Assembly (NCBI GenBank): GCA_016202645.1
Contig: JACQOF010000127.1
Location: 71,714-135,713 of the forward strand
Length of the DNA: 64,000 nucleotides
Direction of reading: 5' to 3'
Source of the DNA: a bacterium
Lineage (GTDB): Bacteria; Lindowbacteria; 2-12-FULL-62-27
Under the pieces are notes generated by a model. That model saw nothing but the letters and a program-made list of their open reading frames with translations. It was not told where the DNA came from and ran no database searches. The position numbers were made by a program, and so were the translations under genes. The stretch's first letter is position 1. Each line of letters starts with the position of its first letter. This document shows positions 1 to 64,000 of the stretch, one piece after another.

Positions 1-1179
1 GGTGTAGTTGCCGGTGTATTTTTTGAAGGCGAGGTTGACGAAGGTCGGCGCAAACGCATATCCGAGAGAAAGTCCCCCGAATGCCCGGAAGGATTCGTCG
101 TCGCCGGAGCGGTTGCCGAGGAGCGAACTGTTGACGGTGGTCTGGCGGTCGGGGTCACCGCTCGCCCAGCCGAACTCCGCCGCGACCGACGCGTTGTAGA
201 CGCCGGGAAATCGGTACCGGAGTCCCGCGTCCCAGGCGCCGGCGTTAACCCGCGTCGTGTCGATCTGGTCGCCGGTGGTGTTGGTCGTGCCGTACGCGTG
301 GACGAACTCGCTGAAATAACTGAGCCGGTCCGTGATTTTCCCGTCCATGCCGTATCCGATGAAGGTCGGCTCGTAGATGTGAACCTGGCCGCTCAGGCCG
401 TCGACGGTCCGGAGACCCTTGTACTTGTTTTCCACATAATAGAAATATGGAGTTCCGTAGGCGGAAAAATTCCACTTGAACTCGCCGCCGAAAAAATGTC
501 GGTGCGTGTGGCCGCGGCTCGGGGGGCTGATCGTTCCCGGGTCGTGGTCGTCCGGCGAGCGGTCGGCCTTGACGGCAAAGAGCGTGATGTCGTTTCGCTT
601 GTAATTGGTCTTCACGTGAATCCCGTCCGCCGCCGCGGAATAGGCGATGCCTTTGCCGACCGACACGAACTGCCGGCCAAGCGTCAGCGTCGAGCGCGCG
701 GTCTTGCCCTTGTACTTGCGCTCGTAATACATGAGGTCGACTTCGAGTTCCTTCCACTCGTTGCCCCGGGTGGTGGCCGAATTTTTTTTGCGTTCGGTGT
801 AGGTGGACCGAAGGCGGGTGTAGAATTTGGAGACGCGGCGAAGGTCCACCATGTTGAGAAACAGGTTCAGCTCGTAATCCTTGGAAAATTCCTGCGAGTC
901 CTGCGTGCCGTAGGCGCGGTCGTTGTCGTCGCCGCCGGTATAGGTATACCGGCCCGTCCCGCCGTACTCCATGAACCAGCCGAGACGCTTCACAAGTTCC
1001 GAACCGAGCTTGAGGCTCGCGCCCGTGACTTCCTCCGTCCGGCGAAGTTCCTCCAGACGCTCGATCCGCTCGCGCCGCTCATCCTCGGTTTCGGCGCGCG
1101 CGGACATGGGATATGAACACACCAAGACTCCAACCGCCAAAACCAGGAAAAGGCGGAGCCCTTTGGTTAAATAAGTCAT
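1..1179 (-). CDS. outer-membrane beta-barrel protein (porin/alginate-export-like); C-terminal end runs off the window
   Basis: Absent from the ORF track because there is no stop in the window. My translation from ATG 1179 downward gives a signal peptide (MTYLTKGLRLFLVLAVGVLVCSYPMSARA), an ERRERIERLEELRR coiled coil, then Gly/aromatic-rich strand-like sequence (...YGTPYFYYVENKYKG...GLSLGYAFAPTFVNLAFKKYTGNYT), open to base 1. The listed ORFs 245-757(-) and 298-1116(+) are Arg-rich shadow frames. Confidence 0.6.
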   Translation of the reverse strand, partial: MTYLTKGLRLFLVLAVGVLVCSYPMSARAETEDERRERIERLEELRRTEEVTGASLKLGSELVKRLGWFMEYGGTGRYTYTGGDDNDRAYGTQDSQEFSKDYELNLFLNMVDLRRVSKFYTRLRSTYTERKKNSATTRGNEWKELEVDLMYYERKYKGKTARSTLTLGRQFVSVGKGIAYSAAADGIHVKTNYKRNDITLFAVKADRSPDDHDPGTISPPSRGHTHRHFFGGEFKWNFSAYGTPYFYYVENKYKGLRTVDGLSGQVHIYEPTFIGYGMDGKITDRLSYFSEFVHAYGTTNTTGDQIDTTRVNAGAWDAGLRYRFPGVYNASVAAEFGWASGDPDRQTTVNSSLLGNRSGDDESFRAFGGLSLGYAFAPTFVNLAFKKYTGNYT

Positions 1180-1301
1180 AAACCCGTCGATTCTACTGAG
1201 TTGTTGGGGGAAAGTCAATAAGAATTTCGTGGAGTGAGAAACGGGTCGGTGAATGGGGGCTTCTGATGAGGCAATGGTCAATGAGAAGGCTCAACTCTCA
1301 A

Positions 1302-1346
1302 TTACCAATTCTCAAGTCTCAAGTTTTCAAACTTGAAAATTGGTAA
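1302..1346. repeat. nested stem-loop in an AT-rich divergent intergenic region, with phased CTCAA pentamers
   Basis: TTACCAATT (1302-1310) is complementary to AATTGGTAA (1338-1346). An inner perfect stem CAAGTTT (1320-1326)/AAACTTG (1329-1335) has a 2-nt loop. CTCAA occurs at 1290, 1297, 1311 and 1318 (spacing 7/14/7). Confidence 0.6.
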
Positions 1347-1399
1347 TAAGAAAAGACCTCGCTTTGTGGCAGTGTTCGTGACACTACACGCAAAGGAGG

Positions 1400-1422
1400 T
1401 CGATACGGTCGATACGGTGACA
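1400..1422 (+). repeat. tandem (T)CGATACGG repeats, 2 units, ending GATACGGTGACA (left flank of TA cassette)
   Basis: Read directly: tcgatacggtcgatacggtgaca. A related array lies at 2435-2477. Confidence 0.7.
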
Positions 1423-1573
1423 CATCGGTTTCGCTTCATCCAGTTGACAACTCGTTTCAACGCATTCCCGAACCGATTCCTCTGTCGGGCATTCGCGCAT
1501 TCGGGGTCACACTTGCAGTTTTGCAGTAATGGACGCGGGGCCGGTTTCCGGATCGGATGACGGGTAAAAGGGT

Positions 1574-1600
1574 CTGGATTCCCGCATTCGCGGGAATGAC
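1574..1600 (-). repeat. REP-type hairpin, single unit (CTGGATTCCCGC-ATTC-GCGGGAATGAC)
   Basis: 8-bp perfect stem ATTCCCGC/GCGGGAAT. Same family as 10397, 18647, 35203, 38488 and 50923. Confidence 0.85.
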
Positions 1601-1636
1601 GGATGGCGAGAATGGACAAAAAAATACACGGCAAAT

Positions 1637-1665
1637 TTGACTTGATGTTGAATATAATCTACAAT
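1637..1665 (+). promoter_or_regulatory. sigma70-like promoter TTGACT-17 nt-TACAAT, placing the predicted transcription start on the toxin ATG (leaderless)
   Basis: TTGACT at 1637-1642, 17-nt spacer, TACAAT at 1660-1665. The A of ATG 1672 is 7 nt after the -10 element, and no Shine-Dalgarno sequence fits between them. Confidence 0.5.
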
Positions 1666-1671
1666 CATTAA

Positions 1672-2013
1672 ATGGAAGCCGTGCCACGGACTCTTTATTA
1701 TTTTGAGGAGACCAAAGGAAGGTATCCTTACAGAGAATGGCTCATGGGTCTGAAGAATACGGCCGATATTGCCAAGTTGGACGTCAGGTTGACCAAGCTG
1801 ATGTTGGGCAATTTTGGCAAATGGCGGGCCGTGGGTGAGGGAGTTATTGAACTCAAGGAAGATTTTGGGCCGGGGTACAGGATATACGTCGCCGAAGACG
1901 GTCCAGTGATCGTGGTAATTCTGTGTGGAGGGGACAAAAGCACGCAGACGGCGGACATTAAAAGAGCCAAGGAATACTGGAGGACATACAAATCCAGAAA
2001 GAGAGGCAACTGA
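1672..2013 (+). CDS. type II toxin, addiction-module killer protein (RelE/ParE superfamily, HigB-like)
   Basis: 113 aa. YYFEETKGRYPYREWL...GNFGKWRAVGEGVIELKEDFGPGYRIYV is the typical killer-protein pattern. The toxin-first order and 1-nt gap to the antidote gene also fit. Confidence 0.8.
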   Translation: MEAVPRTLYYFEETKGRYPYREWLMGLKNTADIAKLDVRLTKLMLGNFGKWRAVGEGVIELKEDFGPGYRIYVAEDGPVIVVILCGGDKSTQTADIKRAKEYWRTYKSRKRGN

Positions 2014-2014
2014 C

Positions 2015-2308
2015 ATGCCCAAACTGACATTCAAGGAAGATCTGGTAGAACGTCTCAAGAAACCGAAGGCGGCCCAGGCATATTTGGACGCGGCCGTGGC
2101 GGATGGGGATCCGGCGCTGTTTCTCGAGGCGCTGAAAAATGTGGCGGAGGCCCATGGAGGCATGAGTCTTGTTGCAAGGAAAGTCCGGCTGGACCGGGCC
2201 GGCTTGTACAGGATGTTCTCCGCGAACGGAAACCCAACCTACAAAAATTTGCGACACGTTTTGGAGGCGTTGGGATACAGATTCAAAATCGAAAAAATTG
2301 GGGCCTGA
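2015..2308 (+). CDS. addiction-module antidote protein, HTH (HigA-like)
   Basis: Start taken at ATG 2015 (MPKLTFKEDLVERLKKPKAAQAYLDAA...), just after the toxin stop at 2011-2013. The HTH segment is GMSLVARKVRLDRAGLYRMFSANGNPT. The track ORF 1925-2308 has the same frame with an overlapping N-extension. Confidence 0.8.
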   Translation: MPKLTFKEDLVERLKKPKAAQAYLDAAVADGDPALFLEALKNVAEAHGGMSLVARKVRLDRAGLYRMFSANGNPTYKNLRHVLEALGYRFKIEKIGA

Positions 2309-2434
2309 TGGTTGCGCGTGCCCTGGCTTATGGAAAATATTTTTTTGGGATCAGGCGTTCAGACGATAAAATCTGTCGAGTAGGCCGGGCAGGGCAATTG
2401 GAGACCCTGCCGGCCCCTCACGGATCCCTGCACG

Positions 2435-2477
2435 TCTATACGGTGATACGGTGATACGGTGATATGATACGGTGTCA
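2435..2477 (+). repeat. tandem GATACGGT octamer array (about 5 units), ending GATACGGTGTCA (right flank of TA cassette)
   Basis: Read directly: tctatacggtgatacggtgatacggtgatatgatacggtgtca. Confidence 0.7.
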
Positions 2478-2501
2478 TTCTTCTACATTGCTACATTCAC
2501 C

Positions 2502-3029
2502 TTATTCCCGAAGATTCATCTTCCGCAATTTCGGCCGGATCACGACCTGGCAGTAGGGGGCGCCGCGATTTCCGCGGTAGTAGTCCTGGTGGTAGTCCTC
2601 CGCGGGGTGGAATTCCTTGAGCGGGACGATTTCGGTGACGATCGGGTCCTTGAAAAGTTTTTCGGCCGCGCGGAGGGATTTTTCCGCCAGCTTCTTCTGC
2701 TTTTCATCGTGATACAAAATCACAGACCGGTACTGCGTGCCCTCGTCCGCGCCCTGACGGTCCGGGGTGGTGGGGTCGTGGCATTGCCAGAAAACGTCGA
2801 GGAGCTGTTCGTAGGAAATTTTCGCCGGGTCGTAGGCGACCTGCACGACTTCCGCGTGGCCGGTGGTTCCAGCGCAGACATCCTCGTACGTCGGCTGGGG
2901 ATGTTTGCCGCCCGCGTAGCCGCTCGTCACGTCATCGACGCCCGGCAACTGCTCGAAAACCGCTTCAAGACACCAGAAACACCCGCCGCCGAAGGTCGCG
3001 CGGGCGGTCTTTTCGGAAAACGGATTCAT
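2502..3029 (-). CDS. msrA: peptide-methionine (S)-S-oxide reductase
   Basis: ATFGGGCFWCLEAVF...SGYAGG...PTYEDVC...GHAEVVQVAYDP is the canonical MsrA active-site region. Confidence 0.95.
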   Translation of the reverse strand: MNPFSEKTARATFGGGCFWCLEAVFEQLPGVDDVTSGYAGGKHPQPTYEDVCAGTTGHAEVVQVAYDPAKISYEQLLDVFWQCHDPTTPDRQGADEGTQYRSVILYHDEKQKKLAEKSLRAAEKLFKDPIVTEIVPLKEFHPAEDYHQDYYRGNRGAPYCQVVIRPKLRKMNLRE

Positions 3030-3134
3030 GACGGCCCGAGTGTTCTTGCCGCCAGGCCCACGGTCAAGCCCCCATGCCCGGGACTGGTCTGCTCATATTC
3101 CTATAAAAAAGTCTTGACTTTTTTTCAGTGATGT

Positions 3135-4355
3135 GTGAACACTTCAGGGATGAGATATCTGGCGGATGAGCTTGGGAGAATCCTGGACAAAGAGCGGAAA
3201 ATGGCGTTTGTAGCCGGGCCGCGGCAGGTGGGAAAAACCACTCTGGCGAAGTTTCTGCTGAAGGCGGTGGGGAGCGACGGGTATTTCAACTGGGACATTG
3301 AGACGCACCGACGGGCGATCATCAAAAACCCGGTTGATTTTTGGTCAAGCTCGGCGCCGACCCGCATCGTGCTTGACGAGATTCACAAATATCCGAGATG
3401 GAAACGGTTTTTAAAGGGTCTGTATGACGAGGCGGCCGAATCGGTGCAAATGATTGTGACCGGCAGCGGACGGCTCGACATCTACCAGCGCGGCGGCGAT
3501 TCTCTCCTGGGCCGATACGGCCTCTATCGCCTCCATCCCTTTACGGTCGCCGAGCTTCTGGCAAAAAATCGCCGCAGCATTCTGCCGCCCGACCGGTGCC
3601 TGAATCTCATTTTGTCGGATCCTCCCCCGCCGGGCGCGAAAGAGGCATTGGAGTCCATTGAAACATTCACCGGATTTCCGGAACCGCTCTTTGCCTCAAG
3701 CGTCTCCCGGCTTCGGCGCTGGCGCGGGGCCCGGCGCCAACTCGTGCTGAAGGAGGATCTCCGGGATTTGACGCGCATCCGGGAACTCGGCCTGATCGAG
3801 ACCCTTGTGGCGATGCTTCCGGAGCGGGTCGGATCTCCGCTCTCTTTGAACTCGCTTCGGGAGGACCTGGGCGTGGCGTTCGGGACGGTGAGGGATTGGG
3901 TGCGGGCGCTCGGCCGTCTATACTATATTTTTGAGATCCGGCCCTATGCGGGGAATCTGGCCCGGGCCCTGCGCCGGGAGGCCAAGGTCTATCTTTTCGA
4001 TGGATCGGATATCGAGGGCACGGGCGCCAGGTTTGAAAATCTCGTCGCGCTGCATCTTCACAAGGCCTGCGACGCGTGGACCGATCTGGGATTCGGCGAA
4101 TGCGCGCTCCATTACGTGCGGGACAAGGAAAAACGGGAGGCAGATTTTTTGGTCGTGAAGGACAAAAAACCATGGCTTCTGATCGAGACCAAACAATCTT
4201 CGTCATCCCCGGCCCCGGCCTTGAAGTATTTCCGGGAGCGCCTCAAGGCTCCCCACGCGTATCAACTCGTCCGCGACGCGCCGCCGGCGTTCCTGGCGAA
4301 ACGGCACGGCGTTACGGTTGTATCGGCCGCGCGCTTTCTGGCTCGGCTGCCGTAG
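3135..4355 (+). CDS. AAA-family ATPase with DUF4143-type C-terminal domain
   Basis: Walker A GPRQVGKTTLAK, Walker B IVLDEIHKY, and a C-terminal EADFLVVKDKKPWLLIETK restriction-endonuclease-like tail typical of the AAA_14/DUF4143 family. ATG 3150 is an alternative start. Confidence 0.75.
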   Translation: MNTSGMRYLADELGRILDKERKMAFVAGPRQVGKTTLAKFLLKAVGSDGYFNWDIETHRRAIIKNPVDFWSSSAPTRIVLDEIHKYPRWKRFLKGLYDEAAESVQMIVTGSGRLDIYQRGGDSLLGRYGLYRLHPFTVAELLAKNRRSILPPDRCLNLILSDPPPPGAKEALESIETFTGFPEPLFASSVSRLRRWRGARRQLVLKEDLRDLTRIRELGLIETLVAMLPERVGSPLSLNSLREDLGVAFGTVRDWVRALGRLYYIFEIRPYAGNLARALRREAKVYLFDGSDIEGTGARFENLVALHLHKACDAWTDLGFGECALHYVRDKEKREADFLVVKDKKPWLLIETKQSSSSPAPALKYFRERLKAPHAYQLVRDAPPAFLAKRHGVTVVSAARFLARLP

Positions 4356-5799
4356 AGCAAACAGCGGGCGCCACAAGCGCTCTCGCCGCCAATCCCGCGG
4401 TCAAGACCAGGAGGGCGATTCCGGCGAGGATGGCGGGGCCGCCCGACTGAACCCACCAGATCTTGGCGCCTGTAGGATCTTCGAGAAAGATCTGCAGGTA
4501 GCCGATGAACCTTGGGGGAGCGGTCTCAAACTGCCCGGCCCAGCGGCGGTAGGCGACGCCGTATTCCAGACAGCCGATGATCTGCGTTAGAAAGGAAACG
4601 CCGAGGACGGCGGCGGCCGGAATGACCGCGGCCGCTCGTCCCCAACGCGGATTGAGGGAAATCCCATCCTGGGATTTCCTGATACTGAAGCATTGGGGAC
4701 TGGACTTCCATGTCCGCTGCAGGGCGAGAAGACATTCCGGGAGCGCCAGATAGGCGAAGGGGACCGCCGGCAGGAGAAAGCGCTGGCCGTAGGAAAGATC
4801 GTATCCGGGCTGGCTGGCGTACCACGTGCCGTAGACGTAGAGGGATATGGCCATGAACAAAAGCGCCGCCCAGGATTCCGCCGGATGCGCGCGGTGGAAT
4901 TTCCGCCAGAAAAGAAGGGACAACACCACCGACAGGGAATAGACCACAAATCCCTTTTCCCACGAAAAGAGCACATGAAGCGCTCCCTGAATAAAGGGCT
5001 GGCTGAACAGATACATTTCGGACTTGTAGCCGGTAGAGAAAAATGAGCCGTAGGCGTGGCGGTTGAAGAGAAGCAAGGCCGCGGCGGTCAGGATCGGCGG
5101 GATCAGGCCCGCCAGGAACTGGCGGCGGCATGTTTCCGGGGTGAATCGCCCCGCTTTCCAGACCCCATATATATATAGAGAGAAGGGCGCCAGAAACAGT
5201 ACGGTGTCGGGACGGACGGCCACGGAGGCCGCGAAACAGGCGCCGGCGAATGCGGCCCGCCAGGTCGATGCGGTACCCAGCGTCCGGATGGCGTAGAACG
5301 CGGCAAACAAGAGGACGGTGCAGGAAAGATTACCGAAGAGACTTCGGGAATAGGGCAAAAGTTCGCTGGTGAAAACAAGCAGGAGCGCGGCTGCGGCGGA
5401 GAGCCTTGGGCTGTATCCAAGATGCGTCCACATCCAGAACGCCAGGACGCCCAGGAAAGAGACTGCGAGGGGCCCGAAGAAAAACGCCGCGGTCATGAAC
5501 TTATCCCCCTTCTTCTCAAGCGAATCGGCGGGATCGATAAAGAAAGCGGCAACCGCCGCGAACGGGGTCAGGATGACGGACTGGCCCGGGCCGAATTTGG
5601 GGTACATCCGGCCGGATGGCGCGGTGACGAAAAATTCGGAATGATAAATATCGGCCATCGGGATGTCGATGTCGCCGTGGTCGATGAGGGAGGTCGCGGC
5701 GTAGAGCGGGAGGAGTTCGTCGATTGATTCGGTGTGGATGCCGCGAATGGCGAGGGTCAGGCACAGGCCGCAGAGGAAAATCGAGAGCGGGCGGTTCAT
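4312..5799 (-). CDS. polytopic membrane GT-C glycosyltransferase-like protein (ArnT/PMT family 39-like)
   Basis: 495 aa with more than 10 hydrophobic segments and an acidic first loop (ESIDELLPLYAATSLIDHGDIDIP...KFGPGQS). Paralogous in pattern to 10491-12068. Its ATG overlaps the upstream stop (ATGA). Confidence 0.55.
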   Translation of the reverse strand: MNRPLSIFLCGLCLTLAIRGIHTESIDELLPLYAATSLIDHGDIDIPMADIYHSEFFVTAPSGRMYPKFGPGQSVILTPFAAVAAFFIDPADSLEKKGDKFMTAAFFFGPLAVSFLGVLAFWMWTHLGYSPRLSAAAALLLVFTSELLPYSRSLFGNLSCTVLLFAAFYAIRTLGTASTWRAAFAGACFAASVAVRPDTVLFLAPFSLYIYGVWKAGRFTPETCRRQFLAGLIPPILTAAALLLFNRHAYGSFFSTGYKSEMYLFSQPFIQGALHVLFSWEKGFVVYSLSVVLSLLFWRKFHRAHPAESWAALLFMAISLYVYGTWYASQPGYDLSYGQRFLLPAVPFAYLALPECLLALQRTWKSSPQCFSIRKSQDGISLNPRWGRAAAVIPAAAVLGVSFLTQIIGCLEYGVAYRRWAGQFETAPPRFIGYLQIFLEDPTGAKIWWVQSGGPAILAGIALLVLTAGLAARALVAPAVCSTAAEPESARPIQP

Positions 5800-6461
5800 G
5801 ATATGCGGAGGCCCAGTTCGGCGTCGAGGCGGTCCGTCGCTTCGGCGAGCGAGCGCTCGGCCGACCGGCGCGCCGGCTCCAGGTCTTTTTCCGGAGGCGG
5901 GGCGATCGGCGGCAGAAATTCGACGACCGCGCGGGCGCCGTCCCTGGGAAGAACAAACCGGTCCCAGCTCGGAAAAACGAACGCGCCGGAGACTGACGCA
6001 GTCACCGGCAGGATGGGCACGCCTCCGAGACGCGCGGCGGCGATGGCGCCGCCCTGAAAAACATGGCGGGGTCCGCGGGGGCCGTCCGGGGTGAAGGCCA
6101 CCGGGCGGCCGGTTTTCAGAAGCCGGGCGGCGGAGAGAAGCACCCGCTGGGCGCCGCGCGAGGTGGATCCCCGGAGGAACTCAATGCCCATCTCCGCGAC
6201 GGCCCGGGTGATGAGTTCGCCGTCGGTGTTTTCGGACGCAAGGATGTGATAGCCCCGGTGACGGAAGAAATAGGCCATGATCAACATCCGGGCATGCCAG
6301 AAGGCGAGCACATGCGGGCGGCCCGAGAGCGGCTCCCAATGTTCCTCCCCGCGGATTTCCCACCGCAGGCTCGAACCGATGTGCTCGATCACCCAGGGCC
6401 CGAACGCGCCGCAGATTCCTTGAAGGAGGCGATCTTTCAGACAGAAGTTTCTCCGGTTCAT
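5796..6461 (-). CDS. DUF374-domain protein (lysophospholipid-acyltransferase-like, common in Kdo/lipid A clusters)
   Basis: The AFWHARMLIM...SENTDGELITR...GSTSRGA...FTPDGPRGPRH pattern, directly downstream of msbA. Confidence 0.7.
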   Translation of the reverse strand: MNRRNFCLKDRLLQGICGAFGPWVIEHIGSSLRWEIRGEEHWEPLSGRPHVLAFWHARMLIMAYFFRHRGYHILASENTDGELITRAVAEMGIEFLRGSTSRGAQRVLLSAARLLKTGRPVAFTPDGPRGPRHVFQGGAIAAARLGGVPILPVTASVSGAFVFPSWDRFVLPRDGARAVVEFLPPIAPPPEKDLEPARRSAERSLAEATDRLDAELGLRIS

Positions 6462-8246
6462 TCAGAGAGATTGGAGCGACACGGCCGTGCGGTAAACGGC
6501 GCACCGCGACATCAGCTCGTCGTGGAGGCCGGCGTCGATGATCCGGCCGTCCTGCATGACGAAGATGCGGTCGCAGGTTTTGACGGTTGAAAGGCGGTGC
6601 GCGACGATCAGGGTGGTGCGGCCGGCCGAGAGTCGTTCGAGCGCGGCCTGGACTTCGCGCTCGGATTCGGAATCGAGGCTCGAGGTCGCTTCGTCCAGAA
6701 TCAGAATCGGCGCGTTTTTGAGAAAGGCCCGCGCGATCGCGATGCGCTGGCGCTGGCCCCCCGAAAGTTTCGATCCGCGATCGCCGAGGACCGTGTCGTA
6801 GCCTTTGGGAAGGGCCGCGATGAAATCGTGCGCGTAGGCGGCGCGCGCCGCTTCTTCCGCTTCCGCGCGGGCCGCGTCCGGGCGGCCGTAGAGAATGTTG
6901 GCGAGGGCGGAGTCGTTGAAGAGAACAATGTCCTGGGTGACGGTGGCCAGGAGCGACCTCAGGGAACGCGGGGCGAGGTCACAGAGGGAGGTCCCGTCCA
7001 GCGCGATGCTTCCGGCGGTCGGATCGATCAGTCTCGGGATCAGCATCATCAGCGTCGATTTCCCGGCGCCGCTCATGCCGACGAACGCGACCCGCTCGCC
7101 GCGGCGGACCGCGAACGTGATGTCTTTGAGGACTTCGGCGCGCGTGCCGTCGTAGACGAACCCGACGCCGTGGAAGGACAAGTCCCGCTCGAACACCGCC
7201 GGGCGGCCGGCGTCGAGGTCCGGAGACTCCGGCGCATCCAGAAATCCGAAAATCCGCTCGGCGGCGGCCTCGCCCTGCTGGTAGATGTTGTAGAGGTTGG
7301 TGAGATGCTTGACCGGCTTGTAGCTGGAAATCACGCAGGCCATGAAGGCGAAGAATGACCCGCCGGTGAGTTCGCCGGTGACGACGAGATAGCCTCCGTA
7401 ATAAATCGCGAACGCGGCGCCGATGCCGCCGAGAAAAACCATCAGGGGGCCGGACATCGACGAGATCCGGGCCTGCTTCATGCTCCACCGGAAATATCCC
7501 TCGACTTCGCGGGCGTAGCGGCCGCGCTCCGCGTCCTCCTGGCCGAATATCCGCACGATTTTCATGCCGCCGATTTTTTCGGTGAGGCGCTGGGTCAGGT
7601 CCTCGATCTGGCTCTGCGCGCCGTGCGTGGCGCGCTTCATCTTGCGGCCGAACAGGGCGATGAGGCCGCCGATCAGGGGGAAAACCAGAAAGGCGATGAG
7701 CGACAGCCGGACCGGGGCGAGCGTGAAGGCGAGGCTTACGAGAAACACGATCACGATCGGCTGAAGGATCGTGTCGGTGACGACCCGGATGAGGGCGCCG
7801 TAGACGAGGCCGACGTCGTTCAGGCTCACGGAAATCAATTTTCCGGCGCGCTCGCCTTCGAGAAATTCCATCGGCATTTGCGTGTATTTTTTGAAGAGGT
7901 CATTGCGGAGTTTCTGAAGGATCCGGTGGCCCACGCGGGTCATCAAATACTCCTGGCCGAACTGCGCGGCGGACTTGATGAAGAAAACGGCGGAGACGAA
8001 CACGGACAGCGCGAGGAGCAGGCGGAGACGGTCGAACTCGAGACGCCAGCCGAAATACGGAAGAGTGACGGCGAGGTCCGCGGTGGGCGTGAAGATTTTG
8101 TCGAGAACGGGTTTGATGGTCCAGATCGAGAACGCATGGAAAAAAGCGAAGAGCACCATGCAGAAAATGGCGACGGCCAGCGCGCCCCGGTGGGGGACGA
8201 GATACTGGACCATCCGCATGCCGGTCGACGGGGGCGGGCGGTTCAT
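6462..8246 (-). CDS. msbA: lipid A export ABC transporter, permease/ATPase
   Basis: A 6-TM domain followed by Walker A GMSGAGKST, signature LSGGQRQR and Walker B ILILDEATS. Start set at ATG 8246 (MNRPPPS...), overlapping the lpxB stop as ATGA. The 174 upstream ORF codons are Arg/Pro-rich and overlap lpxB. Confidence 0.85.
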   Translation of the reverse strand: MNRPPPSTGMRMVQYLVPHRGALAVAIFCMVLFAFFHAFSIWTIKPVLDKIFTPTADLAVTLPYFGWRLEFDRLRLLLALSVFVSAVFFIKSAAQFGQEYLMTRVGHRILQKLRNDLFKKYTQMPMEFLEGERAGKLISVSLNDVGLVYGALIRVVTDTILQPIVIVFLVSLAFTLAPVRLSLIAFLVFPLIGGLIALFGRKMKRATHGAQSQIEDLTQRLTEKIGGMKIVRIFGQEDAERGRYAREVEGYFRWSMKQARISSMSGPLMVFLGGIGAAFAIYYGGYLVVTGELTGGSFFAFMACVISSYKPVKHLTNLYNIYQQGEAAAERIFGFLDAPESPDLDAGRPAVFERDLSFHGVGFVYDGTRAEVLKDITFAVRRGERVAFVGMSGAGKSTLMMLIPRLIDPTAGSIALDGTSLCDLAPRSLRSLLATVTQDIVLFNDSALANILYGRPDAARAEAEEAARAAYAHDFIAALPKGYDTVLGDRGSKLSGGQRQRIAIARAFLKNAPILILDEATSSLDSESEREVQAALERLSAGRTTLIVAHRLSTVKTCDRIFVMQDGRIIDAGLHDELMSRCAVYRTAVSLQSL

Positions 8247-9433
8247 GCGTGGAGAAACACCCCTGCGGCGGCGGCGGCCACGCGGCCGGCGGCGCCTTTC
8301 GGGCCGAGCTTTGCCGCCGTGTCGGCGAGGAGCGCGCGCATGGCGGATCGGCGGGACTGATCGGACAGGAGCCGCCGGGCTTCGTCGGCAAGCGCCCGTG
8401 GCGTGAAACGGTCCTGGATCAGTTCCGGGACGACCGGAGCGTCCGCGAGGATGTTCGGCATCGCGCAGTATTTCACGTTCACCAGAAGCCGGGCGATCAG
8501 GTAGGACAGGCGCGACAGCCGATAGCCGGCGATCATGGGCGTGCCGAGCAGCATCGTCTCGACGGTCGTCGTGCCGGTCGTGACGAGGGCCAGGTCCGAG
8601 GCCGCCACAAGCGTGTGCCGCTGGCGCTCGTCCGCCAGGAGAAACGCCTTCAAATTCGGGGGAGCGCTCTGCATCCAGTACCGGTAAAATCCGGAAGGGA
8701 TCGTGCGGGCCTGCGCGATCATCACGGCGAGCGGCCGCTCCCGCGCCAGAAGCGACGCCGCCTCCCACATCACCGGAAAATGCCGGGACACTTCCTGGCG
8801 GCGGCTGCCGGGCATGAGAGAGATCAGCGTATCTGTTTCGCCAAGCCCCAGCCGCTTGCGGGCGGCCCCGCGGGATTCGGCCGGGACGACGCGGTCCACG
8901 AAGGGATGGCCGACAAACTCGACCGGACAGCCGGCGGATTCGTAGATGGCGGTCTCGAAGGGAAACAACACAAGCATTTTTTTAATGCGGCGCGCCAGGG
9001 TTTTCGCGCGGCCTTTCCGCCAGGCCCAGACCTGCGGGCTGATGAAAAAAACGACGGGGAGATTGTGTTTCGCCGCAAGCCGCGCGATGTGTAGATTCAG
9101 CCCGGGATAATCGATGAGGAGAAGACCGTCCATTTCGCCGCGCGCCATCATCGCGTCGATCCGGCCGAGGAGTTTCCGGAAGTATCCGAGATTCTTGACC
9201 GCCTCGGAAAACCCGATGACCGCGCGGTCCACGATGTTTTCGATGAGGTCCAGCCCGGCCGCCCGGGAAACCTCCCCCCCCAGCCCGAAAAAAGTGAATT
9301 GCCCGGGGTATTTCTCCGCAAACGCCCGAAGCACCATCTCGGCATGCATCTCGCTCGACAACTCCCCGGACGACACAAATATTCTTTTGACTTTCTCCCT
9401 CTCTCCCTCTCTCCCTTTCTCCCTCTCCATCAT
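8243..9433 (-). CDS. lpxB: lipid-A-disaccharide synthase
   Basis: IFVSSGELSSEMHAEMV (the GE.S.. N-terminal motif), PVVFFISPQVWAWR and VTTGTTTVETMLLGTPM. Start at ATGATG 9433, overlapping the upstream stop (ATGA). The first 17 codons (MMEREKGREGEREKVKR) are encoded by a GA-rich repeat. Confidence 0.85.
   Translation of the reverse strand: MMEREKGREGEREKVKRIFVSSGELSSEMHAEMVLRAFAEKYPGQFTFFGLGGEVSRAAGLDLIENIVDRAVIGFSEAVKNLGYFRKLLGRIDAMMARGEMDGLLLIDYPGLNLHIARLAAKHNLPVVFFISPQVWAWRKGRAKTLARRIKKMLVLFPFETAIYESAGCPVEFVGHPFVDRVVPAESRGAARKRLGLGETDTLISLMPGSRRQEVSRHFPVMWEAASLLARERPLAVMIAQARTIPSGFYRYWMQSAPPNLKAFLLADERQRHTLVAASDLALVTTGTTTVETMLLGTPMIAGYRLSRLSYLIARLLVNVKYCAMPNILADAPVVPELIQDRFTPRALADEARRLLSDQSRRSAMRALLADTAAKLGPKGAAGRVAAAAAGVFLHA
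9391..9428. repeat. polypurine/polypyrimidine GA-rich repeat (GGGAGARAGGGAGA family)
   Basis: ctttctccctctctccctctctccctttctccctctcc. The same family occurs at 50825-50856 and 51007-51041. Confidence 0.8.
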
Positions 9434-10386
9434 GACTTGGATGCGAGCTTCTCGATCCGCAGCGCCAGCGACAACGCCGCAACCGCCTCGCGGATGCCGG
9501 GCTCGGCCGGGCGGCCGTCCCGGATGCAGTTGACGAAATGCCGGAGTTCCTTCCGGAGCGGTTCCTCGGCGTCCGGGAATTCCTGACGGTCGATGTCGAG
9601 GTCCAGGAGGGATTTCAGGGTCCCGGGGGTTTTCTTGCAATACCACTCGTAGGAGCGGTTCTTGAAGTCGATCGAGAGGTAACTATCGGGCTGGAACACC
9701 CGGATTTTCCGCATGGCCTCCATCGACACGCGGCTGGCGGTGATGTTCGCGACGACGTTGCCGGAGTATTCGAGCCGCGCGTTTACAATGTCGAGGCGGT
9801 CGGTCAGGACCTTCGCGCCAACCGCCGCGACTTTTTTCAGCTTGCGGCCCTTCATCAGAAGCTGGACGATGTCGAGATCGTGGATCATGACGTCCAGCGC
9901 CACCGACACGTCCATCGCACGTTCCGGGAAGGGGCTCAGGCGGTGGACTTCGATGAACCGCGGGTCAGCGATGCGGTCCCGGACGGCGAAGAGCGCCGGG
10001 TTGAAACGCTCGATGTGGCCTACCTGGACCAGCTTTTTGGCATTCCGGGCAGCGCGGTCGATTTTCCGGGCGTCGGCGAGATTAAGCGCGATCGGTTTTT
10101 CGATGAAGACGTGGGAGCCGCGCGCAAGCAGTGCCGTCGCGGCTTCCGAATGGGCGCTCGTCGGGACCGATACCACCGCGAAATCGACGGGGGGAATATC
10201 CGCGGCGGACGCGAAAAACGGAGCGCCGAATTTCTCGCCGACTTCCTTTGCGCGGTCCGCCCGCAGATCGGCGACGGCGGCCAGGCGGACGCCTTCGAGG
10301 GACGACAGAATCCGCGCGTGATGAAATCCGAGATGGCCCACGCCGATCACGGCGGCGGACAACATATCTGCCATGCGGGGAGCCAT
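9430..10386 (-). CDS. Gfo/Idh/MocA-family NAD-dependent oxidoreductase
   Basis: N-terminal Rossmann motif AVIGVGHLGFHHARIL, then VFIEKPIA and a C-terminal alpha/beta domain. Located inside the lipid A block. Confidence 0.8.
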   Translation of the reverse strand: MAPRMADMLSAAVIGVGHLGFHHARILSSLEGVRLAAVADLRADRAKEVGEKFGAPFFASAADIPPVDFAVVSVPTSAHSEAATALLARGSHVFIEKPIALNLADARKIDRAARNAKKLVQVGHIERFNPALFAVRDRIADPRFIEVHRLSPFPERAMDVSVALDVMIHDLDIVQLLMKGRKLKKVAAVGAKVLTDRLDIVNARLEYSGNVVANITASRVSMEAMRKIRVFQPDSYLSIDFKNRSYEWYCKKTPGTLKSLLDLDIDRQEFPDAEEPLRKELRHFVNCIRDGRPAEPGIREAVAALSLALRIEKLASKS

Positions 10387-10396
10387 TCAGGCGGTC

Positions 10397-10470
10397 GTCA
10401 TGCCCGCGGAAGCGGGCATCCAGACCAATCGCAAATCAGACTGGATTCCCGCTTTCGCGGGAATGACGGC
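10397..10470. repeat. REP doublet: GTCATGCCCGC-GGAA-GCGGGCATCCAG / 14-nt spacer / CTGGATTCCCGC-TTTC-GCGGGAATGAC
   Basis: Two 8-bp hairpins in inverted orientation. Near-identical (3 substitutions) to the reverse complement of 18647-18717. Confidence 0.9.
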
Positions 10471-10490
10471 AAGGGCTGACGGGCCGCCCA

Positions 10491-12068
10491 TCATGGGACG
10501 CCCTTGGACAGCTGATGTTCCCGATAGGCTGCGGCGGCCAATGGTTCGGACTTCAGTTCATACGCGGCGTGCTGAAGCAGTCGCGTGCGGTAGACCGGCA
10601 CGAGCCGGGAATCCGGCGTGCGGACTGTGAAAATTCCGAGAAGGATCGACGCCGCGGCAAGGCCGTAGACCGGGCGCCACGCCGATGATGAAGATTCCGC
10701 CGGTATGCCGATAAAGTCTTGACCGACCCACCGTCGAAGCACCCAGACCAGACACGCCAGCGCCGCGCCCAGCGGCACGAGACTCGGCCAGCCCGAAAGG
10801 CCCATCGCATGGCCGAAGTCGAGCGGCCTGTACCCGTATTGAAAAAGCGGCAGGATGCATTCGACAAGCGGATTCTGGATTTTTTCAGGCGTGTGCGGCA
10901 TGCAAATCTGGGCGAATCCGACTTGCAGAAAAGACACCAGGCCCAGGACGGGCGTCCAGATGCGGTCGAACGCGAAGGCCATCGGCACGGCCAGAAAGGG
11001 AAGCATCGGAACCAGATAGCGCGGGCCGAAGGTCCAGCCGCCGTGCCATCCGTAAAAACCGGCGGCGACCAGGAAACAAGCGAGGACCGCGGCGCAGACG
11101 AGGAGACATTCCGGCTTGAGTCCCGGCCGCGAACGCAGGACCGCCAGGCCCGGAAGGGCCGTCAGCAAAACCGGCATGATGAAAAAAACGCCGCGGGCCG
11201 GAGAGAAAAGCAGGGACAGGATCGACTCCACGCTCGGCGCGCCCACACCCAGAATTCCCTTCCGGGCGCCTTCCGAGAATGTTCCATACCCAAGGTGCTC
11301 GCTGGAATAGGACATGGACCAGGGACTGCCGAAACACTGAAGATTGTAGAGCGCCAGCGGAACGGCGCAGAGCGCGGCGCCGATCCAAAACGAAATCCAG
11401 TCCGCGCCGTGGCGGGCGCGCGACAGAGCGTAGAGAACCAGGACGACGGAAATACCGACGGCTGTGTAATCGGTCAATGTGGCAAATCCGGCAAGTATCC
11501 CCGCGCCGAACCAACCCGGCAAATTCCGAACCCCAGCGCCCTCCCGGGCAAGATGCCGGACGGCCGCGAACGAAAAAAACGCGGAACTTGCCGCAAGCTG
11601 GTGGCCGCTGAACATCGCCGCGTGAATCCATGCAATCGTGCCGAAGGCGTAAGCGAGGACCGCGGCAAAGGCGGACGGAGGCGCGGCCCCGACGGAAATC
11701 AGCAGTCGGAAGAGAACCACGCCCGTCAGCGCAAATGGCGCGGTGGTGGTGAAGATCCGGACCAGATACATCGCGCGGCGGGAGAGCGGCGCGTCGTGCC
11801 GGATGGGCGTTGCGCGGCGGAGCGCCCAATACACCGGGACGGCCAGAAGCGGCGCACCGATCGCCTTGTTCGAATACCGGTGACCGCCGTGTTCCGACGC
11901 GTCGATGGTCTCGTACCTGTCGATGTTGAGCGTCCCATAATCGACGACCGCGCTCACGAGATAATAGCGGCTGGCGGTGTTGTCGTACTCGACCGGATGA
12001 TGGACATAGGCGGCGGCGAGAAAGAGGAGCGCGAAGAGCCCAAGATCGGTCCTCCGGCGGACCTTCAA
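10491..12068 (-). CDS. polytopic membrane GT-C glycosyltransferase-like protein (ArnT/PMT family 39-like), paralogue of 4312-5799
   Basis: 525 aa with many TM segments. First loop reads EYDNTASRYYLVSAVVDYGTLNIDRYE...HRYSNKAIGAPLLAVPVYW. TTG start overlaps the mnmA stop (TTGA). Confidence 0.55.
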   Translation of the reverse strand: MKVRRRTDLGLFALLFLAAAYVHHPVEYDNTASRYYLVSAVVDYGTLNIDRYETIDASEHGGHRYSNKAIGAPLLAVPVYWALRRATPIRHDAPLSRRAMYLVRIFTTTAPFALTGVVLFRLLISVGAAPPSAFAAVLAYAFGTIAWIHAAMFSGHQLAASSAFFSFAAVRHLAREGAGVRNLPGWFGAGILAGFATLTDYTAVGISVVLVLYALSRARHGADWISFWIGAALCAVPLALYNLQCFGSPWSMSYSSEHLGYGTFSEGARKGILGVGAPSVESILSLLFSPARGVFFIMPVLLTALPGLAVLRSRPGLKPECLLVCAAVLACFLVAAGFYGWHGGWTFGPRYLVPMLPFLAVPMAFAFDRIWTPVLGLVSFLQVGFAQICMPHTPEKIQNPLVECILPLFQYGYRPLDFGHAMGLSGWPSLVPLGAALACLVWVLRRWVGQDFIGIPAESSSSAWRPVYGLAAASILLGIFTVRTPDSRLVPVYRTRLLQHAAYELKSEPLAAAAYREHQLSKGVP

Positions 12069-13102
12069 GCCGCGATGAGCCCGGAGGCGACGACCCGGTC
12101 GCCGTCGTACAGCACCCCGATCTGGCCCGATGCCGGAGCGAAGGCCGGCGCCGTCAGATCCAGGTCGATGTCCGTGTCCGCCCGCCGGGTGAGTTTCACG
12201 CCCGTGGTCGCCGCATGATATCGAAACTGAGCGGACAGCGCCAGATCGCGGGAATCGAGAATCTCCGGAGACAGAACATTACAGTTCGTGAGGCGGACGC
12301 GGGACAGAAATGCTTCTTCCCGCGGCCCGACCGTCACCCGGCGGGACCCGGCGTCGATCGCCGTGACGTACAGAGGCCGGGGAGACGAGATGCCGATGCC
12401 GCGACGCTGGCCAAGCGTGAAGAGATGAACGCCGGAATGCCGGCCGAGGACGTTGCCCGCGCGGTCGACGATGTCTCCCGGGCGGGGATCGATGCGGGAC
12501 GCGAGAAAATCGGACGTCTTGCCGCTCACAAAACAGATTTCCTGGCTTTCCGGCTTCTCGCGCGTTTCGAGCCCAAGATCGGCCGCGATCTGCCGGACGC
12601 GGGATTTTGTCAGATACGCCAGTGGAAATAAAATTTGGTCGAAAGCTTCGCGGCGGATCCGCGAGAGAAAGTAGGCTTGGTCCTTTTGCCGGTCGAGAGC
12701 GCGGTAGAGCCCGCCGTTTTCCGACCGCGCGTAATGTCCGGTGGCCAGGGCGTCAAAGCCCAGGCGTGTCACCCGGTCGAGCACGGCGCCGAACCGGACT
12801 TCACGGTTGCACATCCCGCAGGGATTGGGTGTAACGCCGCCGGAATAACCGGCGAGAAACGGGCGGTAGACCTGATCACGGAAAAGTTCCTTGAAGTCCC
12901 ACACGTAATGCGCGATCCCCAGACGATCGGCCACGGCACGCGCGTCCCGAAGATCGTTCGGAGCGCAACAGCGCTGGACGCCGTCGGGGTTCGATTGCCC
13001 GAGGATAAGGGTGAAGGCCGCGACGTCGTGGCCGGCTTCACACAAAAGGGCCGCCGCGACAGATGAATCGACGCCGCCGGAAAGTCCCACCAGGATTTTC
13101 AT
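12065..13102 (-). CDS. mnmA: tRNA 2-thiouridine(34) synthase
   Basis: PP-loop GLSGGVDSSVAA, CCAPNDL, TPNPCGMCNREVRF and ATGHYAR. Confidence 0.95.
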   Translation of the reverse strand: MKILVGLSGGVDSSVAAALLCEAGHDVAAFTLILGQSNPDGVQRCCAPNDLRDARAVADRLGIAHYVWDFKELFRDQVYRPFLAGYSGGVTPNPCGMCNREVRFGAVLDRVTRLGFDALATGHYARSENGGLYRALDRQKDQAYFLSRIRREAFDQILFPLAYLTKSRVRQIAADLGLETREKPESQEICFVSGKTSDFLASRIDPRPGDIVDRAGNVLGRHSGVHLFTLGQRRGIGISSPRPLYVTAIDAGSRRVTVGPREEAFLSRVRLTNCNVLSPEILDSRDLALSAQFRYHAATTGVKLTRRADTDIDLDLTAPAFAPASGQIGVLYDGDRVVASGLIAA

Positions 13103-13103
13103 C

Positions 13104-14261
13104 TTACGCGGCCATCCCGAGGCGGCTTGCCGAACGGGCGAAGGCCTCGACGAACCGGGTCACGTCTGCGTCCGTGTTTCCGGACCCAAGCGAAACACGG
13201 ATCACCTCGCGGGACTCGGATTCCGAGTAGCCCATGGCCTGCGCCACGCGGGACGGCATCGACGCGCCGGCGGCGCAGGCGGCGCCGGTCGAGACACAGA
13301 TCCCCTCCTGGTCCAGACACACCACCATCTCGTCGTTGTGGACGCCGGGCGCGCGCAAAAACGACGTGTTGCAGACACGGGGCGCCGCGGCACCCAGGAT
13401 TTCAACCTCCGGACACTTCTCCCTCAACCGACGTTCCATCTCGTTTCGCAATTTTTCGACGCGGGCGGGGCCGCCGGAATCCAGAAATTCCAGCGCCTGC
13501 CGCGACGCGGCGCCCAGACCGGCTATACCCGGAACATTCTCCGTTCCCGGACGGCGGCCCCATTCCTGCTCGCCGCCCGACGCGTAAGACGCGACGCGGC
13601 TTGCCGAATCGCGGCGGATGAACAACGCGCCGATGCCCTTCGGAGCGTGAAACTTGTGGCCGGAAAGCGAAAGAAGATCGCAGAACAAGGCGTTGGGATG
13701 CACGGGCATTTTGCCGACTGCGGCGGTCGCGTCGCAGTGGAACAGGATGCCGTTCGCCCGGCACCACCGGCCGATCACGCCGGCTTCCTGGATCACACCC
13801 GTCTCGTTGTTCACCAGCATCACCGACACAAGACGCGTGTCAGGAGTCCGCAGAGCGTCCAGTTGAGACGGATCAATCCGGCCCGACCGGTCAATCTCCA
13901 GATACGTCACGCGGTGACCGCGCTCGGCGGCGGAGCGGTGCGGCCCCAGCACGGCGCTGTGCTCCGTCGGCGACGTGATCAGATGCGCGGGCCGATCAGA
14001 CCCAATAACCGCCCCCCAGATCGCCAGATTGCAGGATTCGGTCGCCCCGGATGTGAAAACAACTTCCTCGGGCTCGCACGACAGAAGCTTCGCCACATCG
14101 GCCCGCGCACGATCGATCCCGGCGCGGACTTTCTGCGCCGCCCGGTACGGCGAGGAAGGATTAAACCCTTCCTCATCCAAGTACGGCCGCATCGCCGCCC
14201 GTACATCGGGCGTCACCGGTGTCGTCGCATTGTGGTCCAGATAAAGCAACTTTGAACTCAT
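13104..14261 (-). CDS. cysteine desulfurase (NifS/IscS class)
   Basis: LYLDHNATTP, PLP-lysine motif SLSGHKFHAPKGIGAL, and catalytic loop VSTGAACAAG. Adjacent to mnmA, its sulfur acceptor. Confidence 0.9.
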   Translation of the reverse strand: MSSKLLYLDHNATTPVTPDVRAAMRPYLDEEGFNPSSPYRAAQKVRAGIDRARADVAKLLSCEPEEVVFTSGATESCNLAIWGAVIGSDRPAHLITSPTEHSAVLGPHRSAAERGHRVTYLEIDRSGRIDPSQLDALRTPDTRLVSVMLVNNETGVIQEAGVIGRWCRANGILFHCDATAAVGKMPVHPNALFCDLLSLSGHKFHAPKGIGALFIRRDSASRVASYASGGEQEWGRRPGTENVPGIAGLGAASRQALEFLDSGGPARVEKLRNEMERRLREKCPEVEILGAAAPRVCNTSFLRAPGVHNDEMVVCLDQEGICVSTGAACAAGASMPSRVAQAMGYSESESREVIRVSLGSGNTDADVTRFVEAFARSASRLGMAA

Positions 14262-14302
14262 CCTTGGAGTGTAATCCCGCCAGCCCCCGCCGTCAATGAC
14301 TC

Positions 14303-15046
14303 CTACCGGCGCGTCAGCCAGCCCTCGATGCCATATTTGGCGCGGATAGCGGATTTGGCGCGGGCGGCGTCGGATTCCGAGGCGTAAGGGCCCACGCGGA
14401 CGCGGATGTAGGCGGCGCCTGAAAGGGTCGCAGACTCGCGGTAGACCGGCCAGCCGGCGCGCTCAAGATCGGCGAAAATAGAGTCGGCCTGGGAGCGATC
14501 CGGCGTCGAGACTACTTGAACCGCCCATTGGCCGGCGGACGACCGCGGGGGGGGATCCGATTCGCCCGGCGGCGATTGAGGTCCGGCTGGCTTCAGGACA
14601 GCCGCGGGCGTTGCCCGGACCGATCCGCGGATCTGCTCTCGGGCGGCGGCACGGTCGTAAGGATTGTCAGCGGAAAGCCACGCCGATTCGAAGAGCCGCA
14701 TCGCCGTGGTTTCATCGCCCATCTGACGGTGCGCGAGGCCCAGGGCGAGACGAATCGAGGACGTGGAAATATCAGACAGCGGACGGGCGAGAAGTGGCCG
14801 GAGCCGGATCGCCGCTTCTTCCGGGTGGTTGGATCGGAGAAAGCCGACCGCGGCGTAATACACGGCCTGACCGACCCTCGGATCGGATGGAGATTCCCGG
14901 ACAAACGTGTCGAAAGACTCGGCGGCGCGCGCGTGGTCTCCCTTTAAATAGAATTCGAGAGCGTCCTCATAGCCGCCGAAGGATGATTCCGCAACCATCA
15001 TCATAACGAGGACGGCAGGAAACAAACGGGAGGCACATAAACTCAT
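14303..15046 (-). CDS. SPOR-domain protein with N-terminal TPR-like region
   Basis: Start moved to ATG 15046 (MSLCASRLFPAVLVMMMV signal/anchor), because the ORF N-extension overlaps the LapA-like gene. The C-terminus WAVQVVSTPDRSQADSIFADLERAGWPVY...YIRVRVGPYASESDAARAKSAI is a SPOR fold pattern. Confidence 0.7.
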   Translation of the reverse strand: MSLCASRLFPAVLVMMMVAESSFGGYEDALEFYLKGDHARAAESFDTFVRESPSDPRVGQAVYYAAVGFLRSNHPEEAAIRLRPLLARPLSDISTSSIRLALGLAHRQMGDETTAMRLFESAWLSADNPYDRAAAREQIRGSVRATPAAVLKPAGPQSPPGESDPPPRSSAGQWAVQVVSTPDRSQADSIFADLERAGWPVYRESATLSGAAYIRVRVGPYASESDAARAKSAIRAKYGIEGWLTRR

Positions 15047-15068
15047 CCCCCCGAACGCCCCCAAATCC

Positions 15069-15344
15069 TTACTCCCTGCTTGGAGAAACCGGCTTCTCGG
15101 CCTCGAGGCGCTGGATTTGTTTCTGCAGGTCGCGGTGCCGGCGGAAACTGCCGAAGGCGGCGAAGACGTCGTAGAGGGCGAGCGCGGTGAGCGCGGCGAG
15201 ACCGAAGACGAACATGATGAAGACATCCTGCTTGACCTGGACGCCGGCGACGGCGATGAGGACGCCGGAGGCGAGGTGATGGCAGATGAGAAGACCCAGA
15301 AAAAGAAATATCCCGATAGCGATGAGGACCGTCAGGCGGCGCAT
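15069..15344 (-). CDS. LapA-family (DUF1049) small inner-membrane protein
   Basis: 91 aa with two TM helices, then the basic/coiled tail RRHRDLQKQIQRLEAE. Confidence 0.6.
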   Translation of the reverse strand: MRRLTVLIAIGIFLFLGLLICHHLASGVLIAVAGVQVKQDVFIMFVFGLAALTALALYDVFAAFGSFRRHRDLQKQIQRLEAEKPVSPSRE

Positions 15345-16654
15345 GAGGGGACCGCGGAAGGGATCGACGCGCGCAGACTTGTACCGGCCACGCGCTCGAC
15401 GCGGACCGGCACGACACGCCCGACTTCGGTTAACGGCAGGTCCGCGACGACGGTATGAAAGGCGCGGCTCTTGCCGAAGAGTCCGCCCTCCCGCGCGGGG
15501 CCTTCAAAAAGAACTTCCACCACACGGCCGACTTGCCGGGCCAGGGAGGCACGAGTGTGGGCGGACTGGACCTCCGCCAGACTCGCGTGACGATCGACGG
15601 CAACGTCATGCGGCGGCGACGGATCCTTCAAACGGGTGGCGGCGGTGCCGCTCCGGGGACTGTAAAGGTACATGTAGGCGGCGTCGAACCCGACCTCCTC
15701 GCAGAGCGAAAGAGTCTGCCGGAAATCCTCCTCGGTTTCGCCCGGGAAACCCACGATGACGTCGGTCGTGATCGCGATGTCCGGCATTGCGCGCCGCAGA
15801 GCGCCAACCTTCCGCAGGAATGACTCGCGCGTGTAGAACCGTTTCATCCGCCGAAGAATCCGGTCCGACCCGCTCTGGACCGGCAGATGAATATGCTCGC
15901 AGAGGCTCCCGAGGTCCGGCCACGCCGAGATCAGATCGTCGGTGAGTTTTCCGGGATGGGGAGATAGAAACCGCACGCGCCCGCCCGAAAAACGGCGGTC
16001 CGTTTCCCGGAGCAGTTCGGTGAACCACGAGTCTGCGGGCATGGGGCCCAGATCGTCGCCGTAGGCGTTGACCGTCTGGCCGAGAAACAGGATCTCGCGA
16101 TAGCCGGCCAAAACCAGCGAATCCACCTCGCGCAGGACGTCCGGCAGAGGGCGGGATTTTTCCCGGCCACGCGTCCTGGGCACGATGCAGTACGTGCAGT
16201 CCATGTTGCATCCGGTGATGATCGTGACGCAGGCCTTGAAGGATGAAAACCGAAGCCGCGGCGTCTCGGCGGTCAGGGCCTCCGACGGGCCGAAATCGGC
16301 CCTCTGCTCGGATAGAAACCTTGAAACTTGCGTCACTTGGTCCGTTGGAATGACGGCATCGAGAAACGGCAGAGTTTCAAACAGACGCGTGCGCTCCTCC
16401 GAAGCGACACAACCCATCGCGGCCACGAAAACTTCCGGACGGCGGCGCTTGAGGCCGGAAAGTTCCCGGAGACGCGCAAGTCCCCGGAGTTTCGCGTGTT
16501 CGCGGACGGTACAGGTGTTGACGAACACGGCGTCCGCCGAATCGGGCGCGTCGACCAGTTCGTACCCCAGGCGCGCCAGCTGACCCGCCACGATTTCGGA
16601 ATCGTGGAGGTTCATCTGACAGCCGAAGGTCAGAATGCAGGCGCGAGGCTTCAG
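15332..16654 (-). CDS. miaB: tRNA (N6-isopentenyl-A37) methylthiotransferase, radical SAM
   Basis: CNMDCTYC radical-SAM motif and a C-terminal TRAM domain. The first ATG (16615) is the Met of the conserved FGCQMN motif, so the first cluster-ligand Cys lies upstream. Start therefore placed at in-frame CTG 16654, which has a GGAGGA 9 nt upstream and overlaps the upstream stop as CTGA. Confidence 0.85.
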   Translation of the reverse strand: MKPRACILTFGCQMNLHDSEIVAGQLARLGYELVDAPDSADAVFVNTCTVREHAKLRGLARLRELSGLKRRRPEVFVAAMGCVASEERTRLFETLPFLDAVIPTDQVTQVSRFLSEQRADFGPSEALTAETPRLRFSSFKACVTIITGCNMDCTYCIVPRTRGREKSRPLPDVLREVDSLVLAGYREILFLGQTVNAYGDDLGPMPADSWFTELLRETDRRFSGGRVRFLSPHPGKLTDDLISAWPDLGSLCEHIHLPVQSGSDRILRRMKRFYTRESFLRKVGALRRAMPDIAITTDVIVGFPGETEEDFRQTLSLCEEVGFDAAYMYLYSPRSGTAATRLKDPSPPHDVAVDRHASLAEVQSAHTRASLARQVGRVVEVLFEGPAREGGLFGKSRAFHTVVADLPLTEVGRVVPVRVERVAGTSLRASIPSAVPSCAA

Positions 16655-17238
16655 GACCCGCTTTCCTCCGACGAGGTCCTTGGCTTCTTCTTCTCCTTCG
16701 CAGGCTTGGCCGGCCCGGCCGGAGAACCCGTGGCGGGGTTTCGGAACATGATGTAGCGGACTTGCGTGACGTCGATCTTCAGGTCGCCGTAGGTCGTCGC
16801 CACGCGGATGTCGCGCGCGGAAAATCCCTCGATCTTGCCGGTCACGTAGTCGGCGTTCCGGAGATATATCCGGTCGGCGGTCGAGGTCGTGTATTCCGAC
16901 GCAAGCGTCTCCTCGCCGATCATGTCCATGTCGACGTAGCGGATGAACGGCAGTTTCACGGAAATGTCCGACTCGAAATTGCTGATGAACCGGAATGATC
17001 CCTTGCTTCGGTAGCCGCCGCCCTCATACTTGATGGCCTTGAGGACGTCCCCGGTCGTGAGATGCACCGTGAACTTGAAACTCCGCGACGCCTCGTCCGC
17101 CTTGCGGTCGACTTTGCTCTTCTTCACTCCCCCCAAAATCTGATCGAAAATGTTCTCGGCCCGAACGGCCGCCGGAACCGCAAGGATGAGCGCTCCCAGA
17201 AGCGCCATCCTGCACATGCGATACACCATATGTCTCAC
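16651..17238 (-). CDS. secreted hypothetical protein
   Basis: Signal peptide MALLGALILAVPAAVRA, coding-like composition and a Lys/Pro-rich tail. No family recognised. Confidence 0.6.
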   Translation of the reverse strand: MRHMVYRMCRMALLGALILAVPAAVRAENIFDQILGGVKKSKVDRKADEASRSFKFTVHLTTGDVLKAIKYEGGGYRSKGSFRFISNFESDISVKLPFIRYVDMDMIGEETLASEYTTSTADRIYLRNADYVTGKIEGFSARDIRVATTYGDLKIDVTQVRYIMFRNPATGSPAGPAKPAKEKKKPRTSSEESGS

Positions 17239-17310
17239 CTCCCGAATGTTTGAAAACCTGGCGTCAGTGTAAAACGGCTGAATCCATGCGTCAACATCAT
17301 TCCCGCGATA

Positions 17311-18585
17311 TTATGGCGAAGGACGGTCCACTTCCAGACTCACCTCGAGCGGATCGTCGAAATAGGGGCGCGGGACGGCTTCGATGTTGAAGGCGGTCTC
17401 GATCGACCAGAACGTCACCTCGGCCGGGCCGACCTGGCCCTGGGTGTTGGCGATGTAGAGAGGGAGAATCGCCTGGGGGCGGGTCTCGAAAAGAACGACG
17501 CCGGCTGGATTGGTGAAAACAAGACGCATGGAAAGACGCCGCCACCCGTCGATCCACGGGTCGGCGACCGAGGCCGGAAGGGTCAAGGACACGGGCTTGT
17601 CGAAAAGGTCGGAGCGGTCGAACGCCAGTTTGAACTGTTCGGCGCCCTCCGGCGCGGCCTGGCCCAGCCGTCGGACGGCGTAAAGCCAGAAATTGAAATA
17701 ATCCGGCCGGACGCTGATGTTCAGGGGGATCTTGACGTTGACCCGCGCCGAGTCCGACGCGATTTCCGTGACGTCGGGATCGCCGATGCTGAAATCGAAC
17801 GCGTTCGCCCGGGCCAGCTCAAGCAAGTCTGAAACCGAATCGACGGATGACGCGCCCATTGCGCGGGTTTCCTCGACGGGGGCCCGCATGACCGCGCGGC
17901 CGGCGAGGACGAAGGCCATCTTCGAGATGGCGGCGAGGGCCGGCTTGAAGTGCGGGTCCTGGTCGATCGCCGTCTGAAAATACTGCCGGGCCTGGTCCCG
18001 GTCGCCGTGATCGTTTGCGTCAAGGCCCATGGCGTAATAGGCGAAGGCTTTCACGTCCGTGGTCGGCAGCTGCATCATCGCGATGACTTCGTGGTCGGTC
18101 AGGCCGGCGCCGACGAGTTCAATGACTTTCAGGGCGAGCTCCTTCTGAAGAAACATCAGGTCGTCGACGGAGCCTTCGACTTGGCGCCATCCCCGCATGG
18201 ATCCGTCTTTGGCCAGGAAAACCCGGGACTCGATGACGAGCGCCGTGTCCTGGCGCGTGATGCGGCCGGTGATGACGTGCGTGGCGCCGGTGAGTTTCCC
18301 GATCCGCATGTTCCGCTGGGCAATATATTTTTTTTCGGTGGCCGGAGGATAGAGACGCGTTACCTCCTCGATCTTGTCACGCGGCAGAACCTTGAACCGG
18401 TCGGTCTTCTCAAAATCCCGGACCAACAGGTCAACCAGGCCTTTCGGAAGCCAGTCCATGCGGTCGTCGCCGGTGGCGTTGTCGAAATAGAGAATGGCCA
18501 CGACGGGCACGGGGGCAAAATCTTTTGAAGCCTGAACCGGAGCGCCGGCGAGAACCAACAGGGCCAAACAGAGGACTCGTCTCAT
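17311..18585 (-). CDS. secreted protein with CsgG/LpoB-like N-terminal domain and TPR-like middle
   Basis: Signal peptide MRRVLCLALLVLAGAPVQA. VVAILYFDNATGDDRMDWLPKGLVDLLVRDF...GATHVITGRI resembles the CsgG/FlgO/LpoB fold pattern. Confidence 0.6.
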   Translation of the reverse strand: MRRVLCLALLVLAGAPVQASKDFAPVPVVAILYFDNATGDDRMDWLPKGLVDLLVRDFEKTDRFKVLPRDKIEEVTRLYPPATEKKYIAQRNMRIGKLTGATHVITGRITRQDTALVIESRVFLAKDGSMRGWRQVEGSVDDLMFLQKELALKVIELVGAGLTDHEVIAMMQLPTTDVKAFAYYAMGLDANDHGDRDQARQYFQTAIDQDPHFKPALAAISKMAFVLAGRAVMRAPVEETRAMGASSVDSVSDLLELARANAFDFSIGDPDVTEIASDSARVNVKIPLNISVRPDYFNFWLYAVRRLGQAAPEGAEQFKLAFDRSDLFDKPVSLTLPASVADPWIDGWRRLSMRLVFTNPAGVVLFETRPQAILPLYIANTQGQVGPAEVTFWSIETAFNIEAVPRPYFDDPLEVSLEVDRPSP

Positions 18586-18646
18586 CGGATCGCGACCTTA
18601 TCACAGTGCTGGAAAACCTGTCTATATTGTCCGCTCAGCCCCCGCC

Positions 18647-18717
18647 GTCATTCCCGCGAAAGCGGGAATCCAGTCCGATTTGCGGTTGGTCTGGATGCCC
18701 GCATCCGCGGGCATGAC
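18647..18717. repeat. REP doublet (inverted copy of the 10397 element)
   Basis: gtcattcccgcgaaagcgggaatccag-tccgatttgcggttggt-ctggatgcccgcatccgcgggcatgac. Confidence 0.9.
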
Positions 18718-18762
18718 GAGACCCGTCTTGACAGGATTCGAGCGCTGGTGGATGCTTGGCCC

Positions 18763-19572
18763 ATGAAGACCCTGCGAACGACGGCGATTTTTCTGGCGTT
18801 TTTGTGCCCGGTCCCGGACGATGAGGCGCGAGCGGGATTTCGCATCACCTACGACGCCGTTTCATATTCGACCGTTACGGAAACCACCGTCGAAACCACG
18901 GATCGACGGCAAAACGTCCTGATGATCGACGAGGGACGGCTCCGGACCGTCGGCGGCGATGCCGAGGGGTTTGACTACATCGCGGACGCCCGAGGCGGCT
19001 GGCCCGAGACCGCGGCGGCGGAGATATACGGGGAGGGACTCGACGCGGCCGCCGACGGACGTCCCGTCGTCTACATCCTGGACCAGACCCGGCCGGCCTG
19101 CGCGGAAATTCCGTTTCTCATCGTTGACGGCACGGACACCGGATTCGACACGGCGGGTCTCTGGATCGAATCGGCCGGCGAGGACAAATCGATGATGGGA
19201 TACCGGACTGAACTCTACCGCATCTACGAGGGAGACGCGCTGATCCGGGAAATCTGGACGACGATGGATTTCGGGCTGGGCTTCGACTACATGCGGGTGC
19301 TCGAAAGTTTTGAACGCGAATTCAACAAGATGGCGCCGCAGGAGGATTTTGACGAGACAGCCCGGATATTCCGGCGCGTGAAAGGCGTTCCGCTGGTCGA
19401 CATCGAGTATTATCCGGGCGGCAGGGACGTGCTGGAGGCGAGGACGATCCAGAAAAAGAAATACAAGGACGACGATTTCCGGCCGCCGGAGAATTACACG
19501 CGGGTATCCCTCCGGGAACTCGCGGAAAACCCGCCCGGTCTCAACCACTCGGACGACGTGAACGACCGCTGA
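18763..19572 (+). CDS. secreted hypothetical protein
   Basis: ATG 18763 gives the signal peptide MKTLRTTAIFLAFLCPVP. The track ORF starts at GTG 18748. No family recognised. Confidence 0.6.
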   Translation: MKTLRTTAIFLAFLCPVPDDEARAGFRITYDAVSYSTVTETTVETTDRRQNVLMIDEGRLRTVGGDAEGFDYIADARGGWPETAAAEIYGEGLDAAADGRPVVYILDQTRPACAEIPFLIVDGTDTGFDTAGLWIESAGEDKSMMGYRTELYRIYEGDALIREIWTTMDFGLGFDYMRVLESFEREFNKMAPQEDFDETARIFRRVKGVPLVDIEYYPGGRDVLEARTIQKKKYKDDDFRPPENYTRVSLRELAENPPGLNHSDDVNDR

Positions 19573-20468
19573 GAACATCGTCCACTAACCCTTCCCCCCT
19601 TGAGGGGGAAGTTGGATGGGGGGGTTCAGCTGTCTTCAGATACCCTGAACTGACATCCACCAACGACCGCGCGCTGGACCTGGCGCGGAAGGGGGCGCCC
19701 GACCGGTCTATCGTCATCACCCGCCGGCAGACGGCCGGCCGCGGCCGCGGCGCGAACCGGTGGTGGTCGGACCGCCACGCGCTGACGTTCTCGATCATTC
19801 TTCGCCCCCCGCGCATCCATCCGGCGGCGGTGAGCGCGATTTCTTTGGTGACGGGACTGGCGGTCGCAAGAGCCCTCCGGCGGTTAAACCGAAAATGCGC
19901 CGTCGGCGTCAAATGGCCGAACGATCTGTACGCAGGCGGCCGAAAAGTCGGCGGGATTCTGGTGGAAAGCGAAGTCAGGACCGGTCGACCGGCGTTTTTT
20001 GTCGTCGGGATCGGGATCAATCTGAATTCAACCTTTCGCGGCGCGCCACCCGGCATCCGCAAGTCGGCGGTGTCGCTCAGGCAACTGACGGGCGCGCTGT
20101 GGGATTTCGACGAGACGCTGGCCGGAATTTTGCGGAATCTTTTTTCCCGTGTCGACGATTTTTTAAAAAATGGGTTCGATCCGTTTCACCGGGAATGGCG
20201 CCGGCTCGACGTCATCGCTGACGGCTCGCCCGTCAGGTGTCTCGTCGGAGGGCGGCGTATCGAAGGCCGGTACGCGGGCATTTCGCCGACCGGGGAACTG
20301 CGGATCCGGCCGCCGACGGGACCCGTCGAAACTTTTCTTTCCGGAACTCTTCTGATCGGTCAACGACCCCATGACTGTGCTTCCCGGAATATACCACGAT
20401 TTCGGAGAGGGTGGGATTTGAACCCACGGACCCGCGAGGGTCACACGATTTCGAGTCGTGCTCCTTAG
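19569..20468 (+). CDS. birA: biotin--[acetyl-CoA-carboxylase] ligase (group I, no HTH)
   Basis: ELTSTNDRA, GRGRGANRWWS and KWPNDLY motifs. The first two lie upstream of the first canonical start (ATG 19830). The frame is open back through CTG 19569, which overlaps the upstream stop as CTGA. The 3' end overlaps tRNA-Ser on the opposite strand. Confidence 0.8.
   Translation: MRTSSTNPSPLEGEVGWGGSAVFRYPELTSTNDRALDLARKGAPDRSIVITRRQTAGRGRGANRWWSDRHALTFSIILRPPRIHPAAVSAISLVTGLAVARALRRLNRKCAVGVKWPNDLYAGGRKVGGILVESEVRTGRPAFFVVGIGINLNSTFRGAPPGIRKSAVSLRQLTGALWDFDETLAGILRNLFSRVDDFLKNGFDPFHREWRRLDVIADGSPVRCLVGGRRIEGRYAGISPTGELRIRPPTGPVETFLSGTLLIGQRPHDCASRNIPRFRRGWDLNPRTREGHTISSRAP
19590..19630. repeat. 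G/C-tract palindromic element (CCTCCCCCTCAAGGGGGGAGG family), half unit
   Basis: ccttccccccttgagggggaagttggatgggggggttcagc, homologous to halves at 54361-54450 and 60823-60862. Confidence 0.8.
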
Positions 20469-20487
20469 TCCGCTCGGACACCTCTCC
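20403..20487 (-). tRNA. tRNA-Ser (anticodon CGA), class II with long variable arm
   Basis: Folded by hand: acceptor GGAGAGG/CCTCTCC, anticodon stem CACGA/TCGTG with loop CTCGAAA, variable arm TGACCCTCGCGGGTCC, T-arm GTGGG-TTCAAAT-CCCAC, discriminator G. No CCA is encoded. Confidence 0.9.
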
Positions 20488-20723
20488 AATTTATTTGTAT
20501 CTCGCCACAATATCAGTAAGTTAGAGATTCCGACGAAATAAATCCATTTAATTATTTCGCCACTTGGGTACAAATTGGGTACATTTCGGGAACATTTTCG
20601 TCCTGAATATACTGATCGAATTTACCCATCTGCTCGGCGTTCGTCTTATCAAGAGTGACGGCGTATCGCAAGGTAACGTTGCGCGCTTTTGATTTTCCTT
20701 CGCGTTTTCCCAATAGGACAACG

Positions 20724-20954
20724 TCAACTGCGGGCTTTGATCCTGGCCAGCATCCGGCGATAGAGATCGTCGGCCTTGCGATGGAGACGGCCGGCCCATT
20801 GATATTCCGGCGCGAGAATGGCAAGACCGGCGACGATAAACGGCAATCCCCAGCCGGGGACGAGGACGGGTACGCTCACCACAATGCCCACCATGAACAG
20901 AACAAACCCCATGGCGCGGCGGAGGATTTTCCGGATGGCGGTCAGAACCGCCAT
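20724..20954 (-). CDS. PGPGW-domain small membrane protein
   Basis: 76 aa. LVPGWGLPFIVAGLAILAPEYQWA is the PGPGW family signature, with two TM helices. Confidence 0.7.
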   Translation of the reverse strand: MAVLTAIRKILRRAMGFVLFMVGIVVSVPVLVPGWGLPFIVAGLAILAPEYQWAGRLHRKADDLYRRMLARIKARS

Positions 20955-21673
20955 GAAGTGGAAATAGAGGCGGCAGTTTCGTCCAACAGCCGGACTTCGA
21001 TTGCGGCGGCGAATTTTGATCCGGGCATGAATTCCGCGCCCAAGAGAACGCCGAATTGATCTTCGGATTCCACCCTCGAATTGATTCCGGCGACCTTGGT
21101 TTTGACTCTGACGTCGGAGATTTTGAGGCCGAAATAGGGAGTCCAGACGGCGAAGGGTCGGGCGATCGTGGCGGCGAAATGTACTTCTTCGAGATCGGCG
21201 TCACCCCGATTGACGCCGCCGAGCTTCAGTTCGTGGCCCGGCGAGGACAAAAATCGAAAGTCTCCACCGAGGCGAAAATCGTCAAATAGTTCCATCGATG
21301 CGCGTGCGCCCAGACCCCATGAGAAGGAAGACCCCATGTCAAACGTGCCCACGCTTGCGCCGGTCGCGTCCGCTTTGTCCTTCAGTTTGGCGTCCGACAG
21401 GCCCGCCAAAAGATAGGCGGAAAGGTGTTCCGTGAAATTGACGCCGGCGTTGGCCACGAAACCGGTTTTCACGATTTCAAATTTATCTTTCGGCGCGACG
21501 GCATCAACCGCGTCCGCCGTCGTATGGGCGGCGGCAAGCCCGACAAAGAATCGGTGATCCGAGAGGTTGATGTTGCCGACGCTCAATGCGCCGGCCGGCC
21601 CCGCCGCAAGGGCGATCAAGAGCAAGGCTGAAGAAACATGGGTGGTGGTTCGTATCCTGTGTTCATTGCTCAT
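20942..21673 (-). CDS. small outer-membrane beta-barrel protein (OmpW/OmpA-barrel-like)
   Basis: Start at ATG 21673 (MSNEHRIRTTTHVSSALLLIALAAGPAGA). Alternating strand pattern, with a C-terminal ...ASISTSWRF aromatic terminus. Confidence 0.65.
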   Translation of the reverse strand: MSNEHRIRTTTHVSSALLLIALAAGPAGALSVGNINLSDHRFFVGLAAAHTTADAVDAVAPKDKFEIVKTGFVANAGVNFTEHLSAYLLAGLSDAKLKDKADATGASVGTFDMGSSFSWGLGARASMELFDDFRLGGDFRFLSSPGHELKLGGVNRGDADLEEVHFAATIARPFAVWTPYFGLKISDVRVKTKVAGINSRVESEDQFGVLLGAEFMPGSKFAAAIEVRLLDETAASISTSWRF

Positions 21674-21733
21674 GGATTGTCTCCTATTCCGTTTCTGAAA
21701 TGGCGGATCGCAATTCCGATTGTTTCTCACGCG

Positions 21734-23815
21734 TTATTCACCTTTCTTGATCGCCTTCAACCGATCCTTGAAATACTCGGCCTCGGTGGCACGTCCCAAT
21801 TGTTTGTAGACGAACGCTAGATTTTTGATGACGGATTCGAGTTTGGGGTCGTTGGGTCCCAGCGCCTTTTCTTTCAGATCAAGGGCGCGCACGAGAAGCG
21901 GTTCGGCGTCACTGTAGCGACTTTGATCAAGATAGAGGGTGGCCAATCGCTCGATGAGGTTTGACAATTTCAGAGGCCCAGGGTCGAGTTCTTTTTCCCG
22001 GATGGCCAGCGCCCGTTTGTAGAGCCGTTCGGCCTCCTCGCGGTCACCCCGGACGTGACGAAGCTGGGCCAAATTATAGAGACCCGCGGCCATAAACGGA
22101 TGATCCAGACCCTGGGATTTCTCCGTAATCTCCAACGCGCGCCTGATCAAGCGTTCGGCCTCGTCGGGATTGCTGGAACTGTAGAGCATTCCCAGATTGA
22201 GAAGCCGACGGGCGACTTCGGGATGATTGGGTCCCATTGTTTTTTCGGATACGGCGGCCAGGCGTCTGTAAATCGGCTCGAGTTCGCCGTCCCGCTTCTC
22301 TTTCTGATAGAGCGCCTCCAAAAAGTGCAGGATGGAAACCACCTGCGGGTCGTCGGGACCGGCGGCTTTTTCCATGATCGTCATGGCGCGAAGGTATAAT
22401 GGTTCCGCCTCCGATTTTCTGCCCCTGTCGTCAGACAAGCGGGCCAGATGAATCAGTTCGGCCGCCGTGGTCGGATGTTCCGGGCCATACGAATCTTGCG
22501 CGATGGCGAGGGCGCGTCTAAGAAGCCGTTCGGCGGCGTCATGCCTGTCCCACTGTTGATGGAGCTGGGCGAGGCCGTTCAAACTTTCAATCAGCTCCCA
22601 ATGATCGCGGCCGAAAAATTTCTCCTGTACGGCCAGAGACTGTTTGAAAAAACTCTCCGCTTGGGCGGCGTCTTTCCAGGAATAGAGTTTTCCCAGATGA
22701 TATAAGCTCTGCGCCACTTTGGGATGATTCAGCCCGTACTTTTCCGTCCGAAGGTTCATGGCCTGCCGAATATGCATGTGCGCGTCCGATAATTTGAGTT
22801 GAGCCATCTCAAGAAGCCCCAAGAGGTCGATGGCGTCGGCATTGTTGCGATCCTGGGCAAGAACGCGCAGGCTCCCGACGCGGGCCTGATTCGTATCGTT
22901 TTCTCGATATGCCTGCCATGCCCGGTCCATTTCCTTTACGGCATCCCGTTTACGGGACAGCGGCCACGGTTTCCAAAGCGACTTGGGGGGAGTCGTCTTC
23001 CGACGCGCCACACCAGGCGATGGAGAGGGGCGGGACCGGTCGGTGACGAACCACGTGTCGGAGAGAAATTGGAGTTTGGCGCGCAGGCCCGCATGGGCCT
23101 TGGCGATGATCTGGAGGCGACGGTGGATATTGTCGGGCGGATAGCGATTGTCCTCAAACGAGAACGCCCTCTCAAAAATGACGCCGGTGTCGAAGGCGGC
23201 CGTGATGATGTGGACGCCGTCTTTGCGGTGGCGAATGACGACCCGGCGAAGGGTTGTGACGGGATTGGCGGGGAGCCATTCATTATGGAGAAGGTTGACC
23301 CAGCCGTCGTCGTTTCTGTAGAAAAGAACTTCGTTGGTTCCGTCTCCGTGGCGGAGAAACCGGATCATATATCCGGAGCGGTCGCCGGTGCGGCTGTTGG
23401 CCAGTGAGCCGTAACCGAATGGCGGCAAAGCCAGTCCGGACCCCGGGCCGAGGGCGTAACAAACAAAAAGGGAATTGGACATTTCGGCGCCGCCGCCGCC
23501 CATATGCAACGTGATTTCACGCTCGGCGGGGTCGATGGGTGAAACGGGCAGAGTGCATTCAATGCCGTTCGGCGGGCTGTTGGGCGTGTTGGTGTAGGAC
23601 AGGACGAGATTGCCTTTGGAGATTCGATGGTCGGACGAGCGGACGTCAAAGACCTGCGTGTTTTTGGAAATCGGCGTGTCAAAATTTTCTCTGAAGAGAA
23701 GCGCCGCGGCGGATTCGGAGACCGTCATGACGACAAAAAAACCGGCGGCGAGGAGGTAGAACGCCGCCGGGCAAAAACTATAAAACCGGAACGGGCAGGC
23801 GACTGGAATCCGCAT
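21734..23815 (-). CDS. TPR-repeat protein (TPR_12-type) with N-terminal beta-rich secreted domain
   Basis: N-terminal anchor, about 260 aa of non-TPR domain, then about 8 long TPRs (HP.VA..L.NLG.LY... repeated). Confidence 0.75.
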   Translation of the reverse strand: MRIPVACPFRFYSFCPAAFYLLAAGFFVVMTVSESAAALLFRENFDTPISKNTQVFDVRSSDHRISKGNLVLSYTNTPNSPPNGIECTLPVSPIDPAEREITLHMGGGGAEMSNSLFVCYALGPGSGLALPPFGYGSLANSRTGDRSGYMIRFLRHGDGTNEVLFYRNDDGWVNLLHNEWLPANPVTTLRRVVIRHRKDGVHIITAAFDTGVIFERAFSFEDNRYPPDNIHRRLQIIAKAHAGLRAKLQFLSDTWFVTDRSRPSPSPGVARRKTTPPKSLWKPWPLSRKRDAVKEMDRAWQAYRENDTNQARVGSLRVLAQDRNNADAIDLLGLLEMAQLKLSDAHMHIRQAMNLRTEKYGLNHPKVAQSLYHLGKLYSWKDAAQAESFFKQSLAVQEKFFGRDHWELIESLNGLAQLHQQWDRHDAAERLLRRALAIAQDSYGPEHPTTAAELIHLARLSDDRGRKSEAEPLYLRAMTIMEKAAGPDDPQVVSILHFLEALYQKEKRDGELEPIYRRLAAVSEKTMGPNHPEVARRLLNLGMLYSSSNPDEAERLIRRALEITEKSQGLDHPFMAAGLYNLAQLRHVRGDREEAERLYKRALAIREKELDPGPLKLSNLIERLATLYLDQSRYSDAEPLLVRALDLKEKALGPNDPKLESVIKNLAFVYKQLGRATEAEYFKDRLKAIKKGE

Positions 23816-23824
23816 CGGACGGCG

Positions 23825-24910
23825 TCAGCGAAGTTTGAAATTCAGTTTGATGACGATGGCCTCTCGAAATCCGGTCGGCTCAAAAACCCACTGCAAAACG
23901 GCATCGCGGGCGTCGGCGTCAATTTCCTTGAAACCGCTGGTTTTCTCCACCTCCGCCGACTCGACCTTGCCCGCGGCCGAGACGATCACCCGTAATGTGA
24001 CGACGCTGTTGAGTCCTTTGCGTTCAAACCAATCAGGAACGGCGGGCAGAGGCGACCGGATAATGGACCTGCGAGTTGAGAGTTCGGTCCCATCGGGTCG
24101 GCCGATGGATGAGGGGAGGTCCGCGGATGAAAGAGAGATGTAATCCGCGCCCTTTGAGCCTCTGGAACCGGCTTGGGAAGACGGCACATCAAACGAGACG
24201 ACGTGTGTTTTTTCCGCCGCCGGCACAGGGCCGCCGATTTTTGGGACGGGCATTTCAACCTGGCCGGGGTCGTAGATGGACTGTTCCGAGGAATGAGCGG
24301 AGGGCTTCGGACGATCTGACCACTTTTCCGGCAAATCGCGCGAGAGGGGAATGTCTTTATTGGCCGGGGGTAGAATGGCGCGGCCGCCGAAATAGTCCGG
24401 CCGGGTTCCAATCCCGGCCGCGGCCATGCGAGGCGCTTGGTGGGGCACAGATCGCGAAGGCCCGACGGGTCGGCTGGGCGTCGCGGCTTTCCGGTCTTTG
24501 ACGATCGTGCGCGGTTGTTCCTTGACGATCCGTGATTTGGCGAGGTCCGCCATGGCGCTCGACGGGGCGGGCATGAATCGGACGGCGATGGCGCGGCCGG
24601 TCCGGTCAATCAGGCGGGACGAGTGAATCATGCCGTGGGATGCGATGTAGAGGGAAACGAGAAATGAGACGACGGAAATCAGGGCGCTGCGCGCGTCGCG
24701 GCGGTTCCGCTCGGTCGACAGGTACTCGCGAGTCCATCGGCCGAGGATATCCAGCGCGGCTCCGAGAACCCGCGCCGAGCGGTTTTGTTTTCTCGTCTGC
24801 GCCGAGCGGATATACAAGCGTCGTGGATCCAAGGCGCTACCCTTGCGCGGTTGTCGTGGCGACGGTGGCCTCGACGAAACCGGCGCGTTTTGCGGCGTCG
24901 ATGACGGCAA
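23825..24910 (-). CDS. tonB: energy transducer TonB
   Basis: TM anchor (ALISVVSFLVSLYIA), a Pro/Ser-rich spacer, and the C-terminal TonB fold VTLRVIVSAAGKVESAEVEKTSGFKEIDADARDAVLQWVFEP. An alternative TTG start at 24832 sits just after the exbD stop. Confidence 0.8.
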   Translation of the reverse strand: MPSSTPQNAPVSSRPPSPRQPRKGSALDPRRLYIRSAQTRKQNRSARVLGAALDILGRWTREYLSTERNRRDARSALISVVSFLVSLYIASHGMIHSSRLIDRTGRAIAVRFMPAPSSAMADLAKSRIVKEQPRTIVKDRKAATPSRPVGPSRSVPHQAPRMAAAGIGTRPDYFGGRAILPPANKDIPLSRDLPEKWSDRPKPSAHSSEQSIYDPGQVEMPVPKIGGPVPAAEKTHVVSFDVPSSQAGSRGSKGADYISLSSADLPSSIGRPDGTELSTRRSIIRSPLPAVPDWFERKGLNSVVTLRVIVSAAGKVESAEVEKTSGFKEIDADARDAVLQWVFEPTGFREAIVIKLNFKLR

Positions 24911-25253
24911 CGACCAGACCGTGCCGCGTGGACCGATCCGCCCGCACGAGGAGGATTTTCGATGCCGAGGCCGCCGCGCGTTCTTGAAGGATCCGGCCGA
25001 GGGCGTTCAAGTCCGGAATTTCGCGGTTGCCGACGAAGAGTTTGCCGTCCTGGGTGATGGCGACTTCGGTGTATTGAGGGATTTCCGCCGGAGTCGACGC
25101 GGCGGCCGGGAGGTCGACTTTGATGCCCGGCTGGCCGCGGAAACTGGTGGTGACGACAACGAACATGAGCAGGAGGATGATCGTGTCAACAAAGGGCACG
25201 ATTTCGAAATCGAGATCGGACAGAAGCATCCGCTGTTTGCGCCGCGCGTTCAT
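24837..25253 (-). CDS. exbD: biopolymer transporter ExbD/TolR
   Basis: 138 aa. LDFEIVPFVDTIILLLMFVVVTTSF...IKVDLP and ...ILLVRADRSTRHGLVVAVIDAAKRAG. Confidence 0.9.
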   Translation of the reverse strand: MNARRKQRMLLSDLDFEIVPFVDTIILLLMFVVVTTSFRGQPGIKVDLPAAASTPAEIPQYTEVAITQDGKLFVGNREIPDLNALGRILQERAAASASKILLVRADRSTRHGLVVAVIDAAKRAGFVEATVATTTAQG

Positions 25254-25837
25254 GCGGCCGACCTTGCTTTCCCCTTTTTCATTCCCTTGAGATACAGCGT
25301 TTCGTACTGGCTGATTTTCCGGGAGAGCAGGCCGTTCAGGTAGAACGCGAAGAACAGGGCGGGAATGGCGATGAGAAGCCCCGTGGCGGTGGTGATGAGG
25401 ACTTCCGAGATGCCCCCTGCGAAATACTCCATCTGCTCCAATCCCTGCTGGGACAATTTGTGAAACACCTTGATGATCCCCAGCGTCGCCCCCAGCAGTC
25501 CCATCAGGGGCGCTCCCTTGTAGATGGCGGCGAGAGCATGCAGGAACCGGCCGATTTCCCTTTCCAGCACCTCCGCCAGTTCCGCGAGCGTGGCCTCGGC
25601 TTCCTCTCCTTCCACGATCACCCGGGCGGGCGCGAAGGATGGCGACTGTCTGGCGGCTTCAAGCAAACCGTGTGACGGAACCATATACAAAAATTCGGCC
25701 TCCTGACGTTTGAATCTCCACAACGCCTGAATCCTTTCGGCGATGATAAACAAGCAAGCGATGGCGGTCGCGTAGAGCGGCCACATCATGAACCCGCCTT
25801 TGGCGGTTATTTCCCACATCTCGTTCATTCGATGCAC
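25250..25837 (-). CDS. exbB: MotA/TolQ/ExbB proton-channel protein
   Basis: 3 TM segments. APLMGLLGATLGIIKVF and GGISEVLITTATGLLIAIPA motifs. Confidence 0.9.
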   Translation of the reverse strand: MHRMNEMWEITAKGGFMMWPLYATAIACLFIIAERIQALWRFKRQEAEFLYMVPSHGLLEAARQSPSFAPARVIVEGEEAEATLAELAEVLEREIGRFLHALAAIYKGAPLMGLLGATLGIIKVFHKLSQQGLEQMEYFAGGISEVLITTATGLLIAIPALFFAFYLNGLLSRKISQYETLYLKGMKKGKARSAA

Positions 25838-25859
25838 ACTCCTTTCCTTTCTGTTTGCT

Positions 25860-26234
25860 CTATTTCAGCGCCGTCGCGATGGCGGCGAGGAAAATCATGC
25901 CGATGAACCAGTTCCGGACGGGCTTGTTGTCGGGCTTTTTTGGTTTGTCCCGATCGCGCTCCGCCTGTTTGGGTTTTTGCATTTTCTCTCCCGCTGTCAT
26001 GTCCGGATTGTCGGACTTGAGTCCCGCCTGCGCCGATTCCTTTTTCATTTTGGATTCGTCGCGCGGCGTCTTGGCGTCGGTGGGAGACTCCTCCGACTGC
26101 TGGGATTTGTCCTTGCCGACAACCGTCGCCTGTTCGGTTCGATCCACGGCCACGGCCATTTCCCCGAATCCCGAAACGATCAGGCTGAGGCTCAACACAG
26201 CCGTCAATCCCCCAAGAAAAATTCGCTTTAACAT
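25860..26234 (-). CDS. small doubly anchored Lys/Glu/Asp-rich protein
   Basis: Start at ATG 26234 (RBS GGTGGAG upstream): MLKRIFLGGLTAVLSLSLIVSG, an approximately 80-aa charged low-complexity region, then the C-terminal hydrophobic WFIGMIFLAAIATALK. The upstream part of ORF 25860-26579 overlaps the giant TPR gene. Confidence 0.55.
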   Translation of the reverse strand: MLKRIFLGGLTAVLSLSLIVSGFGEMAVAVDRTEQATVVGKDKSQQSEESPTDAKTPRDESKMKKESAQAGLKSDNPDMTAGEKMQKPKQAERDRDKPKKPDNKPVRNWFIGMIFLAAIATALK

Positions 26235-26250
26235 TTTCTCCACCTCTCTT

Positions 26251-29200
26251 TCAGTTGTTTGGGTCATTTGTATTTTTTCCGTCCGCCAATACCCTCGCCT
26301 CATGGGCGACGGGGCTGTTTGGGAATTTGGCGAGCAACTCCGCCGCGGCATCTTTGGATTTTTGCAAGTTGCCGGTTTTGGCATAGAGGCTGGAAATTCT
26401 GAAAAGCGCTTCGGCGGCCAGATCCGATTGCGTGTCGGATTCGTGCATGGCCAAAACTTTGTAATAGGCGATGAGGCTTTCCGGCATCCGCCCGGACGAC
26501 TCCAAGAGGTCGGCGGCGCGGAATTGGGCGGTACCGGCCAATGGGCCGTCCCCGTCCGCGAGCTTGTCGTACTCGTCATAGGCCGATACGGTGTCGCCGT
26601 AGATGGCCAGGGACTGCGCGTATAGCATCCGGATTTGGTCGGATGCGGAGGCGAACGGTTTTAAGTGGCGGTTCGCCGCCGAGTAATCTTCGGCCTGGAA
26701 GGCCAGGATGCCTTTCAGGAGATTTGGCGCGCCGGCGGAGACGCCGGACGGCAATGGATCGGCCGCAAGCGTTTTCAGGGCACGGTCGGCGCCGAGTTCA
26801 AAAAGCGTTTGGGTCAATTGATGGTAGACGGTCCGGGCGGCCGCGTCACTCAAGTTTTCGCGTCTTTTCCATGCCGCCTGCAAATATGGCCGTGCCTCCA
26901 GCCACAGTTTTTGAGAGGCGGCGTCTTGCGCGATTCGATAGGATGACCATGCGACATAGAACGTCTCGGAGGATGATCCGTCGGCGATCTTATGAAAATC
27001 CGCCAAGGCGGCCTGGGTGTCCGAGAGGGCCAGCCGCGAAAGGGCCGAGACGTAGCGCGCGGCGAGTTTGGAGACGCCGAGCCTGTTTTCGATAAGATCG
27101 GCGATGCGGATGACGTCGAGGTGGCGTTTATCCTGCGCGGCGGCGTCGAGGAGAGCATCGGCGGCGCGTAAAGCCCACTCGCCCGTCGCGCCTCGTTGCA
27201 GATACTCTTCGAGGATCGGCAGCCCCCGCGCGCCACGCGAGACGGCGAGTTTGACCTTGCGGGATTCGGCCTGTTCCCGCAGATCGGCCCCGGCGTCACG
27301 ATTGTTCTGGATGGACGTGTAGATGGCGTCGGCGCGGTCGGGATTGTCCATCGATTCGTGAAGTTGCGCGGACGTCAGGAGGACTTCCGTTCGGCGGCGC
27401 GCCGGGACGTCCATGGCCAGAAGGTCATATATGGCGTCCTGGGATTTGTCGTCGTCCTTCAGGGCCAATCGCGCCCATAGGTTGTATTCCGCGGCGGCAA
27501 TCTGATTCTGGCGGCCGGAAATATTTTTTTTGAATTTATCGTAGAGCCGGACGATTTCCGAGGGTTCGGCGGCCGATTTGGCGGCGGCGAAGACGTTGAT
27601 GAGGGCTTCCTGGAAAAAGGGCGCGGATTTCCCGTTCGGCGCGTCGAGAATGGATACAAGGATCTCCCGCGCCCGAGCGTATTCCTTTTGATCCATCAGA
27701 TGGTTGCCGTAGCGGAACCGGGCGGCGAGGCGGATTTCATCGTCGGGGAAATCGATGAGACGTTTATAAAGTTCGACGGCGCCTTTATCTCCAAGCTGGG
27801 AGAGGGCCTCAGCCCGGTAAAAATCGAAATTGGCGCGGACAACGGAGTCGATGTCCTTTGCGCCGAATCCCTCCAGCGCGCCGATCGCCTCCCGCGGTCG
27901 GCGGAGTTTGACGGCGGCGTCAGCGGCGGCGAGGGCGATTTCGGGGTTGGGGCCGTACGCGGCGCGGTGAGATCGGGCCAAAGTCAGGACCATGTCGGAG
28001 TCTTCGCGTTTTTTCGCAATGCGCACGCGGAGCCGCATCATCTCCTCCGCCACCGTGCGTTCAACTTTTCGTTTTTCGAGAAAATCAAGTTTTCGTTCCG
28101 CGGCGTCGAGGTCGCCGCGATTTTGGTAAAGCCGCGCCGCTTCCATCGCCACATCCACAGCAAGCGGAACATCGGGATTTTGCTGTAAGAACCGTTCGAA
28201 TCCGCTCAATGCGCTTTCCGCAAACCCGAGCTTGATTTTGCACAGTCCCGCGGCATAGGCGGCTTCCCGGCCCCATCCCGTAGCGGCATGGGTTTCGGCG
28301 AGCGCAGTATAGCGGTTGAGAGCAGATTTGAAGCGTTTGAGGTTATATTCGCAGTCGGCCCGACGCAGATAGGATTCGATCAGAAGCTCCGTATCGGCCG
28401 ATGGGCCGACGTCTTCGAAATAGGGGACAGCTTCATCGAATCGCTCGGCGTCAAAGAGCGTCATGCCCATCAGAAAGTTTGCTCTGGACGAAATTACGGG
28501 ATCCCGAATGCGGCCCGCGAGGCGCTTGAAATCCGATTCCAATTCCGCGTATCGCTCCCTCCGGTAGAGCAACGAAAAGAGGCCGTAGATGCTGTTATCC
28601 ATCGTCTGCGGCGGCGCGGCCGGTTTGGCGAGCGCTTCGCGGTAGAGCTGTTCCGCCGCCGGCCATTTGGCAAGAGTTACTTTGACGTAGCCGAGTTTGT
28701 AGAGGAAGGCGGGATCGGATTTGAAGGATTTGAGCGCGCTCAATGGCTCCAAAATCACCTCGGCCTCAAGGAAGCGGCTCTGAAGGATGCGGACGGATGC
28801 CATGTTGTATTGAGCGTCCGAGAGGAACGGGCTGGAGAGAATGTCTTTAAGAGATTTGCCGGAAAGCAATTTGCCAAATTCCATTTCGGCATCGTCCGGC
28901 CGGCTTTCTTCAACCGCCATGACGCCGAGATGGAATCGCGCTTCGGCGGCGTATTTACCGGCCGAATGCACATCCAAATACGAGCGGAAGGCCGTTTTGG
29001 CGTTGAGGGACTCGCCCGTTCCCTGAAGAATTCGGGCGCGCCAGAAATCAGCGTCGTCGGCCAAATCCGGCATGGGGCGGTTCGTCAGCCAACGGGACAG
29101 CCTGTCCAAGGCGTCCTGGGCGGCCGGGAGGTCACGCAGTTTAAAGTGAGCCAGTGTTTTGTAGTAAAGAGTCTTGCCGTAGATTTCGGCGTCGGATGGG

Positions 29201-31035
29201 AATTTGCCGAGCATGTCGGTCGTGTATCTCAAAAGATTTTTGTAATTTTCAGCGGCATAAAGGCGGTCGAAGATGAAGGCATAGGCGCGGGCGTCGCCCA
29301 CGGCGGCGGCAAAGGCGTCGATGGTTTCGATCAGACTTTTCCTCGCGTGTTTCACCGAAAAATCGACAAGGTGCGAATAGGCGAGGAAGAGCGCGTCGGC
29401 ATCGACCTGTTTGGCGGCGGTGACGGCCCGTTTGTAGGCATCGAGCGCCTCGTCCGGCTTGCCCTGCGCGTCAAGAATGTCGCCCCGGAGGACCATCGCG
29501 GCGGCGGCCGTTGTATCCGTTGCGGCGTCCATTTTAATTTTTGACGCAGTCTCGAAGAACGATTCAAGCGCTTTATTTGCCTTTGAATAATTTTTGCCCT
29601 GAAAATGAGCGAGCGCGGTGAAGTAGCGGTAACGCTGTCCGGCGCGGGTATCCGTAGATTCGGCGGCCAAAAGACCGAACAGTTTCGCGGCCTCTTTGGA
29701 TTTTCCGGCGGCCAAAAGCGCGTCGGCCAGAAAAGGTTTGAGGCGCGGAACAAGGTCGTCGTTCGGTTCCTTGATTCGGTCGAGCGTCGCGACGGCGGTG
29801 TCGAACTGTCCGGCGGAATGGAGGCTGAGCGCCATGTCGAAAAGGCACAGGTTGAGGGCGGGGCGCGTCGGCGCGGCGAGGGCGGCGCGTTCGAAGTAAT
29901 CAACAGCGTCGGCATGGCGGCCAGTTTCAAAAAAAATCCGGCCGGTGAGCCGAATGACGCGGTAATCCTTATTTGAGATGCGGGCAAGAAATACCATGGC
30001 CCGGTCGAAATTTTTCTGAAGGAAGGCGGAGTCGGCGCGAAAGAGGAGAATTTCGTCCACCCGGTCCGCCCGGCCGCTTTCCCGCGCCAGATTTTCGGCG
30101 GCTTTGGCCATGTCGTCCGCCGCCTGTCGATTGCCTTTGTCCCTGTAGAGGTGGGCCAACCGCAAGGCGGCGTCGGACCGCAAGCCGGCGGACGCTGTCT
30201 TGTCCTCGAAGACTTCGCTGAATAGGGCCCGCGCCTTTTCCGTTTCGTCCATGCCGATATGGGCCCACGCGCCTCCGTAGAGAGCCTCGGTGCGGATCTC
30301 GCGAGGAACGCCGCGTCCTTTCACAAAAATTTTTCCGTACCACTGGAGGCACTCCTGATACCTGCCCTCATCGTAGGCGATGTCCGCCAAGGCGATGAGC
30401 GCCTCGGCCTGGCGAGGGCCGGGTTTTTCGGCGACGCGCAAAAGTTCCGCCCGACCATCCGGCAGGTTGCCCGCCCGGACGAGGAGAAACCCGAGCGCCA
30501 ACCCGGCGTCCTGTCGTTGGTCGGAGGGCAGTTTCGGCGTTGCCAATACATCCCGAAGGATCGATTCCGCGCGATGGGCGTCGCCGGCTTGGGCTACGCA
30601 GTCGGCGAGGGCGAGTTGGGCTTCAACGTGGAGTCCTTTGGAAGCGGGGTCTTCAACCACCCTGGAAAAAAACGCGCCGGCGTCTTTATAGCGTCCCAGT
30701 TTTTTAGAGGCATATCCGGCGGAGAGCACCGCGCGCGGGGCGAATTTGGTTTCCGGGAATTCGGCGGCGAGTCTTTTGTAAACCCCGAGCGCGTCGGCGT
30801 ATTTGCCGAGATTGTAATAGGACTCGCCGAGCATAAAGGTCACCTCGTCGGCGCGCGCAATCACGCCGGATCGGCTCAAAATCAGCTCGAACCTCTGCGC
30901 GGCCTCGCTGTATTCGCCTTTTTTGTAGAAGTGCATGGCGGTATTGAAGTCGCGCGAGATATCCGCTGCGGCGGGGACGGCGGCGGCATAAAAGACGGCC
31001 GCGCAGAGAACGAGCCTTCGAGAAAATGCGTCCAT
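26251..31035 (-). CDS. giant TPR-repeat protein (1594 aa)
   Basis: Signal peptide (MDAFSRRLVLCAAVFYAAAVPAAA from ATG 31035, RBS GAGAGGG), then TPR-like helices throughout. The track ORF starts at TTG 31050. Confidence 0.8.
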   Translation of the reverse strand: MDAFSRRLVLCAAVFYAAAVPAAADISRDFNTAMHFYKKGEYSEAAQRFELILSRSGVIARADEVTFMLGESYYNLGKYADALGVYKRLAAEFPETKFAPRAVLSAGYASKKLGRYKDAGAFFSRVVEDPASKGLHVEAQLALADCVAQAGDAHRAESILRDVLATPKLPSDQRQDAGLALGFLLVRAGNLPDGRAELLRVAEKPGPRQAEALIALADIAYDEGRYQECLQWYGKIFVKGRGVPREIRTEALYGGAWAHIGMDETEKARALFSEVFEDKTASAGLRSDAALRLAHLYRDKGNRQAADDMAKAAENLARESGRADRVDEILLFRADSAFLQKNFDRAMVFLARISNKDYRVIRLTGRIFFETGRHADAVDYFERAALAAPTRPALNLCLFDMALSLHSAGQFDTAVATLDRIKEPNDDLVPRLKPFLADALLAAGKSKEAAKLFGLLAAESTDTRAGQRYRYFTALAHFQGKNYSKANKALESFFETASKIKMDAATDTTAAAAMVLRGDILDAQGKPDEALDAYKRAVTAAKQVDADALFLAYSHLVDFSVKHARKSLIETIDAFAAAVGDARAYAFIFDRLYAAENYKNLLRYTTDMLGKFPSDAEIYGKTLYYKTLAHFKLRDLPAAQDALDRLSRWLTNRPMPDLADDADFWRARILQGTGESLNAKTAFRSYLDVHSAGKYAAEARFHLGVMAVEESRPDDAEMEFGKLLSGKSLKDILSSPFLSDAQYNMASVRILQSRFLEAEVILEPLSALKSFKSDPAFLYKLGYVKVTLAKWPAAEQLYREALAKPAAPPQTMDNSIYGLFSLLYRRERYAELESDFKRLAGRIRDPVISSRANFLMGMTLFDAERFDEAVPYFEDVGPSADTELLIESYLRRADCEYNLKRFKSALNRYTALAETHAATGWGREAAYAAGLCKIKLGFAESALSGFERFLQQNPDVPLAVDVAMEAARLYQNRGDLDAAERKLDFLEKRKVERTVAEEMMRLRVRIAKKREDSDMVLTLARSHRAAYGPNPEIALAAADAAVKLRRPREAIGALEGFGAKDIDSVVRANFDFYRAEALSQLGDKGAVELYKRLIDFPDDEIRLAARFRYGNHLMDQKEYARAREILVSILDAPNGKSAPFFQEALINVFAAAKSAAEPSEIVRLYDKFKKNISGRQNQIAAAEYNLWARLALKDDDKSQDAIYDLLAMDVPARRRTEVLLTSAQLHESMDNPDRADAIYTSIQNNRDAGADLREQAESRKVKLAVSRGARGLPILEEYLQRGATGEWALRAADALLDAAAQDKRHLDVIRIADLIENRLGVSKLAARYVSALSRLALSDTQAALADFHKIADGSSSETFYVAWSSYRIAQDAASQKLWLEARPYLQAAWKRRENLSDAAARTVYHQLTQTLFELGADRALKTLAADPLPSGVSAGAPNLLKGILAFQAEDYSAANRHLKPFASASDQIRMLYAQSLAIYGDTVSAYDEYDKLADGDGPLAGTAQFRAADLLESSGRMPESLIAYYKVLAMHESDTQSDLAAEALFRISSLYAKTGNLQKSKDAAAELLAKFPNSPVAHEARVLADGKNTNDPNN

Positions 31036-31123
31036 AATCAACCCTCTCAAAATTCGGGGTGTTTAATTTTTCTCCGGTTGTTCCGGCAATCCTTCGATCG
31101 ATCCGTCGATGGCGACTGTACGC

Positions 31124-31363
31124 TCAGTCCGTCAAGCGGCGCGGTACAGCCCGCCGAAATAGTGCAGAACATCCCGCATCCAAGCCAAGACGTCCGCGCA
31201 TACGAAACGTCTGCGGGGTCAGATGCCTCCTGAAGCGCCGGCGGATATCGAGCAGATTTTTCGCCGTTTTGTCTTCAAATATCTCATCCGGCGTACCGCC
31301 CAGCATGTGCTTAAGGTCGCATCCAAATACTTTTTCCATCGCATCATTTACAAACGTGATCAC
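31124..31363 (-). pseudogene. isolated PAS-domain fragment (probable gene remnant)
   Basis: GVITFVNDAMEKVFGCDLKHMLGGTPDEIFED is a typical PAS N-terminal half. The remainder is Arg-rich and non-PAS-like. Only 79 codons, with no output domain. Confidence 0.4.
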
Positions 31364-31401
31364 TCCATATGACCGCCCTATATTTTTGGCGGGCGCCCCG
31401 G

Positions 31402-32409
31402 TTATTCTTTGACGATCAGGCCGGTCGTGAATGAGGCCTTGGTAAATGCGCCGGCGGGGCTGACGGCTGTCACAAAAGTTTTGCCGCTGTAGACGTGGCG
31501 AGCCGCCGCGCGATTGAAATTCAAGGGATATTTCACATAGAGCGATTGATTTTTCCGCAGGTCGGCCCCGAACGCCGTGCGCTTGAAATCATTGACCACA
31601 ACCTGCAGGAGGCCATCCGGCGTCACACCGATCGAATAGTCGGACTTGGCAAGCGTCCACTCCGTGCCGTAGATGTCCGTGACGAGAACCGTGACACCCT
31701 GGAGATTTTTCGGCGCGGCCCAGCCGTCGTAAATTTCGTCAAGGATCGCCATGCTTGCGATCGGCACGGCGCCGGTGTTCGTCACGGTGATTCTCGGCGT
31801 GACGGCGCCCTGCCGTTTCAAGATCACCTGTTCGGGTTTGTATTCCTTGGCCCCTTCGAACTTCGGAAGATTGACCGCATCGAAAGAGAGATTGAATCGG
31901 AGATAATACACGCCGGACCGCGCCTGCGGCGTTGACCGAAGTTGAAAATCGTCGCCGATCTGAAACCCGGGCTGCCAGACCCCCAGCGCTGAATAGTCCC
32001 ACTCATAATCGGCTTCCGTATAAAATGAAAATGGATGGGGAGAGAGCGGCCCCCGGAAGGAGACGACGTTCCCGATGTCCGGGTCGGAAACAAATCCGTC
32101 GATTTCGGAAAACCGCAGCGGGGTCCACGAAACGATTCCGTCGAAGTCCGGTAGATACGGAACCCCCATGCGATACACGACGCGCTCCACGGCAACACCC
32201 TGCGCATCCACCTGGAGACGACGCTTGAAATAAATGGACTGGCCGGGATAAATGCGAAGCGGTGCGATCTCCGTATTCTCGTGAATGGTCGCCCCTTCCT
32301 TTTCCCAGTCAAACCTGAAAAAAGCGGCCCGGGCCGGCTGGATCCCGGCAAGAAACAATATGTAGAAGCCGGCCACGCACAAACACACTCCAAAAATTTT
32401 CTTGTTCAT
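31402..32409 (-). CDS. secreted hypothetical beta-rich protein
   Basis: Signal peptide MNKKIFGVCLCVAGFYILFLAGIQPARA with good coding composition. No family recognised. Confidence 0.65.
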   Translation of the reverse strand: MNKKIFGVCLCVAGFYILFLAGIQPARAAFFRFDWEKEGATIHENTEIAPLRIYPGQSIYFKRRLQVDAQGVAVERVVYRMGVPYLPDFDGIVSWTPLRFSEIDGFVSDPDIGNVVSFRGPLSPHPFSFYTEADYEWDYSALGVWQPGFQIGDDFQLRSTPQARSGVYYLRFNLSFDAVNLPKFEGAKEYKPEQVILKRQGAVTPRITVTNTGAVPIASMAILDEIYDGWAAPKNLQGVTVLVTDIYGTEWTLAKSDYSIGVTPDGLLQVVVNDFKRTAFGADLRKNQSLYVKYPLNFNRAAARHVYSGKTFVTAVSPAGAFTKASFTTGLIVKE

Positions 32410-33089
32410 CTTGTTCCTCCCGCTTTTTTATGACTCCGGCCGATGTCGGACCCGGCGCGATCGATCAACCGGATTCGACACACTCTGTCCCTCGCATATG
32501 CAAGGCTCGAACCCAGCCGCGGCCCGACACGGAGAAATGATTGCAAGTGGTGAATTTTGAAATGGATACGAAACAGGAGATGGATAATGATTTTACCCGG
32601 AGACGAGTGAGTGCTAACGCCGAAAGATTAACGTGTTAAGCGAACCCGTCCTCCACAACAAGAACATGGCCATTCATGTGGACGCATTCTCCCCTGTCAG
32701 CGGCAGGGTCAGGGTCGGCCGCGCACCCATCATCTTGCCGGCCTCATCGACGATGTTGCAGGCTTCAACCATCCCGCCGTGCGCCTCCGTGATTCCTTTC
32801 GTCCATCGGGGAGTCGAATGTGGACGGTGGACAGAATCTGCAGGTCTTCATCGATTCGAGTGAAATCATACGTGAAAGTATTTTTTTGGATACACCACGG
32901 CGTCGACAGGGCCACGGACGAACATTCCCAATATCCTGATTACAAGGCTGTTACTTATCGTTTTTCCGGCGCGGAGCGCTCAGGTACGTGACTTGCTGTA
33001 GTATCAGGCGAAGCAACATTCAGAAAGGAAGGTGGACAGTATGGCCGGGCAGACACGGGTTGACTCAGCCGGCGACCGGGAGGGCCGTC

Positions 33090-33596
33090 ATGAATCCGGA
33101 AACGCGTAACGCGGTCGGCGGACCAACCCGGCGTCTTTCCGCCGCCGAGCTCAACGCCTGCATCGACGCCCTCACGGAAAGTTTCAACCAGCTTCAGCTC
33201 GGATACATCCGCCGGAGCAAAGTCTTCGCGGTGCCGTCCGGCTGGCGCCCGGAAGGCTTTGTCATCTTTTCGTGGGTCGACCGCTGGACGAACTGTTTTT
33301 TGGCTCTCGACATCGACCCGCGCCTGGCCTCGCGGATTACGCGCTACATCAGCCCGCGCCGGGGATCGATGAGCGACCGGGACGTGCGGTTGGCGCTTCA
33401 GATCATTGGCACGGACGTCGTCAGCGGCATGCAAACGCGTCTGGTTCGGGACGGCATCATGTCCCAGATTTCGCCGCCCGACGTGCTCACTCCCGAAGAA
33501 TGGCGCCGCCGCCATCCCCCGGAAGTCCCGGTCGGGATCGTCCCGCTCTACTCCTCCTGCGGCATCTGCCATCTCGCATTCAATCTGAGCGCGTGA
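33090..33596 (+). CDS. hypothetical protein (weak CheX/CheC-like pattern)
   Basis: ATG 33090 with GGGAGGG 6 nt upstream, 168 aa. ALDIDPRLASRITRYI...DVRLALQIIGTDVVSGMQTRL faintly resembles CheX-type phosphatases. Confidence 0.45.
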   Translation: MNPETRNAVGGPTRRLSAAELNACIDALTESFNQLQLGYIRRSKVFAVPSGWRPEGFVIFSWVDRWTNCFLALDIDPRLASRITRYISPRRGSMSDRDVRLALQIIGTDVVSGMQTRLVRDGIMSQISPPDVLTPEEWRRRHPPEVPVGIVPLYSSCGICHLAFNLSA

Positions 33597-33675
33597 TTGG
33601 GTTTTTCATTGACACCAGAGCGGTCCCCCATGTAGGCTGTTCTGCCAAAAAAACTCAATGGGGGTGGTTTTCCGC

Positions 33676-35193
33676 ATGGCCAAGCAATTCGACACCGTCG
33701 TCAAGGGCGGCACCATTTACACCGCAACGGACACCTACGTCGCGGACATCGGCATCAAAGGCGAAAAAATCACGGCGATCGGCATGAACCTTCAGGCCGC
33801 CGGCGCGGACGTCATCAACGCCCGGGACCTTCAAGTCATTCCCGGCGGGATCGACCCGCACGTCCATCTGCAGCTGCCGTTCTGCGGGACCGTATCCTCC
33901 GACGATTTCTACACCGGCACGCGCGCCGCGGCCTGCGGCGGCGTCACAACCGTCCTCGATTTCGCCGGGCAGGGAACTCACGACAACCTGATGGCGGGCA
34001 TTGAAGCGCGCATGAAGGAAGCCCGGGACAAGGTCGTCATCGACTATTCCCTGCACACCATGGTCACGGGCTTTAAGAAACTCAAAAATCCCCTCAAAGA
34101 ATTCCAGCGTCTCATGGAGTTCGGCGTGGCCAGCCACAAGATGTTCATGATCTACGAGCGTGAAGGCTGGAACGCCACGGACGACGACATCTTCGGCGCC
34201 ATGCTCGCCGCCCAGGAAGTCGGCGCGACCCTCTGCATGCACGCCGAGAGCGAGAAAGTCATGAACTATCTCGTCGGCATGGCGCTCAAGAAAAACCTCG
34301 GCGCCTACGGCCACGTCGTCTCGCGGCCGAATTTCATCGAGGAGGAAGCCATCCAGCGCGCGATCAAGTGGGCTTCCGCCACCGGCGCCCATCTTTATGT
34401 CGTTCACATGTCGACCGGCGGAGGCGCCCAGCTGTTCAAGGAAGCCCAGGCGAAGGGAATCAACGTCCACGTCGAGACCTGTCCGCAGTACCTGGTCTTG
34501 AACGACGAAGTCTTCAAGGACAAAAAGACCGGCCATTACTACGCGACCTGCCCGCAGATCAAGAAAAAGGAAGACTGCGAGCGGATGTGGAAAGGTCTTC
34601 AGGACGGCGAGGTCGCGGTGGTGTCGACCGACACGTGCACGTTCACGACCAAGCAAAAAGCCATGTGGAACGGCGATTTCACGCGGATCCCCTTCGGGAT
34701 GCCCGGCGTCGAGACCCTTCTGCCGTCCGTCTATTCCTTCGGCGTGCGCGGCGGAAAATTCAGCCTGAACCATTTCGTCTCCCTGATCGCGACCAATCCG
34801 GCCAAGATCATGGGAATGTATCCGCAGAAGGGCACCATCATGGTCGGTTCCGACGCGGACCTGTCGATCATCGATCCGGATGAAAGCCGGATCATCGACT
34901 ACAAGAAACTCGCCAGCAACTGCGACTGGTCTCCCTTTCAGGGATGGAAACTCTACGGGTTTCCGAAGTTCACCCTCTCCCGGGGTACCGTCCTCGTCCG
35001 GAACGGCAAGTTCGACGAGAAGGCCGGGCGCAAGGGCCGCGGGCGGTTCGTCAAGCGGGGGCCGTTCGGATGGCGGAACCTCAGCCGGCCCTGGTACGTG
35101 CCGGACCACAAGCCCCAGGTTCCGGCGGAGCTTTTCGGTGAAGGCGCGAAGTCCGACAACAGTGGGCGCAAGAGGGCGGCGGTCGGAGTCTAG
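33676..35193 (+). CDS. dihydropyrimidinase/D-hydantoinase (cyclic amidohydrolase)
   Basis: VKGGTIY...IPGGIDPHVHLQLPF (HxH metal site), GGVTTVLDF, SHKMFM (carboxylated Lys), CMHAE, YVVHMS and VSTDTC. Start at ATG 33676 (GGGGGTGG upstream). Confidence 0.85.
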   Translation: MAKQFDTVVKGGTIYTATDTYVADIGIKGEKITAIGMNLQAAGADVINARDLQVIPGGIDPHVHLQLPFCGTVSSDDFYTGTRAAACGGVTTVLDFAGQGTHDNLMAGIEARMKEARDKVVIDYSLHTMVTGFKKLKNPLKEFQRLMEFGVASHKMFMIYEREGWNATDDDIFGAMLAAQEVGATLCMHAESEKVMNYLVGMALKKNLGAYGHVVSRPNFIEEEAIQRAIKWASATGAHLYVVHMSTGGGAQLFKEAQAKGINVHVETCPQYLVLNDEVFKDKKTGHYYATCPQIKKKEDCERMWKGLQDGEVAVVSTDTCTFTTKQKAMWNGDFTRIPFGMPGVETLLPSVYSFGVRGGKFSLNHFVSLIATNPAKIMGMYPQKGTIMVGSDADLSIIDPDESRIIDYKKLASNCDWSPFQGWKLYGFPKFTLSRGTVLVRNGKFDEKAGRKGRGRFVKRGPFGWRNLSRPWYVPDHKPQVPAELFGEGAKSDNSGRKRAAVGV

Positions 35194-35202
35194 TCGTCCT
35201 TA

Positions 35203-35231
35203 GTCTGGATTCCCGCTTTCGCGGGAATGAC
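35203..35231 (-). repeat. REP-type hairpin, single unit
   Basis: gtctggattcccgctttcgcgggaatgac. It contains the ATG 35227 used by the ORF track for the next gene. Confidence 0.85.
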
Positions 35232-36186
35232 GACCCGAGCAGTCATGAAAAATCTTCGTTTGCCTGAAAAGGCCAAGGTCAACCTGATCGGGGGGTTTCT
35301 CGGATCGGGCAAGACCACGCTTCTTCGGCATTTCCTCTCGCGCCCGAAACTTTCCGAAAAAGTCGCGATCCTCGTCAACGAACTCGGCGCCATCGGCATC
35401 GACGGCCAGACCCTTGCCCGCAGCGGCGGGAACATGGTGGAACTTGCCAACGGATGCATCTGCTGTCAGATCTCGGAGGATCTGGTTTCGACCCTCGTCC
35501 AGATATTCGACACGCAAAAGCCGGACCGGATCCTGATCGAGTCAACGGGCGTGGCCGAGCCCGGCAAGATCCTGAACGTGCTCTATTCGGTCGAGCCGAT
35601 CCTCCGGCGGATGCGCGTTGATCCGACCATCATCGTCGTCGACGCGGGGGCATTCGAGCGGTTTAAGACCGCGCTCGCCTATCACTACGTCATGCAGATC
35701 AAATCCGCGGACGTGATTCTTCTGAACAAAATCGATCTCTCCAAGCCCAAGTCTCTCGCGAAGGTGGAGCGGGCGATCCGGGACCTGAACCCAAAGGCAT
35801 TCCTTCTCAGGACGGACCACTGCCGGGTGGACCTTCTGCGGCTCATCGAAGGAATTCCAGCGCAGACGCCGGCGGGAACCCCGGACGATCACGGCCACGA
35901 GCACACGGACGACGAATTTGAAAGTTTCGCCGTCACCGAAGACACCCCCTACGACCGGGGAAAACTGGAGGCCTTTCTGGCGAAGCTTCCGGACAACGTC
36001 TTCCGCGCAAAGGGCTTCGCGAAAACGCCGCAGGGCCGGCATCTGGTGAATTTCACCGCGGGCGAAGTCGAGTTCGAGGATATCCCGGCGAAAGAATTCC
36101 CGAAGCAGGCAGGGCTGGTGTTCATCGGCCGGCATCTCGACGAAAAGAAGTTGCGCGGGGCCTTGAAGAGATGTAAAGCTGGGTAA
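35227..36186 (+). CDS. COG0523-family GTPase metallochaperone (CobW/YjiA/ZigA-like)
   Basis: P-loop GGFLGSGKTTLL, the hallmark CICCQ (CxCC) motif, NKIDL, and a His/Asp-rich linker PDDHGHEHTDDE. ATG 35245 is an alternative start. Confidence 0.85.
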   Translation: MTTRAVMKNLRLPEKAKVNLIGGFLGSGKTTLLRHFLSRPKLSEKVAILVNELGAIGIDGQTLARSGGNMVELANGCICCQISEDLVSTLVQIFDTQKPDRILIESTGVAEPGKILNVLYSVEPILRRMRVDPTIIVVDAGAFERFKTALAYHYVMQIKSADVILLNKIDLSKPKSLAKVERAIRDLNPKAFLLRTDHCRVDLLRLIEGIPAQTPAGTPDDHGHEHTDDEFESFAVTEDTPYDRGKLEAFLAKLPDNVFRAKGFAKTPQGRHLVNFTAGEVEFEDIPAKEFPKQAGLVFIGRHLDEKKLRGALKRCKAG

Positions 36187-36219
36187 ACTATGCGGGCTCC
36201 CCAAGGAGGCGAATTTTCC

Positions 36220-36909
36220 ATGCTCAAAATCGGCGTCATTCTCAGCGGCTGCGGCGTCATGGACGGATCGGAAATCCACGAGTCGGTCCTGACGATCCTG
36301 GCCATTGACCGCGCCGGCGCGGAGGCGGTCTGTTTTGCGCCGGACAAAAACCAGAAACACGTGATCAACCATCTGACCCAGGCGGAATCCAGGGAAAGCC
36401 GGAATGTTCTGGCCGAATCGGCCCGGATCGCCCGCGGCAAAATTCAGGACCTGCGCAAGGCCACGGCAGACGGCCTCGACGCGGCGATCCTTCCCGGCGG
36501 ATACGGCGCCGCCAAGAACCTCTGTGATTTCGCGTTCAAAGGCCCCGACTGCGAGCTCGATCCGGACGTCCGGCAGATTCTGTCGGACCTGAACGCGGCC
36601 GGCAAGCCCATCGGAGCGATCTGTATTTCTCCGGCGGTCGTCGCGCGGGCGCTTGGATCCAAACATCCGAAACTCACCATCGGAACAGACCCCGGAACCG
36701 CCGGCGCGCTTGAAAAAATGGGCGCGAAGCACCAGGCCGCGCGGGTGGACGAGATTGTCGTGGATGAAGATCTCCGGATCGTCTCGACGCCCGCCTACAT
36801 GCTGGCGGGCCGCATCTCCGAGGCGGCCGCCGGCATCGAAAAGCTCGTGGCGGAAGTCGTGCGGCTGGCCAGGGTTGCCGGGCCGAAAAAAACGCCGGCC
36901 AGAGTGTAG
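36220..36909 (+). CDS. elbB: isoprenoid-biosynthesis glyoxalase ElbB (DJ-1/PfpI superfamily)
   Basis: MLKIGVILSGCGVMDGSEIHESV...LPGGYGAAKNLCDFA...GAICISP. RBS AAGGAGG upstream of ATG 36220. Confidence 0.8.
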   Translation: MLKIGVILSGCGVMDGSEIHESVLTILAIDRAGAEAVCFAPDKNQKHVINHLTQAESRESRNVLAESARIARGKIQDLRKATADGLDAAILPGGYGAAKNLCDFAFKGPDCELDPDVRQILSDLNAAGKPIGAICISPAVVARALGSKHPKLTIGTDPGTAGALEKMGAKHQAARVDEIVVDEDLRIVSTPAYMLAGRISEAAAGIEKLVAEVVRLARVAGPKKTPARV

Positions 36910-36922
36910 CGGCGCCGACGCC

Positions 36923-38077
36923 GTGCTCCACAAGCGCGCCGTTTTTCTCGATCGCGACGGGACCCTGCTGATTCCGCCGGAGGAGTATCTGGCGAAGGCC
37001 GACCAAGTCCGGTTTTATCCGGGCGTCCCGGAGGCGCTGGCGATCCTCAAGTCGAAAGGATTCCGGCGCGTGGTTGTCAGCAACCAGGCGGCCGTTGGCC
37101 GCGGCGTCATCAGTGAAATGAACGTGCTCCCGGTCCACAATCACATGAAGCGTCTCTTGTCGGAACGCGGCGCGGACCTCGACGCGATTTTATATTCGCC
37201 CTATTTCCCGGCCGCCGGCCATCCGGAACACCGCCGAAGACCCCAGGACCGCAAACCCGAACCGGGACTCTTCGAGGAAGCGGCGCGGATGTTTCGTCTG
37301 TCGCTCAAGGACAGTTTTGTCGTCGGCGACAGCCTTGTCGATCTTCAGTCCGCCCGCCGGATCGGCGCGCGCGGCGTGCTGGTCCTGACGGGCAAAGGCC
37401 CCGAGACACAGCGCGAGGCCGCCGCCGCCGGTGTTTCGCCCGATTTTGTCGCGGCGGACGTCCCGGCCGCGGCCGTTTGGATCTGCCGCCAAGTCCTCGA
37501 CCAGCCCCTCGCCGGAAAAAAAATCCTGTTCGTTCTGGCCGGCCGGGATTTTCAGGAAACCGAGTACCTCGTTCCCCGGCTGAATCTGGAGGCGTGGGGC
37601 GCGGAGGTCGATGTGGCCGGGCCCGGTCCTGGGCCGGACGAGTGCGTCGGAGGCGGCGGCCTGCGCGTGAAACCCGACGTCACCCACCAATCCGCCGACG
37701 CGGCGAAGTATGACGCGGTGGTTTTTGTGGGCGGCGGCGGCGCGCGATCCTTGAGCCGATGCGAATATTGTCGGGGCCTTGCGCGGAAGGCCTACGAATC
37801 GAAAAAAGTCGTCGCCGCCATCTGCGTGGCGCCGGCGATCCTCGCGGCCGAAAAACTTCTCTATCGCAAATCCGCCGTCGCATGGCATACTGAACTCTCG
37901 GAACTTCGCAAACAGGGCGCCCGGATTGTCCCGAGGGGCGTTGTGCGGGACGACTTGATCGTGACGGCCGCCGGCCCGCGAGATGCCGAACCCTTCGCAG
38001 ATGCCGTCCGGGCGGCGCTTCAAGGCGAACCGCAAATTGAAATGACGGTCGCGACCCGCGCCGTAAATCCCACGTGA
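36923..38077 (+). CDS. fusion protein: D,D-heptose 1,7-bisphosphate phosphatase (GmhB-type HAD-IIIA) + DJ-1/PfpI domain
   Basis: GTG 36923 start. HAD motifs FLDRDGTL, VVSNQ, RKPEPG and VGDSLVDL in the first ~185 aa. Then KKILFVLAGRDFQETEY...VVFVGGGG...VAAICVAPAIL, a DJ-1 nucleophile elbow. Confidence 0.7.
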   Translation: MLHKRAVFLDRDGTLLIPPEEYLAKADQVRFYPGVPEALAILKSKGFRRVVVSNQAAVGRGVISEMNVLPVHNHMKRLLSERGADLDAILYSPYFPAAGHPEHRRRPQDRKPEPGLFEEAARMFRLSLKDSFVVGDSLVDLQSARRIGARGVLVLTGKGPETQREAAAAGVSPDFVAADVPAAAVWICRQVLDQPLAGKKILFVLAGRDFQETEYLVPRLNLEAWGAEVDVAGPGPGPDECVGGGGLRVKPDVTHQSADAAKYDAVVFVGGGGARSLSRCEYCRGLARKAYESKKVVAAICVAPAILAAEKLLYRKSAVAWHTELSELRKQGARIVPRGVVRDDLIVTAAGPRDAEPFADAVRAALQGEPQIEMTVATRAVNPT

Positions 38078-38086
38078 GGTGACAAC

Positions 38087-38479
38087 ATGCAGGTGCGCAA
38101 ACAGCTTTCGATTTTCTTGAAAAATGAGCCGGGTGTCCTGGCCAAACTTACATCCGATCTCGCCGATCACCAGATCGACATTTTGGGCATGACCGTTTCC
38201 GACACCGTCGACCACGCCGTCGTGCGGCTGATGGCCTCCGACCCGGAAAAGGCCATCGACGTCCTGGAATCGGCGGGCCTCTTGGTGGTCGAGTCGGAAG
38301 TCCTGGTCGTGGACCTCACAAACCGCCGGGGCGCGCTGGAGGACTTCGCGGAGAAGCTGGCGAAGGCGCGTATTAATATAGAGTATGCGTATGGAACAGT
38401 GGGTTCGCGGGAGAAGAGAGGCGTTCTCATTGTGCGGGTTTCGGATACAAAGAAAGCCCTGAAAATTCTTCGTTCCTAG
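38087..38479 (+). CDS. tandem ACT-domain protein
   Basis: LSIFLKNEPGVLAKLTSDLADHQIDILGMTV and VLVVDLTNRRGALEDFAEKLAKARINIEYAY. Confidence 0.75.
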   Translation: MQVRKQLSIFLKNEPGVLAKLTSDLADHQIDILGMTVSDTVDHAVVRLMASDPEKAIDVLESAGLLVVESEVLVVDLTNRRGALEDFAEKLAKARINIEYAYGTVGSREKRGVLIVRVSDTKKALKILRS

Positions 38480-38487
38480 TCTGCGCC

Positions 38488-38543
38488 GTCATTCCCGCGA
38501 AAGCGGGAATCCAGAACTGGTTCCCCGCTTTCGCGGGGATGAC
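38488..38543. repeat. REP doublet with minimal spacer
   Basis: gtcattcccgcgaaagcgggaatccag-aa-ctggttccccgctttcgcggggatgac. The second hairpin carries a compensatory T:A to C:G change. Confidence 0.9.
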
Positions 38544-38615
38544 GGATGTAACGGGACTTAAGGAACACCACACTGGCACAACTGTATACTTATTTCTTGA
38601 TAGAAAATAAAAAAC

Positions 38616-38644
38616 TTGACTCAGATGGCCCTATTGGGGACAAT
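38616..38644 (+). promoter_or_regulatory. candidate sigma70 promoter TTGACT-17 nt-GACAAT with an A/T-rich UP-like tract
   Basis: TTGACT at 38616-38621 and GACAAT at 38639-38644, preceded by tatttcttgatagaaaataaaaaac. About 70 nt upstream of ATG 38719. Confidence 0.4.
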
Positions 38645-38718
38645 ATGTGCAGAACTAAGCTGACAAGGCACGGTTTATCCCGAGGCCGATCAGCCTCATC
38701 CGAAAGGAGGTGGCGCAT

Positions 38719-39006
38719 ATGTCCGGGACGATTCTTCTAGGGCTGGTGTGTTTGGTGATTCCGGTGATTTACAAACACGCGGGACTGGGAGTCCACAAGT
38801 ACATCAAGATCGTCGGCATGGCAGGGTTGTTTTTTCTATTGTCGGCGGTTTTTGGCGACGGCATCTGGATGCATGAGACCTTGGTGAAAATCGGGGTCCT
38901 CTGCCAGATGGGCACGTACTTTCTGGGCTTTCTGGGCTTGCTGATCGGAACACTGATGGGCACGCTTGATGTCATGTTCGACACAGGCGATGTCACCACC
39001 CACTAG
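38719..39006 (+). CDS. small membrane protein (3 TM)
   Basis: ATG 38719 lies 6 nt after AAAGGAGGTG. 95 aa, strongly hydrophobic. Confidence 0.6.
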   Translation: MSGTILLGLVCLVIPVIYKHAGLGVHKYIKIVGMAGLFFLLSAVFGDGIWMHETLVKIGVLCQMGTYFLGFLGLLIGTLMGTLDVMFDTGDVTTH

Positions 39007-39137
39007 GACCGATAACGCCCGGTAGGTGGAGACGAGGGATACTCCCATAACGCGACCCCGCGCGCCATGCATCCCGCGCCGGGGTACCAGGAACGGTCAT
39101 CCGTCGGAAAACGTCGGGGCCGGGCCTCACCCGAGGA

Positions 39138-39174
39138 AAAGGGTTCGCCACAAGAAACGGCGAACCCTTTTTTT
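39138..39174 (+). terminator. intrinsic terminator
   Basis: 12-bp perfect stem AAAGGGTTCGCC/GGCGAACCCTTT, 9-nt loop, T7 run. Confidence 0.8.
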
Positions 39175-39300
39175 GTGACCACAGGACCTGGGAACCTCGG
39201 CGCCCAAGACCGTCGCCACTTGGCGGATACGGCGAACGCCCCTTTCCTCAACGGCGGGCCGGCTTGATTTTTCGATCTCCTGTGAGAGGATGCCTGCCAG

Positions 39301-39696
39301 ATGTGGTGGATCCTCTACTTCTGCGTCTATTTGTCGGTGACGGTTCTCGCCGTGGTTGGGGTGTTCACGCTCCCCCAGTATTCGGCCCTCGCGTTCGGTC
39401 CCTATGAAGTTTTGGGGATATTTCTGAACCTGAGCCTGCTTTTTGCCACGTACGCCTACATTTTCACCCGGGGCATCTTCGAGGCCGGGTTCTGGAAATG
39501 CGCATTCTGGGGCGCAGTGTTTCTGATCATCGTGTGGCTTCTGGAACTGTTTGTACTTCCCCAGTATTACATGGCCATTCTGATGCCGATTCTCCAGACC
39601 CGCATGCCCATCAGCGATTTGGAACGAATCATCTGCCTGATCGTCGGCCTGCCGGCCCTGTACGCCATGTACCGGATGAGCCGAAGCCGCTCGTGA
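39301..39696 (+). CDS. small membrane protein (4 TM)
   Basis: 131 aa, hydrophobic, with an internal LPQY(S/Y) repeat. Converges on the RT gene with a 12-nt gap. Confidence 0.6.
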   Translation: MWWILYFCVYLSVTVLAVVGVFTLPQYSALAFGPYEVLGIFLNLSLLFATYAYIFTRGIFEAGFWKCAFWGAVFLIIVWLLELFVLPQYYMAILMPILQTRMPISDLERIICLIVGLPALYAMYRMSRSRS

Positions 39697-39708
39697 CTCC
39701 TTTTCGCC

Positions 39709-41580
39709 TTACAGGACCCGGGTTCTGGAAGGGAGAAGGGAGGCGGCGGCGTGGCGGGAGGGGGGAGCCAGGTGCGCGGCCAGGCGGGTGGGGGCGTGCA
39801 GGGCGAAGAGTGCGGCGCGGCGCGCGAAGAAGTCGCGTTCGGAGGCGGCGCGGTGCTGGAGGAGAGGGCGGACCCGTGGGTCACGGATCTGGCCGAGGAT
39901 GATGTAGAGGTATTTGCGGACCGCCGGGATTTTTTCGGCGCGGGCGGCGGCGAAGACCGCCGAGGGATTCAGCGTATGATAGCGGTCGATCCGGAGGATC
40001 GCTTCGAGGGATGCCAGCCTGATGAGCAAAGGGAATCCGGGATGAGCGGCGCGCCAGAGCGCGGGGATGGCGCGGATGGCGCCGAGTTCTCCGAGGGCCC
40101 ACGCGGCGCGGACGCGGACGAGGAGCGCGCGCCGGGACATGAGGGCTTCGAGGAACCGGTTCACGGCGTTGGGATCGGAGAGCAAGGCATTGGCCGAGAC
40201 AGACGGTTCGAGCGCCCAGGGGTGGTCGAGGAATTTTTGAAAGAATCCGCTTACCGGGACACAGTCAAACATCGAGAGGCGGATGGCATAAAAGCGAAGC
40301 ATGAAGATCGCGTGTTTGCGGCGGCGGTCGTCGGCGCGGCTGGAGTAGGGAATGCGTTTGGCGGCGGCGCGAAATCCCGCCGTCAGTTTGGCGCGGAGCC
40401 GGCCCACCGCGCGCGCGAAATCCGGATTTTGCCTGAGGAGCGACGCGCCCCAGGATCGGGCCGCCCCGTACGGCGATTCGATGTTCAGCCTCGGAAATCT
40501 CAAATGAAAGAAACCGTCCCAAGCATCCCGCGGCGGGTGCCGGCCACGGAGGCTCAAAAACTGCTGGGCGAGCCAGTCCGTCGAGACAAACAGTCCCGCC
40601 GCGCGGAGGCCCTGCGTGTAAGCGCGAAGGGTCCTGGCGGGGTGCCGCGCGTAGAGACTGAGAAATTCCGGCGGCACGTGGTACAGCGTGCGCGCGATGC
40701 GGTCGAAATCCTCCGAAAGGCCCACCCATGAGGCGGGGCTGTCCGGCCCGTTCAGCGCCGACGCCGACCGGCCGACTTCGGCTTTGCCGTGATGAGTCGG
40801 AAGGCCATAGTGTTCCCAAAGCCGCGCCCGCAGGCGTCTGAAGACGCCGAGAAGTTCCCGGCGGTTCCCGCCGAAGAGGTACATATCATCGACGTACCGG
40901 AAGTATCTGCCCCGGAGATTCCATGCGTTCAGGAGTTCCTCATCGAGAGACGCGAGGTAAACATTGGCAAGGCACCCGGAGATCGTCGGGCCCGCCGCAA
41001 GGTTCGGCCCGTCGGCCCACAGGAGCGACCGGAGGGCCAAAAAGATCGGGTCGCGCGGAAGAATTCCGGCGAGCGCGTCGATGAGTTGTCCCCGGCGGAT
41101 GTGCGGGTAAAATTTCCGGACGTCGGTTTTCACGTAATGCCGGTACCGCCGGCCCGCATCCCGCGCGGCGCCTTCGAACTGCCCCCAGGACGACCGCCAG
41201 TCGAGGAAGAGCCGGTCGGAGGAGTGAACGCCGCCGAGCCGGTTCCCAAACGAGGCGCGGCCGCTTCGGTCCATGCGGCCTTCAAGGACCGGCCGGGCGG
41301 CGAGGGCCAGCGCGACCGCGGCGACTTCATCCCGAAAATTGCGGTAGGCGTAGGGCCGGTTTTCGCCGGATTTTTTCGGCACCGGAAACCGGATGAGCGG
41401 GCCCCAGCGGTACCCGCGTTTCAGGTGGAGCGACAGAAGCCGGAGGTTGTCGAAAAGTCCCCACTCAAACAGCCGGATTTCGAGCGTGTCGTAATACGGC
41501 GATTCCCACTGCCACTGCCGCGCTTTGAGAAAGGCGGCGTAGAGATTGGCGGTGTGGGCGGCCCGGTCTAAAAGGGTCAG
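39709..41580 (-). CDS. reverse transcriptase with C-terminal HEAT/alpha-repeat domain (UG/Abi class-1-like architecture)
   Basis: RT motifs: FPVPKKSGENRP (1), NFRDEVAAV (2), YVKTDVRKFYPHI (A), LAAGPTISGCLANVYLASLD (B), YFRYVDDMYLFG (C) and HHGKAEV (E). C-terminal HEAT-like repeats VRVRAAWALGELGAIRAIPAL and IRDPRVRPLLQH. The track ORF starts at GTG 41382, inside motif 1. I extended it 66 in-frame codons (LTLLDRAAHTANLYAAFLKAR...LKRGYRWGPLIRFP) to CTG 41580. Confidence 0.8.
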   Translation of the reverse strand: MTLLDRAAHTANLYAAFLKARQWQWESPYYDTLEIRLFEWGLFDNLRLLSLHLKRGYRWGPLIRFPVPKKSGENRPYAYRNFRDEVAAVALALAARPVLEGRMDRSGRASFGNRLGGVHSSDRLFLDWRSSWGQFEGAARDAGRRYRHYVKTDVRKFYPHIRRGQLIDALAGILPRDPIFLALRSLLWADGPNLAAGPTISGCLANVYLASLDEELLNAWNLRGRYFRYVDDMYLFGGNRRELLGVFRRLRARLWEHYGLPTHHGKAEVGRSASALNGPDSPASWVGLSEDFDRIARTLYHVPPEFLSLYARHPARTLRAYTQGLRAAGLFVSTDWLAQQFLSLRGRHPPRDAWDGFFHLRFPRLNIESPYGAARSWGASLLRQNPDFARAVGRLRAKLTAGFRAAAKRIPYSSRADDRRRKHAIFMLRFYAIRLSMFDCVPVSGFFQKFLDHPWALEPSVSANALLSDPNAVNRFLEALMSRRALLVRVRAAWALGELGAIRAIPALWRAAHPGFPLLIRLASLEAILRIDRYHTLNPSAVFAAARAEKIPAVRKYLYIILGQIRDPRVRPLLQHRAASERDFFARRAALFALHAPTRLAAHLAPPSRHAAASLLPSRTRVL

Positions 41581-41987
41581 GATTTTTTCTTGGACCGCGG
41601 GCGCACGTCCCGTGCGGCTTTGAGGATGGCGGCGGGGGCGAAAGACTCTTCGAAGTTAAACACGCGCTCGAAATCCGCCGGGGTGTCTTCTTCGGTCTTG
41701 GTCATGAGACCCGCGTCGACAAGCGCGAACACGATGCGGCCGACCGTCTCGGTGTTGTCGACACCCCAAGCCTCAAGGACCTCCTTGGCCATGAGGCCGT
41801 ACTCCCGCGCGGCGAGGTCGCGGACGGCCTCGCAGAGTTCCTTCCCGGTGATGTGCCGGCGCCGCCGGAGCCGCCGGAGGGTGAACTCGAGGGCCGACAG
41901 CACGAACCCCAAGGCGTGGGGCCGCACGGCGCCTTTCAGCGCGTCGTTGGATATTTTTTCCAGCTGTTCGTAGGTGGTGGCTTTCAT
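41577..41987 (-). CDS. conserved hypothetical protein (resembles the PVC-group Minf_1886-type family)
   Basis: 136 aa. HITGKELCEAVRDLAAREYGLMAKEVLEAWGVDNTETVGRIVFALVDAGLM...DFERVF. ATGA overlap with rnhB and CTGA overlap with the RT gene. Confidence 0.55.
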   Translation of the reverse strand: MKATTYEQLEKISNDALKGAVRPHALGFVLSALEFTLRRLRRRRHITGKELCEAVRDLAAREYGLMAKEVLEAWGVDNTETVGRIVFALVDAGLMTKTEEDTPADFERVFNFEESFAPAAILKAARDVRPRSKKKS

Positions 41988-42661
41988 TCCTCGGGCACTA
42001 TATCTCCGGTTCCGGGATGATTCAAGTTGGATTCGGGCGGATCAACTTCATTTTTCAAGTTGGCGACCGTCCGCCACTTGAGCCGAACACAGGCGGGGAG
42101 GCGGTGCAGGGCCAGCCGGCATTTCAGAAGTTCCGCGCGGAGCCACCGTTTGGTGGCGGGGTCGGACGGATAGCCGGACCCGACGTCCCCCATCGCCGGC
42201 CGGAGTTCGTCCATCTGCCGGTCGCGGATGACCTTGGCGACGATCGACGCCGCCGAAACGATCAGGTGGTTCTCGTCGGCCTTCCATTCCGCCAGCACGT
42301 CGACCCCGGGGAATTTTTTTTGAATCCGCGCGGAAAGTTTGGCCGGCGGCAGAAACGCGTCGACGATGATCCGCCCGGGATTTAGTCTGGCCGCGAGCGC
42401 CGTCAGCCGGTCGAATTCAAGTTCGTTGAGGTTCCGCCCGCCGTTGATGTCCGCGGGCGTGACGATTTCATACGCGATCTGAAACCGGCCGGCTAGCCTT
42501 TCGAAAATCCGTTCCCGCGCTTTTCGGGTCAGCGCCTTGGAGTCGCGCACGCCGAGTTCCCGGAAAGGCTCGACGGTGTCGTCCTCGGCCAGGACGGCCC
42601 CCATCACCATCGGCCCGAGAACGGGACCGCGGCCGGCCTCATCGACTCCCATGATCCGCAT
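41984..42661 (-). CDS. rnhB: ribonuclease HII
   Basis: GVDEAGRGPVLGPMV, RDSK, ADENHLIVSAASIVAKV and GSGYPSD. Confidence 0.9.
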   Translation of the reverse strand: MRIMGVDEAGRGPVLGPMVMGAVLAEDDTVEPFRELGVRDSKALTRKARERIFERLAGRFQIAYEIVTPADINGGRNLNELEFDRLTALAARLNPGRIIVDAFLPPAKLSARIQKKFPGVDVLAEWKADENHLIVSAASIVAKVIRDRQMDELRPAMGDVGSGYPSDPATKRWLRAELLKCRLALHRLPACVRLKWRTVANLKNEVDPPESNLNHPGTGDIVPEE

Positions 42662-42675
42662 CCGGGCCGGGCCTC

Positions 42676-42981
42676 CTATTTCGACGCCGCCGGCGTTGGT
42701 TCGCGGATGGACTGGAGGGTCAGTTCCAGCCGGTCCGAGAGGCCCCGGAGGAAATCCTCCATCCGGTCGAGCCGGGTTTCCTGCTTCAGGCGGATCAATT
42801 CCTCCGCGATGTTCAGCCCCGCGAGGACGAGAGTCCGGTCGTTGGAGATCATCCCGAGATGTTCCGAAACGGTTTTGACTTTCCGTTCGAGCAGGACCGC
42901 CGCCGCGCGGACGCGGTCGGGGTTGCCGGAGGTTTCGAAGACGTGTTTTTTTCCGAGGATCATGACTTCAACGGCGGGCAT
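42676..42981 (-). CDS. zapA: cell division protein ZapA
   Basis: ATG 42981. VEVMILGKKHVFE...RVRAAAVLLERKVKTV...DRTLVLAGLNIAEELIRLKQE. Confidence 0.8.
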   Translation of the reverse strand: MPAVEVMILGKKHVFETSGNPDRVRAAAVLLERKVKTVSEHLGMISNDRTLVLAGLNIAEELIRLKQETRLDRMEDFLRGLSDRLELTLQSIREPTPAASK

Positions 42982-43208
42982 CAGGGTTCGTCCGTCAGGA
43001 GACTGAGTCGTTTGAGTGCGGAGTCCACGTGCCGCTGGGAAACGCGGACGCGTCTCTCCAATCCGTCCCGGTGCTCGGACACTTCGGCAAGTTCCGACCG
43101 GAGCCGTTCGGTCTCCCTGCGGAGGACGACATTCTCGCGCGACAATTCCTCCGCACGGCGCAGGACCCTCTCGATCTGGCCTTCCACGCGGCTGATCAAT
43201 TCCTCCAT
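42981..43208 (-). CDS. small coiled-coil protein (ZapB-like)
   Basis: ATG 43208 (GGGGATGGAG upstream), 75 aa of heptad-rich sequence MEELISRVEGQIERVLRRAEELSRENVVLRRETERLRSELAE. Its stop overlaps the zapA start (TGATG). Confidence 0.6.
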   Translation of the reverse strand: MEELISRVEGQIERVLRRAEELSRENVVLRRETERLRSELAEVSEHRDGLERRVRVSQRHVDSALKRLSLLTDEP

Positions 43209-43316
43209 ATCTCCATCCCCCGTGTACCCCACACGCGCGGGCGGCGTCAAGGGGGGCCGGGTCGGAATGCGGCCCCGGGTTGAAATCAATGGATTTTGTG
43301 CTAGGCTTCGAGTCCG

Positions 43317-44642
43317 TTGAAGAAATTTTACATTTTCGACACGAACGTGCTCTTGCACGAACCGACCTCCATGTTTGATTTCGAGGACAACACCGTCGTC
43401 CTGCCGATTGTGGTGATCGAGGAACTCGACACATTCAAAAAGCGCGAGGATCAGGTCGGGCGGAATTCCCGCCAGGTTTCGAATGCCCTGGACGATCTGC
43501 GTCTCCAGGGGAGTCTTTCCGAAGGCGTGGACCTTCCGAGCGGCGGGAAACTTGTGATTGAACTCAAGCACCACGAACTGGCGCCCCTGCCGGAAGGCTT
43601 CGCGCAGGATAAAGCCGACAACCGGATCCTGGCCCTGGCGCTCTACTACAAGCAGAAATCCTCCGAGCCTGTGGTGCTGGTATCAAAGGATCTGAACCTC
43701 CGGATCAAGGCCGACGCGCTGGGGATACCGGCTGAGGATTACGAAAAGAACAAGATCGATCCCGAAGTTCTCTACAAGGGACACCGGGAGCTCAAGGTGA
43801 AGTTCGGCTATGTGGACCAGTTCTACAAAAACGGCGAACTGCCCCTGTCGGAATTCCCGGTCGACCCGACCCTTCTGCCGAACGAATTCGTCATGCTCAC
43901 CGATGAGACGAACCCATCGCACACCGGCCTGGCCCGGGTGAAACGCAAGAAGGACATCATTCAGAAGCTGACGTTCGACAATCCCGTGCTCTGGGGCATC
44001 AAACCCAAAAACCGCGAACAGCGGTTCGGACTCGACATCCTCCTCGACGATGACGTCAAGCTCATCAGCCTCGTGGGCATGGCCGGCACCGGAAAAACCC
44101 TGCTCGCGCTCGCCGCCGGCCTCGAAAAAGTCGTCCGCGAAGAGAAATACCAGAAACTTTTTGTCGTAAAGCCGCTCGTGCCGCTCGGCCGCGATATCGG
44201 TTATCTGCCGGGCGAGGTGGAGGAGAAGCTTCTGCCGCGCATGCAGTCGATCCAGGACAATCTCGATTTCCTCTTCTCGAATGTTTCTCACAGTGACATT
44301 GAAGGTTCCGACCTCGAGGACCTCATGGACGCCGGGATCGTCGACATCCAGGCCCTCACCTACATCCGCGGCCGGAGCATTCCGAACGTCTTCATCATCG
44401 TGGACGAGGCGCAGAATCTGACGATGCACGAGGTCAAGACCATCATCACCCGCGCCGGCCAGGGCACCAAACTCATTTTTACCGGAGACCTCGGCCAGAT
44501 CGACAACCCCTACCTCGACGCGACGTCCAACGGGCTTGCTCTCATGGTCGAACGGATGAAAGGCCAGGGCCTTTACGGACACGTGATGTTTTCCAAAGGG
44601 GAGCGCTCGGAACTTGCGGAATTGGCGGCGCAGATTCTATAG
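43317..44642 (+). CDS. PhoH-like ATPase with N-terminal PIN domain (YlaK-like)
   Basis: FYIFDTNVLLHEP (PIN), Walker A GMAGTGKTLLAL and IIVDEAQNLT. TTG start. Confidence 0.85.
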   Translation: MKKFYIFDTNVLLHEPTSMFDFEDNTVVLPIVVIEELDTFKKREDQVGRNSRQVSNALDDLRLQGSLSEGVDLPSGGKLVIELKHHELAPLPEGFAQDKADNRILALALYYKQKSSEPVVLVSKDLNLRIKADALGIPAEDYEKNKIDPEVLYKGHRELKVKFGYVDQFYKNGELPLSEFPVDPTLLPNEFVMLTDETNPSHTGLARVKRKKDIIQKLTFDNPVLWGIKPKNREQRFGLDILLDDDVKLISLVGMAGTGKTLLALAAGLEKVVREEKYQKLFVVKPLVPLGRDIGYLPGEVEEKLLPRMQSIQDNLDFLFSNVSHSDIEGSDLEDLMDAGIVDIQALTYIRGRSIPNVFIIVDEAQNLTMHEVKTIITRAGQGTKLIFTGDLGQIDNPYLDATSNGLALMVERMKGQGLYGHVMFSKGERSELAELAAQIL

Positions 44643-44645
44643 TTA

Positions 44646-44724
44646 TTCGCTATTAGCTATTGGCTATTTGCCATTGGCCAATTCCGGTTGAGCCAACAGC
44701 TAACAGCCAACAGCCAATGGCGAA
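44646..44724. repeat. imperfect 79-bp palindrome built from GC(T/C)ATTN heptamers
   Basis: Left arm ttcgctattagctattggctatttgccattggccaa. Right arm ttgagccaacagctaacagccaacagccaatggcgaa, which is the reverse-complement homologue and contains the helicase ATG 44717. A single arm recurs at 57360-57395. Confidence 0.8.
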
Positions 44725-46906
44725 CGGCACGCACACGGACCAGCTCAACCCCGCCCAGATCGAGGCGGTGAATCACACCGAGGGGCCGCTCCTGATTTTC
44801 GCCGGGGCCGGCACCGGCAAGACCCGGGTGATCACGCACCGGATCGCGCGCCTGATTTTTGAGATCGGCATTCCCCCCGAGCATATCCTTGCCGTGACCT
44901 TCACCAACAAGGCCGCCGGCGAAATGCGCGACCGGCTTGGCCGGATGTGCGGCGAGGCGGCTGCGAATAATGTTTTTTTCGGGACCTTCCACCGCTTCTG
45001 CGCCTGGATCCTGCGGCGGCATGGCGAGGCGGTCGGAGTCAAACGGCATTTCACCATCTACGACCAGGCAGACAGCCTGCATCTGGTCCGGCAGATTCTC
45101 AAATCGATGGACCGGGCGCAGGAACTCTACCGGCCTGCGGCTATTCTAAGCGTGATCGACCGCGCAAAAAATGGGCGGCGGGGCCCCGCGGACGTGGCGG
45201 CGGGCGCGGACGGCCCGGTGGAGGAGATGGCGGCGAAAATATACGTCGAATACGACCGCCGTCTGCGGGAATCGGACGCGCTTGATTTCACCGACATTCT
45301 GGTCTACGCCGTCAAGATTTTGGAAACGTCCGCGCAGGTTTTGCGCAGCCTTCAGGAGCGGTTCCAGTACATCCACGTCGACGAATACCAGGACACGAAC
45401 GCCGTCCAGTACGCGCTTCTCAAATTTCTTGCCGCGGAACACCGGAACCTCTGCGTCGTCGGCGACGACGACCAGGCCATCTACTCCTGGCGGGGCGCCA
45501 CCATCCGGAACATTTTGTCATTCAAAAAAGATTTCCCGGGCGCCCGGGAGATTTTTCTGCAGGAAAATTACCGCTCGACCCAGGGGATTTTGGATCTGGC
45601 CTACAGCATCATCCGCCACAACCGCGAGCGCGCCGACAAGCGCCTCGTCACCGAGAAGGGCCCGGGCCACGCGCCGCTGGTTTTCGCGGCGGCGGACGGA
45701 TACGACGAAGCGGCGTTTATTTCCCGGCGGATCCTGGAAAATCTGGCGGAGACGCCCTATTCCGAGATGGCGGTGTTTTTCCGGATGGCGGCGCAGTCGC
45801 GGCTCATCGAGGAGGAATTTCTCGCGCGCGGGATTCCCTACGTGGTCGTGAGCGGCGTCGGATTTTACGAGCGCCGGGAGGTGAAGGATCTTCTGGCGTA
45901 TCTGCGAGTGATCGCCAATCCCGCGGACGACGCCGCGTTTCTCAGGATACTCAACGTTCCCAAACGCGGCATCGGCGAGACCTCGGTGGCGGCGCTGGCC
46001 GAACACGCCAAAACGGCGGGCATCCCCGTTTCGGAAACGCTGAACCGGCTGGACGCCCTGCCTGTGTCGGCAGCGCTCCGCCGGCGCCTGTCGGAACTGG
46101 CGGAACTTCTTGCCGCCCTCCGGACCGAGGCGGCGAGGTCCACGCTGGAGGAAGTTCTCCGGCAGATCGTGGCGCGGACGGATTATTTCAATTTCCTGGA
46201 AAAATCCGATCCCGCCGGGTTCGAAGACCGCGCGGCAAACGTCCAGGAGTTGTACACTGTCGCGCAGGAGTTCGCCCGCCGCACGCCGGAAGCCGACGCC
46301 ACCGTACAGATGTTCATCGAGGAAATGTCCCTCCTCACCGACCTCGACCGGATGGACCCCTCCGCCGACCGAGTCTCCCTGATGACCCTGCACGCCGCCA
46401 AGGGCCTCGAGTTTTCGACCGTCTTCATGATCGGCCTTGAGGAGGGAAGCCTCCCTCACGCGTCGAGTTTCGAGTCGGACGCCGAGATGGAGGAGGAACG
46501 CCGCCTCTGCTACGTCGGCATCACGCGCGCCAAGTCGAGATTGTTTCTTTCCCACGCCTTCAGCCGCCGCATTTACGGGGAAACCCGCGACGACATCAGG
46601 CCGTCCCGGTTCCTTGACGAGGCGGGACTGATCGACGCCGGGGACATTTCCTTCATCGACACGCACGGCCGCGGCCGGCGAAACGTGGAGGACGCCAAGC
46701 CGGATCTGATCGAGCGGGTTCCGTTGGACGAGGAGACCGCCGCGTTCGGCGTTGAGCCGGGCGGCCGGGTTCGGCATCCGCTTTTCGGCGAGGGGCTTCT
46801 ACTTCGGATATCCGGCAGAGGCGAGGACGCGATGGCGACCGTTCGATTTGATCGCGCCGGCAAGAAACGGCTGAAACTCGCCTATGCCAAACTCAGCCCC
46901 GCATGA
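44717..46906 (+). CDS. ATP-dependent DNA helicase, UvrD/PcrA family
   Basis: LNPAQIEAV, AGAGTGKT, VDEYQDTN, YRS, and a C-terminal HPLFGEG...V.F Tudor-like tail. Start at ATG 44717. Confidence 0.9.
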   Translation: MANGTHTDQLNPAQIEAVNHTEGPLLIFAGAGTGKTRVITHRIARLIFEIGIPPEHILAVTFTNKAAGEMRDRLGRMCGEAAANNVFFGTFHRFCAWILRRHGEAVGVKRHFTIYDQADSLHLVRQILKSMDRAQELYRPAAILSVIDRAKNGRRGPADVAAGADGPVEEMAAKIYVEYDRRLRESDALDFTDILVYAVKILETSAQVLRSLQERFQYIHVDEYQDTNAVQYALLKFLAAEHRNLCVVGDDDQAIYSWRGATIRNILSFKKDFPGAREIFLQENYRSTQGILDLAYSIIRHNRERADKRLVTEKGPGHAPLVFAAADGYDEAAFISRRILENLAETPYSEMAVFFRMAAQSRLIEEEFLARGIPYVVVSGVGFYERREVKDLLAYLRVIANPADDAAFLRILNVPKRGIGETSVAALAEHAKTAGIPVSETLNRLDALPVSAALRRRLSELAELLAALRTEAARSTLEEVLRQIVARTDYFNFLEKSDPAGFEDRAANVQELYTVAQEFARRTPEADATVQMFIEEMSLLTDLDRMDPSADRVSLMTLHAAKGLEFSTVFMIGLEEGSLPHASSFESDAEMEEERRLCYVGITRAKSRLFLSHAFSRRIYGETRDDIRPSRFLDEAGLIDAGDISFIDTHGRGRRNVEDAKPDLIERVPLDEETAAFGVEPGGRVRHPLFGEGLLLRISGRGEDAMATVRFDRAGKKRLKLAYAKLSPA

Positions 46907-47070
46907 AGTCTTTCGGGTATTTCCTCCAGGTCATCGCCCTCATTCTTCTGCCGTCGGTTTTCGTCTGGGCCCTCATGGGAAAAATCGGCGCGCGGACCGA
47001 GCTCTCCATGCTGGCCGCGGGCGCGATCCTTTTTTACGCGGGGAATTTGTGTTCGAAGCGCAAGAGTTGA
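46903..47070 (+). CDS. 55-aa two-TM membrane protein (below the ORF-track size cutoff)
   Basis: My translation: MKSFGYFLQVIALILLPSVFVWALMGKIGARTELSMLAAGAILFYAGNLCSKRKS. Its ATG overlaps the helicase stop (ATGA), and it ends 4 nt before bioB. Confidence 0.5.
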   Translation: MKSFGYFLQVIALILLPSVFVWALMGKIGARTELSMLAAGAILFYAGNLCSKRKS

Positions 47071-47074
47071 TATA

Positions 47075-48061
47075 ATGGCTCTTTCTATGACTCCCTATCG
47101 CGAATGGGCGGACCGGGTTCTGGGAGGCGGCAGCCTCACCCGCGAAGAAGCCGGCCGGTGTCTGGAGACGCCGACGGAAGAGCTCGACGAACTCACCGAT
47201 GCGGTGTTCTCTGTCCGCAAGGCGCATTGGGGACGGCGCGTCAAAATTTGCGTGCTCAACAACATTCGGTCCGGTCTCTGCCAGGAGGATTGCGGCTACT
47301 GCTCCCAGTCGAAAGATTCCGGCGCGGACATTCCGGTCTATTCGTTGAAATCCTCCGAGGCCATTTACGAAGGCGCCCGCCGCGCCCACGAGGAAGCCGG
47401 CGCCAAACGCTACTGCATCGTGGCCAGCGGCCGCGGACCTTCGGACCGCGACATCGATCATCTGGCGGCGACGATCCAAAAAATCAGGGCCGATTTCCCG
47501 CTCGAGATATGCTGTTCGCTCGGGCTGTTGGACGAGGACAAAGCCGTCCGGCTGAAACGCGCCGGCGCCGGATGGATCAACCACAACTTGAACACAAGCG
47601 AGCGGTTTTACCCGCGAATCTGCTCGACCCATACATGGCGGGACCGCGTCAACACGATCCGCGCGGTCAAATCGGCCGGCCTGAAAACCTGTTCGGGCGG
47701 GATCGTCGGCATGGGCGAGACGGCGGACGACGTCCTTGACATGGCCTTCGCGATCCAGGACCTCGACATCGATTCCATTCCCGTCAATTTTCTACATCCA
47801 ATCGCCGGCACCCCGCTGGCCGGACGAGGCCGGACATCCATCGACTCCGGCATGGCGACGCTGTGTCTGTTCCGCCTGCTCAATCCATCCAAAGACATCC
47901 GCGCCGCGGGCGGCCGCGAGTTCACGTTCGGGCCTGATGCGTACCGGGTTCTCTACCCGGCCAACTCCATTTTTGTCGAAGGCTATCTCACGACCCCGGG
48001 CGATGAGGCCGACCAGGCCCGCCAGGCGATCGAGGAGATGGGGTTTGAGGTTGAGGCATAA
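47075..48061 (+). CDS. bioB: biotin synthase
   Basis: Radical-SAM CQEDCGYCSQS, YCIVASG, NHNLNTS and GGIVGMGE. Confidence 0.95.
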   Translation: MALSMTPYREWADRVLGGGSLTREEAGRCLETPTEELDELTDAVFSVRKAHWGRRVKICVLNNIRSGLCQEDCGYCSQSKDSGADIPVYSLKSSEAIYEGARRAHEEAGAKRYCIVASGRGPSDRDIDHLAATIQKIRADFPLEICCSLGLLDEDKAVRLKRAGAGWINHNLNTSERFYPRICSTHTWRDRVNTIRAVKSAGLKTCSGGIVGMGETADDVLDMAFAIQDLDIDSIPVNFLHPIAGTPLAGRGRTSIDSGMATLCLFRLLNPSKDIRAAGGREFTFGPDAYRVLYPANSIFVEGYLTTPGDEADQARQAIEEMGFEVEA

Positions 48062-48092
48062 CGACATTGACACATCACAAGGAGGAACGAGC

Positions 48093-48617
48093 ATGAACCT
48101 GGTAAAGTTGACGGCGTGGGCCGGCCTCGTTTGTATCGGCCTCATGGCGGCGCCGGCGGCGTCGGCGGAAATGACGGACAACTGGAAATACTCTTTCTCG
48201 TTTGGACTTAAAGACAATTTCTCAAAACCGACATTTTTCCCCGGGGCGACGTTCGGGGACTGGAAGCAAACTGCCGTCCTCAAGGCGGACCAGGGGCAAA
48301 TGGCGGCCGAGAGCCCCGGATTCCGGTATTCAGCCGGCCTGCCCTACATTTCCATGACTCTGTTCGAATGGGCCAAGTACAACCGAAACAACGAAATGAT
48401 CGGATTTCGCGGAATCAACTGGGGACTCGGATTTCAGAGCAAGAATTATTTCAAGCCGATGAGAAAACACGCCTGGAACCCCTACTGGCAGTGGGGCACG
48501 GTTTTGCTCCTCCTCCCTTACGTGGGCGTCGGCACGGAGTTTTCAACGGGCAACATCTTCTTCGAAATCGCGACCTTCTACATCATCCCGTATCCGGCCC
48601 TGGGGATTCACTTCTAG
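48093..48617 (+). CDS. small secreted aromatic-rich protein, possible OM beta-barrel
   Basis: ATG 48093 after AAGGAGGA. Signal peptide MNLVKLTAWAGLVCIGLMAAPAASA, and it ends ...YPALGIHF. Confidence 0.55.
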   Translation: MNLVKLTAWAGLVCIGLMAAPAASAEMTDNWKYSFSFGLKDNFSKPTFFPGATFGDWKQTAVLKADQGQMAAESPGFRYSAGLPYISMTLFEWAKYNRNNEMIGFRGINWGLGFQSKNYFKPMRKHAWNPYWQWGTVLLLLPYVGVGTEFSTGNIFFEIATFYIIPYPALGIHF

Positions 48618-48620
48618 ACC

Positions 48621-50423
48621 CTACTTCCGGCTTCGCCTCACGCGTTCCAGGTTCTGCCGGGCCAAGTCCATGTGCGGGTGCCGGGCGACGACATCCGCCA
48701 GGAGCGTTTCCGCTTCGACCGCGTTGCCTGTCATCCAGAGAAGTACCGCGAGGTTGTGTTTGGAGTTGACGTAGTGCGGGTCTTCTTTGAGCGCCAGCCG
48801 GTAGGCCTCGATCGCTTCTGAAAACTGTTTCGTGTTCTGATAGGAGTATCCCAGATTGTGGTGGATGCCGGCGCGGTGACGCCCCGGAACGGTTCGAAGG
48901 GCCTGCTGATAGGCTTGGCGTTCTTCTGCGCGGCGGTCCACGGACCCGTAAGCGATGCCGAGGTTGTTCCAGGAGGTCCAGTCCAGCGGCGCGATGCGCG
49001 TGGCGTCCTGCAGATACTGGATTTGAAGTTTGATATTTCCCGCCCGGCCGTATTCACCGGCCAGTTCACGGTAGGCCAGATGAGATTTCGGAAAAGCATG
49101 GATGGTCTCCTGCCAGACCGCAATCGGCGACTGCCAGGTGACGTTCCGGGCGAAGGTCAGGCCGCCCAGGACGACCACTCCGGTCCATGCGGCTTTCTGA
49201 ATCCAGTTGCCGTATCGAGACCAAGCCGACTCGATCAAAGTCGTCATCGCCCAAAACGGGCCGATCAAGGCCATGTAGAGGTGGCGGTCCGAGATCTGGT
49301 CAATCCGGGGCACAACCGAATTCGTCGGAGACAGGGCGGCCAGATACCAGCCAAGCGCAAACAGATAAATCCTTTGGCCCCTGCGATACTGCCGAACGCA
49401 GGCGCCCGTCAAGATCGTCCAGAACAAAACCGGTCCGATGACGACGAAGTCGAGTACGCCGCCTGGCAAATCGAACTGGTAGACGATCGAAAATCCCGTT
49501 GGGAAGACGGCGCGGGCCAGGCCGATGAAGAGGCAAAAGGGCTGCAAGAGCAGATAGCGGGCGGCATTCGGGACATGAAAGCCGAAGTTATCCGCGTGAT
49601 CTGTTTTGAGAAACAGGAAACCGGCGACGGATGCGGCGGCAGACAGGACACTTACCGCGAATGCCACTTTCGAAAACCGCGCGAAAGCCGGCCGGAGGAC
49701 GGCGGAGACGAGTAGATACAGCGCCGGAAGAACTACCGCCGTTTCCTTGGTCATCACCGCCAAAACCGCCAGGACCAGCGCGCCCCCAACGCGCAATGGA
49801 GAAATTTCCGTCCTGGAAATTTCTGAGACTGGAGCGTTGGGGACTGGACATCCCTGTCCGCCCCCAACGCGCAATGGAGCGGAACCGGTCCGCAGTGCCA
49901 TCAGGGCGCCGAGGAGAAACGCGGTCACGAGAAGATCCGAACGCCCGTAAATATAGGAGACAGCTTCCATCTGTGTTGGATGGACCGCAAAGAGAGCGGC
50001 GGTCAGAGCGGCCGCCGGCGCCGAGGCTCCGAACCCGCGGACGAGATACAAAACCAGCACGGCATTGATCCAGTGAAGAACCATGTTCACGATGTGAAAC
50101 CCGCCCGGGTCCGGGCGGCCCGGGGACTGTAGAAGCAACTGGAGGTACCACGTGACGTGAGTCAGGAATCGGTTCTGCTGAAAGTGCTGCGTCACGTCAT
50201 GCCAGAAGGCCTTGCCGGACACGGACGGCCAGTAATCGAGATATATCTGATAGTCGTCCAGCAGGAAGGGGATTTTTAGAGATGGGAAAAAAACAGCCGC
50301 GATCAGGATTCCCAGAACTCCGGCCCACCGGAACATCCCGGTTCCGGCGGCCTCGGCACGGGTGGGTTTGTGTTTTCGGTTCGACATCGCCCCTGATATA
50401 CAACCAACGGGACGATTGGGCAA
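48621..50423 (-). CDS. GT-C membrane glycosyltransferase with C-terminal TPR domain (TMTC/PMT-like)
   Basis: FLLDDYQIY acidic loop motif, about 10 TM segments, and C-terminal TPRs (AYRELAGEY...NNLGIAY...HHNLGYSY...KHNLAVLL). Confidence 0.7.
   Translation of the reverse strand: MPNRPVGCISGAMSNRKHKPTRAEAAGTGMFRWAGVLGILIAAVFFPSLKIPFLLDDYQIYLDYWPSVSGKAFWHDVTQHFQQNRFLTHVTWYLQLLLQSPGRPDPGGFHIVNMVLHWINAVLVLYLVRGFGASAPAAALTAALFAVHPTQMEAVSYIYGRSDLLVTAFLLGALMALRTGSAPLRVGGGQGCPVPNAPVSEISRTEISPLRVGGALVLAVLAVMTKETAVVLPALYLLVSAVLRPAFARFSKVAFAVSVLSAAASVAGFLFLKTDHADNFGFHVPNAARYLLLQPFCLFIGLARAVFPTGFSIVYQFDLPGGVLDFVVIGPVLFWTILTGACVRQYRRGQRIYLFALGWYLAALSPTNSVVPRIDQISDRHLYMALIGPFWAMTTLIESAWSRYGNWIQKAAWTGVVVLGGLTFARNVTWQSPIAVWQETIHAFPKSHLAYRELAGEYGRAGNIKLQIQYLQDATRIAPLDWTSWNNLGIAYGSVDRRAEERQAYQQALRTVPGRHRAGIHHNLGYSYQNTKQFSEAIEAYRLALKEDPHYVNSKHNLAVLLWMTGNAVEAETLLADVVARHPHMDLARQNLERVRRSRK
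49782..49879. repeat. perfect 20-bp direct repeats flanking a hairpin-rich 58-bp segment, in frame inside the glycosyltransferase gene
   Basis: gcccccaacgcgcaatggag occurs at 49782-49801 and 49860-49879. Between them lie a 9-bp stem GAAATTTCC/GGAAATTTC and gcgttgggg, which is inverted relative to ccccaacgc. The period is 78 nt (26 codons). Confidence 0.85.
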
Positions 50424-50476
50424 TCGGTTAAGGCATCTTCACGGCAAATCCGATAAGTTATACATCGGAGGTGCGG

Positions 50477-50857
50477 ATGTCACGATTCATATTTCCTCTC
50501 ATCGCCGGCCTGGTCATCGCCGTGATCTTCCAAGCCGGAGCGGCGTTCGGCGCCGGCAACAGGGACCTCGTCAACAAGTACCACGAGACTCTCGAGAAGG
50601 GCTGTCCGCCGGTGGTAGTCAAGCACACGGTGGTGGCCGGCGTTCTCGGATTTCTGCCGGGCGGCGGGATGTACTTTACCGAAAACTACGGCGCCGCCAT
50701 CCGCGACACGCTTCTGTGGCCGCTCTCGGTGCTCTGGGATCCCTTTCTGGCGGTAAGATCCGCCCGGGCTCAGAACATGCAGGCGACGATCCGGGCGTGT
50801 CAGATCAGCGAATCGAGAAAATCAGGGAGAGAGGGAGAAAGGGAGAAAGGGAGATAG
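50477..50857 (+). CDS. small membrane/secreted protein
   Basis: ATG 50477 lies 5 nt after GGAGGTG. MSRFIFPLIAGLVIAVIFQAGAAFG. The C-terminal SGREGEREKGR is encoded by the GA-rich repeat. Confidence 0.55.
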   Translation: MSRFIFPLIAGLVIAVIFQAGAAFGAGNRDLVNKYHETLEKGCPPVVVKHTVVAGVLGFLPGGGMYFTENYGAAIRDTLLWPLSVLWDPFLAVRSARAQNMQATIRACQISESRKSGREGEREKGR

Positions 50858-51041
50858 GCGGGCTTTGGGAAGTGTAACGCCTTTTCAAAGCGCCTGACCG
50901 TCGTCACTATTCAGCCCTCTCCGTCATTCCCGCGCAAGCGGGAATCCAGATGATCGCAGGGCGGACTGGATTCCCGCTTGCGCGGGAATGACGACCTGGT
51001 ACTGACTATCTCCCTTTCTCCCTCTCTCCCTTTCTCCCTCC
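50825..51041. repeat. composite nested inverted-repeat structure: GA-rich arms enclosing a REP doublet (MITE-like)
   Basis: gggagagagggagaaagggagaaagggagata (50825-50856) against tatctccctttctccctctctccctttctccctcc (51007-41), with the REP doublet 50923-50992 between them. Confidence 0.75.
50923..50992. repeat. REP doublet with GCAA/TTGC loops
   Basis: gtcattcccgcgcaagcgggaatccag-atgatcgcagggcgga-ctggattcccgcttgcgcgggaatgac. Confidence 0.9.
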
Positions 51042-51044
51042 CAA

Positions 51045-53057
51045 CTAGGACTTGAGCAGAGTCCGCGCCTCCTCGGCCACCCGCTCGGAGGTAAAGCCGA
51101 ACTGCTTGAGCAGTTCCTTGAGCGGGGCCGACGCGCCGAATTCCCTTCGGCCGATGACAGCGCCGTCGGTGTAGATGCCCACGTAGCGGCGCCATCCCAG
51201 GGTCGACGCCGCTTCCACCGCGACGCGCTTGCGGCACGTGGGCGGCAGGACTTTCTGGCGGTAGGCCTCGGACTGCATCTCGAAAATCTCGTAGGACGGG
51301 AAACTCACCACCCGCGAGCGGACGCCCTCCGATTTGAGTTTTTCGTGGGCCTCGACGCAGAACTGGAGTTCGGATCCCGTCGACATCAAAATCACCTGCG
51401 GCGGGCCGTCCGAATCGGCGAGGATGTAGGCACCCTGGTGGAGGCCTGAAGCCGGCGCGTACTTTGCGCGGTCCAGGGTCGGCAGGGCCTGCCGGCTCAA
51501 AATCAGCGCGACGGGATGATTCTTGTTTTTCATGATCCATCGCCACGCTTCCGCGACTTCGTTGGCGTCGCAGGGTCTCAGCACCACGAGGTGCGGAATT
51601 GCGCGCAGTGAAACGAGGTGCTCGATCGGCTGATGGGTCGGGCCGTCCTCGCCGACGCCGATCGAATCGTGCGTGAAAATGTGCAGGACCGGCAGTTCCA
51701 TCAGGCTGGCGAGGCGCAGGGTCGGGCGGCAATAATCGGAAAAGATCAGGAATCCCGAGCCGTAGGCCCGCAGTTTGGAAATCGTCATCGCGTTCATGAT
51801 CGATCCCATGCCGTGCTCGCGGATGCCGAAATGGAGATTTCGGCCGCCGTAGGAACCTCTCTGAAAATCTCCGCCGTCCGCAATCCGGGTTTTGGTCGAA
51901 GGCGTCAGGTCCGCGGAACCGCCAACCAGCCACGGGACCTGTTTGGCAATCACCGCCTGGACCTTGTTGGAGGAATCCCGGCCCGCGAGGCCTTTGGGGT
52001 CGGCCGGAAAACTCGGAATGTCCTTGTCCCATCCGGCCGGCAATTCTCCCTTCTGCATGTGCTGGAACTCTTCGGCCAGGGCCGGATGCGCCTTCGCGTA
52101 GTCGGCGAACTTCCGGTTCCACTCCTCTTCCGCCTTCATGCCGCGATCGACGGCTTTCCGCATATGCGCCGCCGCCTCGTCCGGCACCAGAAACTTCGCC
52201 TCCGGCGGCCAGCCGTAGCGCTGTTTGGTCAGGCGGATTTCCTCATCGCCCAGGGGCTCGCCGTGCGCGCCCGACGTGTCCTGCTTGTTCGGCGCGCCGT
52301 ACGCGATGTGGCTGTCGACGATGAGAAGCGTCGGCCGTTCGGTTTCTTTCCGGGCCGTATCGAGGGCCCACGTGAGAAGCCCGAGGTCGTTCGCGTCGCC
52401 GACGCGGTGGACGTTCCAGTGATAGGCCATGAACCGGGCCGCGACATCCTCCGAGAACGCCAGCGACGTGTTGCCTTCGATGGTGATGTGGTTGTTGTCG
52501 TAAATCCAGACGAGATTGTTCAGGCCGAGATGCCCGGCCAGGGACGCCGCCTCGGACGAAACGCCCTCCATGAGGCACCCGTCTCCGCAAATGGCGTAGA
52601 CCCGGTAATCGATGATCTCGTGGCCGGGCCGGTTGAAATGGGCGGCGATCCATTTTTGGGCGATCGCAAATCCAACGGCGTTGGCCACGCCCTGTCCGAG
52701 GGGCCCCGTCGTCGTTTCGACGCCGGGGGTGATGCCAAACTCGGGATGCCCCGGACATTTGCTGTTCCACTGCCGGAAATTTTTCAGCTCGTCGAGCGGC
52801 AGGTCGTACCCCGTGAGATGCAGCATGCTGTAAAGAAGCATGGAAGCATGCCCGGCCGAGAGGATGAACCGGTCCCGGTTGGGCCAATTGGGATTTTTTG
52901 GATTGTGCCTTAAGAAGCGGTCCCAGAGCGTGTAGGCGACCGGCGCCAGCGCCATCGGCGTTCCGGGATGCCCGGAGTTGGCCTTCTGCACGGCGTCGAT
53001 CGAAAGCGTCCGAATGGTGTTGATGCAGATATCGTCAATGTTATTTGTCCCGTCCAT
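51045..53057 (-). CDS. tkt: transketolase
   Basis: [26 protein letters not shown], and a C-terminal Pyr/TK_C region. 670 aa. Confidence 0.95.
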
Positions 53058-53109
53058 ATCCGTCCAAACCTCCCCTGATCTGATGAACTACGGTCTACCG
53101 ATCATCTAT

Positions 53110-54468
53110 CTACCACTTGGATGGATCCTCCAGAGAAATCAGCCGCCAGCCGGCGCCCGTGTCGCCTTCCGATTTCCCGCGCTTCACAAACGTCGCGATC
53201 TCCGCGGTCGTGTCGCTTTCCACCCGGCCGTCCGTGTGGACCCGGGTTTCGGAGACGCGGCAGAGCGCGCTGACGGCGTCGAGCGCCAGAAACCGGAACG
53301 CGTCGAACTGCACGTCCGCCGTTATTCGCTCGGTGGCGGCGAACCGGTCCTCGTAAGACTTCTTAAATTCCTTATAACTTAGATTCAGCCATGACGACCG
53401 AAATTTCCGGTCGACGCGCGACATCATTCCCTCCAAGTCCCTGCGGCCCACGGCGGCGATCATTTCCCGCATGGCCGACTCGACTTGCGGGAAGTAGGTT
53501 CTATAGGTGTGGGGAAAGACCACCTTTTCGTATTCCTCGACGCCGGTTCGCAGCGGCGAGGCGCCGGGCGGAATGTCCTGCCGGGTCTGGACGAGGGCCC
53601 AGAGATCCCCAAGCTGGGCGATCCGGTTTTCGTCCACGGGATGGGATCGGAGAAACTCCGGAACAAATGACTGGTCCCGGCGGCCGAATTCCTGAAACAC
53701 CGAGATCACCTGGTCCGCCTGATAGCCGGCCTTGTAGGCATATTTCATCCCGAGCGCGTCGGACCGGAGCTCGTCGCCGCGGCCGAATGACATCATCATC
53801 AGGTTCCGGCCGATGTCGATTCCCAGCGGCATTTCGCGGCCCTTCGTAAAGACCGCCCAGAGCAGATCCGTCGCCATGCCGCCCTGCATGTGCTTCATGG
53901 AATGCCGCTCGACCACGTGGGATATCTCGTGCCCCAAGACACCCGCCAGTTCCGCCTCGTTGTTGAAGATCGTCAGGATCCCCCGCGTGATGTAAATCGT
54001 CCCGCCCGGGAGCGCAAAGGCGTTGATGAGAGGATCGTCGAGCACATAAAAATCGTAGGTGATGTCCTGCCGGTCCGCGAACGACGCCAGAGTCGCCCCG
54101 ATCCGCCGGACGTACGCGAGGAGATCGCTGTCGTCATAGAGTTTATATTGCTTGAGGACTTCCTTCTTCACTTCCTGCCCCAGTTTCTCCTCGTAACTTT
54201 TCGAAAAAAGCACGCCGCCGGTCGACGCCTCGAAGGGGTCCTTCTCGCGCCGGGACTTGCTCCGCTCGACTTTACCCGCGTGGGCGCAACCGGAAAAAAG
54301 AAGCGTGAAGGAGAGGATGAGAATTTGAACCCGGCGACAACGGAGGGAAGCTCTGTTGACTTCCTCCCCCTTGAGGGGGGAGGCAAGGAGGGGGTGAAAT
54401 GCTGTCGGCAGTGACCCCCCTCCCAACCTCCCCCTCAAGGGGGGAGGAGGGAAGACGCTGATATTCAT
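53110..54468 (-). CDS. M48-family zinc metallopeptidase, probable lipoprotein
   Basis: HEISHVVERH (HExxH), INAFALPGGTIYITRG and lipobox LLFSGC. The only canonical start after the purH stop is ATG 54468, which puts about 45 repeat-encoded residues ahead of the lipobox. Confidence 0.8.
   Translation of the reverse strand: MNISVFPPPPLRGRLGGGSLPTAFHPLLASPLKGEEVNRASLRCRRVQILILSFTLLFSGCAHAGKVERSKSRREKDPFEASTGGVLFSKSYEEKLGQEVKKEVLKQYKLYDDSDLLAYVRRIGATLASFADRQDITYDFYVLDDPLINAFALPGGTIYITRGILTIFNNEAELAGVLGHEISHVVERHSMKHMQGGMATDLLWAVFTKGREMPLGIDIGRNLMMMSFGRGDELRSDALGMKYAYKAGYQADQVISVFQEFGRRDQSFVPEFLRSHPVDENRIAQLGDLWALVQTRQDIPPGASPLRTGVEEYEKVVFPHTYRTYFPQVESAMREMIAAVGRRDLEGMMSRVDRKFRSSWLNLSYKEFKKSYEDRFAATERITADVQFDAFRFLALDAVSALCRVSETRVHTDGRVESDTTAEIATFVKRGKSEGDTGAGWRLISLEDPSKW
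54361..54450. repeat. 90-bp composite palindrome of the G/C-tract element family (two inverted halves)
   Basis: cctcccccttgaggggggagg (54363-83) and cctccccctcaaggggggagg (54428-48), flanking ggagggggtgaaatgctgtcggcagtgacccccctcc. Confidence 0.85.
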
Positions 54469-54470
54469 CG

Positions 54471-56000
54471 CTAGTGCCGGAAATGCCGGCGGCCGCTGAA
54501 GAAGAGGGCCAGGTTGTGTTTCCGGGCCGCCGCGACGACATCTCCGTCGCGCACCGACCCGCCCGGCTCGACGATCGATGTGATGCCGGATTTGGCCAGA
54601 AGTTCCACCGAATCGTGGAACGGAAAAAATCCGTCGGAGGCGCAGGCGGCGCCCTGCAGACTGTGACCGTAGCGCCGGGCCTTGTCCAGCGCGATTTTCA
54701 CGGAGTCCACGCGGCTCTGCTGGCCGGACCCGATGCCGATGGCCTGGGCGCCGCGCACAAGAACGATCGCGTTGGACTTGACGTGCTTGGCAAGGCGCAT
54801 CGCCAGGTCCAGGTCCTGCTTCGCGCTCCGGGATTTGGCGGAACCCGCCATCCGTTTCCACCGGGCCTGGGGAAGCACGCCCGCGTCCGCGCTCTGCACC
54901 AGGATGCCGCCGAGGACCGACCGGATCTGCAGACGACGGCCGGGATGGGGCATGTCGGCGGGACGGATTTCGAGGAGGCGGAGATTTTTTTTGGCGCCGA
55001 GGATTTTTCGAGATTTCGGGTCGTATCCGGGGGCGACGATCACTTCAAAAAACCGTTCGGCCATCTCCCGCGCCGCGCGCGCGTCCACGCGGCGGTTGAA
55101 GACCACGACGCCGCCGAATGCGCTTTGCGGGTCGCCGTTGAAGGCCCGCCGGAAAGCTTCGCCCGCGTGCCGCCCGACGCTCGCGCCGCAGGGGTTGGTG
55201 TGTTTGAGGATCGCGCAGAACGGCCGGCGCGGCGCGTCCGCCCAGAGCGAAACGGCCGCGTCGATGTCGAGGAGATTGCAGTACGAGAGAGGTTTGCCTT
55301 GGAGGACCTTGAAGGGCAGGCCGGCCGAGGTGATGGGAAGAAAAAACGAAGCGATCTGATGGGGATTTTCTCCGTATCGGAGCGACAGAGCCTCTTCCGC
55401 CGCTTCGAAATATAATTTTGGCTGCTGCCCGTCCAGCCGGGCCAGGCCGGCGCCCAGAATTTTCAGATCGTACTGCGCCACCGCTCCCCACGCAATGGCC
55501 GCCAGGCGGCGCCGGTAGTCCGGGGCGTCCGAGTCGTTCTGAAGAAAACGGTTCGCGAATTCCCCGTACTGGGACGGCGACACCAGGGTCGCCACTTGCT
55601 CGAAATTCTTCGCGGCCGCCCGGACCAGCGCGACGCCGCCGATGTCGATTTTGTCGGAGAGGTCTTTGTTCCCGGATTTGGGCGCGTCCGGGAAATCGTA
55701 GAAATTGCAAACCAGAAGATCAAACCGCGGAAACCGAAACCGGGCCAGGGTCCGGTCGTCCGAGGACCGCGCCAGAAGACCGGAGAAGACGGCCGGATGA
55801 AGCGTCTTCACGCGGCCGTTGAGAATTTCAGGAAATTTCGTCAGCGCTTCCACCCGCCGGACTTTCACGCGGTGGCCCGACAAAAGACGCGCGGTCCCGC
55901 CGGTCGCGTAGAGCCGGACGCCGTTCTGGGCAAGCATCTTGGCCAGGGGCACGAGGCCCCGGCGGTCGGAAACGGTCAGGAGCGCCGTTCGAATCGGCAT
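54471..56000 (-). CDS. purH: bifunctional AICAR transformylase/IMP cyclohydrolase
   Basis: N-terminal MGS-like ALLTVSDRRGLV...LYATGGTA, KTLHP, and a C-terminal ...GGSVRD...HFRH terminus. Confidence 0.95.
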   Translation of the reverse strand: MPIRTALLTVSDRRGLVPLAKMLAQNGVRLYATGGTARLLSGHRVKVRRVEALTKFPEILNGRVKTLHPAVFSGLLARSSDDRTLARFRFPRFDLLVCNFYDFPDAPKSGNKDLSDKIDIGGVALVRAAAKNFEQVATLVSPSQYGEFANRFLQNDSDAPDYRRRLAAIAWGAVAQYDLKILGAGLARLDGQQPKLYFEAAEEALSLRYGENPHQIASFFLPITSAGLPFKVLQGKPLSYCNLLDIDAAVSLWADAPRRPFCAILKHTNPCGASVGRHAGEAFRRAFNGDPQSAFGGVVVFNRRVDARAAREMAERFFEVIVAPGYDPKSRKILGAKKNLRLLEIRPADMPHPGRRLQIRSVLGGILVQSADAGVLPQARWKRMAGSAKSRSAKQDLDLAMRLAKHVKSNAIVLVRGAQAIGIGSGQQSRVDSVKIALDKARRYGHSLQGAACASDGFFPFHDSVELLAKSGITSIVEPGGSVRDGDVVAAARKHNLALFFSGRRHFRH

Positions 56001-56033
56001 GGGAGAAAAGTTAGCACGCCGCGCCGCAATTTT

Positions 56034-57317
56034 CTACTTGCCGGGCGGGGCGAAGTGGATCGTCGCCTCCAGCCGCCACCGGTCGTTTTCCTCGTAGGAG
56101 GACGCGTTCGTGCCGCCGCCGTCCCCGGAGAGGGCATCGAAGCCGGCGCGGAGTTCCAAAAGATCGGTCGCTTTCCAGGCAAGCTCCGTTGAGACAAGAA
56201 AAGCGTCGGGTCCCCGGGAGGTGTAGACGCCCGCAATCCGCAGGGACGTGAATTCGCTGAGATCGATCCGGGCATCTGCAAGAACCGACCCGGGCGCGGG
56301 GCGCTGGACGAGGGTCTGAAGAATCGTCCCGGGAGAACGCCTCGTGGAGTAGACGTGTTCGCCCGACCATTCCAGCGTCAGGTCCAGATCCCAGGTCTTG
56401 TAGAAATCCGTGTAGGACCGGCGGCCGCCAGCCACCGCCAAAAGGTAATCATCATCGTAACCGGATGGCGTCGACGTATACGCCGCTTCGACGTGAACCT
56501 CCCATCGCCCTTCGTCCACCAGACGCGCCGCATCAAGCCCGACCGTCCGCTTGTTCAGAAAAAGCGGCGTGACGAAAAGTCCTCCCGCGCGGGCGCCGCC
56601 CGCGACGTCATCCACCACGCGGGCGTAACTGGCGGAGACATCCCAGCCGGACAGGGGCAACGCGAGGCGAAGCCCGTACCCCGCATTCGCCGCGGTATTG
56701 GCCGGGAAGCGCACATCGAGCGGGACCGGAACCGTACCGTCCAGCAATGTCCGCCAGCGGGTGTTGACCCGGCCGGCCCGGCTGGGGCTGTAGACGGGAA
56801 GAAAAACAAATTCGACGGAGGAAACTCCGGCGCGTTTCGGATACCAGTACCCGCGGAAGCCAACCTGTCCGAGTCTTTGGGGATCGAGCAGATCCGCATA
56901 ATCGAAGGCGCCGAAGACATCCGTGGGATTGAGACCAACGGCATTGCCCCACGAAATCTTCTGTTTGCCGATCCGAAGGTCCACCTGTTTTCCGTAGACG
57001 TCGAGGTAGGCCTCCGCCACATTCACATTCGGCCGGCGCGCCATGCGGTCGTGGACCTGACTCAAAATCCCGGCGGAAAGACTGCGCTGGTCGCCGACCA
57101 CCTCCGGGGCAACAAACATTTCGACCCCACGCGCCATCTCCCGGCGCCCTTCAAACGCAAGCCGCCCCTCCATGAGCGCGTTTCCATCGGCGGCGGGATC
57201 CGCGTGGAGATAGGAGACAAAGCGACTTTCAAAAAATTTCGCCCGGACCCATGCGGCGGCGGGCGGCGGCCCGAATCCGGCTATCACGAGGACACACACG
57301 AACCATCGGAATCTCAT
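56034..57317 (-). CDS. putative outer-membrane beta-barrel protein
   Basis: ATG 57317 gives MRFRWFVCVLVIAGFGPPPAAA. The long alternating strand pattern is porin-like (...KISWGNAVGLNPTDVF...). The track N-extension MANSYQLMANGE is repeat-encoded. Confidence 0.55.
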   Translation of the reverse strand: MRFRWFVCVLVIAGFGPPPAAAWVRAKFFESRFVSYLHADPAADGNALMEGRLAFEGRREMARGVEMFVAPEVVGDQRSLSAGILSQVHDRMARRPNVNVAEAYLDVYGKQVDLRIGKQKISWGNAVGLNPTDVFGAFDYADLLDPQRLGQVGFRGYWYPKRAGVSSVEFVFLPVYSPSRAGRVNTRWRTLLDGTVPVPLDVRFPANTAANAGYGLRLALPLSGWDVSASYARVVDDVAGGARAGGLFVTPLFLNKRTVGLDAARLVDEGRWEVHVEAAYTSTPSGYDDDYLLAVAGGRRSYTDFYKTWDLDLTLEWSGEHVYSTRRSPGTILQTLVQRPAPGSVLADARIDLSEFTSLRIAGVYTSRGPDAFLVSTELAWKATDLLELRAGFDALSGDGGGTNASSYEENDRWRLEATIHFAPPGK

Positions 57318-57359
57318 CCGCTCCTGTGTAATTCTGCCGGTTTTGGGTGTCAATCTAAG

Positions 57360-57395
57360 TTCGCCATTCGCCATTAGCTGATAGCTATTGGCCAA
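57360..57395. repeat. single arm of the GC(T/C)ATTN heptamer element
   Basis: ttcgccattcgccattagctgatagctattggccaa, homologous to 44646-44681. Confidence 0.75.
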
Positions 57396-57421
57396 GAGCA
57401 GATTTATGGTAATATTGGGGC

Positions 57422-57865
57422 ATGAAGGACTATAAATCAGTTTTTAAGGAACTTGAAAATAACCTGATGTCCCTCAAGTGGTGGACCGAGAGCTGGACCA
57501 TCTACAACCGCGGCGTCTACATGCAGGTCGCGAAAGAAAACTGGTTCAACGACAACCAGGGCGGGATCCACTTCGAGACCTACGTCGAAAAAAACGAACT
57601 CGCCGAAAAACTCGTCCCGATCCACATGCACGTCGAGGACGAATTCCCCAAACAGGACGAATTCGTCCGGCTCTTCACCGAACGCGCGCGGCCCCAGATC
57701 GAAAAATGGAAAGGCTACAAAGTCTACGGCACCGGATACCTCATCTGCCAGCGCAAACTCCCGCTGGACCCCAAATCCCTTTCAAGCCGCCTCATCGAGG
57801 AATACTCCCGCCTCCGGGACCTCGAACCCCTCATCGACAAAACCATTGAGGATATTCTGAGCTAG
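57422..57865 (+). CDS. hypothetical cytoplasmic protein
   Basis: 147 aa with good coding composition. No family recognised. Confidence 0.55.
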   Translation: MKDYKSVFKELENNLMSLKWWTESWTIYNRGVYMQVAKENWFNDNQGGIHFETYVEKNELAEKLVPIHMHVEDEFPKQDEFVRLFTERARPQIEKWKGYKVYGTGYLICQRKLPLDPKSLSSRLIEEYSRLRDLEPLIDKTIEDILS

Positions 57866-57893
57866 GTGCAAAAGGACAAAAGCAAAAGGCAAA

Positions 57894-58950
57894 AGGGGTC
57901 ATTCCCTTAGTTTGTTAGTTTTGGAGGAATGTGATATGAGGAGACCATATGCCACGCGGTCCGAGGATTAGTTATCCACATGCGGTTTTTCATGTGATCA
58001 ATCGGTTTGTCGATCGTCATCCTTTTTTCACGGACAACGAGGACTATCGGCAATTCCTGGACGTTTATTTTGAAAACGCCGCAACCTTTGGTATCTGGAC
58101 GTATGCCTACGATCTTCTCCCAAATCATTTCCATTTTGTTATGGAGACGCCCTCGGGGGAGATTTCCAGATTTCTCCAGCGGTTTCTGACAAGTGCCGTC
58201 CAGAAGCTGAATCAAAGGCACAAACGCGTCGGACACCTGCTGCAGGGACGAACCAAGACCCTCCTGGTCCAGACGGATCGCTACTTCCACACAGTGATGG
58301 GTTATGCGTTGCTGAACGGCGTCCGGGCCGGATTGGCCAAGGACGTTTTCTCGGACACGCACAACAGCGTGAAGGAAATGCTGAATCCGCTGCGCAGCCG
58401 CCTGGCGCGAGGGCCCCTATGGGAGTATTTGTTCGGGCGCAAATTCGACTTGCGCCGAGTCCACTCGGAGATCCGTATGTGCCGCCGCTGGCTGAGCGAA
58501 TTGAATGTCGAGGGAAACGCCAAAGAATTTCGTCAGGGGCATCGTGGGTCGTTTTTATCTACTGCAGTTTATAGAGAAAAAGTCCTGCGCATGATTGAGC
58601 GAAGGAGGGATGAGACTGGACACAAGCATCGCAGAGAGACCGATAGACACAGGAAATCGTGGACTTGGCCGGAAATCAAAATTGCCGCGGACCGCGCCGT
58701 CGAAAAGAGCGCTTGGAAAGGGATCTGGAAAAATCGCGAAACAGCTGTTCGCCATATCCGCTGGTACATATCCATCGTGGGAGCGGGATGGACCTACGAG
58801 GAGACCTGCGAGCTCGAAGGGGCACACGGCAGGTCACATTCTCGACGGGCCGTTGCCATTCATGCCATCCGCAATACACCCAGGAAGAAAAACATTGCCG
58901 ACAGGGCAATCAGCCTCTGTCTAAACTAACAAACTAAGGGAATGACCCCT
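57894..58950 (+). mobile_element. RAYT-type element: Y1/HUH transposase gene bounded by perfect 28-bp inverted repeats
   Basis: aggggtcattcccttagtttgttagttt at 57894-57921 is the exact reverse complement of 58923-58950 (aaactaacaaactaagggaatgacccct). Confidence 0.8.
57949..58929 (+). CDS. REP-associated tyrosine transposase (IS200-like HUH/Y1, COG1943) with C-terminal HTH-like extension
   Basis: AVFHVINRFVDRHPFF, HUH motif LPNHFHFVMET, GHLLQGR, and catalytic-Tyr helix RYFHTVMGYALLNGVRAGL. The extra ~170 aa end in WTYEETCELEGAHGRSHSRRAVAIHAIRN, resembling a DnaA-C/Trp-repressor-type HTH. Confidence 0.8.
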   Translation: MPRGPRISYPHAVFHVINRFVDRHPFFTDNEDYRQFLDVYFENAATFGIWTYAYDLLPNHFHFVMETPSGEISRFLQRFLTSAVQKLNQRHKRVGHLLQGRTKTLLVQTDRYFHTVMGYALLNGVRAGLAKDVFSDTHNSVKEMLNPLRSRLARGPLWEYLFGRKFDLRRVHSEIRMCRRWLSELNVEGNAKEFRQGHRGSFLSTAVYREKVLRMIERRRDETGHKHRRETDRHRKSWTWPEIKIAADRAVEKSAWKGIWKNRETAVRHIRWYISIVGAGWTYEETCELEGAHGRSHSRRAVAIHAIRNTPRKKNIADRAISLCLN

Positions 58951-60087
58951 ACCCCACCTAAACCAATACTGACTGGGCTGGATCGGATTGAGGCAGGGGG
59001 GGCCCTAGATATCAGAGGGATGCGGGTTGGGCTTCTGGCGCATCCGGCCTCGGTGAGTTTGCGGCTTCGGCATGCAGCGGAAATTTTGCGGGAGGCGGCC
59101 GGGGTTCGGCTCACGGCGCTGTTTGCGCCCCAGCATGGGTGGTTTGGGGAGGCGCAGGACAATATGATTGAGGGGCGGTGTCCGCCGGAGGTGTTCAGTC
59201 TCTACGGGCGGCGGCGCGAGCCGACGGCGGCGATGCTGGCCGGAATCGATGCGATGGTGGTGGATCTTCAGGACGTGGGGACCCGCGTGTACACGTTTAT
59301 TCAAACGCTGTATCTGGTGATGCGCGCCTGCGCGAAATATCACAAGAAAGTAGTCGTTCTGGACCGCCCGAATCCCATCGGCGGATCCGTTGAGGGGCCG
59401 ACATTGGATCCGGCATACGCGTCGTTTGTGGGTCTCACGCCGCTTCCGCTTCGGCACGGCATGACGGTCGGAGAAATCGCGCGGTGGTATCGAAAAAAAC
59501 TAAAGACGGATTTGACCGTGATCGGAATGCGAGGCTGGCGCAAGACCATGTACTTCGAAGAAACGCGTCTGCCCTGGGCGATGCCGTCGCCGAACATGCC
59601 CGCCGTTGAAACCGCCGTGGTATATCCCGGGACGGTCCTGCTTGAAGGGACATCCGTGTCCGAGGGCCGCGGCACGACGCGTCCCTTCGAGATCATCGGG
59701 GCGCCGAATATCCATCCTGAAAAATTCGCCCGCGAACTTGAATCATACCGGCTTTCCGGCGTCCGGTTCCGGCCGCTGACGTTTCAGCCCACCTTCAACA
59801 AGCATGCCGGGAAAATTTGCGGCGGAGCGCAGATCCATGTCACCGACCGCCGGTCTTTCCGGGCGACCCTGACGGGCGCGGCGGTCCTCAAGGCCTTTCG
59901 GCGATTGGACCGGGGATTCAGATGGAAATCCCCGCCCTACGAATATGAAACCCGGAAATATCCGATTGATATTCTGGCCGGCACGTCGAGACTACGCCGG
60001 ATGATCGACCGGGACGCGCCGGTCAGCGCGTTTCGGGAGTGGTTTCTGGAGGACGCGCGGGCGTTCCGGCGATCGATCCGCGCCTGA
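58942..60087 (+). CDS. DUF1343-family protein (exo-beta-N-acetylmuramidase NamZ-like)
   Basis: TGLDRI...RVGLLAHPASV...DAMVVDLQDVGTRVYTFIQTL...VVVLDRPNPIGG...GLTPLPLRHGMTVGE. Its ATG lies inside the right inverted repeat of the RAYT element. Confidence 0.8.
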   Translation: MTPTPPKPILTGLDRIEAGGALDIRGMRVGLLAHPASVSLRLRHAAEILREAAGVRLTALFAPQHGWFGEAQDNMIEGRCPPEVFSLYGRRREPTAAMLAGIDAMVVDLQDVGTRVYTFIQTLYLVMRACAKYHKKVVVLDRPNPIGGSVEGPTLDPAYASFVGLTPLPLRHGMTVGEIARWYRKKLKTDLTVIGMRGWRKTMYFEETRLPWAMPSPNMPAVETAVVYPGTVLLEGTSVSEGRGTTRPFEIIGAPNIHPEKFARELESYRLSGVRFRPLTFQPTFNKHAGKICGGAQIHVTDRRSFRATLTGAAVLKAFRRLDRGFRWKSPPYEYETRKYPIDILAGTSRLRRMIDRDAPVSAFREWFLEDARAFRRSIRA

Positions 60088-60913
60088 GTGTGCGGGGCGT
60101 GAAGAGATCAGCGGCGAGCGGCGTGACAAGATCCCGGCGCGCCACCGTGAGATCGGTGCGGTGCCGCCGCTGAAAATTCCGAACATGGATGCGGTTGGCC
60201 CGCCAGTTTGATCCATGGCGTTCAACCTCCGCCGCCTTCAGAATTTTGATCAATTTTCCCGACCGGTCAAAATACTCGGTCATCAAGATCACGTCCCTGT
60301 CCGCGTCGACATAGACGCGCCGCAGGCCGTATCCCGACCGGCGCCGGGCCGATTCGTCCCGGGCGACCGCATCGATGACCCGGGCCGGCCGCTCGTCGAT
60401 TTCCGTGTCCGGCGCCGCGAACCGATAGACGTAGAGGTCAATGTCCTCGACGGAAAAATCCTCAAAGGTCAAATCCGTCCCGAGGAAATAGTCCGTCCGG
60501 CCGGAATCGGCGATCCGCCGGATTTTGCCGACCGCCGGCAGGTACAGCCACTGGTCATCCCAGCCGTCCGGGCGCTGTTTCGAAAGCAGGGCCGAGCCGC
60601 GAATATCCGGCGGGGCGTCAAAGAACACGAGGGTGGATTCGAGGCCATCCGGCTCGCGCCGCCGGAATTCCCGGACTTGCCGGCGCCGTTCAAACCCGGT
60701 ACGGTCCGTGAGGGTCATGTCGATCTCAATGATTTCGGACGGCGCGCGTTGGTTCAATTCGACCCGCCGCATCACGTCGCGGGCGGAAAGGGTGTCGGAA
60801 GCCAACCCCGGCAAGACCGAGAGAGGCCCCCCCCTCCCGGCCTCCCCCTCAAGGGGGGAGGATGGATTCAGCAATCCGGCGGCGACGACGAGGCTAAAGA
60901 CCCAGGGCCGCAT
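60023..60913 (-). CDS. LolA-like outer-membrane lipoprotein-sorting domain protein
   Basis: ATG 60913 gives the signal peptide MRPWVFSLVVAAGLL. QWLYLPAVGKIRRI...DYFLGTDLTFEDF is the LolA_like pattern. SSPLEGEAGRGGP after the signal peptide is repeat-encoded. Confidence 0.7.
   Translation of the reverse strand: MRPWVFSLVVAAGLLNPSSPLEGEAGRGGPLSVLPGLASDTLSARDVMRRVELNQRAPSEIIEIDMTLTDRTGFERRRQVREFRRREPDGLESTLVFFDAPPDIRGSALLSKQRPDGWDDQWLYLPAVGKIRRIADSGRTDYFLGTDLTFEDFSVEDIDLYVYRFAAPDTEIDERPARVIDAVARDESARRRSGYGLRRVYVDADRDVILMTEYFDRSGKLIKILKAAEVERHGSNWRANRIHVRNFQRRHRTDLTVARRDLVTPLAADLFTPRTLRRGSIAGTPARPPETTPETR
60823..60862. repeat. G/C-tract palindromic element, half unit, inside a CDS
   Basis: gaggcccccccctcccggcctccccctcaaggggggagga, homologous to 54409-54448. 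Confidence 0.8.
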
Positions 60914-61577
60914 GAAGTTTGCGGGCATCCAGCAGGTGTTCGCCTGAGAATATCCTTGAATTATCGTATCCAAGATCGTCGATGACCATCAGGCCCGGCG
61001 AGTCCGGGCTCCTACCGACCTCGAGTTTCAGGTCGCAGAGTCTGAGATTTTTTTCCGTGTAAAACGCTGTCAGGACGCCCGTCACGCGATCCAGAAAATC
61101 GAGGGCACGAACCAGTTCCTCTTTCTGAATCAAGCCGCGATCCACCGCCTCCTTCTCGGACAGAGGCGGGTCGTCGGACGCGTCGTCCTTCAGGGTGAGT
61201 TCGCGCGTTCCGGGTATTTCCGCGAGGGAGCGAACGCCCGGATGGGTTCGAAGGTAATGCCCGTAAGCGAAGTTCCTTGAAATAAATTCGATCCGGATCG
61301 GTTCTGTCCGGCGGACCATGATCGAGTCCTCGGACAGCCGCTCCACAAAATGCGTCGTCACCCCCGCCTCGGCAAGGCGCTCGAAAATCCGGCAGGCGAT
61401 GGCGCAGGCAAGCGCGCCTTTTCCCGCCTCCTGGCCGACGACCTCGTTTCCGCCGCTGTCCGGCACGCCCGCCCTGCCGAGAACATTATCCTTGAAGCGG
61501 AACCCGATATACCGGGACTGAGGCAGACGAAGGACGTCTTTTGTTTTACCGACATAGAGCACCCGGCCGTCCGACAT
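60894..61577 (-). CDS. purC: phosphoribosylaminoimidazole-succinocarboxamide (SAICAR) synthase
   Basis: LYVGKTKDV...IEFISRNFAYG...LCDLKLEVG...DDLGYDNSRIF, the short PurC type. Confidence 0.85.
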   Translation of the reverse strand: MSDGRVLYVGKTKDVLRLPQSRYIGFRFKDNVLGRAGVPDSGGNEVVGQEAGKGALACAIACRIFERLAEAGVTTHFVERLSEDSIMVRRTEPIRIEFISRNFAYGHYLRTHPGVRSLAEIPGTRELTLKDDASDDPPLSEKEAVDRGLIQKEELVRALDFLDRVTGVLTAFYTEKNLRLCDLKLEVGRSPDSPGLMVIDDLGYDNSRIFSGEHLLDARKLHAALGL

Positions 61578-61588
61578 GCGGTCCTCCG

Positions 61589-62488
61589 TCAGGGCGCGGC
61601 GGGTTTCTTGTTGTTGATCTTGCTCAGGAATCGCTCGGCCTCGGCCCGAAACCGGCCGTTCGGATATCGGATCATGTACTGGCTGATCTCGTCCCCGGCG
61701 GGGCCGTGGCTGTTTTGCGCCATCAGCACCGAAATGCGCCCGAACATGGCCAGTTCGGAAAACTCGCTTGCCGGAAAATCTTGTATGACGCTCTTGTACT
61801 GATCGAGCGCCGCCACAGTGTCGGACAAGGCCAGGGAACAGACCGCCATCCGGTAGAACGCGGCGGGCCGATTTTCGCCGGCCGGAAAGGTCTTGATCAA
61901 TTTTTCGTAGGCATCCCGCGCCTGCTCGTATTTCTTGTCTTCCTGATAGATTTCCCCCATGTCAAAGTGTGCCTTTTCCGACACGCGGTCCTTGCCAAAC
62001 TTCAAAATGATCCCGCGGTACCGTACCAGAGCCTCGATCTTGTTCCCGAGTTCCGAGAGGCTCTCGGCAATCTCGTAGGAGGCATTCTTGACGAACTCGC
62101 TCTTGGGATACCGCTTCACGAGGTCCTCGTAAGCCGCGACGGCCTTGCCGGCGTCCTTGAGATTGTATTTGTAGATGTTCGCGATTTCGTAAAGGCTGTC
62201 CGCCGCGTACTTGGCGTTGGGATTCCGCCGGACGATCTCCCGGAACCACTCGATGGCCCGTTCGTACTTGCCAAGCGATACCTGGTTGGAAGCCACGTTG
62301 AATCTCAGTTCAAGGTCAACTTCCTCCAAGTGGGCCGTCAGGGTTTCCATCTGTTTTTCCAGTTCCCTCAGCCGTTCCGCGCTCGATGCGTCGCCCTTCG
62401 CGCGCCACTTGCGGACCGCCTGGCAACCGGGCAGGAGCATCATCAAAATCAACGCGAGCGCGAGAGCGCGGATGGCGCGGGGTTTCAT
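61589..62488 (-). CDS. TPR-repeat lipoprotein (YbgF/CpoB- or BamD-like)
   Basis: Lipobox LLPGC, an N-terminal coiled coil (LRELEKQMETLTAHLEEVD), then TPRs with a YP.S..A pattern. Confidence 0.65.
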   Translation of the reverse strand: MKPRAIRALALALILMMLLPGCQAVRKWRAKGDASSAERLRELEKQMETLTAHLEEVDLELRFNVASNQVSLGKYERAIEWFREIVRRNPNAKYAADSLYEIANIYKYNLKDAGKAVAAYEDLVKRYPKSEFVKNASYEIAESLSELGNKIEALVRYRGIILKFGKDRVSEKAHFDMGEIYQEDKKYEQARDAYEKLIKTFPAGENRPAAFYRMAVCSLALSDTVAALDQYKSVIQDFPASEFSELAMFGRISVLMAQNSHGPAGDEISQYMIRYPNGRFRAEAERFLSKINNKKPAAP

Positions 62489-64000
62489 GGGGTCACCCCG
62501 GGACCCAAGGTCACGAAATCGATCATCTGCGCGTAGTGGGGTTCGTCCATTCCCGGGACGTTTTTCAGGTCCATGAGAGATTTGAACGGCCCGATGTTCT
62601 GGCGGAACCAGAGAATGTTGTGCGCGAGGCGTTCGTCCATTCCGGGTACGATCAAGAGGGCGTTCAAGTCCGCCACGTTGATGTTGGTGTGGCCGGCCTC
62701 CCGCGACAGGATTGTACCGCCGCCCTCCCGGATCGCCCGGACTTCGGCCCGGAGCAAGTCCCGCTCGATGACCAGCTGACGGATCTGCTGCTGCAGGGTA
62801 AGAACGGCGCGGTCAGCCGCGTCGATCCGCTGATCGGTTGAAGCCGGTTCCGGCGAGAAGGCCGGGATGCCGCGTTCGCGGCGCAAGGCGTCGAGTTCCC
62901 CGCGCATGTCGGCGAGATTTTTCCGAAGTTCCGCGAGGCGGAGGGATTCCGGTTCCTCGCCGCCCCGTGACTCGGCGGCAGTCGGATCCTTCTTCGGAGA
63001 TTTTTGGGCGATCTTATTTGCCCCGGCCGGTTTTTCATCCGCGGCCGCGGGCAGTCTGGGTAGATCCTGATCCAGTTTTTCCATCCGGCTTTCGAGATAC
63101 GCAAGTTTTTTCTTCAGTTCACTATTTTCTTTCTGGATGCGCGACACGTCTTCCTTGACCTCGGCCGTTTGGTTTGCGATCGCCGGCGGCCGCGGCCGGG
63201 CCGGGGCATTTTCCGGTTTCGGATCCGGCTTGGATTCGGGAATCCGCGGCGCCGTGGAACCTTCAAGGGACAATCGCGAAAGAAAGGACCGCGCAATCTG
63301 GTCCGACGGCTCGGATTCGAGGACTTTCGTGAAGGCCTTCTGCGCTTCGGCCTTGTTGCCCGCGACGTAGTGGGTCATGCCGAGGTTGTTCCAAGCCAGC
63401 GCGTTTTTAGGGTCAATCGCGAGGACCTGTTCGAGAGCCGCCAAGGCAGTGGGGATGCGATTGAGTTCGCGAAGGACGACCGCATAGTTGATGAGATATT
63501 CCGGATCGGGCCGGATCCGCACGGCCTCTTCGAGCTGGGCCAGGGCCCTGGGATAGTCCCGGGTCCGGATATAGAGGAGCGCGAGATTATATCGAGCGTC
63601 CGAAAAAGAAGGGTCGAGCTCGACCGCCCGGAGGTATGCGTTTTCCGCGAGATCCATTTTTCCCATGCGGCTTTCGATGAGACCGAGATTATACCGGTGC
63701 TGGGCCACCGAAGGCTGTCGAAGAGAGAGATCCATGAACATCCGTTCCGCCTCGTCGTAGCGGTTCATCGAGACATAGGCCTCCGCCAGGGCCTGTCGGA
63801 CCCGCGCATCCGCGCCGCCGTACCCGACGAGCACCGCGAGGGCGGACTCCGTTTTTCCCTGGGCATACAACACCTCCGACAACTCGAGGACGATGTCAGC
63901 GCTGTTCGGATCGAACCGGATCGCTTCCCGGAGTTCTCCTTCGGCGGCGGGATAGTCGCCCCGCGCCGACGCGGCGGCCGCGCGGGCGCGGTGCTCTTCA
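62485..64000 (-). CDS. TPR / coiled-coil protein with C-terminal ComEA-type helix-hairpin-helix domain; N-terminus beyond the window
   Basis: The frame stays open upstream of TTG 63882 to base 64000 (EEHRARAAAASARGDYPAAEGELREAIRFDPNSADIVLEL). The C-terminus INVADLNALLIVPGMDERLAHNILWFRQNIGPFKSLMDLKNVPGM is an HhH pair. Confidence 0.7.
   Translation of the reverse strand, partial: EEHRARAAAASARGDYPAAEGELREAIRFDPNSADIVLELSEVLYAQGKTESALAVLVGYGGADARVRQALAEAYVSMNRYDEAERMFMDLSLRQPSVAQHRYNLGLIESRMGKMDLAENAYLRAVELDPSFSDARYNLALLYIRTRDYPRALAQLEEAVRIRPDPEYLINYAVVLRELNRIPTALAALEQVLAIDPKNALAWNNLGMTHYVAGNKAEAQKAFTKVLESEPSDQIARSFLSRLSLEGSTAPRIPESKPDPKPENAPARPRPPAIANQTAEVKEDVSRIQKENSELKKKLAYLESRMEKLDQDLPRLPAAADEKPAGANKIAQKSPKKDPTAAESRGGEEPESLRLAELRKNLADMRGELDALRRERGIPAFSPEPASTDQRIDAADRAVLTLQQQIRQLVIERDLLRAEVRAIREGGGTILSREAGHTNINVADLNALLIVPGMDERLAHNILWFRQNIGPFKSLMDLKNVPGMDEPHYAQMIDFVTLGPGVTP

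Follow-up and report, generated by a model that had tools for sequence, protein, structure and literature searches.

The window analysed here, a stretch of 64,000 nucleotides, carries on its minus strand a gene encoding a reverse transcriptase (RT) with a C-terminal alphaRep domain. Far from being mobile or part of an island, the gene has become fixed in Candidatus Lindowbacteria-like bacteria, which inherit it vertically and apparently in a single copy. The reading that we favour by a small degree is that of a stand-alone class 1 UG/Abi enzyme, expressed by reinitiation, that would make untemplated, protein-primed DNA and would serve a core role in this lineage. The gene, its parts and its neighbours are as follows.

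42981..43208, minus strand: gene of a 75-aa coiled-coil protein ("zapB-like"), first of the string, overlapping zapA by TGATG
42676..42981, minus strand: zapA (Pfam ZapA, 2.8e-12), 14-nt gap to rnhB
41984..42661, minus strand: rnhB, RNase HII (TIGR00729, 1e-54; Pfam RNase_HII, 1.6e-43)
41997..42025, minus strand: sigma-70-like promoter match TTGAAT-17-TATAGT (consensus match only)
41577..41987, minus strand: gene of a 136-aa protein of the Minf_1886 family (TIGR04138, 3.6e-32)
41577..41580, minus strand: CTGA junction, in which CTG of the RT gene overlaps the TGA that ends the Minf_1886-family gene; putative site of termination-reinitiation
39709..41580, minus strand: RT-alphaRep gene, 623 codons plus stop
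41578-41580, minus strand: RT start codon CTG, aligned with the N-terminal Met of homologues
40741..41580, minus strand: RT fingers and palm, residues 1-280 (PADLOC UG35/UG21/UG25/UG19; Foldseek)
41197..41274, minus strand: conserved loop before motif A, residues 103-128, MDRSGRASFGNRLGGVHSSDRLFLDW (invariant columns)
41122..41124, minus strand: motif A catalytic Asp, D153 in KTDVR (invariant in the alignment)
40885..40896, minus strand: catalytic YVDD, residues 229-232 (invariant in 15/15 sequences)
40261..40740, minus strand: helical middle region, residues 281-440 (PADLOC UG35, profile search, AF2)
39796..40260, minus strand: C-terminal alphaRep or HEAT-like domain, residues ~441-595 (Pfam, PDB alphaRep, AF2)

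The 623-codon frame is uninterrupted and contains the motifs FPVPKKSGENRP, NFRDEV, YVKTDVRKFYPHI, LAAGPTISGCLANVYLASLD, YFRYVDDMYLFG, VRVRAAWALGELGAIRAIPAL and IRDPRVRPLLQH, that is, every palm and fingers motif quoted in the preliminary description of this DNA. The mechanical ORF list gives only 557 aa, from GTG 41382, as this frame lacks ATG, GTG and TTG farther upstream. The public annotation HY522_10585 has the same length and start; it is N-terminally truncated, this GTG falling within motif 1. In the alignment with 14 homologues, the N-terminal Met falls exactly on CTG 41578-41580, as in P0002, P0005 and P0009-P0013, and therefore the gene is correctly modelled by the longer frame with the CTGA junction, as originally drawn. 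Both clades of the family conserve the N-terminal 66 aa, which AF2 models with pLDDT 84-93. The preliminary description had made its case depend on conservation of the Asp pair and fingers. Indeed, D153 and Y229-V230-D231-D232 are invariant in the RT and its 14 homologues (35-69% identity), and more than 100 alignment columns, all catalytic residues included, are invariant across both clades. Judged by these residues, the enzyme is catalytically intact. With these homologues and the profile matches given below, chance is no explanation for the frame.

The string of genes has the order and the junctions described earlier: TGATG, the 14-nt gap, an ATGA overlap of rnhB with the Minf_1886-family gene, CTGA, and 12 nt between the end of the RT gene and the convergent gene 39301-39696. 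The family assignments of rnhB (185.7 bits with TIGR00729, cut-off 123.3) and ZapA (47.2 bits in Pfam, cut-off 23.8) are solid by these scores. The 136-aa protein scores 111 bits with TIGR04138 (cut-off 60); its AF2 model is all-alpha (pLDDT 87) and has no fold match in PDB. The label zapB-like is tentative: only the coiled coil and the position speak for it, and Pfam ZapB gives 14.6 bits against a cut-off of 31.5. A gene of 71-75 aa is kept upstream of zapA in loci L001, L002, L003, L037, L038, L043 and L125. The putative promoter lies inside the 3' end of rnhB and stops 10 nt before the ATG of the Minf_1886-family gene; three sigma-70-like matches are found in the region and 0.7 are expected. 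The RT gene is compositionally native, since its GC, GC3 and codon usage match those of neighbour genes, as had been noticed by eye.

Ten distinct loci were compared in clade A, the clade of the window, and in this clade the RT gene is the last gene of the co-directional string formed by the coiled-coil gene, zapA, rnhB, the Minf_1886-family gene and RT. The Minf_1886-family gene is directly upstream of RT at all ten loci, four of which were reached via Minf_1886 and not via RT. The rnhB gene directly precedes this pair, with overlapping or short junctions, at eight loci. At the other two it is cut off by inserted cargo, namely 8 kb of unrelated polysaccharide or LPS genes in L001 and 3.3 kb of unrelated genes (a TPR protein and MotA/ExbB) in L002. 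The tight partner of the clade-A RT is the Minf_1886-family gene, not rnhB, and the two form a unit. Downstream of RT, the genes are different in every clade-A genome. Thus both edges of the pair are variable, including the rnhB/Minf_1886 junction with its insertions, a pattern also seen beside accessory genes. All RT loci come from MAG or metagenome contigs, several of them short.

The RTs of clade B (39-41% identity) occupy a conserved position (5/5 loci) in another housekeeping block, queE / RT / glmU-like / prs. Neither rnhB nor a Minf_1886-family gene was found near them in the stretches inspected, which span up to 10 kb, and therefore the enzyme needs no adjacent partner gene. The preliminary description had the RT hard-wired into a zapB-zapA-rnhB operon. 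This is correct as synteny within clade A, where the order of rnhB, the Minf_1886-family gene and RT is kept at eight loci, but it fails at L001 and L002 and in clade B. The proposed functional link with RNase HII therefore comes down to adjacency at eight of ten loci in one clade. On one reading, akin to the preliminary description, a single functional cDNA module would unite RT, RNase HII and the 136-aa protein, the RT copying RNA and RNase HII stripping the RNA strand of the hybrid. RNase H activity is a part of several retroelement cycles, and the clade-A adjacency would fit. However, rnhB is a near-universal housekeeping gene, separated from the pair or missing nearby at the loci just named, the Rfam scan found no locus for a template RNA, and class 1 relatives work without an RNA template. 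Such a module is unlikely.

The divergence of the RT follows that of the genes around it. Pairwise RT identity within clade A is 60-87% and tracks the identity of rnhB (r = 0.78), Minf_1886 (0.66) and zapA (0.64), and the RT is kept across divergences at which rnhB is only 47-66% identical. Between genomes of clade B, RT identity is 61% and that of the neighbours 46-82%. There is one RT locus per species-representative genome. A search for plasmid relatives gave no match, and IMG/VR contains no relative with more than 30% identity across more than the RT core; short segments reach 40%. The neighbours at the loci examined are housekeeping genes, with no defence genes among them. The RT is not a recent passenger, the outcome that was to count against operon membership: all relatives examined have it at the same position, and it co-diverges with its neighbours.

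The CTGA overlap is present at seven clade-A loci (the window, L002, L003, L038, L043, L124, L125), and L001 has an ATAA overlap at this junction. Thus at 8/10 loci a non-AUG start codon, CTG or ATA, overlaps the stop codon of Minf_1886; in L037 and L126 the RT starts with ATG after spacers of 44 and 15 nt, respectively. The RT frame of L002 and L043 is closed by a stop 3-6 codons upstream, so that only non-canonical codons could serve as its start. Near-cognate start codons lead to low, regulated expression. Since the start overlaps the upstream stop, the RT is most likely a low-level product of termination-reinitiation: ribosomes would finish the Minf_1886-family gene and reinitiate at CTG (or ATA), yielding RT in small amounts. 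This is similar to the coupled ATGA and TGATG junctions, where the upstream stop overlaps the downstream start, and to infC, which has a non-AUG start (AUU). The difference, as read from the sequences, is that the start here is CTG (or ATA), belongs to an RT gene and is kept across eight diverged genomes.

Two other explanations of this start were considered. Firstly, the RT could be made as a Minf_1886-RT fusion if ribosomes shifted by -1, or transcription slipped, close to the stop. Relative to the Minf_1886 frame, that of the window RT is indeed -1, and the junction is preceded by an A6 run in which one added A would join both frames; a canonical start is missing at eight loci, and three loci have a weak UGA-C stop context. 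However, the A run occurs in the window alone and the other loci share no slippery heptamer, the RT frame in L002 and L043 is closed by the stops mentioned above, L037 and L126 carry separate ATG-started genes, and the clade B proteins begin with Met at the aligned position. A fusion is thus very unlikely. Secondly, the gene in the window genome could have lost its ATG and be decaying or untranslated. A usual start codon before motif 1 is indeed absent, and Pfam RVT_1 gives 27 bits, just short of the cut-off of 29.6. Still, decay is barely credible for an intact frame of this length, with the invariant columns described above and the same non-AUG overlap kept in eight genomes at 60-87% protein identity.

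By its profile and structural matches, the RT is of class 1 UG/Abi type, consisting of an RT domain, a helical middle region and alphaRep, as the preliminary description had proposed. The PADLOC model RT_UG35 matches residues 9-460 (1.2e-36), beginning at profile position ~325 of 938. The AF2 model has middle-region helices at 282-435 and paired helices with pLDDT >90 in the C-terminal domain; the latter, earlier called HEAT-like, matches Pfam HEAT_2 (1.9e-10) and alphaRep proteins from PDB (down to 9e-34). The suggested structural comparison gives whole-length Foldseek alignments with AbiK (TMq 0.43), UG15/DRT4 (0.41) and DRT6 (0.39). The loop before motif A contains invariant M103, G107, S110, G112, N113, R114, L115, S121, D122, L124 and W128 and has lower pLDDT, 73-78. 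With its invariant S110 and S121, we infer that it may be a candidate priming loop.

In fold and sequence, the RT domain itself is nearest to the RTs of group II introns, G2L4 and DGRs (Foldseek E ~1e-9, TMt 0.55-0.71), which could suggest a retron, group II intron or DGR enzyme. However, NCBIfam group_II_RT_mat gives 49 bits (cut-off 300) and the retron model 35 bits (cut-off 235), and the C-terminal half is alphaRep. In agreement with the earlier account, neither Pfam nor the AF2 model contains an endonuclease or maturase/X domain, the search for a TR/VR-like repeat pair was empty, and the Rfam scan for ncRNA or intron RNA returned nothing credible. Nor is there room beside the RT for a dedicated ncRNA, msr-msd included, in either clade, the junctions being overlapping or very short. 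These profiles, domains and searches effectively refute all three identities, whose probability is close to nil.

The RT family comprises 15 proteins, in two clusters at 50% identity, out of 1.84 billion representatives. An exhaustive profile search retrieved only two family representatives, with at least 998 bits; the matches after them have at most 263 bits and are mostly proteins of 900-1000 aa in which the RT begins at residue ~300-360. The best PADLOC models for 15/15 family members are UG35, UG21, UG25 and UG19. With the UG25/UG35 models, family members reach only 84-124 bits, and ten sampled top profile matches 279-659 bits on whichever of the two models fits better. Homology to UG25/UG35-like proteins extends along the whole module of RT, middle region and alphaRep, positions 3-613 of the family profile aligning to their residues ~290-900. 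On the other hand, the family lacks their N-terminal methyltransferase, as well as the conserved neighbours, UvrD-like for UG35 and DUF1848 for UG25, and its context is housekeeping, syntenic and lineage-fixed. In sequence terms it is a sister group, very small and not yet classified, of the UG25/UG35 RTs with their fused methylase.

DRT4 (UG15), AbiK, Abi-P2 and AbiA likewise have fingers and palm followed by alphaRep in place of the thumb, and are stand-alone genes without ncRNA. However, only the palm resembles them in sequence (13 bits with NCBIfam Drt4, 15 bits with AbiA), their genes are accessory defence genes borne by plasmids, prophages or islands, and they have a priming Tyr of their own, whereas the RT here has the candidate loop at most. 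All class 1 enzymes characterised biochemically, namely these four, make untemplated DNA and use a protein hydroxyl as primer; DRT4 and the Abi RTs need no template, prime from Tyr and have alphaRep where a thumb would be (PMC12783706). By analogy with these relatives, which are less than 15% identical to the RT outside the RT core, it probably makes untemplated, protein-primed single-stranded DNA, and would do so at a low constitutive level. Against untemplated synthesis stands the RT domain, whose closest counterparts, the group II intron and DGR RTs, are templated enzymes.

All class 1 UG/Abi RTs characterised so far are defence genes (PMC9226505; PMC12783706). The RT could be no more than a usual single-gene system of abortive infection against phages, a new DRT type similar to DRT4 or AbiK, that stayed put in a small, sparsely sampled lineage; a phage factor would stabilise the single-stranded DNA product and low-level synthesis would turn toxic. 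A weak non-AUG start suits a potentially toxic effector, the RT borders a variable region, and the defence prediction for UG25 and UG35, whose function is unknown, is "inconclusive" rather than negative (PMC9226505). This is possible but doubtful, as the RT lies at conserved positions at 10/10 clade-A and 5/5 clade-B loci, co-diverges with housekeeping neighbours, has no defence genes nearby and no plasmid or viral copies, and does not have the patchy, island-borne distribution typical of defence genes. We lean slightly towards a lineage-core role, in DNA damage or stress or in the cell cycle, over accessory anti-phage defence. A non-defence role would be an exception among the characterised class 1 UG/Abi RTs.

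Other chromosomal RTs without a retroelement provide precedents for a non-defence role. G2L4, whose structure 9d4s is the best Foldseek match of the RT domain (E 1.2e-9), has a role in DNA repair, but its thumb is of group II type and it lacks alphaRep. E. coli PrimPol-RT (PPRT, of DRT7/UG10 type) differs by its PrimPol domain; for this class 1-type enzyme, PMC12439943 describes involvement in the oxidative DNA damage response besides defence. Neither is known as syntenic, lineage-fixed or coupled through a non-AUG start, as the RT is here. In Candidatus Lindowbacteria and their relatives, an RT of a normally mobile, anti-phage kind is inherited like a core gene.

The reverse transcriptase (RT) gene of the window, minus-strand frame 39709-41580, is the last of five closely packed genes and is met by a convergent one. 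The order and the junctions are as previously described and can be read directly:

42981-43208, minus strand: coiled-coil gene, 75 aa, overlapping zapA by TGATG
42676-42981, minus strand: zapA, passing the curated cut-off; then a 14-nt gap
41984-42661, minus strand: rnhB (RNase HII), passing the curated cut-off; ATGA overlap with the next gene
41997-42025, minus strand: sigma-70-like promoter match TTGAAT-17-TATAGT (a consensus match only), in the rnhB 3' end, stopping 10 nt short of the Minf_1886 ATG
41577-41987, minus strand: Minf_1886 gene, 136 aa; TIGR04138, 111 bits against a cut-off of 60, E 3.6e-32; CTGA overlap with the RT gene
41116-41130, minus strand: motif A Asp of the RT, D153 in KTDVR, invariant in 15 sequences
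40885-40896, minus strand: YVDD of the RT (Y229-V-D-D232), invariant in 15 sequences
39301-39696, convergent to the RT gene: membrane-protein gene, 12 nt from the RT end

The family labels RNase HII and ZapA are borne out by scores above the cut-offs, but 'ZapB' is not (14.6 bits against 31.5, Pfam); for the 75-aa gene this name is a positional guess, prompted by the coiled coil and the conserved place upstream of zapA. The RNase HII passes TIGR00729 only (185.7 against 123.3 bits), the other models listed (PRK00015-type etc.) being well under their cut-offs, and may represent a subtype atypical for a bacterium.

The RT frame has 623 open codons and contains every motif named in the preliminary description. 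The mechanical ORF list for the window gives just 557 aa, from GTG 41382, and the public annotation HY522_10585 ('[bacterium]', 181-kb MAG contig) is the same version. This GTG is a valine codon within the RT motif FPVPKK. Fourteen RT homologues were detected among 5.8 billion proteins; together with the window protein they form a family of 15, divided into clade A, which includes the window, and its sister clade B. The Met of the homologues' N-terminal 'M-TLLDRAA...' aligns exactly with CTG 41578-41580, and the 66 residues lost with the GTG start show conservation in clades A and B alike (AFLKAR.W.WE.PYYD), AlphaFold modelling them as confident helices. Thus the 623-codon gene model is right, as is the CTGA junction. 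Gene callers give the RT 521-576 aa in five genomes instead of about 623, and public or automatic calls shorten it by 47-102 residues (window 41382-41580, loci L001, L002 and L038, and the homologous protein P0006). The truncation is explained by the CTG or ATA start overlapping the upstream stop.

CTG occupies the position of the family's initiator Met in the window and in six loci from other genomes or metagenomes (L002, L003, L038, L043, L124, L125), and in all seven the last two bases of the CTG open the TGA that stops the Minf_1886 frame. The start position in L001 is ATA, overlapping TAA (ATAA), and L037 and L126 have an ATG after spacers of 44 nt and 15 nt, respectively. The RT frame in L002 and L043 is closed by a stop 3-6 codons upstream of the start position, so that non-canonical codons alone are available there. 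No slippery motif is common to the loci at this junction. An A6 run directly precedes the CTG of the window (41581-41586, minus strand), and one extra A in it would fuse the Minf_1886 and RT frames; it is absent at all other loci and is probably incidental, with a homopolymer sequencing error or slippage possible for this genome. Fusion with the Minf_1886 protein by -1 frameshifting or slippage was therefore rejected as a general mechanism, the more so as the frame is closed in two loci and ATG-started versions exist. The economical reading of these junctions would be termination-reinitiation at a near-cognate codon, by which the RT dose would be kept low and tied to translation of the Minf_1886 gene. 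The promoter match in the end of rnhB could supply the Minf_1886-RT pair with its own, nearly leaderless transcript. The conserved CTG or ATA start over an upstream stop would offer a clear-cut natural example of translational coupling through a non-AUG codon.

The Minf_1886 protein has a confident all-alpha model (AF2) with no match in PDB (best E 1.8), and thus its fold provides no functional lead. Outside this lineage, on a 2.45-Mb contig (L040, 6025-8411), a Minf_1886 gene is located after holB (DNA polymerase III delta') and a gene with a PSP1 domain, no RT being nearby, and therefore the family has an RT-independent function. This position recalls the holB-yaaT-yabA arrangement of Bacillus.

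An RT with a C-terminal alphaRep (HEAT-like helical repeat) domain is the defining architecture of class 1 UG/Abi RTs (PMC9226505). The window protein matches Pfam HEAT_2 (1.9e-10), with RVT_1 slightly below threshold. The top PADLOC model is RT_UG35 (1.2e-36, profile positions 325-770 of 938), followed by UG21, UG25 and UG19, and this ranking is the same in 15/15 family members. From the 15-sequence alignment, AlphaFold gives a confident model (pLDDT 85.6, pTM 0.87). The RT domain of this model superposes on RTs of group II introns, G2L4 and DGRs (E about 1e-9), and whole-length structural alignments retrieve AbiK, UG15/DRT4, DRT6 and AbiA (TMq 0.39-0.43). Helical repeats are modelled at residues 441-595, and the last 160 residues match alphaRep proteins in PDB (down to 9e-34). 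With its complete palm, the C-terminal alphaRep and a grouping with UG/Abi RTs that is one of HMM similarity alone, the protein can be assigned to class 1, in agreement with the architecture originally proposed.

Other kinds of RT were considered. On the retron model NF038233 the protein reaches 35.5 of the 235 bits required, intergenic space is lacking, and neither the Rfam gathering threshold over the whole window nor an E-value threshold over 38400-43700 yielded more than sub-threshold noise for ncRNA, retron or intron RNA; a retron RT is thus ruled out. The sole gathering-level match in the 64-kb window is a tRNA (20403-20487, minus strand). The group II intron model TIGR04416 covers the RT domain alone and scores 49.3 bits against 300, and the RT has no recognisable thumb or maturase domain, the alphaRep being in that place; together with the lack of an intron RNA this rules out a group II intron RT/maturase. 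A diversity-generating retroelement is ruled out likewise, as the search for a TR/VR pair within 36000-47000 returned just 30-32-nt chance-level repeats of 72-80% identity. The initial reading, which had seen no maturase, msr-msd space or TR/VR, holds in all these respects. The Drt2, Drt3a, Drt4 and AbiA models are far under their cut-offs for this protein.

A profile search of 1.84 billion cluster representatives retrieved the family itself as two representatives (998 and 1052 bits) and then, after a gap, matches of at most 263 bits, mostly of 900-1000 aa and with the RT starting at about residue 300-360. The ten nearest outside matches sampled score 279-659 bits each on the better of the UG25 and UG35 models, whereas the window RT scores 124 bits on UG35 and 84 bits on UG25. 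UG25 and UG35 have been described by Mestre et al. as methylase-RT-alphaRep fusions (PMC9226505). Unlike UG35, the window RT has no N-terminal methyltransferase, its match beginning at profile position 325 with residue 9; the gene upstream belongs to the Minf_1886 family and is not a methylase. UG35 also has a UvrD-like helicase partner gene, whereas no such gene is found near the RT in relatives. Given the two family representatives and the gap that separates them from the 900-1000-aa UG25/UG35 proteins, the profile scores place the RT as a divergent methylase-less sister of UG25/UG35, probably outside both groups as defined. Automated tools would call it a UG35-like defence-associated RT (DRT).

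Two candidate partners of this kind were rejected. A 529-aa protein with HEAT_2 and UPF0020/MTS methyltransferase domains, encoded in L038 (7219-8808) 3.6 kb downstream of the RT gene, recalls the UG25/UG35 methylase. However, such a split methylase is seen in L038 only, neither the window nor the remaining loci having a homologue. In the window itself, a PcrA/UvrD-like helicase gene (44660-46906, plus strand) lies 3 kb from the RT gene, and its best PADLOC match is RTasHel (1.8e-124), the helicase that accompanies RTs in DRT systems. It matches PcrA over the full length (766 bits) and has no counterpart near the RT in any relative, which rules out a UG35-type partner; it is probably a housekeeping gene whose closeness to the RT is coincidental. 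A PhoH2-type gene (43317-44642, plus strand; the best model, RNA 5'-3' helicase PhoH2, gives 311 bits where the cut-off is 680) is divergent from the coiled-coil/zapA string, and the helicase gene follows 17 nt further.

The palm is intact, the alphaRep is C-terminal, and no ncRNA is adjacent to the RT gene in clades A and B, where there is also no space for one. AbiK, Abi-P2, AbiA and DRT4 make untemplated single-stranded DNA from the enzyme's own Tyr and carry the alphaRep in the thumb's place (PMC12783706). By analogy, given the class 1 architecture and the lack of an ncRNA locus, the product of the RT is most likely untemplated DNA primed by protein. Ahead of motif A is a nearly invariant loop (residues 103-128, with S110 and S121 invariant); speculatively, it is a candidate priming loop, in rough positional analogy with Tyr125 of DRT4.

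Clade A comprises ten distinct loci: the window, L001, L002, L003, L037, L038, L043, L124, L125 and L126. Their RTs are 60-87% identical, and two MAGs named Candidatus Lindowbacteria are included. The Minf_1886 gene is directly followed by the RT gene in 10/10 loci, four of which were reached via the Minf_1886 search and not the RT search, and rnhB is directly upstream of this pair in eight of them. In L001/L041 (about 1240-9280) some 8 kb of polysaccharide/LPS genes (LPG synthase, formyltransferase, deacetylase, epimerases, glycosyltransferase) separate rnhB from the pair, and in L002/L042 (4945-8283) genes for a 660-aa TPR protein and a MotA/ExbB-FliL protein do so. The rnhB/Minf_1886 junction is an insertion point, and neither insert contains defence genes. 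The genes downstream of the RT are different in every genome. In L124, the most divergent locus of the clade, a homologue (62% identity) of a small membrane protein is encoded upstream of rnhB in the usual place of zapA (580-864); its window counterpart, 38710-39006, is found past the RT gene, on the opposite strand.

Clade B consists of five loci (L004, L005, L039, L127, L128) with RTs about 61% identical to each other and 39-41% identical to the window RT. The conserved block is gap-pgk-tpi-gpmI-YkuD-OmpA-OEP-(CxxCxxCC)-(queE, other strand)-RT-NTP_transferase (glmU-like)-prs. Here the RT opens a housekeeping operon instead of closing one: its stop overlaps the start of the NTP_transferase gene (L005 11923, L127 9839-9842), and prs is next. 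Neither rnhB nor a Minf_1886 gene was found near the clade-B RT in the DNA examined, up to 10 kb. Since no neighbour gene is common to both clades, the RT looks like a self-sufficient unit. The genes of the clade-B block (gap to prs) are absent from the window, which thus offers no 'empty site' to set beside clade B. A metagenome scan for the RT added only duplicates or partial copies of known loci.

Consequently, of the hard-wiring into a zapB-zapA-rnhB operon in the original description, the adjacency to rnhB holds in eight of the ten clade-A loci, is broken in L001 and L002 and is missing in clade B. The same distribution bears on the proposal that the RT and RNase HII form a specific functional module: adjacency in most loci of one clade speaks for it weakly, as two interruptions and the sister clade speak against it.

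The match in GC and codon style between the RT and its neighbours, first noted by eye, is reproduced by the numbers (GC3 0.79; codon usage r = 0.86 with other genes). Among clade-A pairs, RT identity correlates with that of rnhB (Pearson 0.78), Minf_1886 (0.66) and zapA (0.64), the p-values being only indicative as the pairs are not independent. The identities themselves are also similar in size, those between the window and L001, for instance, being 68% for the RT, 64% for rnhB, 74% for Minf_1886 and 59% for zapA; the clade-B RT (61%) is conserved to the same degree as the genes beside it (46-82%). A single locus is present in every one of the five species-representative genomes carrying the RT. 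No plasmid copies were matched, and the best IMG/VR matches are other RTs with at most about 30% identity over the RT core (short segments to 40%). Relatives lacking the RT at this position, with insertion scars around it, would have marked a recent passenger; this picture was not seen, the RT being present at all 15 loci examined, among housekeeping neighbours. No defence genes were found beside it, the PADLOC matches being generic only (the PcrA/UvrD helicase and the PhoH2-like protein), and neither the defence-island or mobile-element location nor the patchy distribution by which DRTs are recognised was seen. Even where the housekeeping proteins of two genomes share only about 50-65% identity, the RT keeps its place, with native codon usage and no mobile copies.

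One possibility is that this is a conventional abortive-infection RT that became fixed. All characterised class 1 members are defence genes, and the weak start codon and the variable DNA alongside would suit a potentially toxic effector. However, fixation, synteny, co-divergence, the non-island context and the lack of mobile copies put a lineage-core, possibly domesticated role slightly ahead. A precedent is the E. coli PrimPol-RT, which has a part in an oxidative damage response as well as in defence (PMC12439943).

Class 1 UG/Abi RTs as a kind are already known. What is new is the small methylase-less sister group of UG25/UG35, the behaviour of the RT as a core gene in two distinct housekeeping settings among Lindowbacteria-like genomes, and the conserved CTG/ATA start over the stop of a Minf_1886-family gene. 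No literature was found on any of the three, and the search returned no paper on TIGR04138 or on a Lindowbacteria RT. UG25 and UG35 are groups without known function (PMC9226505), and the methylase-less RT offers a minimal version of their module for testing.

Fixation and synteny are unusual for a UG/Abi RT and open to direct test; the functions given for it here are all inferred ones. To our knowledge, bacterial RTs outside retroelements have so far been almost all anti-phage genes moving between defence islands. Despite its class 1 architecture, the window RT has a conserved position, native codon usage and no mobile copies, which makes it a concrete candidate either for an RT domesticated to serve the cell or for fixed immunity. 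A more specific scenario is tentative and, in our estimate, rather unlikely: Lindowbacteria and relatives would have domesticated a class 1 UG/Abi RT, making it a core gene passed on vertically, with a phage-independent function (e.g. DNA damage tolerance, replication or cell cycle) and with its dosage hard-wired to the Minf_1886 protein via CUG termination-reinitiation. If true, a primarily non-defence, housekeeping role would be seen here for the first time in a class 1 UG/Abi RT.

Follow-up and report, generated by a model that had tools for sequence, protein, structure and literature searches.

A candidate CUG start codon within a conserved stop/start overlap ahead of a reverse transcriptase gene in Candidatus Lindowbacteria

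Where does translation of a reverse transcriptase (RT) gene begin if its reading frame offers no canonical start codon ahead of the first conserved RT motif? The question is raised by a 64,000-nucleotide stretch of DNA (the window) from an uncultured groundwater bacterium (Candidatus Lindowbacteria), in which the gene-caller version of the RT (P0001, 557 aa) starts at GTG 41382 (41380..41382, minus strand), a codon that encodes the V of RT motif 1 (FPVPKK, in the context RFPVPKKSG). The original prediction had placed the start further upstream, in a frame devoid of ATG, GTG and TTG, at a CTG whose last two bases are also the first two of the preceding gene's stop codon. Codon-wise reading from the TAA that opens the RT frame (41656..41658, minus strand, 25 codons before this CTG) confirmed that none of the three codons occurs until GTG 41382, which lies 91 codons past the TAA and 66 past the CTG, and reproduced the predicted string of 66 residues exactly. 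The overlap of CTG 41580-41578 with TGA 41579-41577 on the minus strand was likewise recovered. The gene was accordingly re-delimited to 39709..41580 (minus strand), with 623 codons from CTG 41580 encoding an RT domain (YVDD) and a C-terminal HEAT/alphaRep domain.

The RT gene belongs to a chain of overlapping minus-strand genes, which starts with rnhB (RNase HII, 41984..42661, with GGAGG upstream of its ATG) and continues with a Minf_1886-family gene (TIGR04138, 136 aa, 41577..41987), whose own ATG overlaps the rnhB stop as ATGA. The following junction reads CTGA, with TG common to the TGA stop of the Minf_1886-family gene (41577..41579) and the proposed CTG initiation codon (41578..41580), i.e. 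a -4 overlap between co-directional genes. On the minus strand, the junction reads ...AAG AAA AAA TCC TGA in the frame of the upstream gene and ...GAA AAA ATC CTG ACC CTT TTA GAC in the RT frame. Directly 5' of the CTG (41581..41588) are an A6 run (41588-41583), the sole slippery-looking sequence at this junction and not conserved in orthologues, and an ATC (41583-41581), which constitutes an alternative near-cognate start one codon before the CTG. Neither a promoter/terminator scan nor Rfam shed light on this junction. With a homopolymer adjoining it, faulty sequencing or assembly, for instance of the A6 run, might conceal an existing canonical start or a genuine fusion. Sequencing runs of all types were searched, of which only DNA metagenomes came back; Logan contigs from four separate groundwater-metagenome runs span the junction with the same bases and no indel (X1 at 18x, X2 at 13x), and the frame relation is identical in five further lineages, which come from other samples and lack the homopolymer. 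An error of this kind is therefore exceedingly improbable, and the possibility of a hidden indel that the prediction had named was not borne out.

Comparison with orthologues, family profiles and a structural model showed, at the level of sequence and prediction, that the RT N-terminus is located at the CTG position and not at GTG 41382. In the orthologue alignment, the initial M of P0002, P0003, P0005, P0009, P0012 and P0013 falls on the window CTG codon; P0002, P0003 and P0005 are 621-624 aa long and start at this position, and no orthologue start was found at the position equivalent to GTG 41382. The correspondence holds codon for codon: ATG-ACC-CTT-CTA-GAC (MTLLD) in lineage L001 and ATG-ACT-CTC-CTT-GAA in L009 align with CTG-ACC-CTT-TTA-GAC in the window, and TLLDRAA, just after the start, is conserved even in comparison to a clade of 40% identity. 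A conserved RT N-terminus without canonical in-frame start upstream is thus found together with a CTG that is homologous to the canonical ATG of two relatives. Among the six lineages lacking a canonical start, 52 N-terminal codons contain neither stop nor frameshift and yield dN/dS ratios of 0.06-0.24 at a dS of 0.7-2.1 (saturated); by these estimates, the N-terminal codons of the RT are under purifying selection. Family profiles also reach this region, with position 3 of the NCBIfam group II RT profile corresponding to RT residue 13, and positions 3 and 5 of the PADLOC profiles RT_UG19 and RT_UG21 to residues 4 and 11, respectively. In the AlphaFold2 model, the first 60 residues have block-mean pLDDT values of 72-93 and form four helices packed in the RT. 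The gene callers' choice of GTG 41382 would imply that the 66 N-terminal codons are untranslated, or that the gene is a decaying pseudogene. Either is very improbable: GTG 41382 sits within RT motif 1, and both appear already contradicted by the orthologue alignment, the dN/dS ratios at saturated dS in six intact lineages, and the confidently modelled RT fold of the segment.

The encoded protein matches Pfam RVT_1 and HEAT_2 and carries the YVDD motif, and alphaRep chains were matched in a PDB profile search. A YxDD RT domain followed by C-terminal alphaRep/HEAT-like repeats, found also in the AlphaFold2 model and its Foldseek matches, is the architecture of the Class 1 UG/Abi RTs (Mestre et al. 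2022, PMC9226505). The best PADLOC models were UG35, UG21, UG25 and UG19, and the whole-chain fold matches AbiK, AbiA, DRT6 and UG15 (Foldseek). In contrast to UG35 and UG25, the N-terminal methylase is missing: the PADLOC UG35 match spans positions 325-770 of 938 of the profile, and the protein begins at the RT domain. Assignment to the group II intron RTs/maturases is not supported, with a TIGR04416 score of 49 bits where the cut-off is 300 and no intron RNA family found in the window with Rfam. A further difference to the Class 1 systems is the neighbourhood zapA-rnhB-Minf_1886-RT, which is conserved and of housekeeping character and not a defence island; no RT-associated non-coding RNA was found.

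Start codons were compared across 13 RT orthologue lineages. No canonical start exists in six of the 13, in each of them for 47-102 codons, and all six retain the 4-nt stop/start overlap, as CTGA in the window, L005, L007, L008 and L124, and as ATAA in L003, where the RT start codon is ATA. The overlap is absent in L001, L122, L123, L010, L128 and L129, which have a spacer or, as for L128 and L129, no co-directional gene upstream of the RT; all of these (6/6) start with ATG or GTG. In the remaining, distant lineage L009 the overlap is ATGA. From these counts, the association between overlap and non-canonical start has a one-sided Fisher exact p of ~0.004, a value that overstates independence, given the shared ancestry of the lineages. 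A rough NJ tree nests L001 and L122, with spacer and ATG or GTG, among CTGA lineages, and the upstream stop of L001 still bears the relic ATCCTGC. An SD-like motif before the RT start was not seen in the junction sequence of any orthologue. Four of the six start-less lineages (window, L007, L008 and L003) have an ATC beside the CTG or ATA; as ATC is lacking in L124 (CAG CCC CTG) and lies two codons off in L005 (ATC GCC CTG), ATC 41583 was rejected as a conserved start element, although it could still serve as the start in the window itself. Three truncated calls considered as further non-canonical starts (P0014, P0015 and P0021) were discarded, as a canonical ATG or TTG lies upstream in all three and the caller took a later ATG.

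On the basis of these comparisons, the RT most likely starts at CUG 41580-41578, by an initiation coupled to termination of the upstream Minf_1886-family ORF. After release of the Minf_1886 protein, the ribosome or its 30S subunit would already be positioned on the CUG, at a start that shares two bases with the upstream UGA and has no Shine-Dalgarno (SD) sequence, and would restart there, though CUG is poor for de novo initiation. The CUG would presumably be read by initiator tRNA as Met, so that Met would be the first residue of a 623-residue protein, MTLLDRAAH.... Restart at this codon would depend on upstream termination, and RT output would likely be low and linked to that of the upstream gene. 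As any NTGA overlap automatically gives an NTG codon, the CTG itself is not improbable, and the argument rests on the overlap being retained. The support for coupling is indirect: the long retention of a near-cognate start solely at a stop overlap, and its replacement by ATG or GTG elsewhere, leads to the prediction that CUG and AUA are acceptable codons for a restart coupled to termination. Results from E. coli bear on this in two ways. IF3 disfavours non-canonical starts and SD-less reinitiation (PMC2268962), which counts against restart on CUG, and CUG and AUA belong to the four most active near-cognate codons, initiating at 1-2% of the AUG level (preprint 10.1101/063800).

A start codon would not be needed at all if ribosomes nearing the end of the Minf_1886-family ORF shifted into the -1 frame or bypassed its stop codon, thereby making a Minf_1886-RT fusion. 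In each of the six start-less lineages, the RT is indeed in the -1 frame with respect to the gene before it, an A-rich run (AAG AAA AAA TCC TGA) directly precedes the stop in the window, an AUGA overlap in M. tuberculosis yielded a frameshifted fusion product in addition to reinitiation (PMC11260477), and Class 1 UG/Abi RTs often have extra N-terminal domains, which are sometimes separately encoded (PMC9226505). A fusion is nonetheless improbable, as neither a conserved slippery heptamer nor one consistent joint product in relatives was found. There is no conserved X XXY YYZ site; the pre-stop sequence differs in every lineage (AAA TCG CCC TGA in L005, AAA CCA TCC TGA in L007, CGG CCA TCA TAA in L003, CGC AGC CCC TGA in L124), with the A-run confined to the window, and in L007 an in-frame TAG merely 7 codons before the CTG leaves almost no room for a frameshift. 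In L001, L122 and L123, spacers with in-frame stops are followed by an own ATG or GTG, so that the RT is expected to be made as a separate protein there; in the distant clade, the upstream partners differ or are absent, L128 and L129 have no co-directional gene to fuse with, and the RT family models start at the CTG position.

The overlap could also be incidental packing, with ordinary de novo initiation at CUG 41580 or AUC 41583 independent of upstream termination. This is rather unlikely, despite several observations in its favour: the miaB gene of this window combines an overlapped CTG with GGAGGA, a strong SD 9 nt before it, a sign that CUG may be usable with an SD in this organism; ATC directly precedes the CTG or ATA in the four lineages named above; and AUC and CUG each reach 1-2% of AUG in E. 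coli (preprint 10.1101/063800). Against it, an SD-like motif is lacking upstream of the RT start in every lineage, ATC is missing beside the CTG in L124 and displaced in L005, and the perfect association of the non-canonical codons with the overlap would be unexpected if the overlap were irrelevant. Restart on CUG after upstream termination is therefore kept as the preferred explanation for the RT.

The original prediction had further listed miaB and birA as carrying the same arrangement. All three CTGA junctions exist, and the start held for miaB; that of birA proved ambiguous. In miaB (15332..16654, minus strand), CTG 16654-16652 overlaps the TGA of the upstream gene (16653-16651), with GGAGGA at 16669-16664, and a canonical start is not reached until the M of TFGCQMN. 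By this reading, miaB also uses an overlapped CTG without a canonical start, and its strong SD implies that CUG may also work de novo, uncoupled, in this organism. In birA (19569..20468, plus strand; CTG 19569-19571, TGA 19570-19572), GTG 19830 is the earliest canonical start in frame and lies after the motif GRGRGANRW, the reading of this BirA, which does not match GRGRxGR. The 5' end of birA contains a high-copy palindromic repeat (19584-19627) and an out-of-frame ATG (19616-19618) followed by a G7 run (19618-19624); the repeat element and the out-of-frame ATG render the start ambiguous.

CTGA alone is not unusual, as purC (61592) and an outer-membrane protein gene (57440) also have it, with a normal ATG following, in purC with GGAGG and ATG 61577. 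The gene after bioB has a normal SD and ATG, and GmhB was rejected as a non-canonical start, since its apparent long 5' extension contains a normal GTG. In total, 2-3 of ~55 genes in the window are candidates for a CTGA start. A composition-based census of the window revealed no further convincing case, and a scan of ~60 kb of related loci for overlap-dependent non-canonical starts returned RT orthologues only; within this small sample, there is no sign of CTGA starts as a frequent genome-wide habit. It is conceivable, if on balance doubtful, that Lindowbacteria ribosomes, having terminated at a 4-nt overlap, efficiently resume translation at CUG or AUA without an SD, with CTGA and ATAA acting as stable, selectable stop-restart signals in several genes (RT, miaB, possibly birA) that would hold the downstream protein at a fixed, low level relative to the upstream one. 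If true, this would constitute natural evolutionary evidence of relaxed start-codon proofreading during reinitiation, and IF3 or the initiator tRNA might have features particular to this lineage.

Start-codon choice by reinitiating ribosomes is still debated with respect to the involvement of 30S or 70S and the role of IF3, and the conserved arrangement described here suggests that a weak start codon can suffice for a restart by ribosomes that have just completed the preceding gene. For the RT, it suggests that a conserved chromosomal Class 1 UG/Abi-like enzyme is made in small amounts, tied to an upstream partner. There is also a practical side: standard gene callers shorten the RT by 47-102 codons in six of nine Lindowbacteria lineages, with loss of the conserved helices before RT motif 1, and begin the miaB of this genome inside its Fe-S cluster motif, so that expressing or classifying these proteins from public annotations means working with broken versions.

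Rare near-cognate bacterial starts are provided for in translation table 11 (CTG, ATT, ATC and ATA), an example being the AUU of infC, and the RT start resembles them in being one base from AUG. It differs from them in being kept across diverged lineages, only where a stop codon overlaps, with ATG or GTG in its place where the overlap is lost. With the termination-reinitiation at -4 nt NTGA overlaps (Huber et al. 2019, PMC6728339; reviewed in PMC12548453, PMC10666635), the RT junction shares the co-directional genes, the two bases in common with the upstream TGA or TAA, and the dispensability of an SD; the described cases use ATG, GTG or TTG, whereas the RT uses CTG, or ATA paired with TAA, and is known from sequence comparison. 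The string 'CTGA' does not occur in the text of PMC6728339, and neither CTG/CUG nor related start-codon terms occur in PMC12548453 and PMC10666635. In the uORF-ppe2 pair of M. tuberculosis (PMC11260477), downstream expression likewise proceeds via a 4-nt stop/start overlap, with a canonical AUG and experimental proof, as opposed to the non-canonical start and comparative evidence presented here. Near-cognate starts and NTGA coupling are thus each already known, and their conserved combination is the new element.

The upstream gene of the Minf_1886 family ends in ...AAG AAA AAA TCC TGA, and the reverse-transcriptase (RT) frame runs across the same minus-strand bases as ...GAA AAA ATC CTG ACC CTT TTA GAC..., so that, read from the sequence, CTG 41580-41578 (-) shares two bases with TGA 41579-41577 (-). 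The RT frame opens at TAA 41658-41656 (-), and from there down to GTG 41382, which codes for V in RFPVPKKSG, it contains no ATG, GTG or TTG. This confirms the original observation of a CTGA stop/start overlap at the head of an RT frame that lacks canonical starts over this stretch, and the 66-residue translation given there matched exactly. The only near-cognate codons at or just before Thr-2 are CTG 41580 and ATC 41583. An indel had been named as a possible refutation; in Logan contigs, four independent sequencing runs on groundwater metagenomes span the junction (depth 18x for X1, 13x for X2) without insertion or deletion, so assembly error explains neither the A6 run nor the CTGA.

The 136-aa upstream protein matches TIGR04138 (Minf_1886 family, 3.6e-32), and the RT protein carries Pfam RVT_1 and HEAT_2. 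A sub-threshold group II intron RT match places profile position 3 on residue 13 of the extended protein; the nearest PADLOC groups are Class 1 UG/Abi UG35, UG21, UG25 and UG19, with position 3 of RT_UG19 aligned to residue 4 and position 5 of RT_UG21 to residue 11. An AlphaFold2 model calculated with 15 homologues as input was confident (mean pLDDT 85, pTM 0.87), with residues 1-60 forming four helices at block-mean pLDDT 72-93. In Foldseek, the RT domain alone matched DGR, group II intron and G2L4 RTs, and the whole chain AbiK, AbiA, DRT6 and UG15; in its RT plus alphaRep make-up the protein resembles Class 1 UG/Abi. From profile alignments, model and structural matches, the 66 codons 5' of GTG 41382 belong to the enzyme itself and encode a folded portion of it. 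The RT adjoins the RNase HII gene, in a zapA-rnhB-Minf_1886-RT neighbourhood conserved in several Lindowbacteria (39709-42661 (-) in the window; loci L001, L005 and L122) that is of housekeeping type and no defence island. No Rfam RNA was found near RT.

A homology search yielded 14 relatives, and the initial methionines of P0002 (MTLLDRAA...), P0003, P0005, P0009, P0012 and P0013 aligned with the CTG codon of the window (LTLLDRAA...). Junctions were read in the window and in the DNA of 12 further lineages. CTGA overlaps without canonical start were found in the window (ATC CTG ACC), L005 (ATC GCC CTG ACC), L007 (ATC CTG AAT), L008 (= L043; ATC CTG ACC) and L124 (CAG CCC CTG ACC), and an ATAA overlap, likewise without canonical start, in L003 (= L006, L042; Lindowbacteria RIFCSPLOWO2_12_FULL_62_27; ATC ATA AAC, upstream stop TAA). 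L009, which belongs to the distant clade, has an ATGA overlap (CCC ATG ACT). Overlap is absent, and the start canonical, in L001 (44-nt spacer, ATG), L122 (18-nt spacer, GTG), L123 (spacer of 60+ nt, GTG) and L010, L128 and L129 (ATG), where the upstream neighbour is never co-directional. The 4-nt overlap is thus retained in 6/6 lineages without canonical start, and a canonical start is present in 6/6 without overlap; by our own calculation, Fisher's exact test on these counts (6/0 versus 1/6) yields p ~0.004 (one-sided), which is only a guide because the lineages are related. The CTG of L124 has no adjacent ATC, which rules out ATC as common start element and indicates that the element common to the CTGA lineages is CTG. 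Among relatives of RT and MiaB, the public calls for P0014 (L128), P0015 (L129) and P0021 (L125) are N-terminally short despite canonical ATG or TTG codons upstream; these were discarded as gene-caller choices, not non-canonical starts.

In a rough NJ tree, L001 and L122, with spacer plus ATG/GTG, fall among the CTGA lineages, and L123 is basal. L001 (1754-1803) retains ATCCTGC at the upstream stop (TGATCCTGC), followed by a 42-nt insert with in-frame stops and a new ATG at its end, and looks like a CTGA junction turned into spacer plus canonical start. Tree placement and remnant together indicate that the RT junction has switched state several times.

For the 52 codons from LYAAFLKAR onwards, dN/dS was 0.06-0.24 at dS 0.7-2.1 across the six start-less lineages, in which these codons contain no stops or frameshifts, indicating that the RT N-terminal codons are translated. 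As TLLDRAA, directly after the start, is conserved even against a clade of ~40% identity, translation in the window must, on this comparison, start at Thr-2 or immediately 5' of it.

The window has clear GGAGG motifs at purC, rnhB, miaB and the gene after bioB; before the RT start, no Shine-Dalgarno-like (SD) motif was found in any lineage examined. RT is the last gene of an overlap chain leading from rnhB (SD plus ATG) via ATGA to Minf_1886 and via CTGA to RT. For a fusion made by -1 frameshifting, here of Minf_1886 and RT, an AUGA overlap in M. tuberculosis offers a precedent (PMC11260477), but no slippery site is conserved among lineages, L007 has an in-frame TAG just 7 codons 5' of the CTG, in some lineages the genes are separate and each has a start of its own, and outside the Lindowbacteria clade the upstream partner is different or missing, all of which argues against a fusion. 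The best-supported mechanism is instead the termination-coupled one originally proposed, in which the ribosome would restart on the CUG of RT directly after terminating at the UGA that overlaps it; we infer it from the lineage comparison, where all six start-less junctions carry the overlap.

The same arrangement had been claimed for miaB and birA. At miaB, the gene upstream is conserved and ends in TGA 16653-16651, with which CTG 16654-16652 (-) overlaps; GGAGGA (16669-16664 (-)) lies 9 nt 5' of the CTG. Between GGAGGA and the CQMN codons there is no ATG, GTG or TTG in any frame; in frame, no canonical start comes before the M of TFGCQMN, and profile position 2 of Pfam UPF0004 falls four residues past the CTG. 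Orthologues begin with MPRAC or MSRAC (ATG in L126, TTG plus AGGAGA in L127); the codon homologous to their start is AAG in the window, one codon 3' of the CTG. In the upstream gene, the ...EK* stop of its orthologues is gone; the gene is ~11 codons longer, ends in the overlapping TGA (16651-16700 (-)) and now codes through what used to be the intergenic SD region. Other assemblies have the same junction bases. The comparison soundly supports a CTG start for miaB, specific to the genome of the window and, beyond the claim, equipped with an SD.

At birA, CTG 19569-19571 (+) does overlap TGA 19570-19572, and in frame no canonical start precedes GTG 19830, past the GRGR motif; the interpretation as CTG start is not clearly supported. 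A palindromic repeat (19584-19627), present once in the window between a DUF4412 gene and birA, stands in place of the orthologues' BirA N-terminal segment. It reaches up to 1564x depth in the source metagenomes against 15x in its flanks, folds into the hairpin CUUCCCCCC-UUGA-GGGGGGAAG (-38.6 kcal/mol, z -2.9), and contains the motif GAGGGGGAAG, behind it an out-of-frame ATG (19616-19618) and then a G7 run, which is kept in two other run assemblies and minus one G would yield MGGSAVFRYPELTSTND. birA may use the CTG start, may use the ATG plus a frameshift, or may be a damaged gene. A gene at 57949-58929 (+) that matches a REP-associated tyrosine transposase (NF047646, 5.7e-12, under the family cut-off) may be related to the repeat. 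At its 3' end, the birA frame has no stop until tRNA-Ser(CGA) (20402-20488 (-)), yielding a ~35-residue tail (…GWDLNPRTREGH…) missing in orthologues.

CTGA occurrences at purC (61592) and an outer-membrane protein gene (57440) were judged coincidental. When we classified the junctions of the window, two or three were CTGA starts and about six were true -4 overlaps with a canonical start; a scan of related loci (~60 kb) gave no overlap-dependent non-canonical starts except those of the RT orthologues. Gene callers truncate RT in 6/9 Lindowbacteria lineages, a direct annotation cost. Elsewhere in the window, a gene at 36653-38077 (+) combines a GmhB-like phosphatase with a DJ-1/PfpI domain; its longest ORF overlaps the preceding ElbB-like gene by ~250 nt, but its true start is probably GTG 36923.

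Near-cognate start codons and NTGA-overlap coupling are each already known: in E. coli, CUG and AUA are among the four best near-cognate starts and reach 1-2% of the AUG level (preprint 10.1101/063800), and coupling via termination-reinitiation is well documented (PMC6728339, PMC10666635, PMC12548453), with 'CTGA' absent from the text of PMC6728339 and the terms CTG/CUG from the other two. What is new, as far as the compared sequences indicate, is their combination, in which a near-cognate start depends on the overlap and is kept over long divergence.

Follow-up and report, generated by a model that had tools for sequence, protein, structure and literature searches.

The TIR-associated tyrosine transposase (TIRYT) of the TIRtron class was described by Di Nocera, De Gregorio and Rocco in 2013 (PMC3733652). 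According to the portion of that paper drawn on here, a TIRtron carries a RAYT-like Y1 gene with long terminal inverted repeats in place of REPs; the repeats open with a GGGG-type motif, overlap or abut the gene ends, and occur in additional copies as singles elsewhere in the genome. The same portion gives the motif GGGGWSAS for most, but not all, of the TIRtrons described. Quentin, Siguier, Chandler and Fichant (2018, PMC6006769) described TnpA_Y1 subclass 2.1, found in ~15% of the strains surveyed. Its members are among the longest Y1 proteins, have C-terminal HTH domains like Bac_DnaA_C, HTH_23 or HTH_28, and have no REPs nearby. In that study the comparison with DnaA boxes was restricted to the GGGG tip, and a role of the C-terminal domain in target recognition was considered doubtful. 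TIRYT genes are common, the literature on them is sparse by full-text search, and where the name appears no mechanism is proposed.

Here we report a new member of this little-studied class, a TIRYT gene in a TIRtron, in a 64-kb window (the whole stretch of bacterial DNA analysed). The preliminary description had called it a RAYT element; a RAYT-like HUH/Y1 gene does lie within inverted repeats, but the flanks are TIRs and not the REPs of a classical RAYT. By shared features rather than by phylogeny, the element also fits subclass 2.1 of PMC6006769.

Like RAYTs/REPtrons (E. coli TnpA_REP, PDB 4ER8, the best structural match of its catalytic domain), the element has HUH and tyrosine motifs, is low in copy number and carries an inverted repeat on either side of its gene. 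RAYTs, however, are flanked by GT[AG]G-tagged hairpins in hundreds of copies, whereas the repeats here are not hairpins and lack GTAG, and no multi-copy family was seen. It shares the HUH/Y1 fold, and presumably a chemistry on single-stranded DNA, with IS200/IS605 elements (IS608, ISDra2). Terminal inverted repeats are absent from the latter, which carry subterminal hairpins on one strand; their TnpA measures ~130-150 aa without a DNA-binding extension, and they usually occur in several identical copies. In contrast, we found perfect terminal inverted repeats, a protein of 326 aa with an added domain, and one copy in the 64-kb window.

The element and its transposase

The element is a discrete unit of ~1.06 kb in which one TIRYT gene lies between two terminal inverted repeats of bipartite build. 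In agreement with the preliminary description, a perfect inverted repeat surrounds this single, intact gene: the 28-nt arms, at 57894..57921 on the plus strand and, as the same 28 nt on the minus strand, at 58923..58950, are 100% complementary and 1001 nt apart. No second copy of the repeat was found elsewhere in the window at ≤3 mismatches (0 in 100 shuffles). The left arm, laid out as in relatives, is composed on the plus strand of the tip GGGGTCATTC (57895-57904), a linker CC (57905-57906), a first 7-mer TTAGTTT (57907-57913), a spacer G (57914) and a second 7-mer TTAGTTT (57915-57921). The 5' part of the tip, GGGGTCAT, fits GGGGWSAS at seven of eight positions, with T and not S as its last base, while the tip of relative L014, GGGGACAC, fits at every position. 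The whole tip is a 10-mer specific to this clade, and at its eighth base it is off the TIRtron consensus given in the portion of PMC3733652 considered. Neither arm fits the REP hairpin model, and neither contains GTAG or GTGG.

Each tip of the window element can fold into a hairpin of 5-6 bp with a T-rich run behind it, resembling a terminator. We rejected a general role of the tips as terminators: the arrangement AAGGGG-TCAT-TCCCTT plus T-run is present here, but the hairpin is gone where the linker is TT. An Rfam scan of the window returned a tRNA at 20403-20487 and no other RNA family. Outside the left tip lies a tandem array of heptamers (GCAAAAG/CAAAAGG; 57868..57896, plus strand; TRF period 7, 4.1 copies), which had been noted before with coordinates off by at most one base and which continues into the GGGG of the tip. 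Short tandem arrays adjoin many tips in other loci, and periodicity in the 32 nt outside the tips exceeded that of random windows (Mann-Whitney p=0.0012). When these outer arrays were compared between Lindowbacteria samples, no hypervariability was found.

The right arm holds the transposase-gene stop TAA (58927-58929) together with the ATG and two more codons of namZ, a neighbouring host gene for an exo-beta-N-acetylmuramidase (58942..60087, plus strand; Pfam NamZ_N and NamZ_C). The namZ ATG (58942) is the ATG of GGGAATGAC and is in frame with the transposase gene. Both the stop within the repeat and the common frame, as recorded earlier, were confirmed from the coordinates.

The TIRYT gene (57949..58929, plus strand) encodes 326 aa; the NCBI product, called from a later GTG start, has 311 aa. 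It begins with an HUH/Y1 catalytic domain (about aa 1-135), followed by a helical middle region. Pfam matched the protein to Y1_Tnp (E=5e-6), and H60 and H62 of the HUH motif as well as Y119 were invariant across 24 homologues, which bears out the HUH and Y1 motifs first seen in the enclosed gene. The score against NCBIfam REP_Tyr_transpos was 45.7 bits, below the equivalog cut-off of 80. The best Foldseek match in the PDB for an AF2 model of the whole protein (pLDDT 85.9) was the E. coli RAYT in complex with a REP hairpin (4er8_A; E=8.8e-6, target TM 0.72). Judged by these conserved residues, the RAYT-like HUH/Y1 core of the protein is intact.

The C-terminal extension, previously thought to end in an HTH-like segment, is a real domain (aa 236-326, nt 58654-58926, plus strand). 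It was modelled with a pLDDT of 93.8, and its top five Foldseek matches in the PDB were all DnaA domain IV (3pvp, 1j1v, 8btg), with probabilities of 0.84-0.98 and TM of 0.58-0.66 at E values of 0.13-0.7; the next matches had a TM of ~0.3. Sequence methods gave little: Pfam found Y1_Tnp alone in all 24 clade members and nothing for this domain, a profile search of PDB sequences with the domain returned a spurious ferritin match only, and in hhalign comparisons with DnaA_C-bearing relatives the expected HTH came out aligned, though with E=0.1. More distant matches that share the N-terminal domain bear PF08299 or PF13384. We therefore assign the C-terminal domain a DnaA domain IV fold at the level of predicted fold only, a difference from the Pfam-recognisable domains of subclass 2.1 (PMC6006769).

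Repeats, predicted promoter and genomic contexts among relatives

About 18 relatives, all from other genomes, were compared. In nearly all of them the repeat consists of the tip GGGGTCATTC, a 2-nt linker and two tandem 7-mers. This design was seen in the window element, in L001, L002/L011, L005, L009, L010, L013, L014, L015 and L016, and also in L018, L019, L022, L027, L028, L040, L041 and L042. The 7-mers are specific to each element, yet the same on both of its arms, while the tip is kept across the whole protein clade whether REPs are present or not. Arm-to-arm mismatches fall at the 7-mer spacer in L001, L010, L016 and L019, and are scattered elsewhere. No repeats were found flanking the L017 and L031 genes; downstream of the L017 gene there is an imperfect repeat-like pair. 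The two-part design is not noted in PMC6006769 or in the portion of PMC3733652 drawn on here, and the latter's TIRtron text makes no mention of tandem 7-mers, of a promoter position or of arrays outside the tips.

The protein diverges in a parallel manner: 72% of positions differ between members in the C-terminal domain and 36% in the N-terminal domain, matching the variable 7-mers beside a conserved tip. At the level of individual elements, 7-mer distance and recognition-helix distance were uncorrelated (Mantel r=0.07, p=0.34, n=14), and a partial Mantel test of the same two (n=14) gave no signal. By eye, helices with SRYTM go with xxCAC 7-mers and those with SRxSVA with CTACxTT; these groupings may reflect shared ancestry.

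Our own consensus scan predicted a sigma-70-type promoter at the left arm (57912..57940, plus strand). Its putative -35 box TTGTTA (57912-57917) spans the 7-mer junction, and a -10 box TATGAG (57935-57940) follows after a 17-nt spacer and ends 8 nt before the ATG. In 11 of 13 elements the best -35/-10 pair is found at one common distance from the tip, and 54% of elements reached a score of at least 9/12, compared with 6.8% of shuffles. The window element itself scored 8/12, a consensus match only, and a stricter scan of it found nothing.

Related elements lie in unrelated contexts, and homology ends exactly at the tips. L002 and L011, for instance, are 81.7% identical over 1052 nt, exactly tip to tip, between unrelated flanks. 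Some genomes carry two divergent copies with different 7-mers. Repeats also occur alone: at 2471..2497 of the window (plus strand), just 3' of msrA and behind a tandem array (ATACGGTG)x3.4 (2438-2464), there is a copy of different specificity, GGTGTCATTC TT CTACATT G CTACATT, for which neither a gene nor a second arm could be found. The left repeat of element L027 is 100% identical to positions 2471-2499. Further solo copies with tip and two 7-mers were found in L009 and L013, and the solos lie just 3' of genes.

The preliminary description had proposed comparing the locus with an empty site in related strains. In the Lindowbacteria locus L020, collinear with window positions 54473-56982 and 59029-62829, the element is indeed absent; the 147-aa ORF outside the repeats is missing there as well, so that L020 is not a precise empty site and does not reveal where exactly the insertion begins and ends. 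The Lindowbacteria namZ orthologue without the element begins MGKVRTGLDR, 28 nt from a divergent upstream gene, while the namZ start codon in the window comes from the right repeat. The right end of the element appears to have replaced the native namZ start. The Lindowbacteria element, for its part, is at the same site in all loci from different samples and identical except for one tip base, and neither a transposition event nor a circle junction or target duplication was seen. This identity leaves present-day activity unproven, and allows for domestication.

A domesticated, immobile host gene would have repeats acting as autoregulatory operators or transcription boundaries and a protein serving a single-strand-DNA function at replication forks. 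The changing contexts with homology stopping at the tips, the absence from the L020 syntenic site, the divergent copy pairs and the solo repeats, one of which, in the window, matches a foreign element's repeat at every base, all argue against it, even though the gene is single copy, nearly every cluster of its divergent, orthologue-like relatives sits on one contig, and the locus does not vary across the retrieved samples. The predicted promoter at a conserved offset within the left repeat would suit an operator, but an operator needs no second perfect copy past the stop codon; likewise, the terminator-like hairpin of the window tips is not kept where the linker is TT. RAYTs in general are regarded as domesticated in the part of PMC5581495 drawn on here. 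On this evidence we consider domestication unlikely, and favour a TIRtron that would have moved over evolutionary time while staying at very low copy number.

The CGTC-1 REP doublets

The window contains ten REP units, arranged as four head-to-head doublets (10396-10468, 18646-18718, 38487-38544 and 50922..50993, no strand assigned) and two singles (1574-1601 and 35205-35232). Each has a CGTC tag, an 8-bp stem starting with AT, a 4-nt loop and a CCA tail. They fit the CGTC-1 family (Neisseria dRS3, Rickettsia RPE-6), with its CCA(G) tail, exactly as set out in the portion of PMC3733652 considered. The unit nearest to the element, at 50966-50993, is 6.9 kb away, and our scan found none in 50993-64000; no REP within about 1 kb of the gene is also a feature of subclass 2.1 (PMC6006769).

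It had been proposed that the doublets are non-autonomous miniatures of the element and the RAYT their cognate enzyme, and it had been noted that 9 nt at the tips recur at the doublet ends. The word GTCATTCCC, expected 0.9 times in the window, was counted 10 times; it is present in 7/10 REP units, with GTCATGCCC in two and GTCATCCCC in one; the match at 33835 lies outside any REP hairpin and looks like a chance match. The identity of the outer ends thus holds for seven units, but at 18647 and 38488 the second unit is a variant, and only one of the two outer ends matches. Nor is the 9-nt identity maintained in other copies: the closest relative (71% identity) has GTCATTCCG at its tip with linker CG, and L001 has GTCATTCTT with linker TT, which brings the identity down to 8 and 7 nt, respectively. 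REPs and tips then have only GTCATTC(CC) in common. The base before GTC is always C in the REPs (CGTC tag) and G in the repeat arms (GGGGTC), and the REPs are without GGGG and without 7-mers.

The two are not distributed together either, as judged on samples of limited size. L001 is the only other locus with a REP, the same one, 800 nt away; more than 100 kb of sequence around other clade members, ~20 kb of it from the Lindowbacteria genome, yielded no CGTC REP, and neither did the surroundings of L040-L042. Conversely, the same REP, with 94-100% identity over a ~29-34-nt unit, recurs on Azospirillum plasmids and in two Neisseria gonorrhoeae records of 2.17 Mb, each with at least 40 copies, and tblastn of the protein against these REP-bearing records gave no match at E<=1e-8. 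REPs that lack GGGG and 7-mers, are absent around most clade members and occur in records without a match to the protein leave the cognate-enzyme proposal unsupported.

An autonomous master element whose HUH domain processes both its own ends and the doublets is accordingly improbable. On this view a doublet in single-stranded form would fold into a hairpin with the GTCATTCCC/GGGAATGAC foot that the paired arms of the element also have, and GTCATTCCC does stand, each time at the end that faces outward, on both arms and in seven of the ten REP units. The clade-wide tip still has the GTCATTC of the REP, which would be shared by chance with a probability of roughly 1e-2 to 1e-4 by our own estimate, and a common HUH recognition word is a possible reading of it. 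According to the portion of PMC3733652 considered, a TGTC variant of the REP tag exists, seen also in the tips of L005, L013, L015 and at 2471 of the window, and the CGTC REPs there have no known transposase. Yet the doublets lack the inner part of the terminal repeat with both 7-mers, the rest of the window has no repeat-like copy at <=3 mismatches, the CC needed for a 9-nt match changes in relatives, and those dispersed extra copies that were found bear tip and 7-mers. Taken together, the CGTC-1 REP doublets are best explained as a separate, phylum-spanning family of 28-nt hairpins that has no more than a short word in common with the tip and extends across phyla without this protein clade.

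A further suggestion is similarly doubtful, namely that GGGGTCAT-tipped TIRYTs may read (C/G/T)GTCAT at a duplex foot, so that they or their HUH relatives would process CGTC REPs, the bipartite repeat being an origin-like module and the outer arrays nicking or priming scars. If true, a head-to-head REP doublet would mimic paired TIRtron ends, and the two 7-mers, read by the DnaA-IV-like domain, would double as the -35 of the gene. The GTCATTC shared with CGTC-1 REPs, although weak evidence, bears on the 2013 question of what, if anything, moves CGTC REPs.

A proposed mode of action

We think it probable that the element is a TIRtron with two bipartite terminal repeats on which its own protein acts. 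The conserved HUH domain would nick and rejoin single strands of DNA at the conserved tip or beside it, and the fast-diverging DnaA-IV-like domain would bind both 7-mers as duplex and position the catalytic domain. The predicted -35 box spans the 7-mer junction of the left arm, and protein binding there would also repress the gene.

Geminivirus, rolling-circle plasmid and AAV Rep proteins are HUH nucleases that bind short tandem repeats beside a conserved cleavage sequence, and in such Rep/iteron systems binding specificity varies and the nick site is constant. Binding of the 7-mers beside a nick site would resemble Rep proteins on iterons, except that here a predicted DnaA-IV-like domain, and not the HUH domain itself, would bind, and that the sites surround one gene as inverted copies, with no evidence of replication. 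The inverted repeats place the tip on opposite strands at the two ends, a misfit with the same-strand peel-and-paste of IS608.

Protein binding to the 7-mers alone does not explain the linker bases, which shift together on both arms (CC in the window element and CG in L040, TT in L005 and TG in L041). Pairing of the arms with each other, as a lagging-strand single-stranded DNA panhandle or as the 5' and 3' ends of a transcript, instead of reading by a protein, would account for these shifts and for the (near-)perfect complementarity of nearly all elements despite their differing sequences, and HUH/Y1 enzymes do work on folded single-stranded DNA (4er8, IS608 structures), but it is very improbable, since L002 and L011 keep 100% of their repeat bases (28/28) against an 18% difference in coding sequence and without compensatory pairs, which indicates purifying selection on the repeat sequence itself, since tandem 7-mers have no role in a plain stem, since solo arms persist without partners, and since the predicted promoter, if right, puts the left arm upstream of the transcript start and rules out pairing of RNA.

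For a protein acting on its own repeats, the clade pairs a constant tip with a constant catalytic domain, and variable 7-mers with a variable DnaA-IV-like domain. The 7-mers are a candidate site for the DnaA-like domain that was not considered in PMC6006769, and a model in which they are read answers the objection raised there that the GGGG tip is unlike a DnaA box. Constant tip, variable 7-mers and predicted left-arm promoter together lead to a concrete "Rep protein plus iterons" model for TIRYTs. The element further shows how an insertion can take over a host start codon and, probably, the expression of namZ too.

Anatomy of the element and its class

Our analysis confirmed that the window holds a repeat-framed transposase gene. 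The left arm (57894-57921, forward strand) and the right arm (58923-58950, reverse strand) form a perfect, fully complementary inverted repeat of 28 nt, and at up to three mismatches no further copy of the arm was found across the window, nor any in shuffled sequence. One ORF lies between the arms (57949-58929, forward strand, 326 aa), with its stop codon inside the right arm. The phased heptamers described to the left of the element belong to a period-7 tandem array (57868-57896) extending into the left tip. A 147-aa ORF (57422-57865) separates the element from the conserved upstream gene. It matched nothing in Pfam or NCBIfam and is missing from the syntenic Candidatus Lindowbacteria locus (L020); it may have arrived together with the element or independently of it.

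The assignment of the gene to the HUH/Y1 transposases was borne out by a Pfam match to Y1_Tnp and by the invariance of H60 and H62 (HUH) and of the Y119 tyrosine among 24 aligned full-length homologues (39-71% identity). The NCBIfam RAYT model gave 45.7 bits, short of the 80-bit cut-off. For the AlphaFold model of the protein (pLDDT 85.9), the top structural match was the hairpin-bound E. coli RAYT (4er8_A, REP complex), ahead of the IS608 and ISDra2 transposases. The C-terminal domain was undetected by sequence methods; when residues 236-326 were modelled separately (pLDDT 93.8), the five best PDB matches were all DnaA domain IV (including 3pvp, 1j1v and 8btg; TM 0.58-0.66), followed by a sharp fall to unrelated folds.

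RAYT-like genes with long flanking inverted repeats were named TIRYT, and the units TIRtrons, in a 2013 study, according to which GGGGWSAS is common to many of the repeats and some form small dispersed families (PMC3733652). Most TIRYTs fall into TnpA_Y1 subclass 2.1, whose long members carry a Bac_DnaA_C-like or HTH domain at the C-terminus and whose genes lack nearby REPs; since the GGGG motif is unlike a DnaA box, target recognition by this domain was doubted (Quentin et al., PMC6006769). In a full-text search, the name turned up in no work beyond these two papers. The element is a new, divergent member of a known, scarcely studied class.

Repeat design among relatives

We fetched the neighbourhoods of homologues from genomes, metagenomes and assemblies. 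Nearly all carry an inverted repeat of 25-37 nt around the gene, in one common design: the tip GGGGTCATTC (at times GGTGTCATTC), two pyrimidine-rich linker bases, and two tandem 7-mers 1 base apart. The tip lies on opposite strands at the two ends, 19-28 nt separate the left arm from the ATG, and the right arm overlaps the stop codon or follows shortly after it. The 7-mers are element-specific: TTAGTTT in the window element and its closest relative (L040), CTACTTT in L005 and L041, GACACTT in L009, AAACATT in L010, CCACTTT in L016, CTACATT in L019, L027 and L028, and GCACAAA in L015. The two arms of one element are identical or differ by 1-3 mismatches. In four loci (L001, L010, L016, L019) the arms disagree at the spacer that separates the 7-mers, and in others the mismatches are scattered; linker bases vary jointly in the two arms. 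Short tandem arrays adjoin many tips on the outer side, with periodicity above that of random windows (p=0.0012), and in L019 a duplication includes GGGGTCA.

GGGG-type tips also occur on repeats around more distant TIRYT genes. That of the Rhodospirillum rubrum plasmid (L038) encodes 235 aa with no detectable HTH, and its repeat is just TTAAAAGGGGTCAGACCCC, 19 nt and partly self-complementary; this single case is consistent with a pairing of the inner repeat part with the C-terminal domain. Toxin-antitoxin modules directly adjoin the distant TIRYT genes of L038 and of a Skermanella plasmid (L039), and one adjoins namZ in a relative without the element (P0123). In L017, where no repeats flank the clade gene itself, an imperfect pair of tip-plus-repeat arms (6974-7094; 32 nt, 75% complementary, 57-nt spacer) lies downstream.

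Across members, 72% of positions differ in the DnaA-IV-like domain vs 36% in the N-terminal domain; a conserved catalytic domain accompanies a conserved tip and a fast-diverging domain accompanies the element-specific 7-mers. We propose that the C-terminal domain would bind both 7-mers as duplex DNA and set the HUH domain on the tip, where it would nick and rejoin single-stranded DNA via Y119. This design resembles that of Rep proteins with iterons beside a nick site. The 7-mer junction also forms a -35-like hexamer, TTGxxA, followed after 16-18 nt by a -10-like hexamer whose end precedes the ATG by 5-8 nt, a pair found at constant offset in 11 of 13 elements. Binding to the left arm may therefore also repress the TIRYT gene; the transcript of this gene would carry almost no leader.

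The CGTC-1 REPs of the window

The preliminary description had read the REP doublets as miniatures of the element and the TIRYT as the enzyme driving them. This central inference was not supported, the evidence being mostly negative. In its favor, GTCATTCCC occurs 10 times in the window (0.9 expected) and starts seven of the ten REP units (four head-to-head doublets and two singles), and GTCATTC is common to the outward ends of arms and REPs, with chance estimated at 1e-2 to 1e-4. However, the tip GGGGTCATTC goes with the protein clade irrespective of REP presence, and the base before GTC is always C in the REPs vs G in the arms; the REPs also lack the 7-mers. The 9-nt tip identity was not maintained: L040, the closest relative, has CG as the two extending bases, and L001, the sole other clade locus with a REP, has TT. 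A search of more than 100 kb surrounding other clade members detected no CGTC REP, against about 17 expected at the window density (1 per 6.4 kb). Finally, Azospirillum replicons and two Neisseria gonorrhoeae records of 2.17 Mb contain the unit at 94-100% identity, with 40 or more places in each Neisseria record (chromosome-sized, despite their place in the plasmid collection), and none of these records was among the eight with any tblastn match to the TIRYT protein. REPs without such an enzyme and tips that vary among copies were named beforehand as findings against the link, and both were, in spirit, obtained. Related HUH domains might still share the one recognition word GTCATTC.

The REPs match exactly the CGTC-1 family described by Di Nocera (PMC3733652): CGTC tag, 8-bp stem starting AT, 4-nt loop, CCA tail and head-to-head dimers. 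The doublets 10396-10468 and 18646-18718 represent one heterodimer (ATGCCCGC unit plus ATTCCCGC unit), oppositely oriented and with similar 17-nt spacers. In three units a common 5' extension, TCAGCCCnnnCC, precedes GTC, and some units are therefore longer than the hairpin. Units in Azospirillum, Sphingopyxis and Neisseria gonorrhoeae (H9-H20) match the 29-nt unit of this uncultured lineage at 94-100% identity; such cross-phylum conservation is unusual for a REP. The doublet 50922-50993 is bracketed by octamer arrays, (AGGGAGAA)x4.4 at 50824-50858 and (TCTCCCTT)x3.9 at 51009-51040, which form an inverted repeat (34 nt, 94%) reminiscent of the arrays outside TIRtron tips; the same octamer array also stands alone at 9394-9427. 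At 44640-44717, two inverted heptamer arrays (TAGCTAT/TTGGCTA left, AGCCAAC right) face each other about 20 nt apart, with no element between.

Mobility, solo arms and the namZ start codon

Between L002 and L011, identity (81.7% over 1052 nt) extends precisely from tip to tip, and the flanks are unrelated. The repeats of the two elements are 100% identical, and constraint on the repeats is therefore much stronger than on the coding sequence. The empty site sought in a related genome was found in part: the window is collinear with L020 on both flanks and the element is missing there, but so is the 147-aa ORF. The L020 genome has a clade member of its own elsewhere, and in some genomes two divergent members coexist whose 7-mers differ. 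Against present activity, homologue clusters each lie on essentially one contig, and the Lindowbacteria copy is identical and at the same site across the samples retrieved.

Solo arms stand directly after stop codons of unrelated genes in L009 (~9000-9034) and L013 (~2079-2110). The window has one at 2471-2497 (GGTGTCATTC TT CTACATT G CTACATT), just 3' of the stop of msrA (2502-3029, reverse strand) and preceded by (ATACGGTG)x3.4 (region 2438-2499). Over 2471-2499, this CTACATT-type arm shows 100% identity with the left arm of L027, an element from another metagenome, which implies that the window genome has, or formerly had, a second TIRYT of different specificity. In 1396-1430, a tip-like GGTGACAC follows (GGTCGATAC)x2.3 and has GATACGGTG in common with the array 2438-2470. 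Between the two lie a single REP (1574-1601) and a two-gene module (1672-2308), the second gene matching Pfam dnstrm_HI1420 (addiction-module antidote) and the first without Pfam match; this arrangement may be a cassette between two tip-like sites in direct orientation.

As described earlier, the ATG of namZ (58942; Pfam NamZ_N and NamZ_C) is that of GGGAATGAC in the right arm, in frame with the transposase, whose stop lies 12 nt upstream. The arm supplies this ATG and the first codons (58923-58990 compared with L020 3972-4030). The closest homologue of NamZ is from Candidatus Lindowbacteria (76% identity); in L020 the orthologue has its own start, 28 nt from a divergently oriented neighbor whose product is 58% identical to that of the upstream gene in the window. 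The sole Shine-Dalgarno-like bases of the window gene, GGGA, immediately adjoin the ATG. Given this spacing and the in-frame stop, namZ is probably expressed by read-through and translational coupling. Taken together, this purely computational comparative anatomy, with a bipartite repeat, a predicted embedded promoter, solo arms and the capture of the namZ start codon, is useful and testable.
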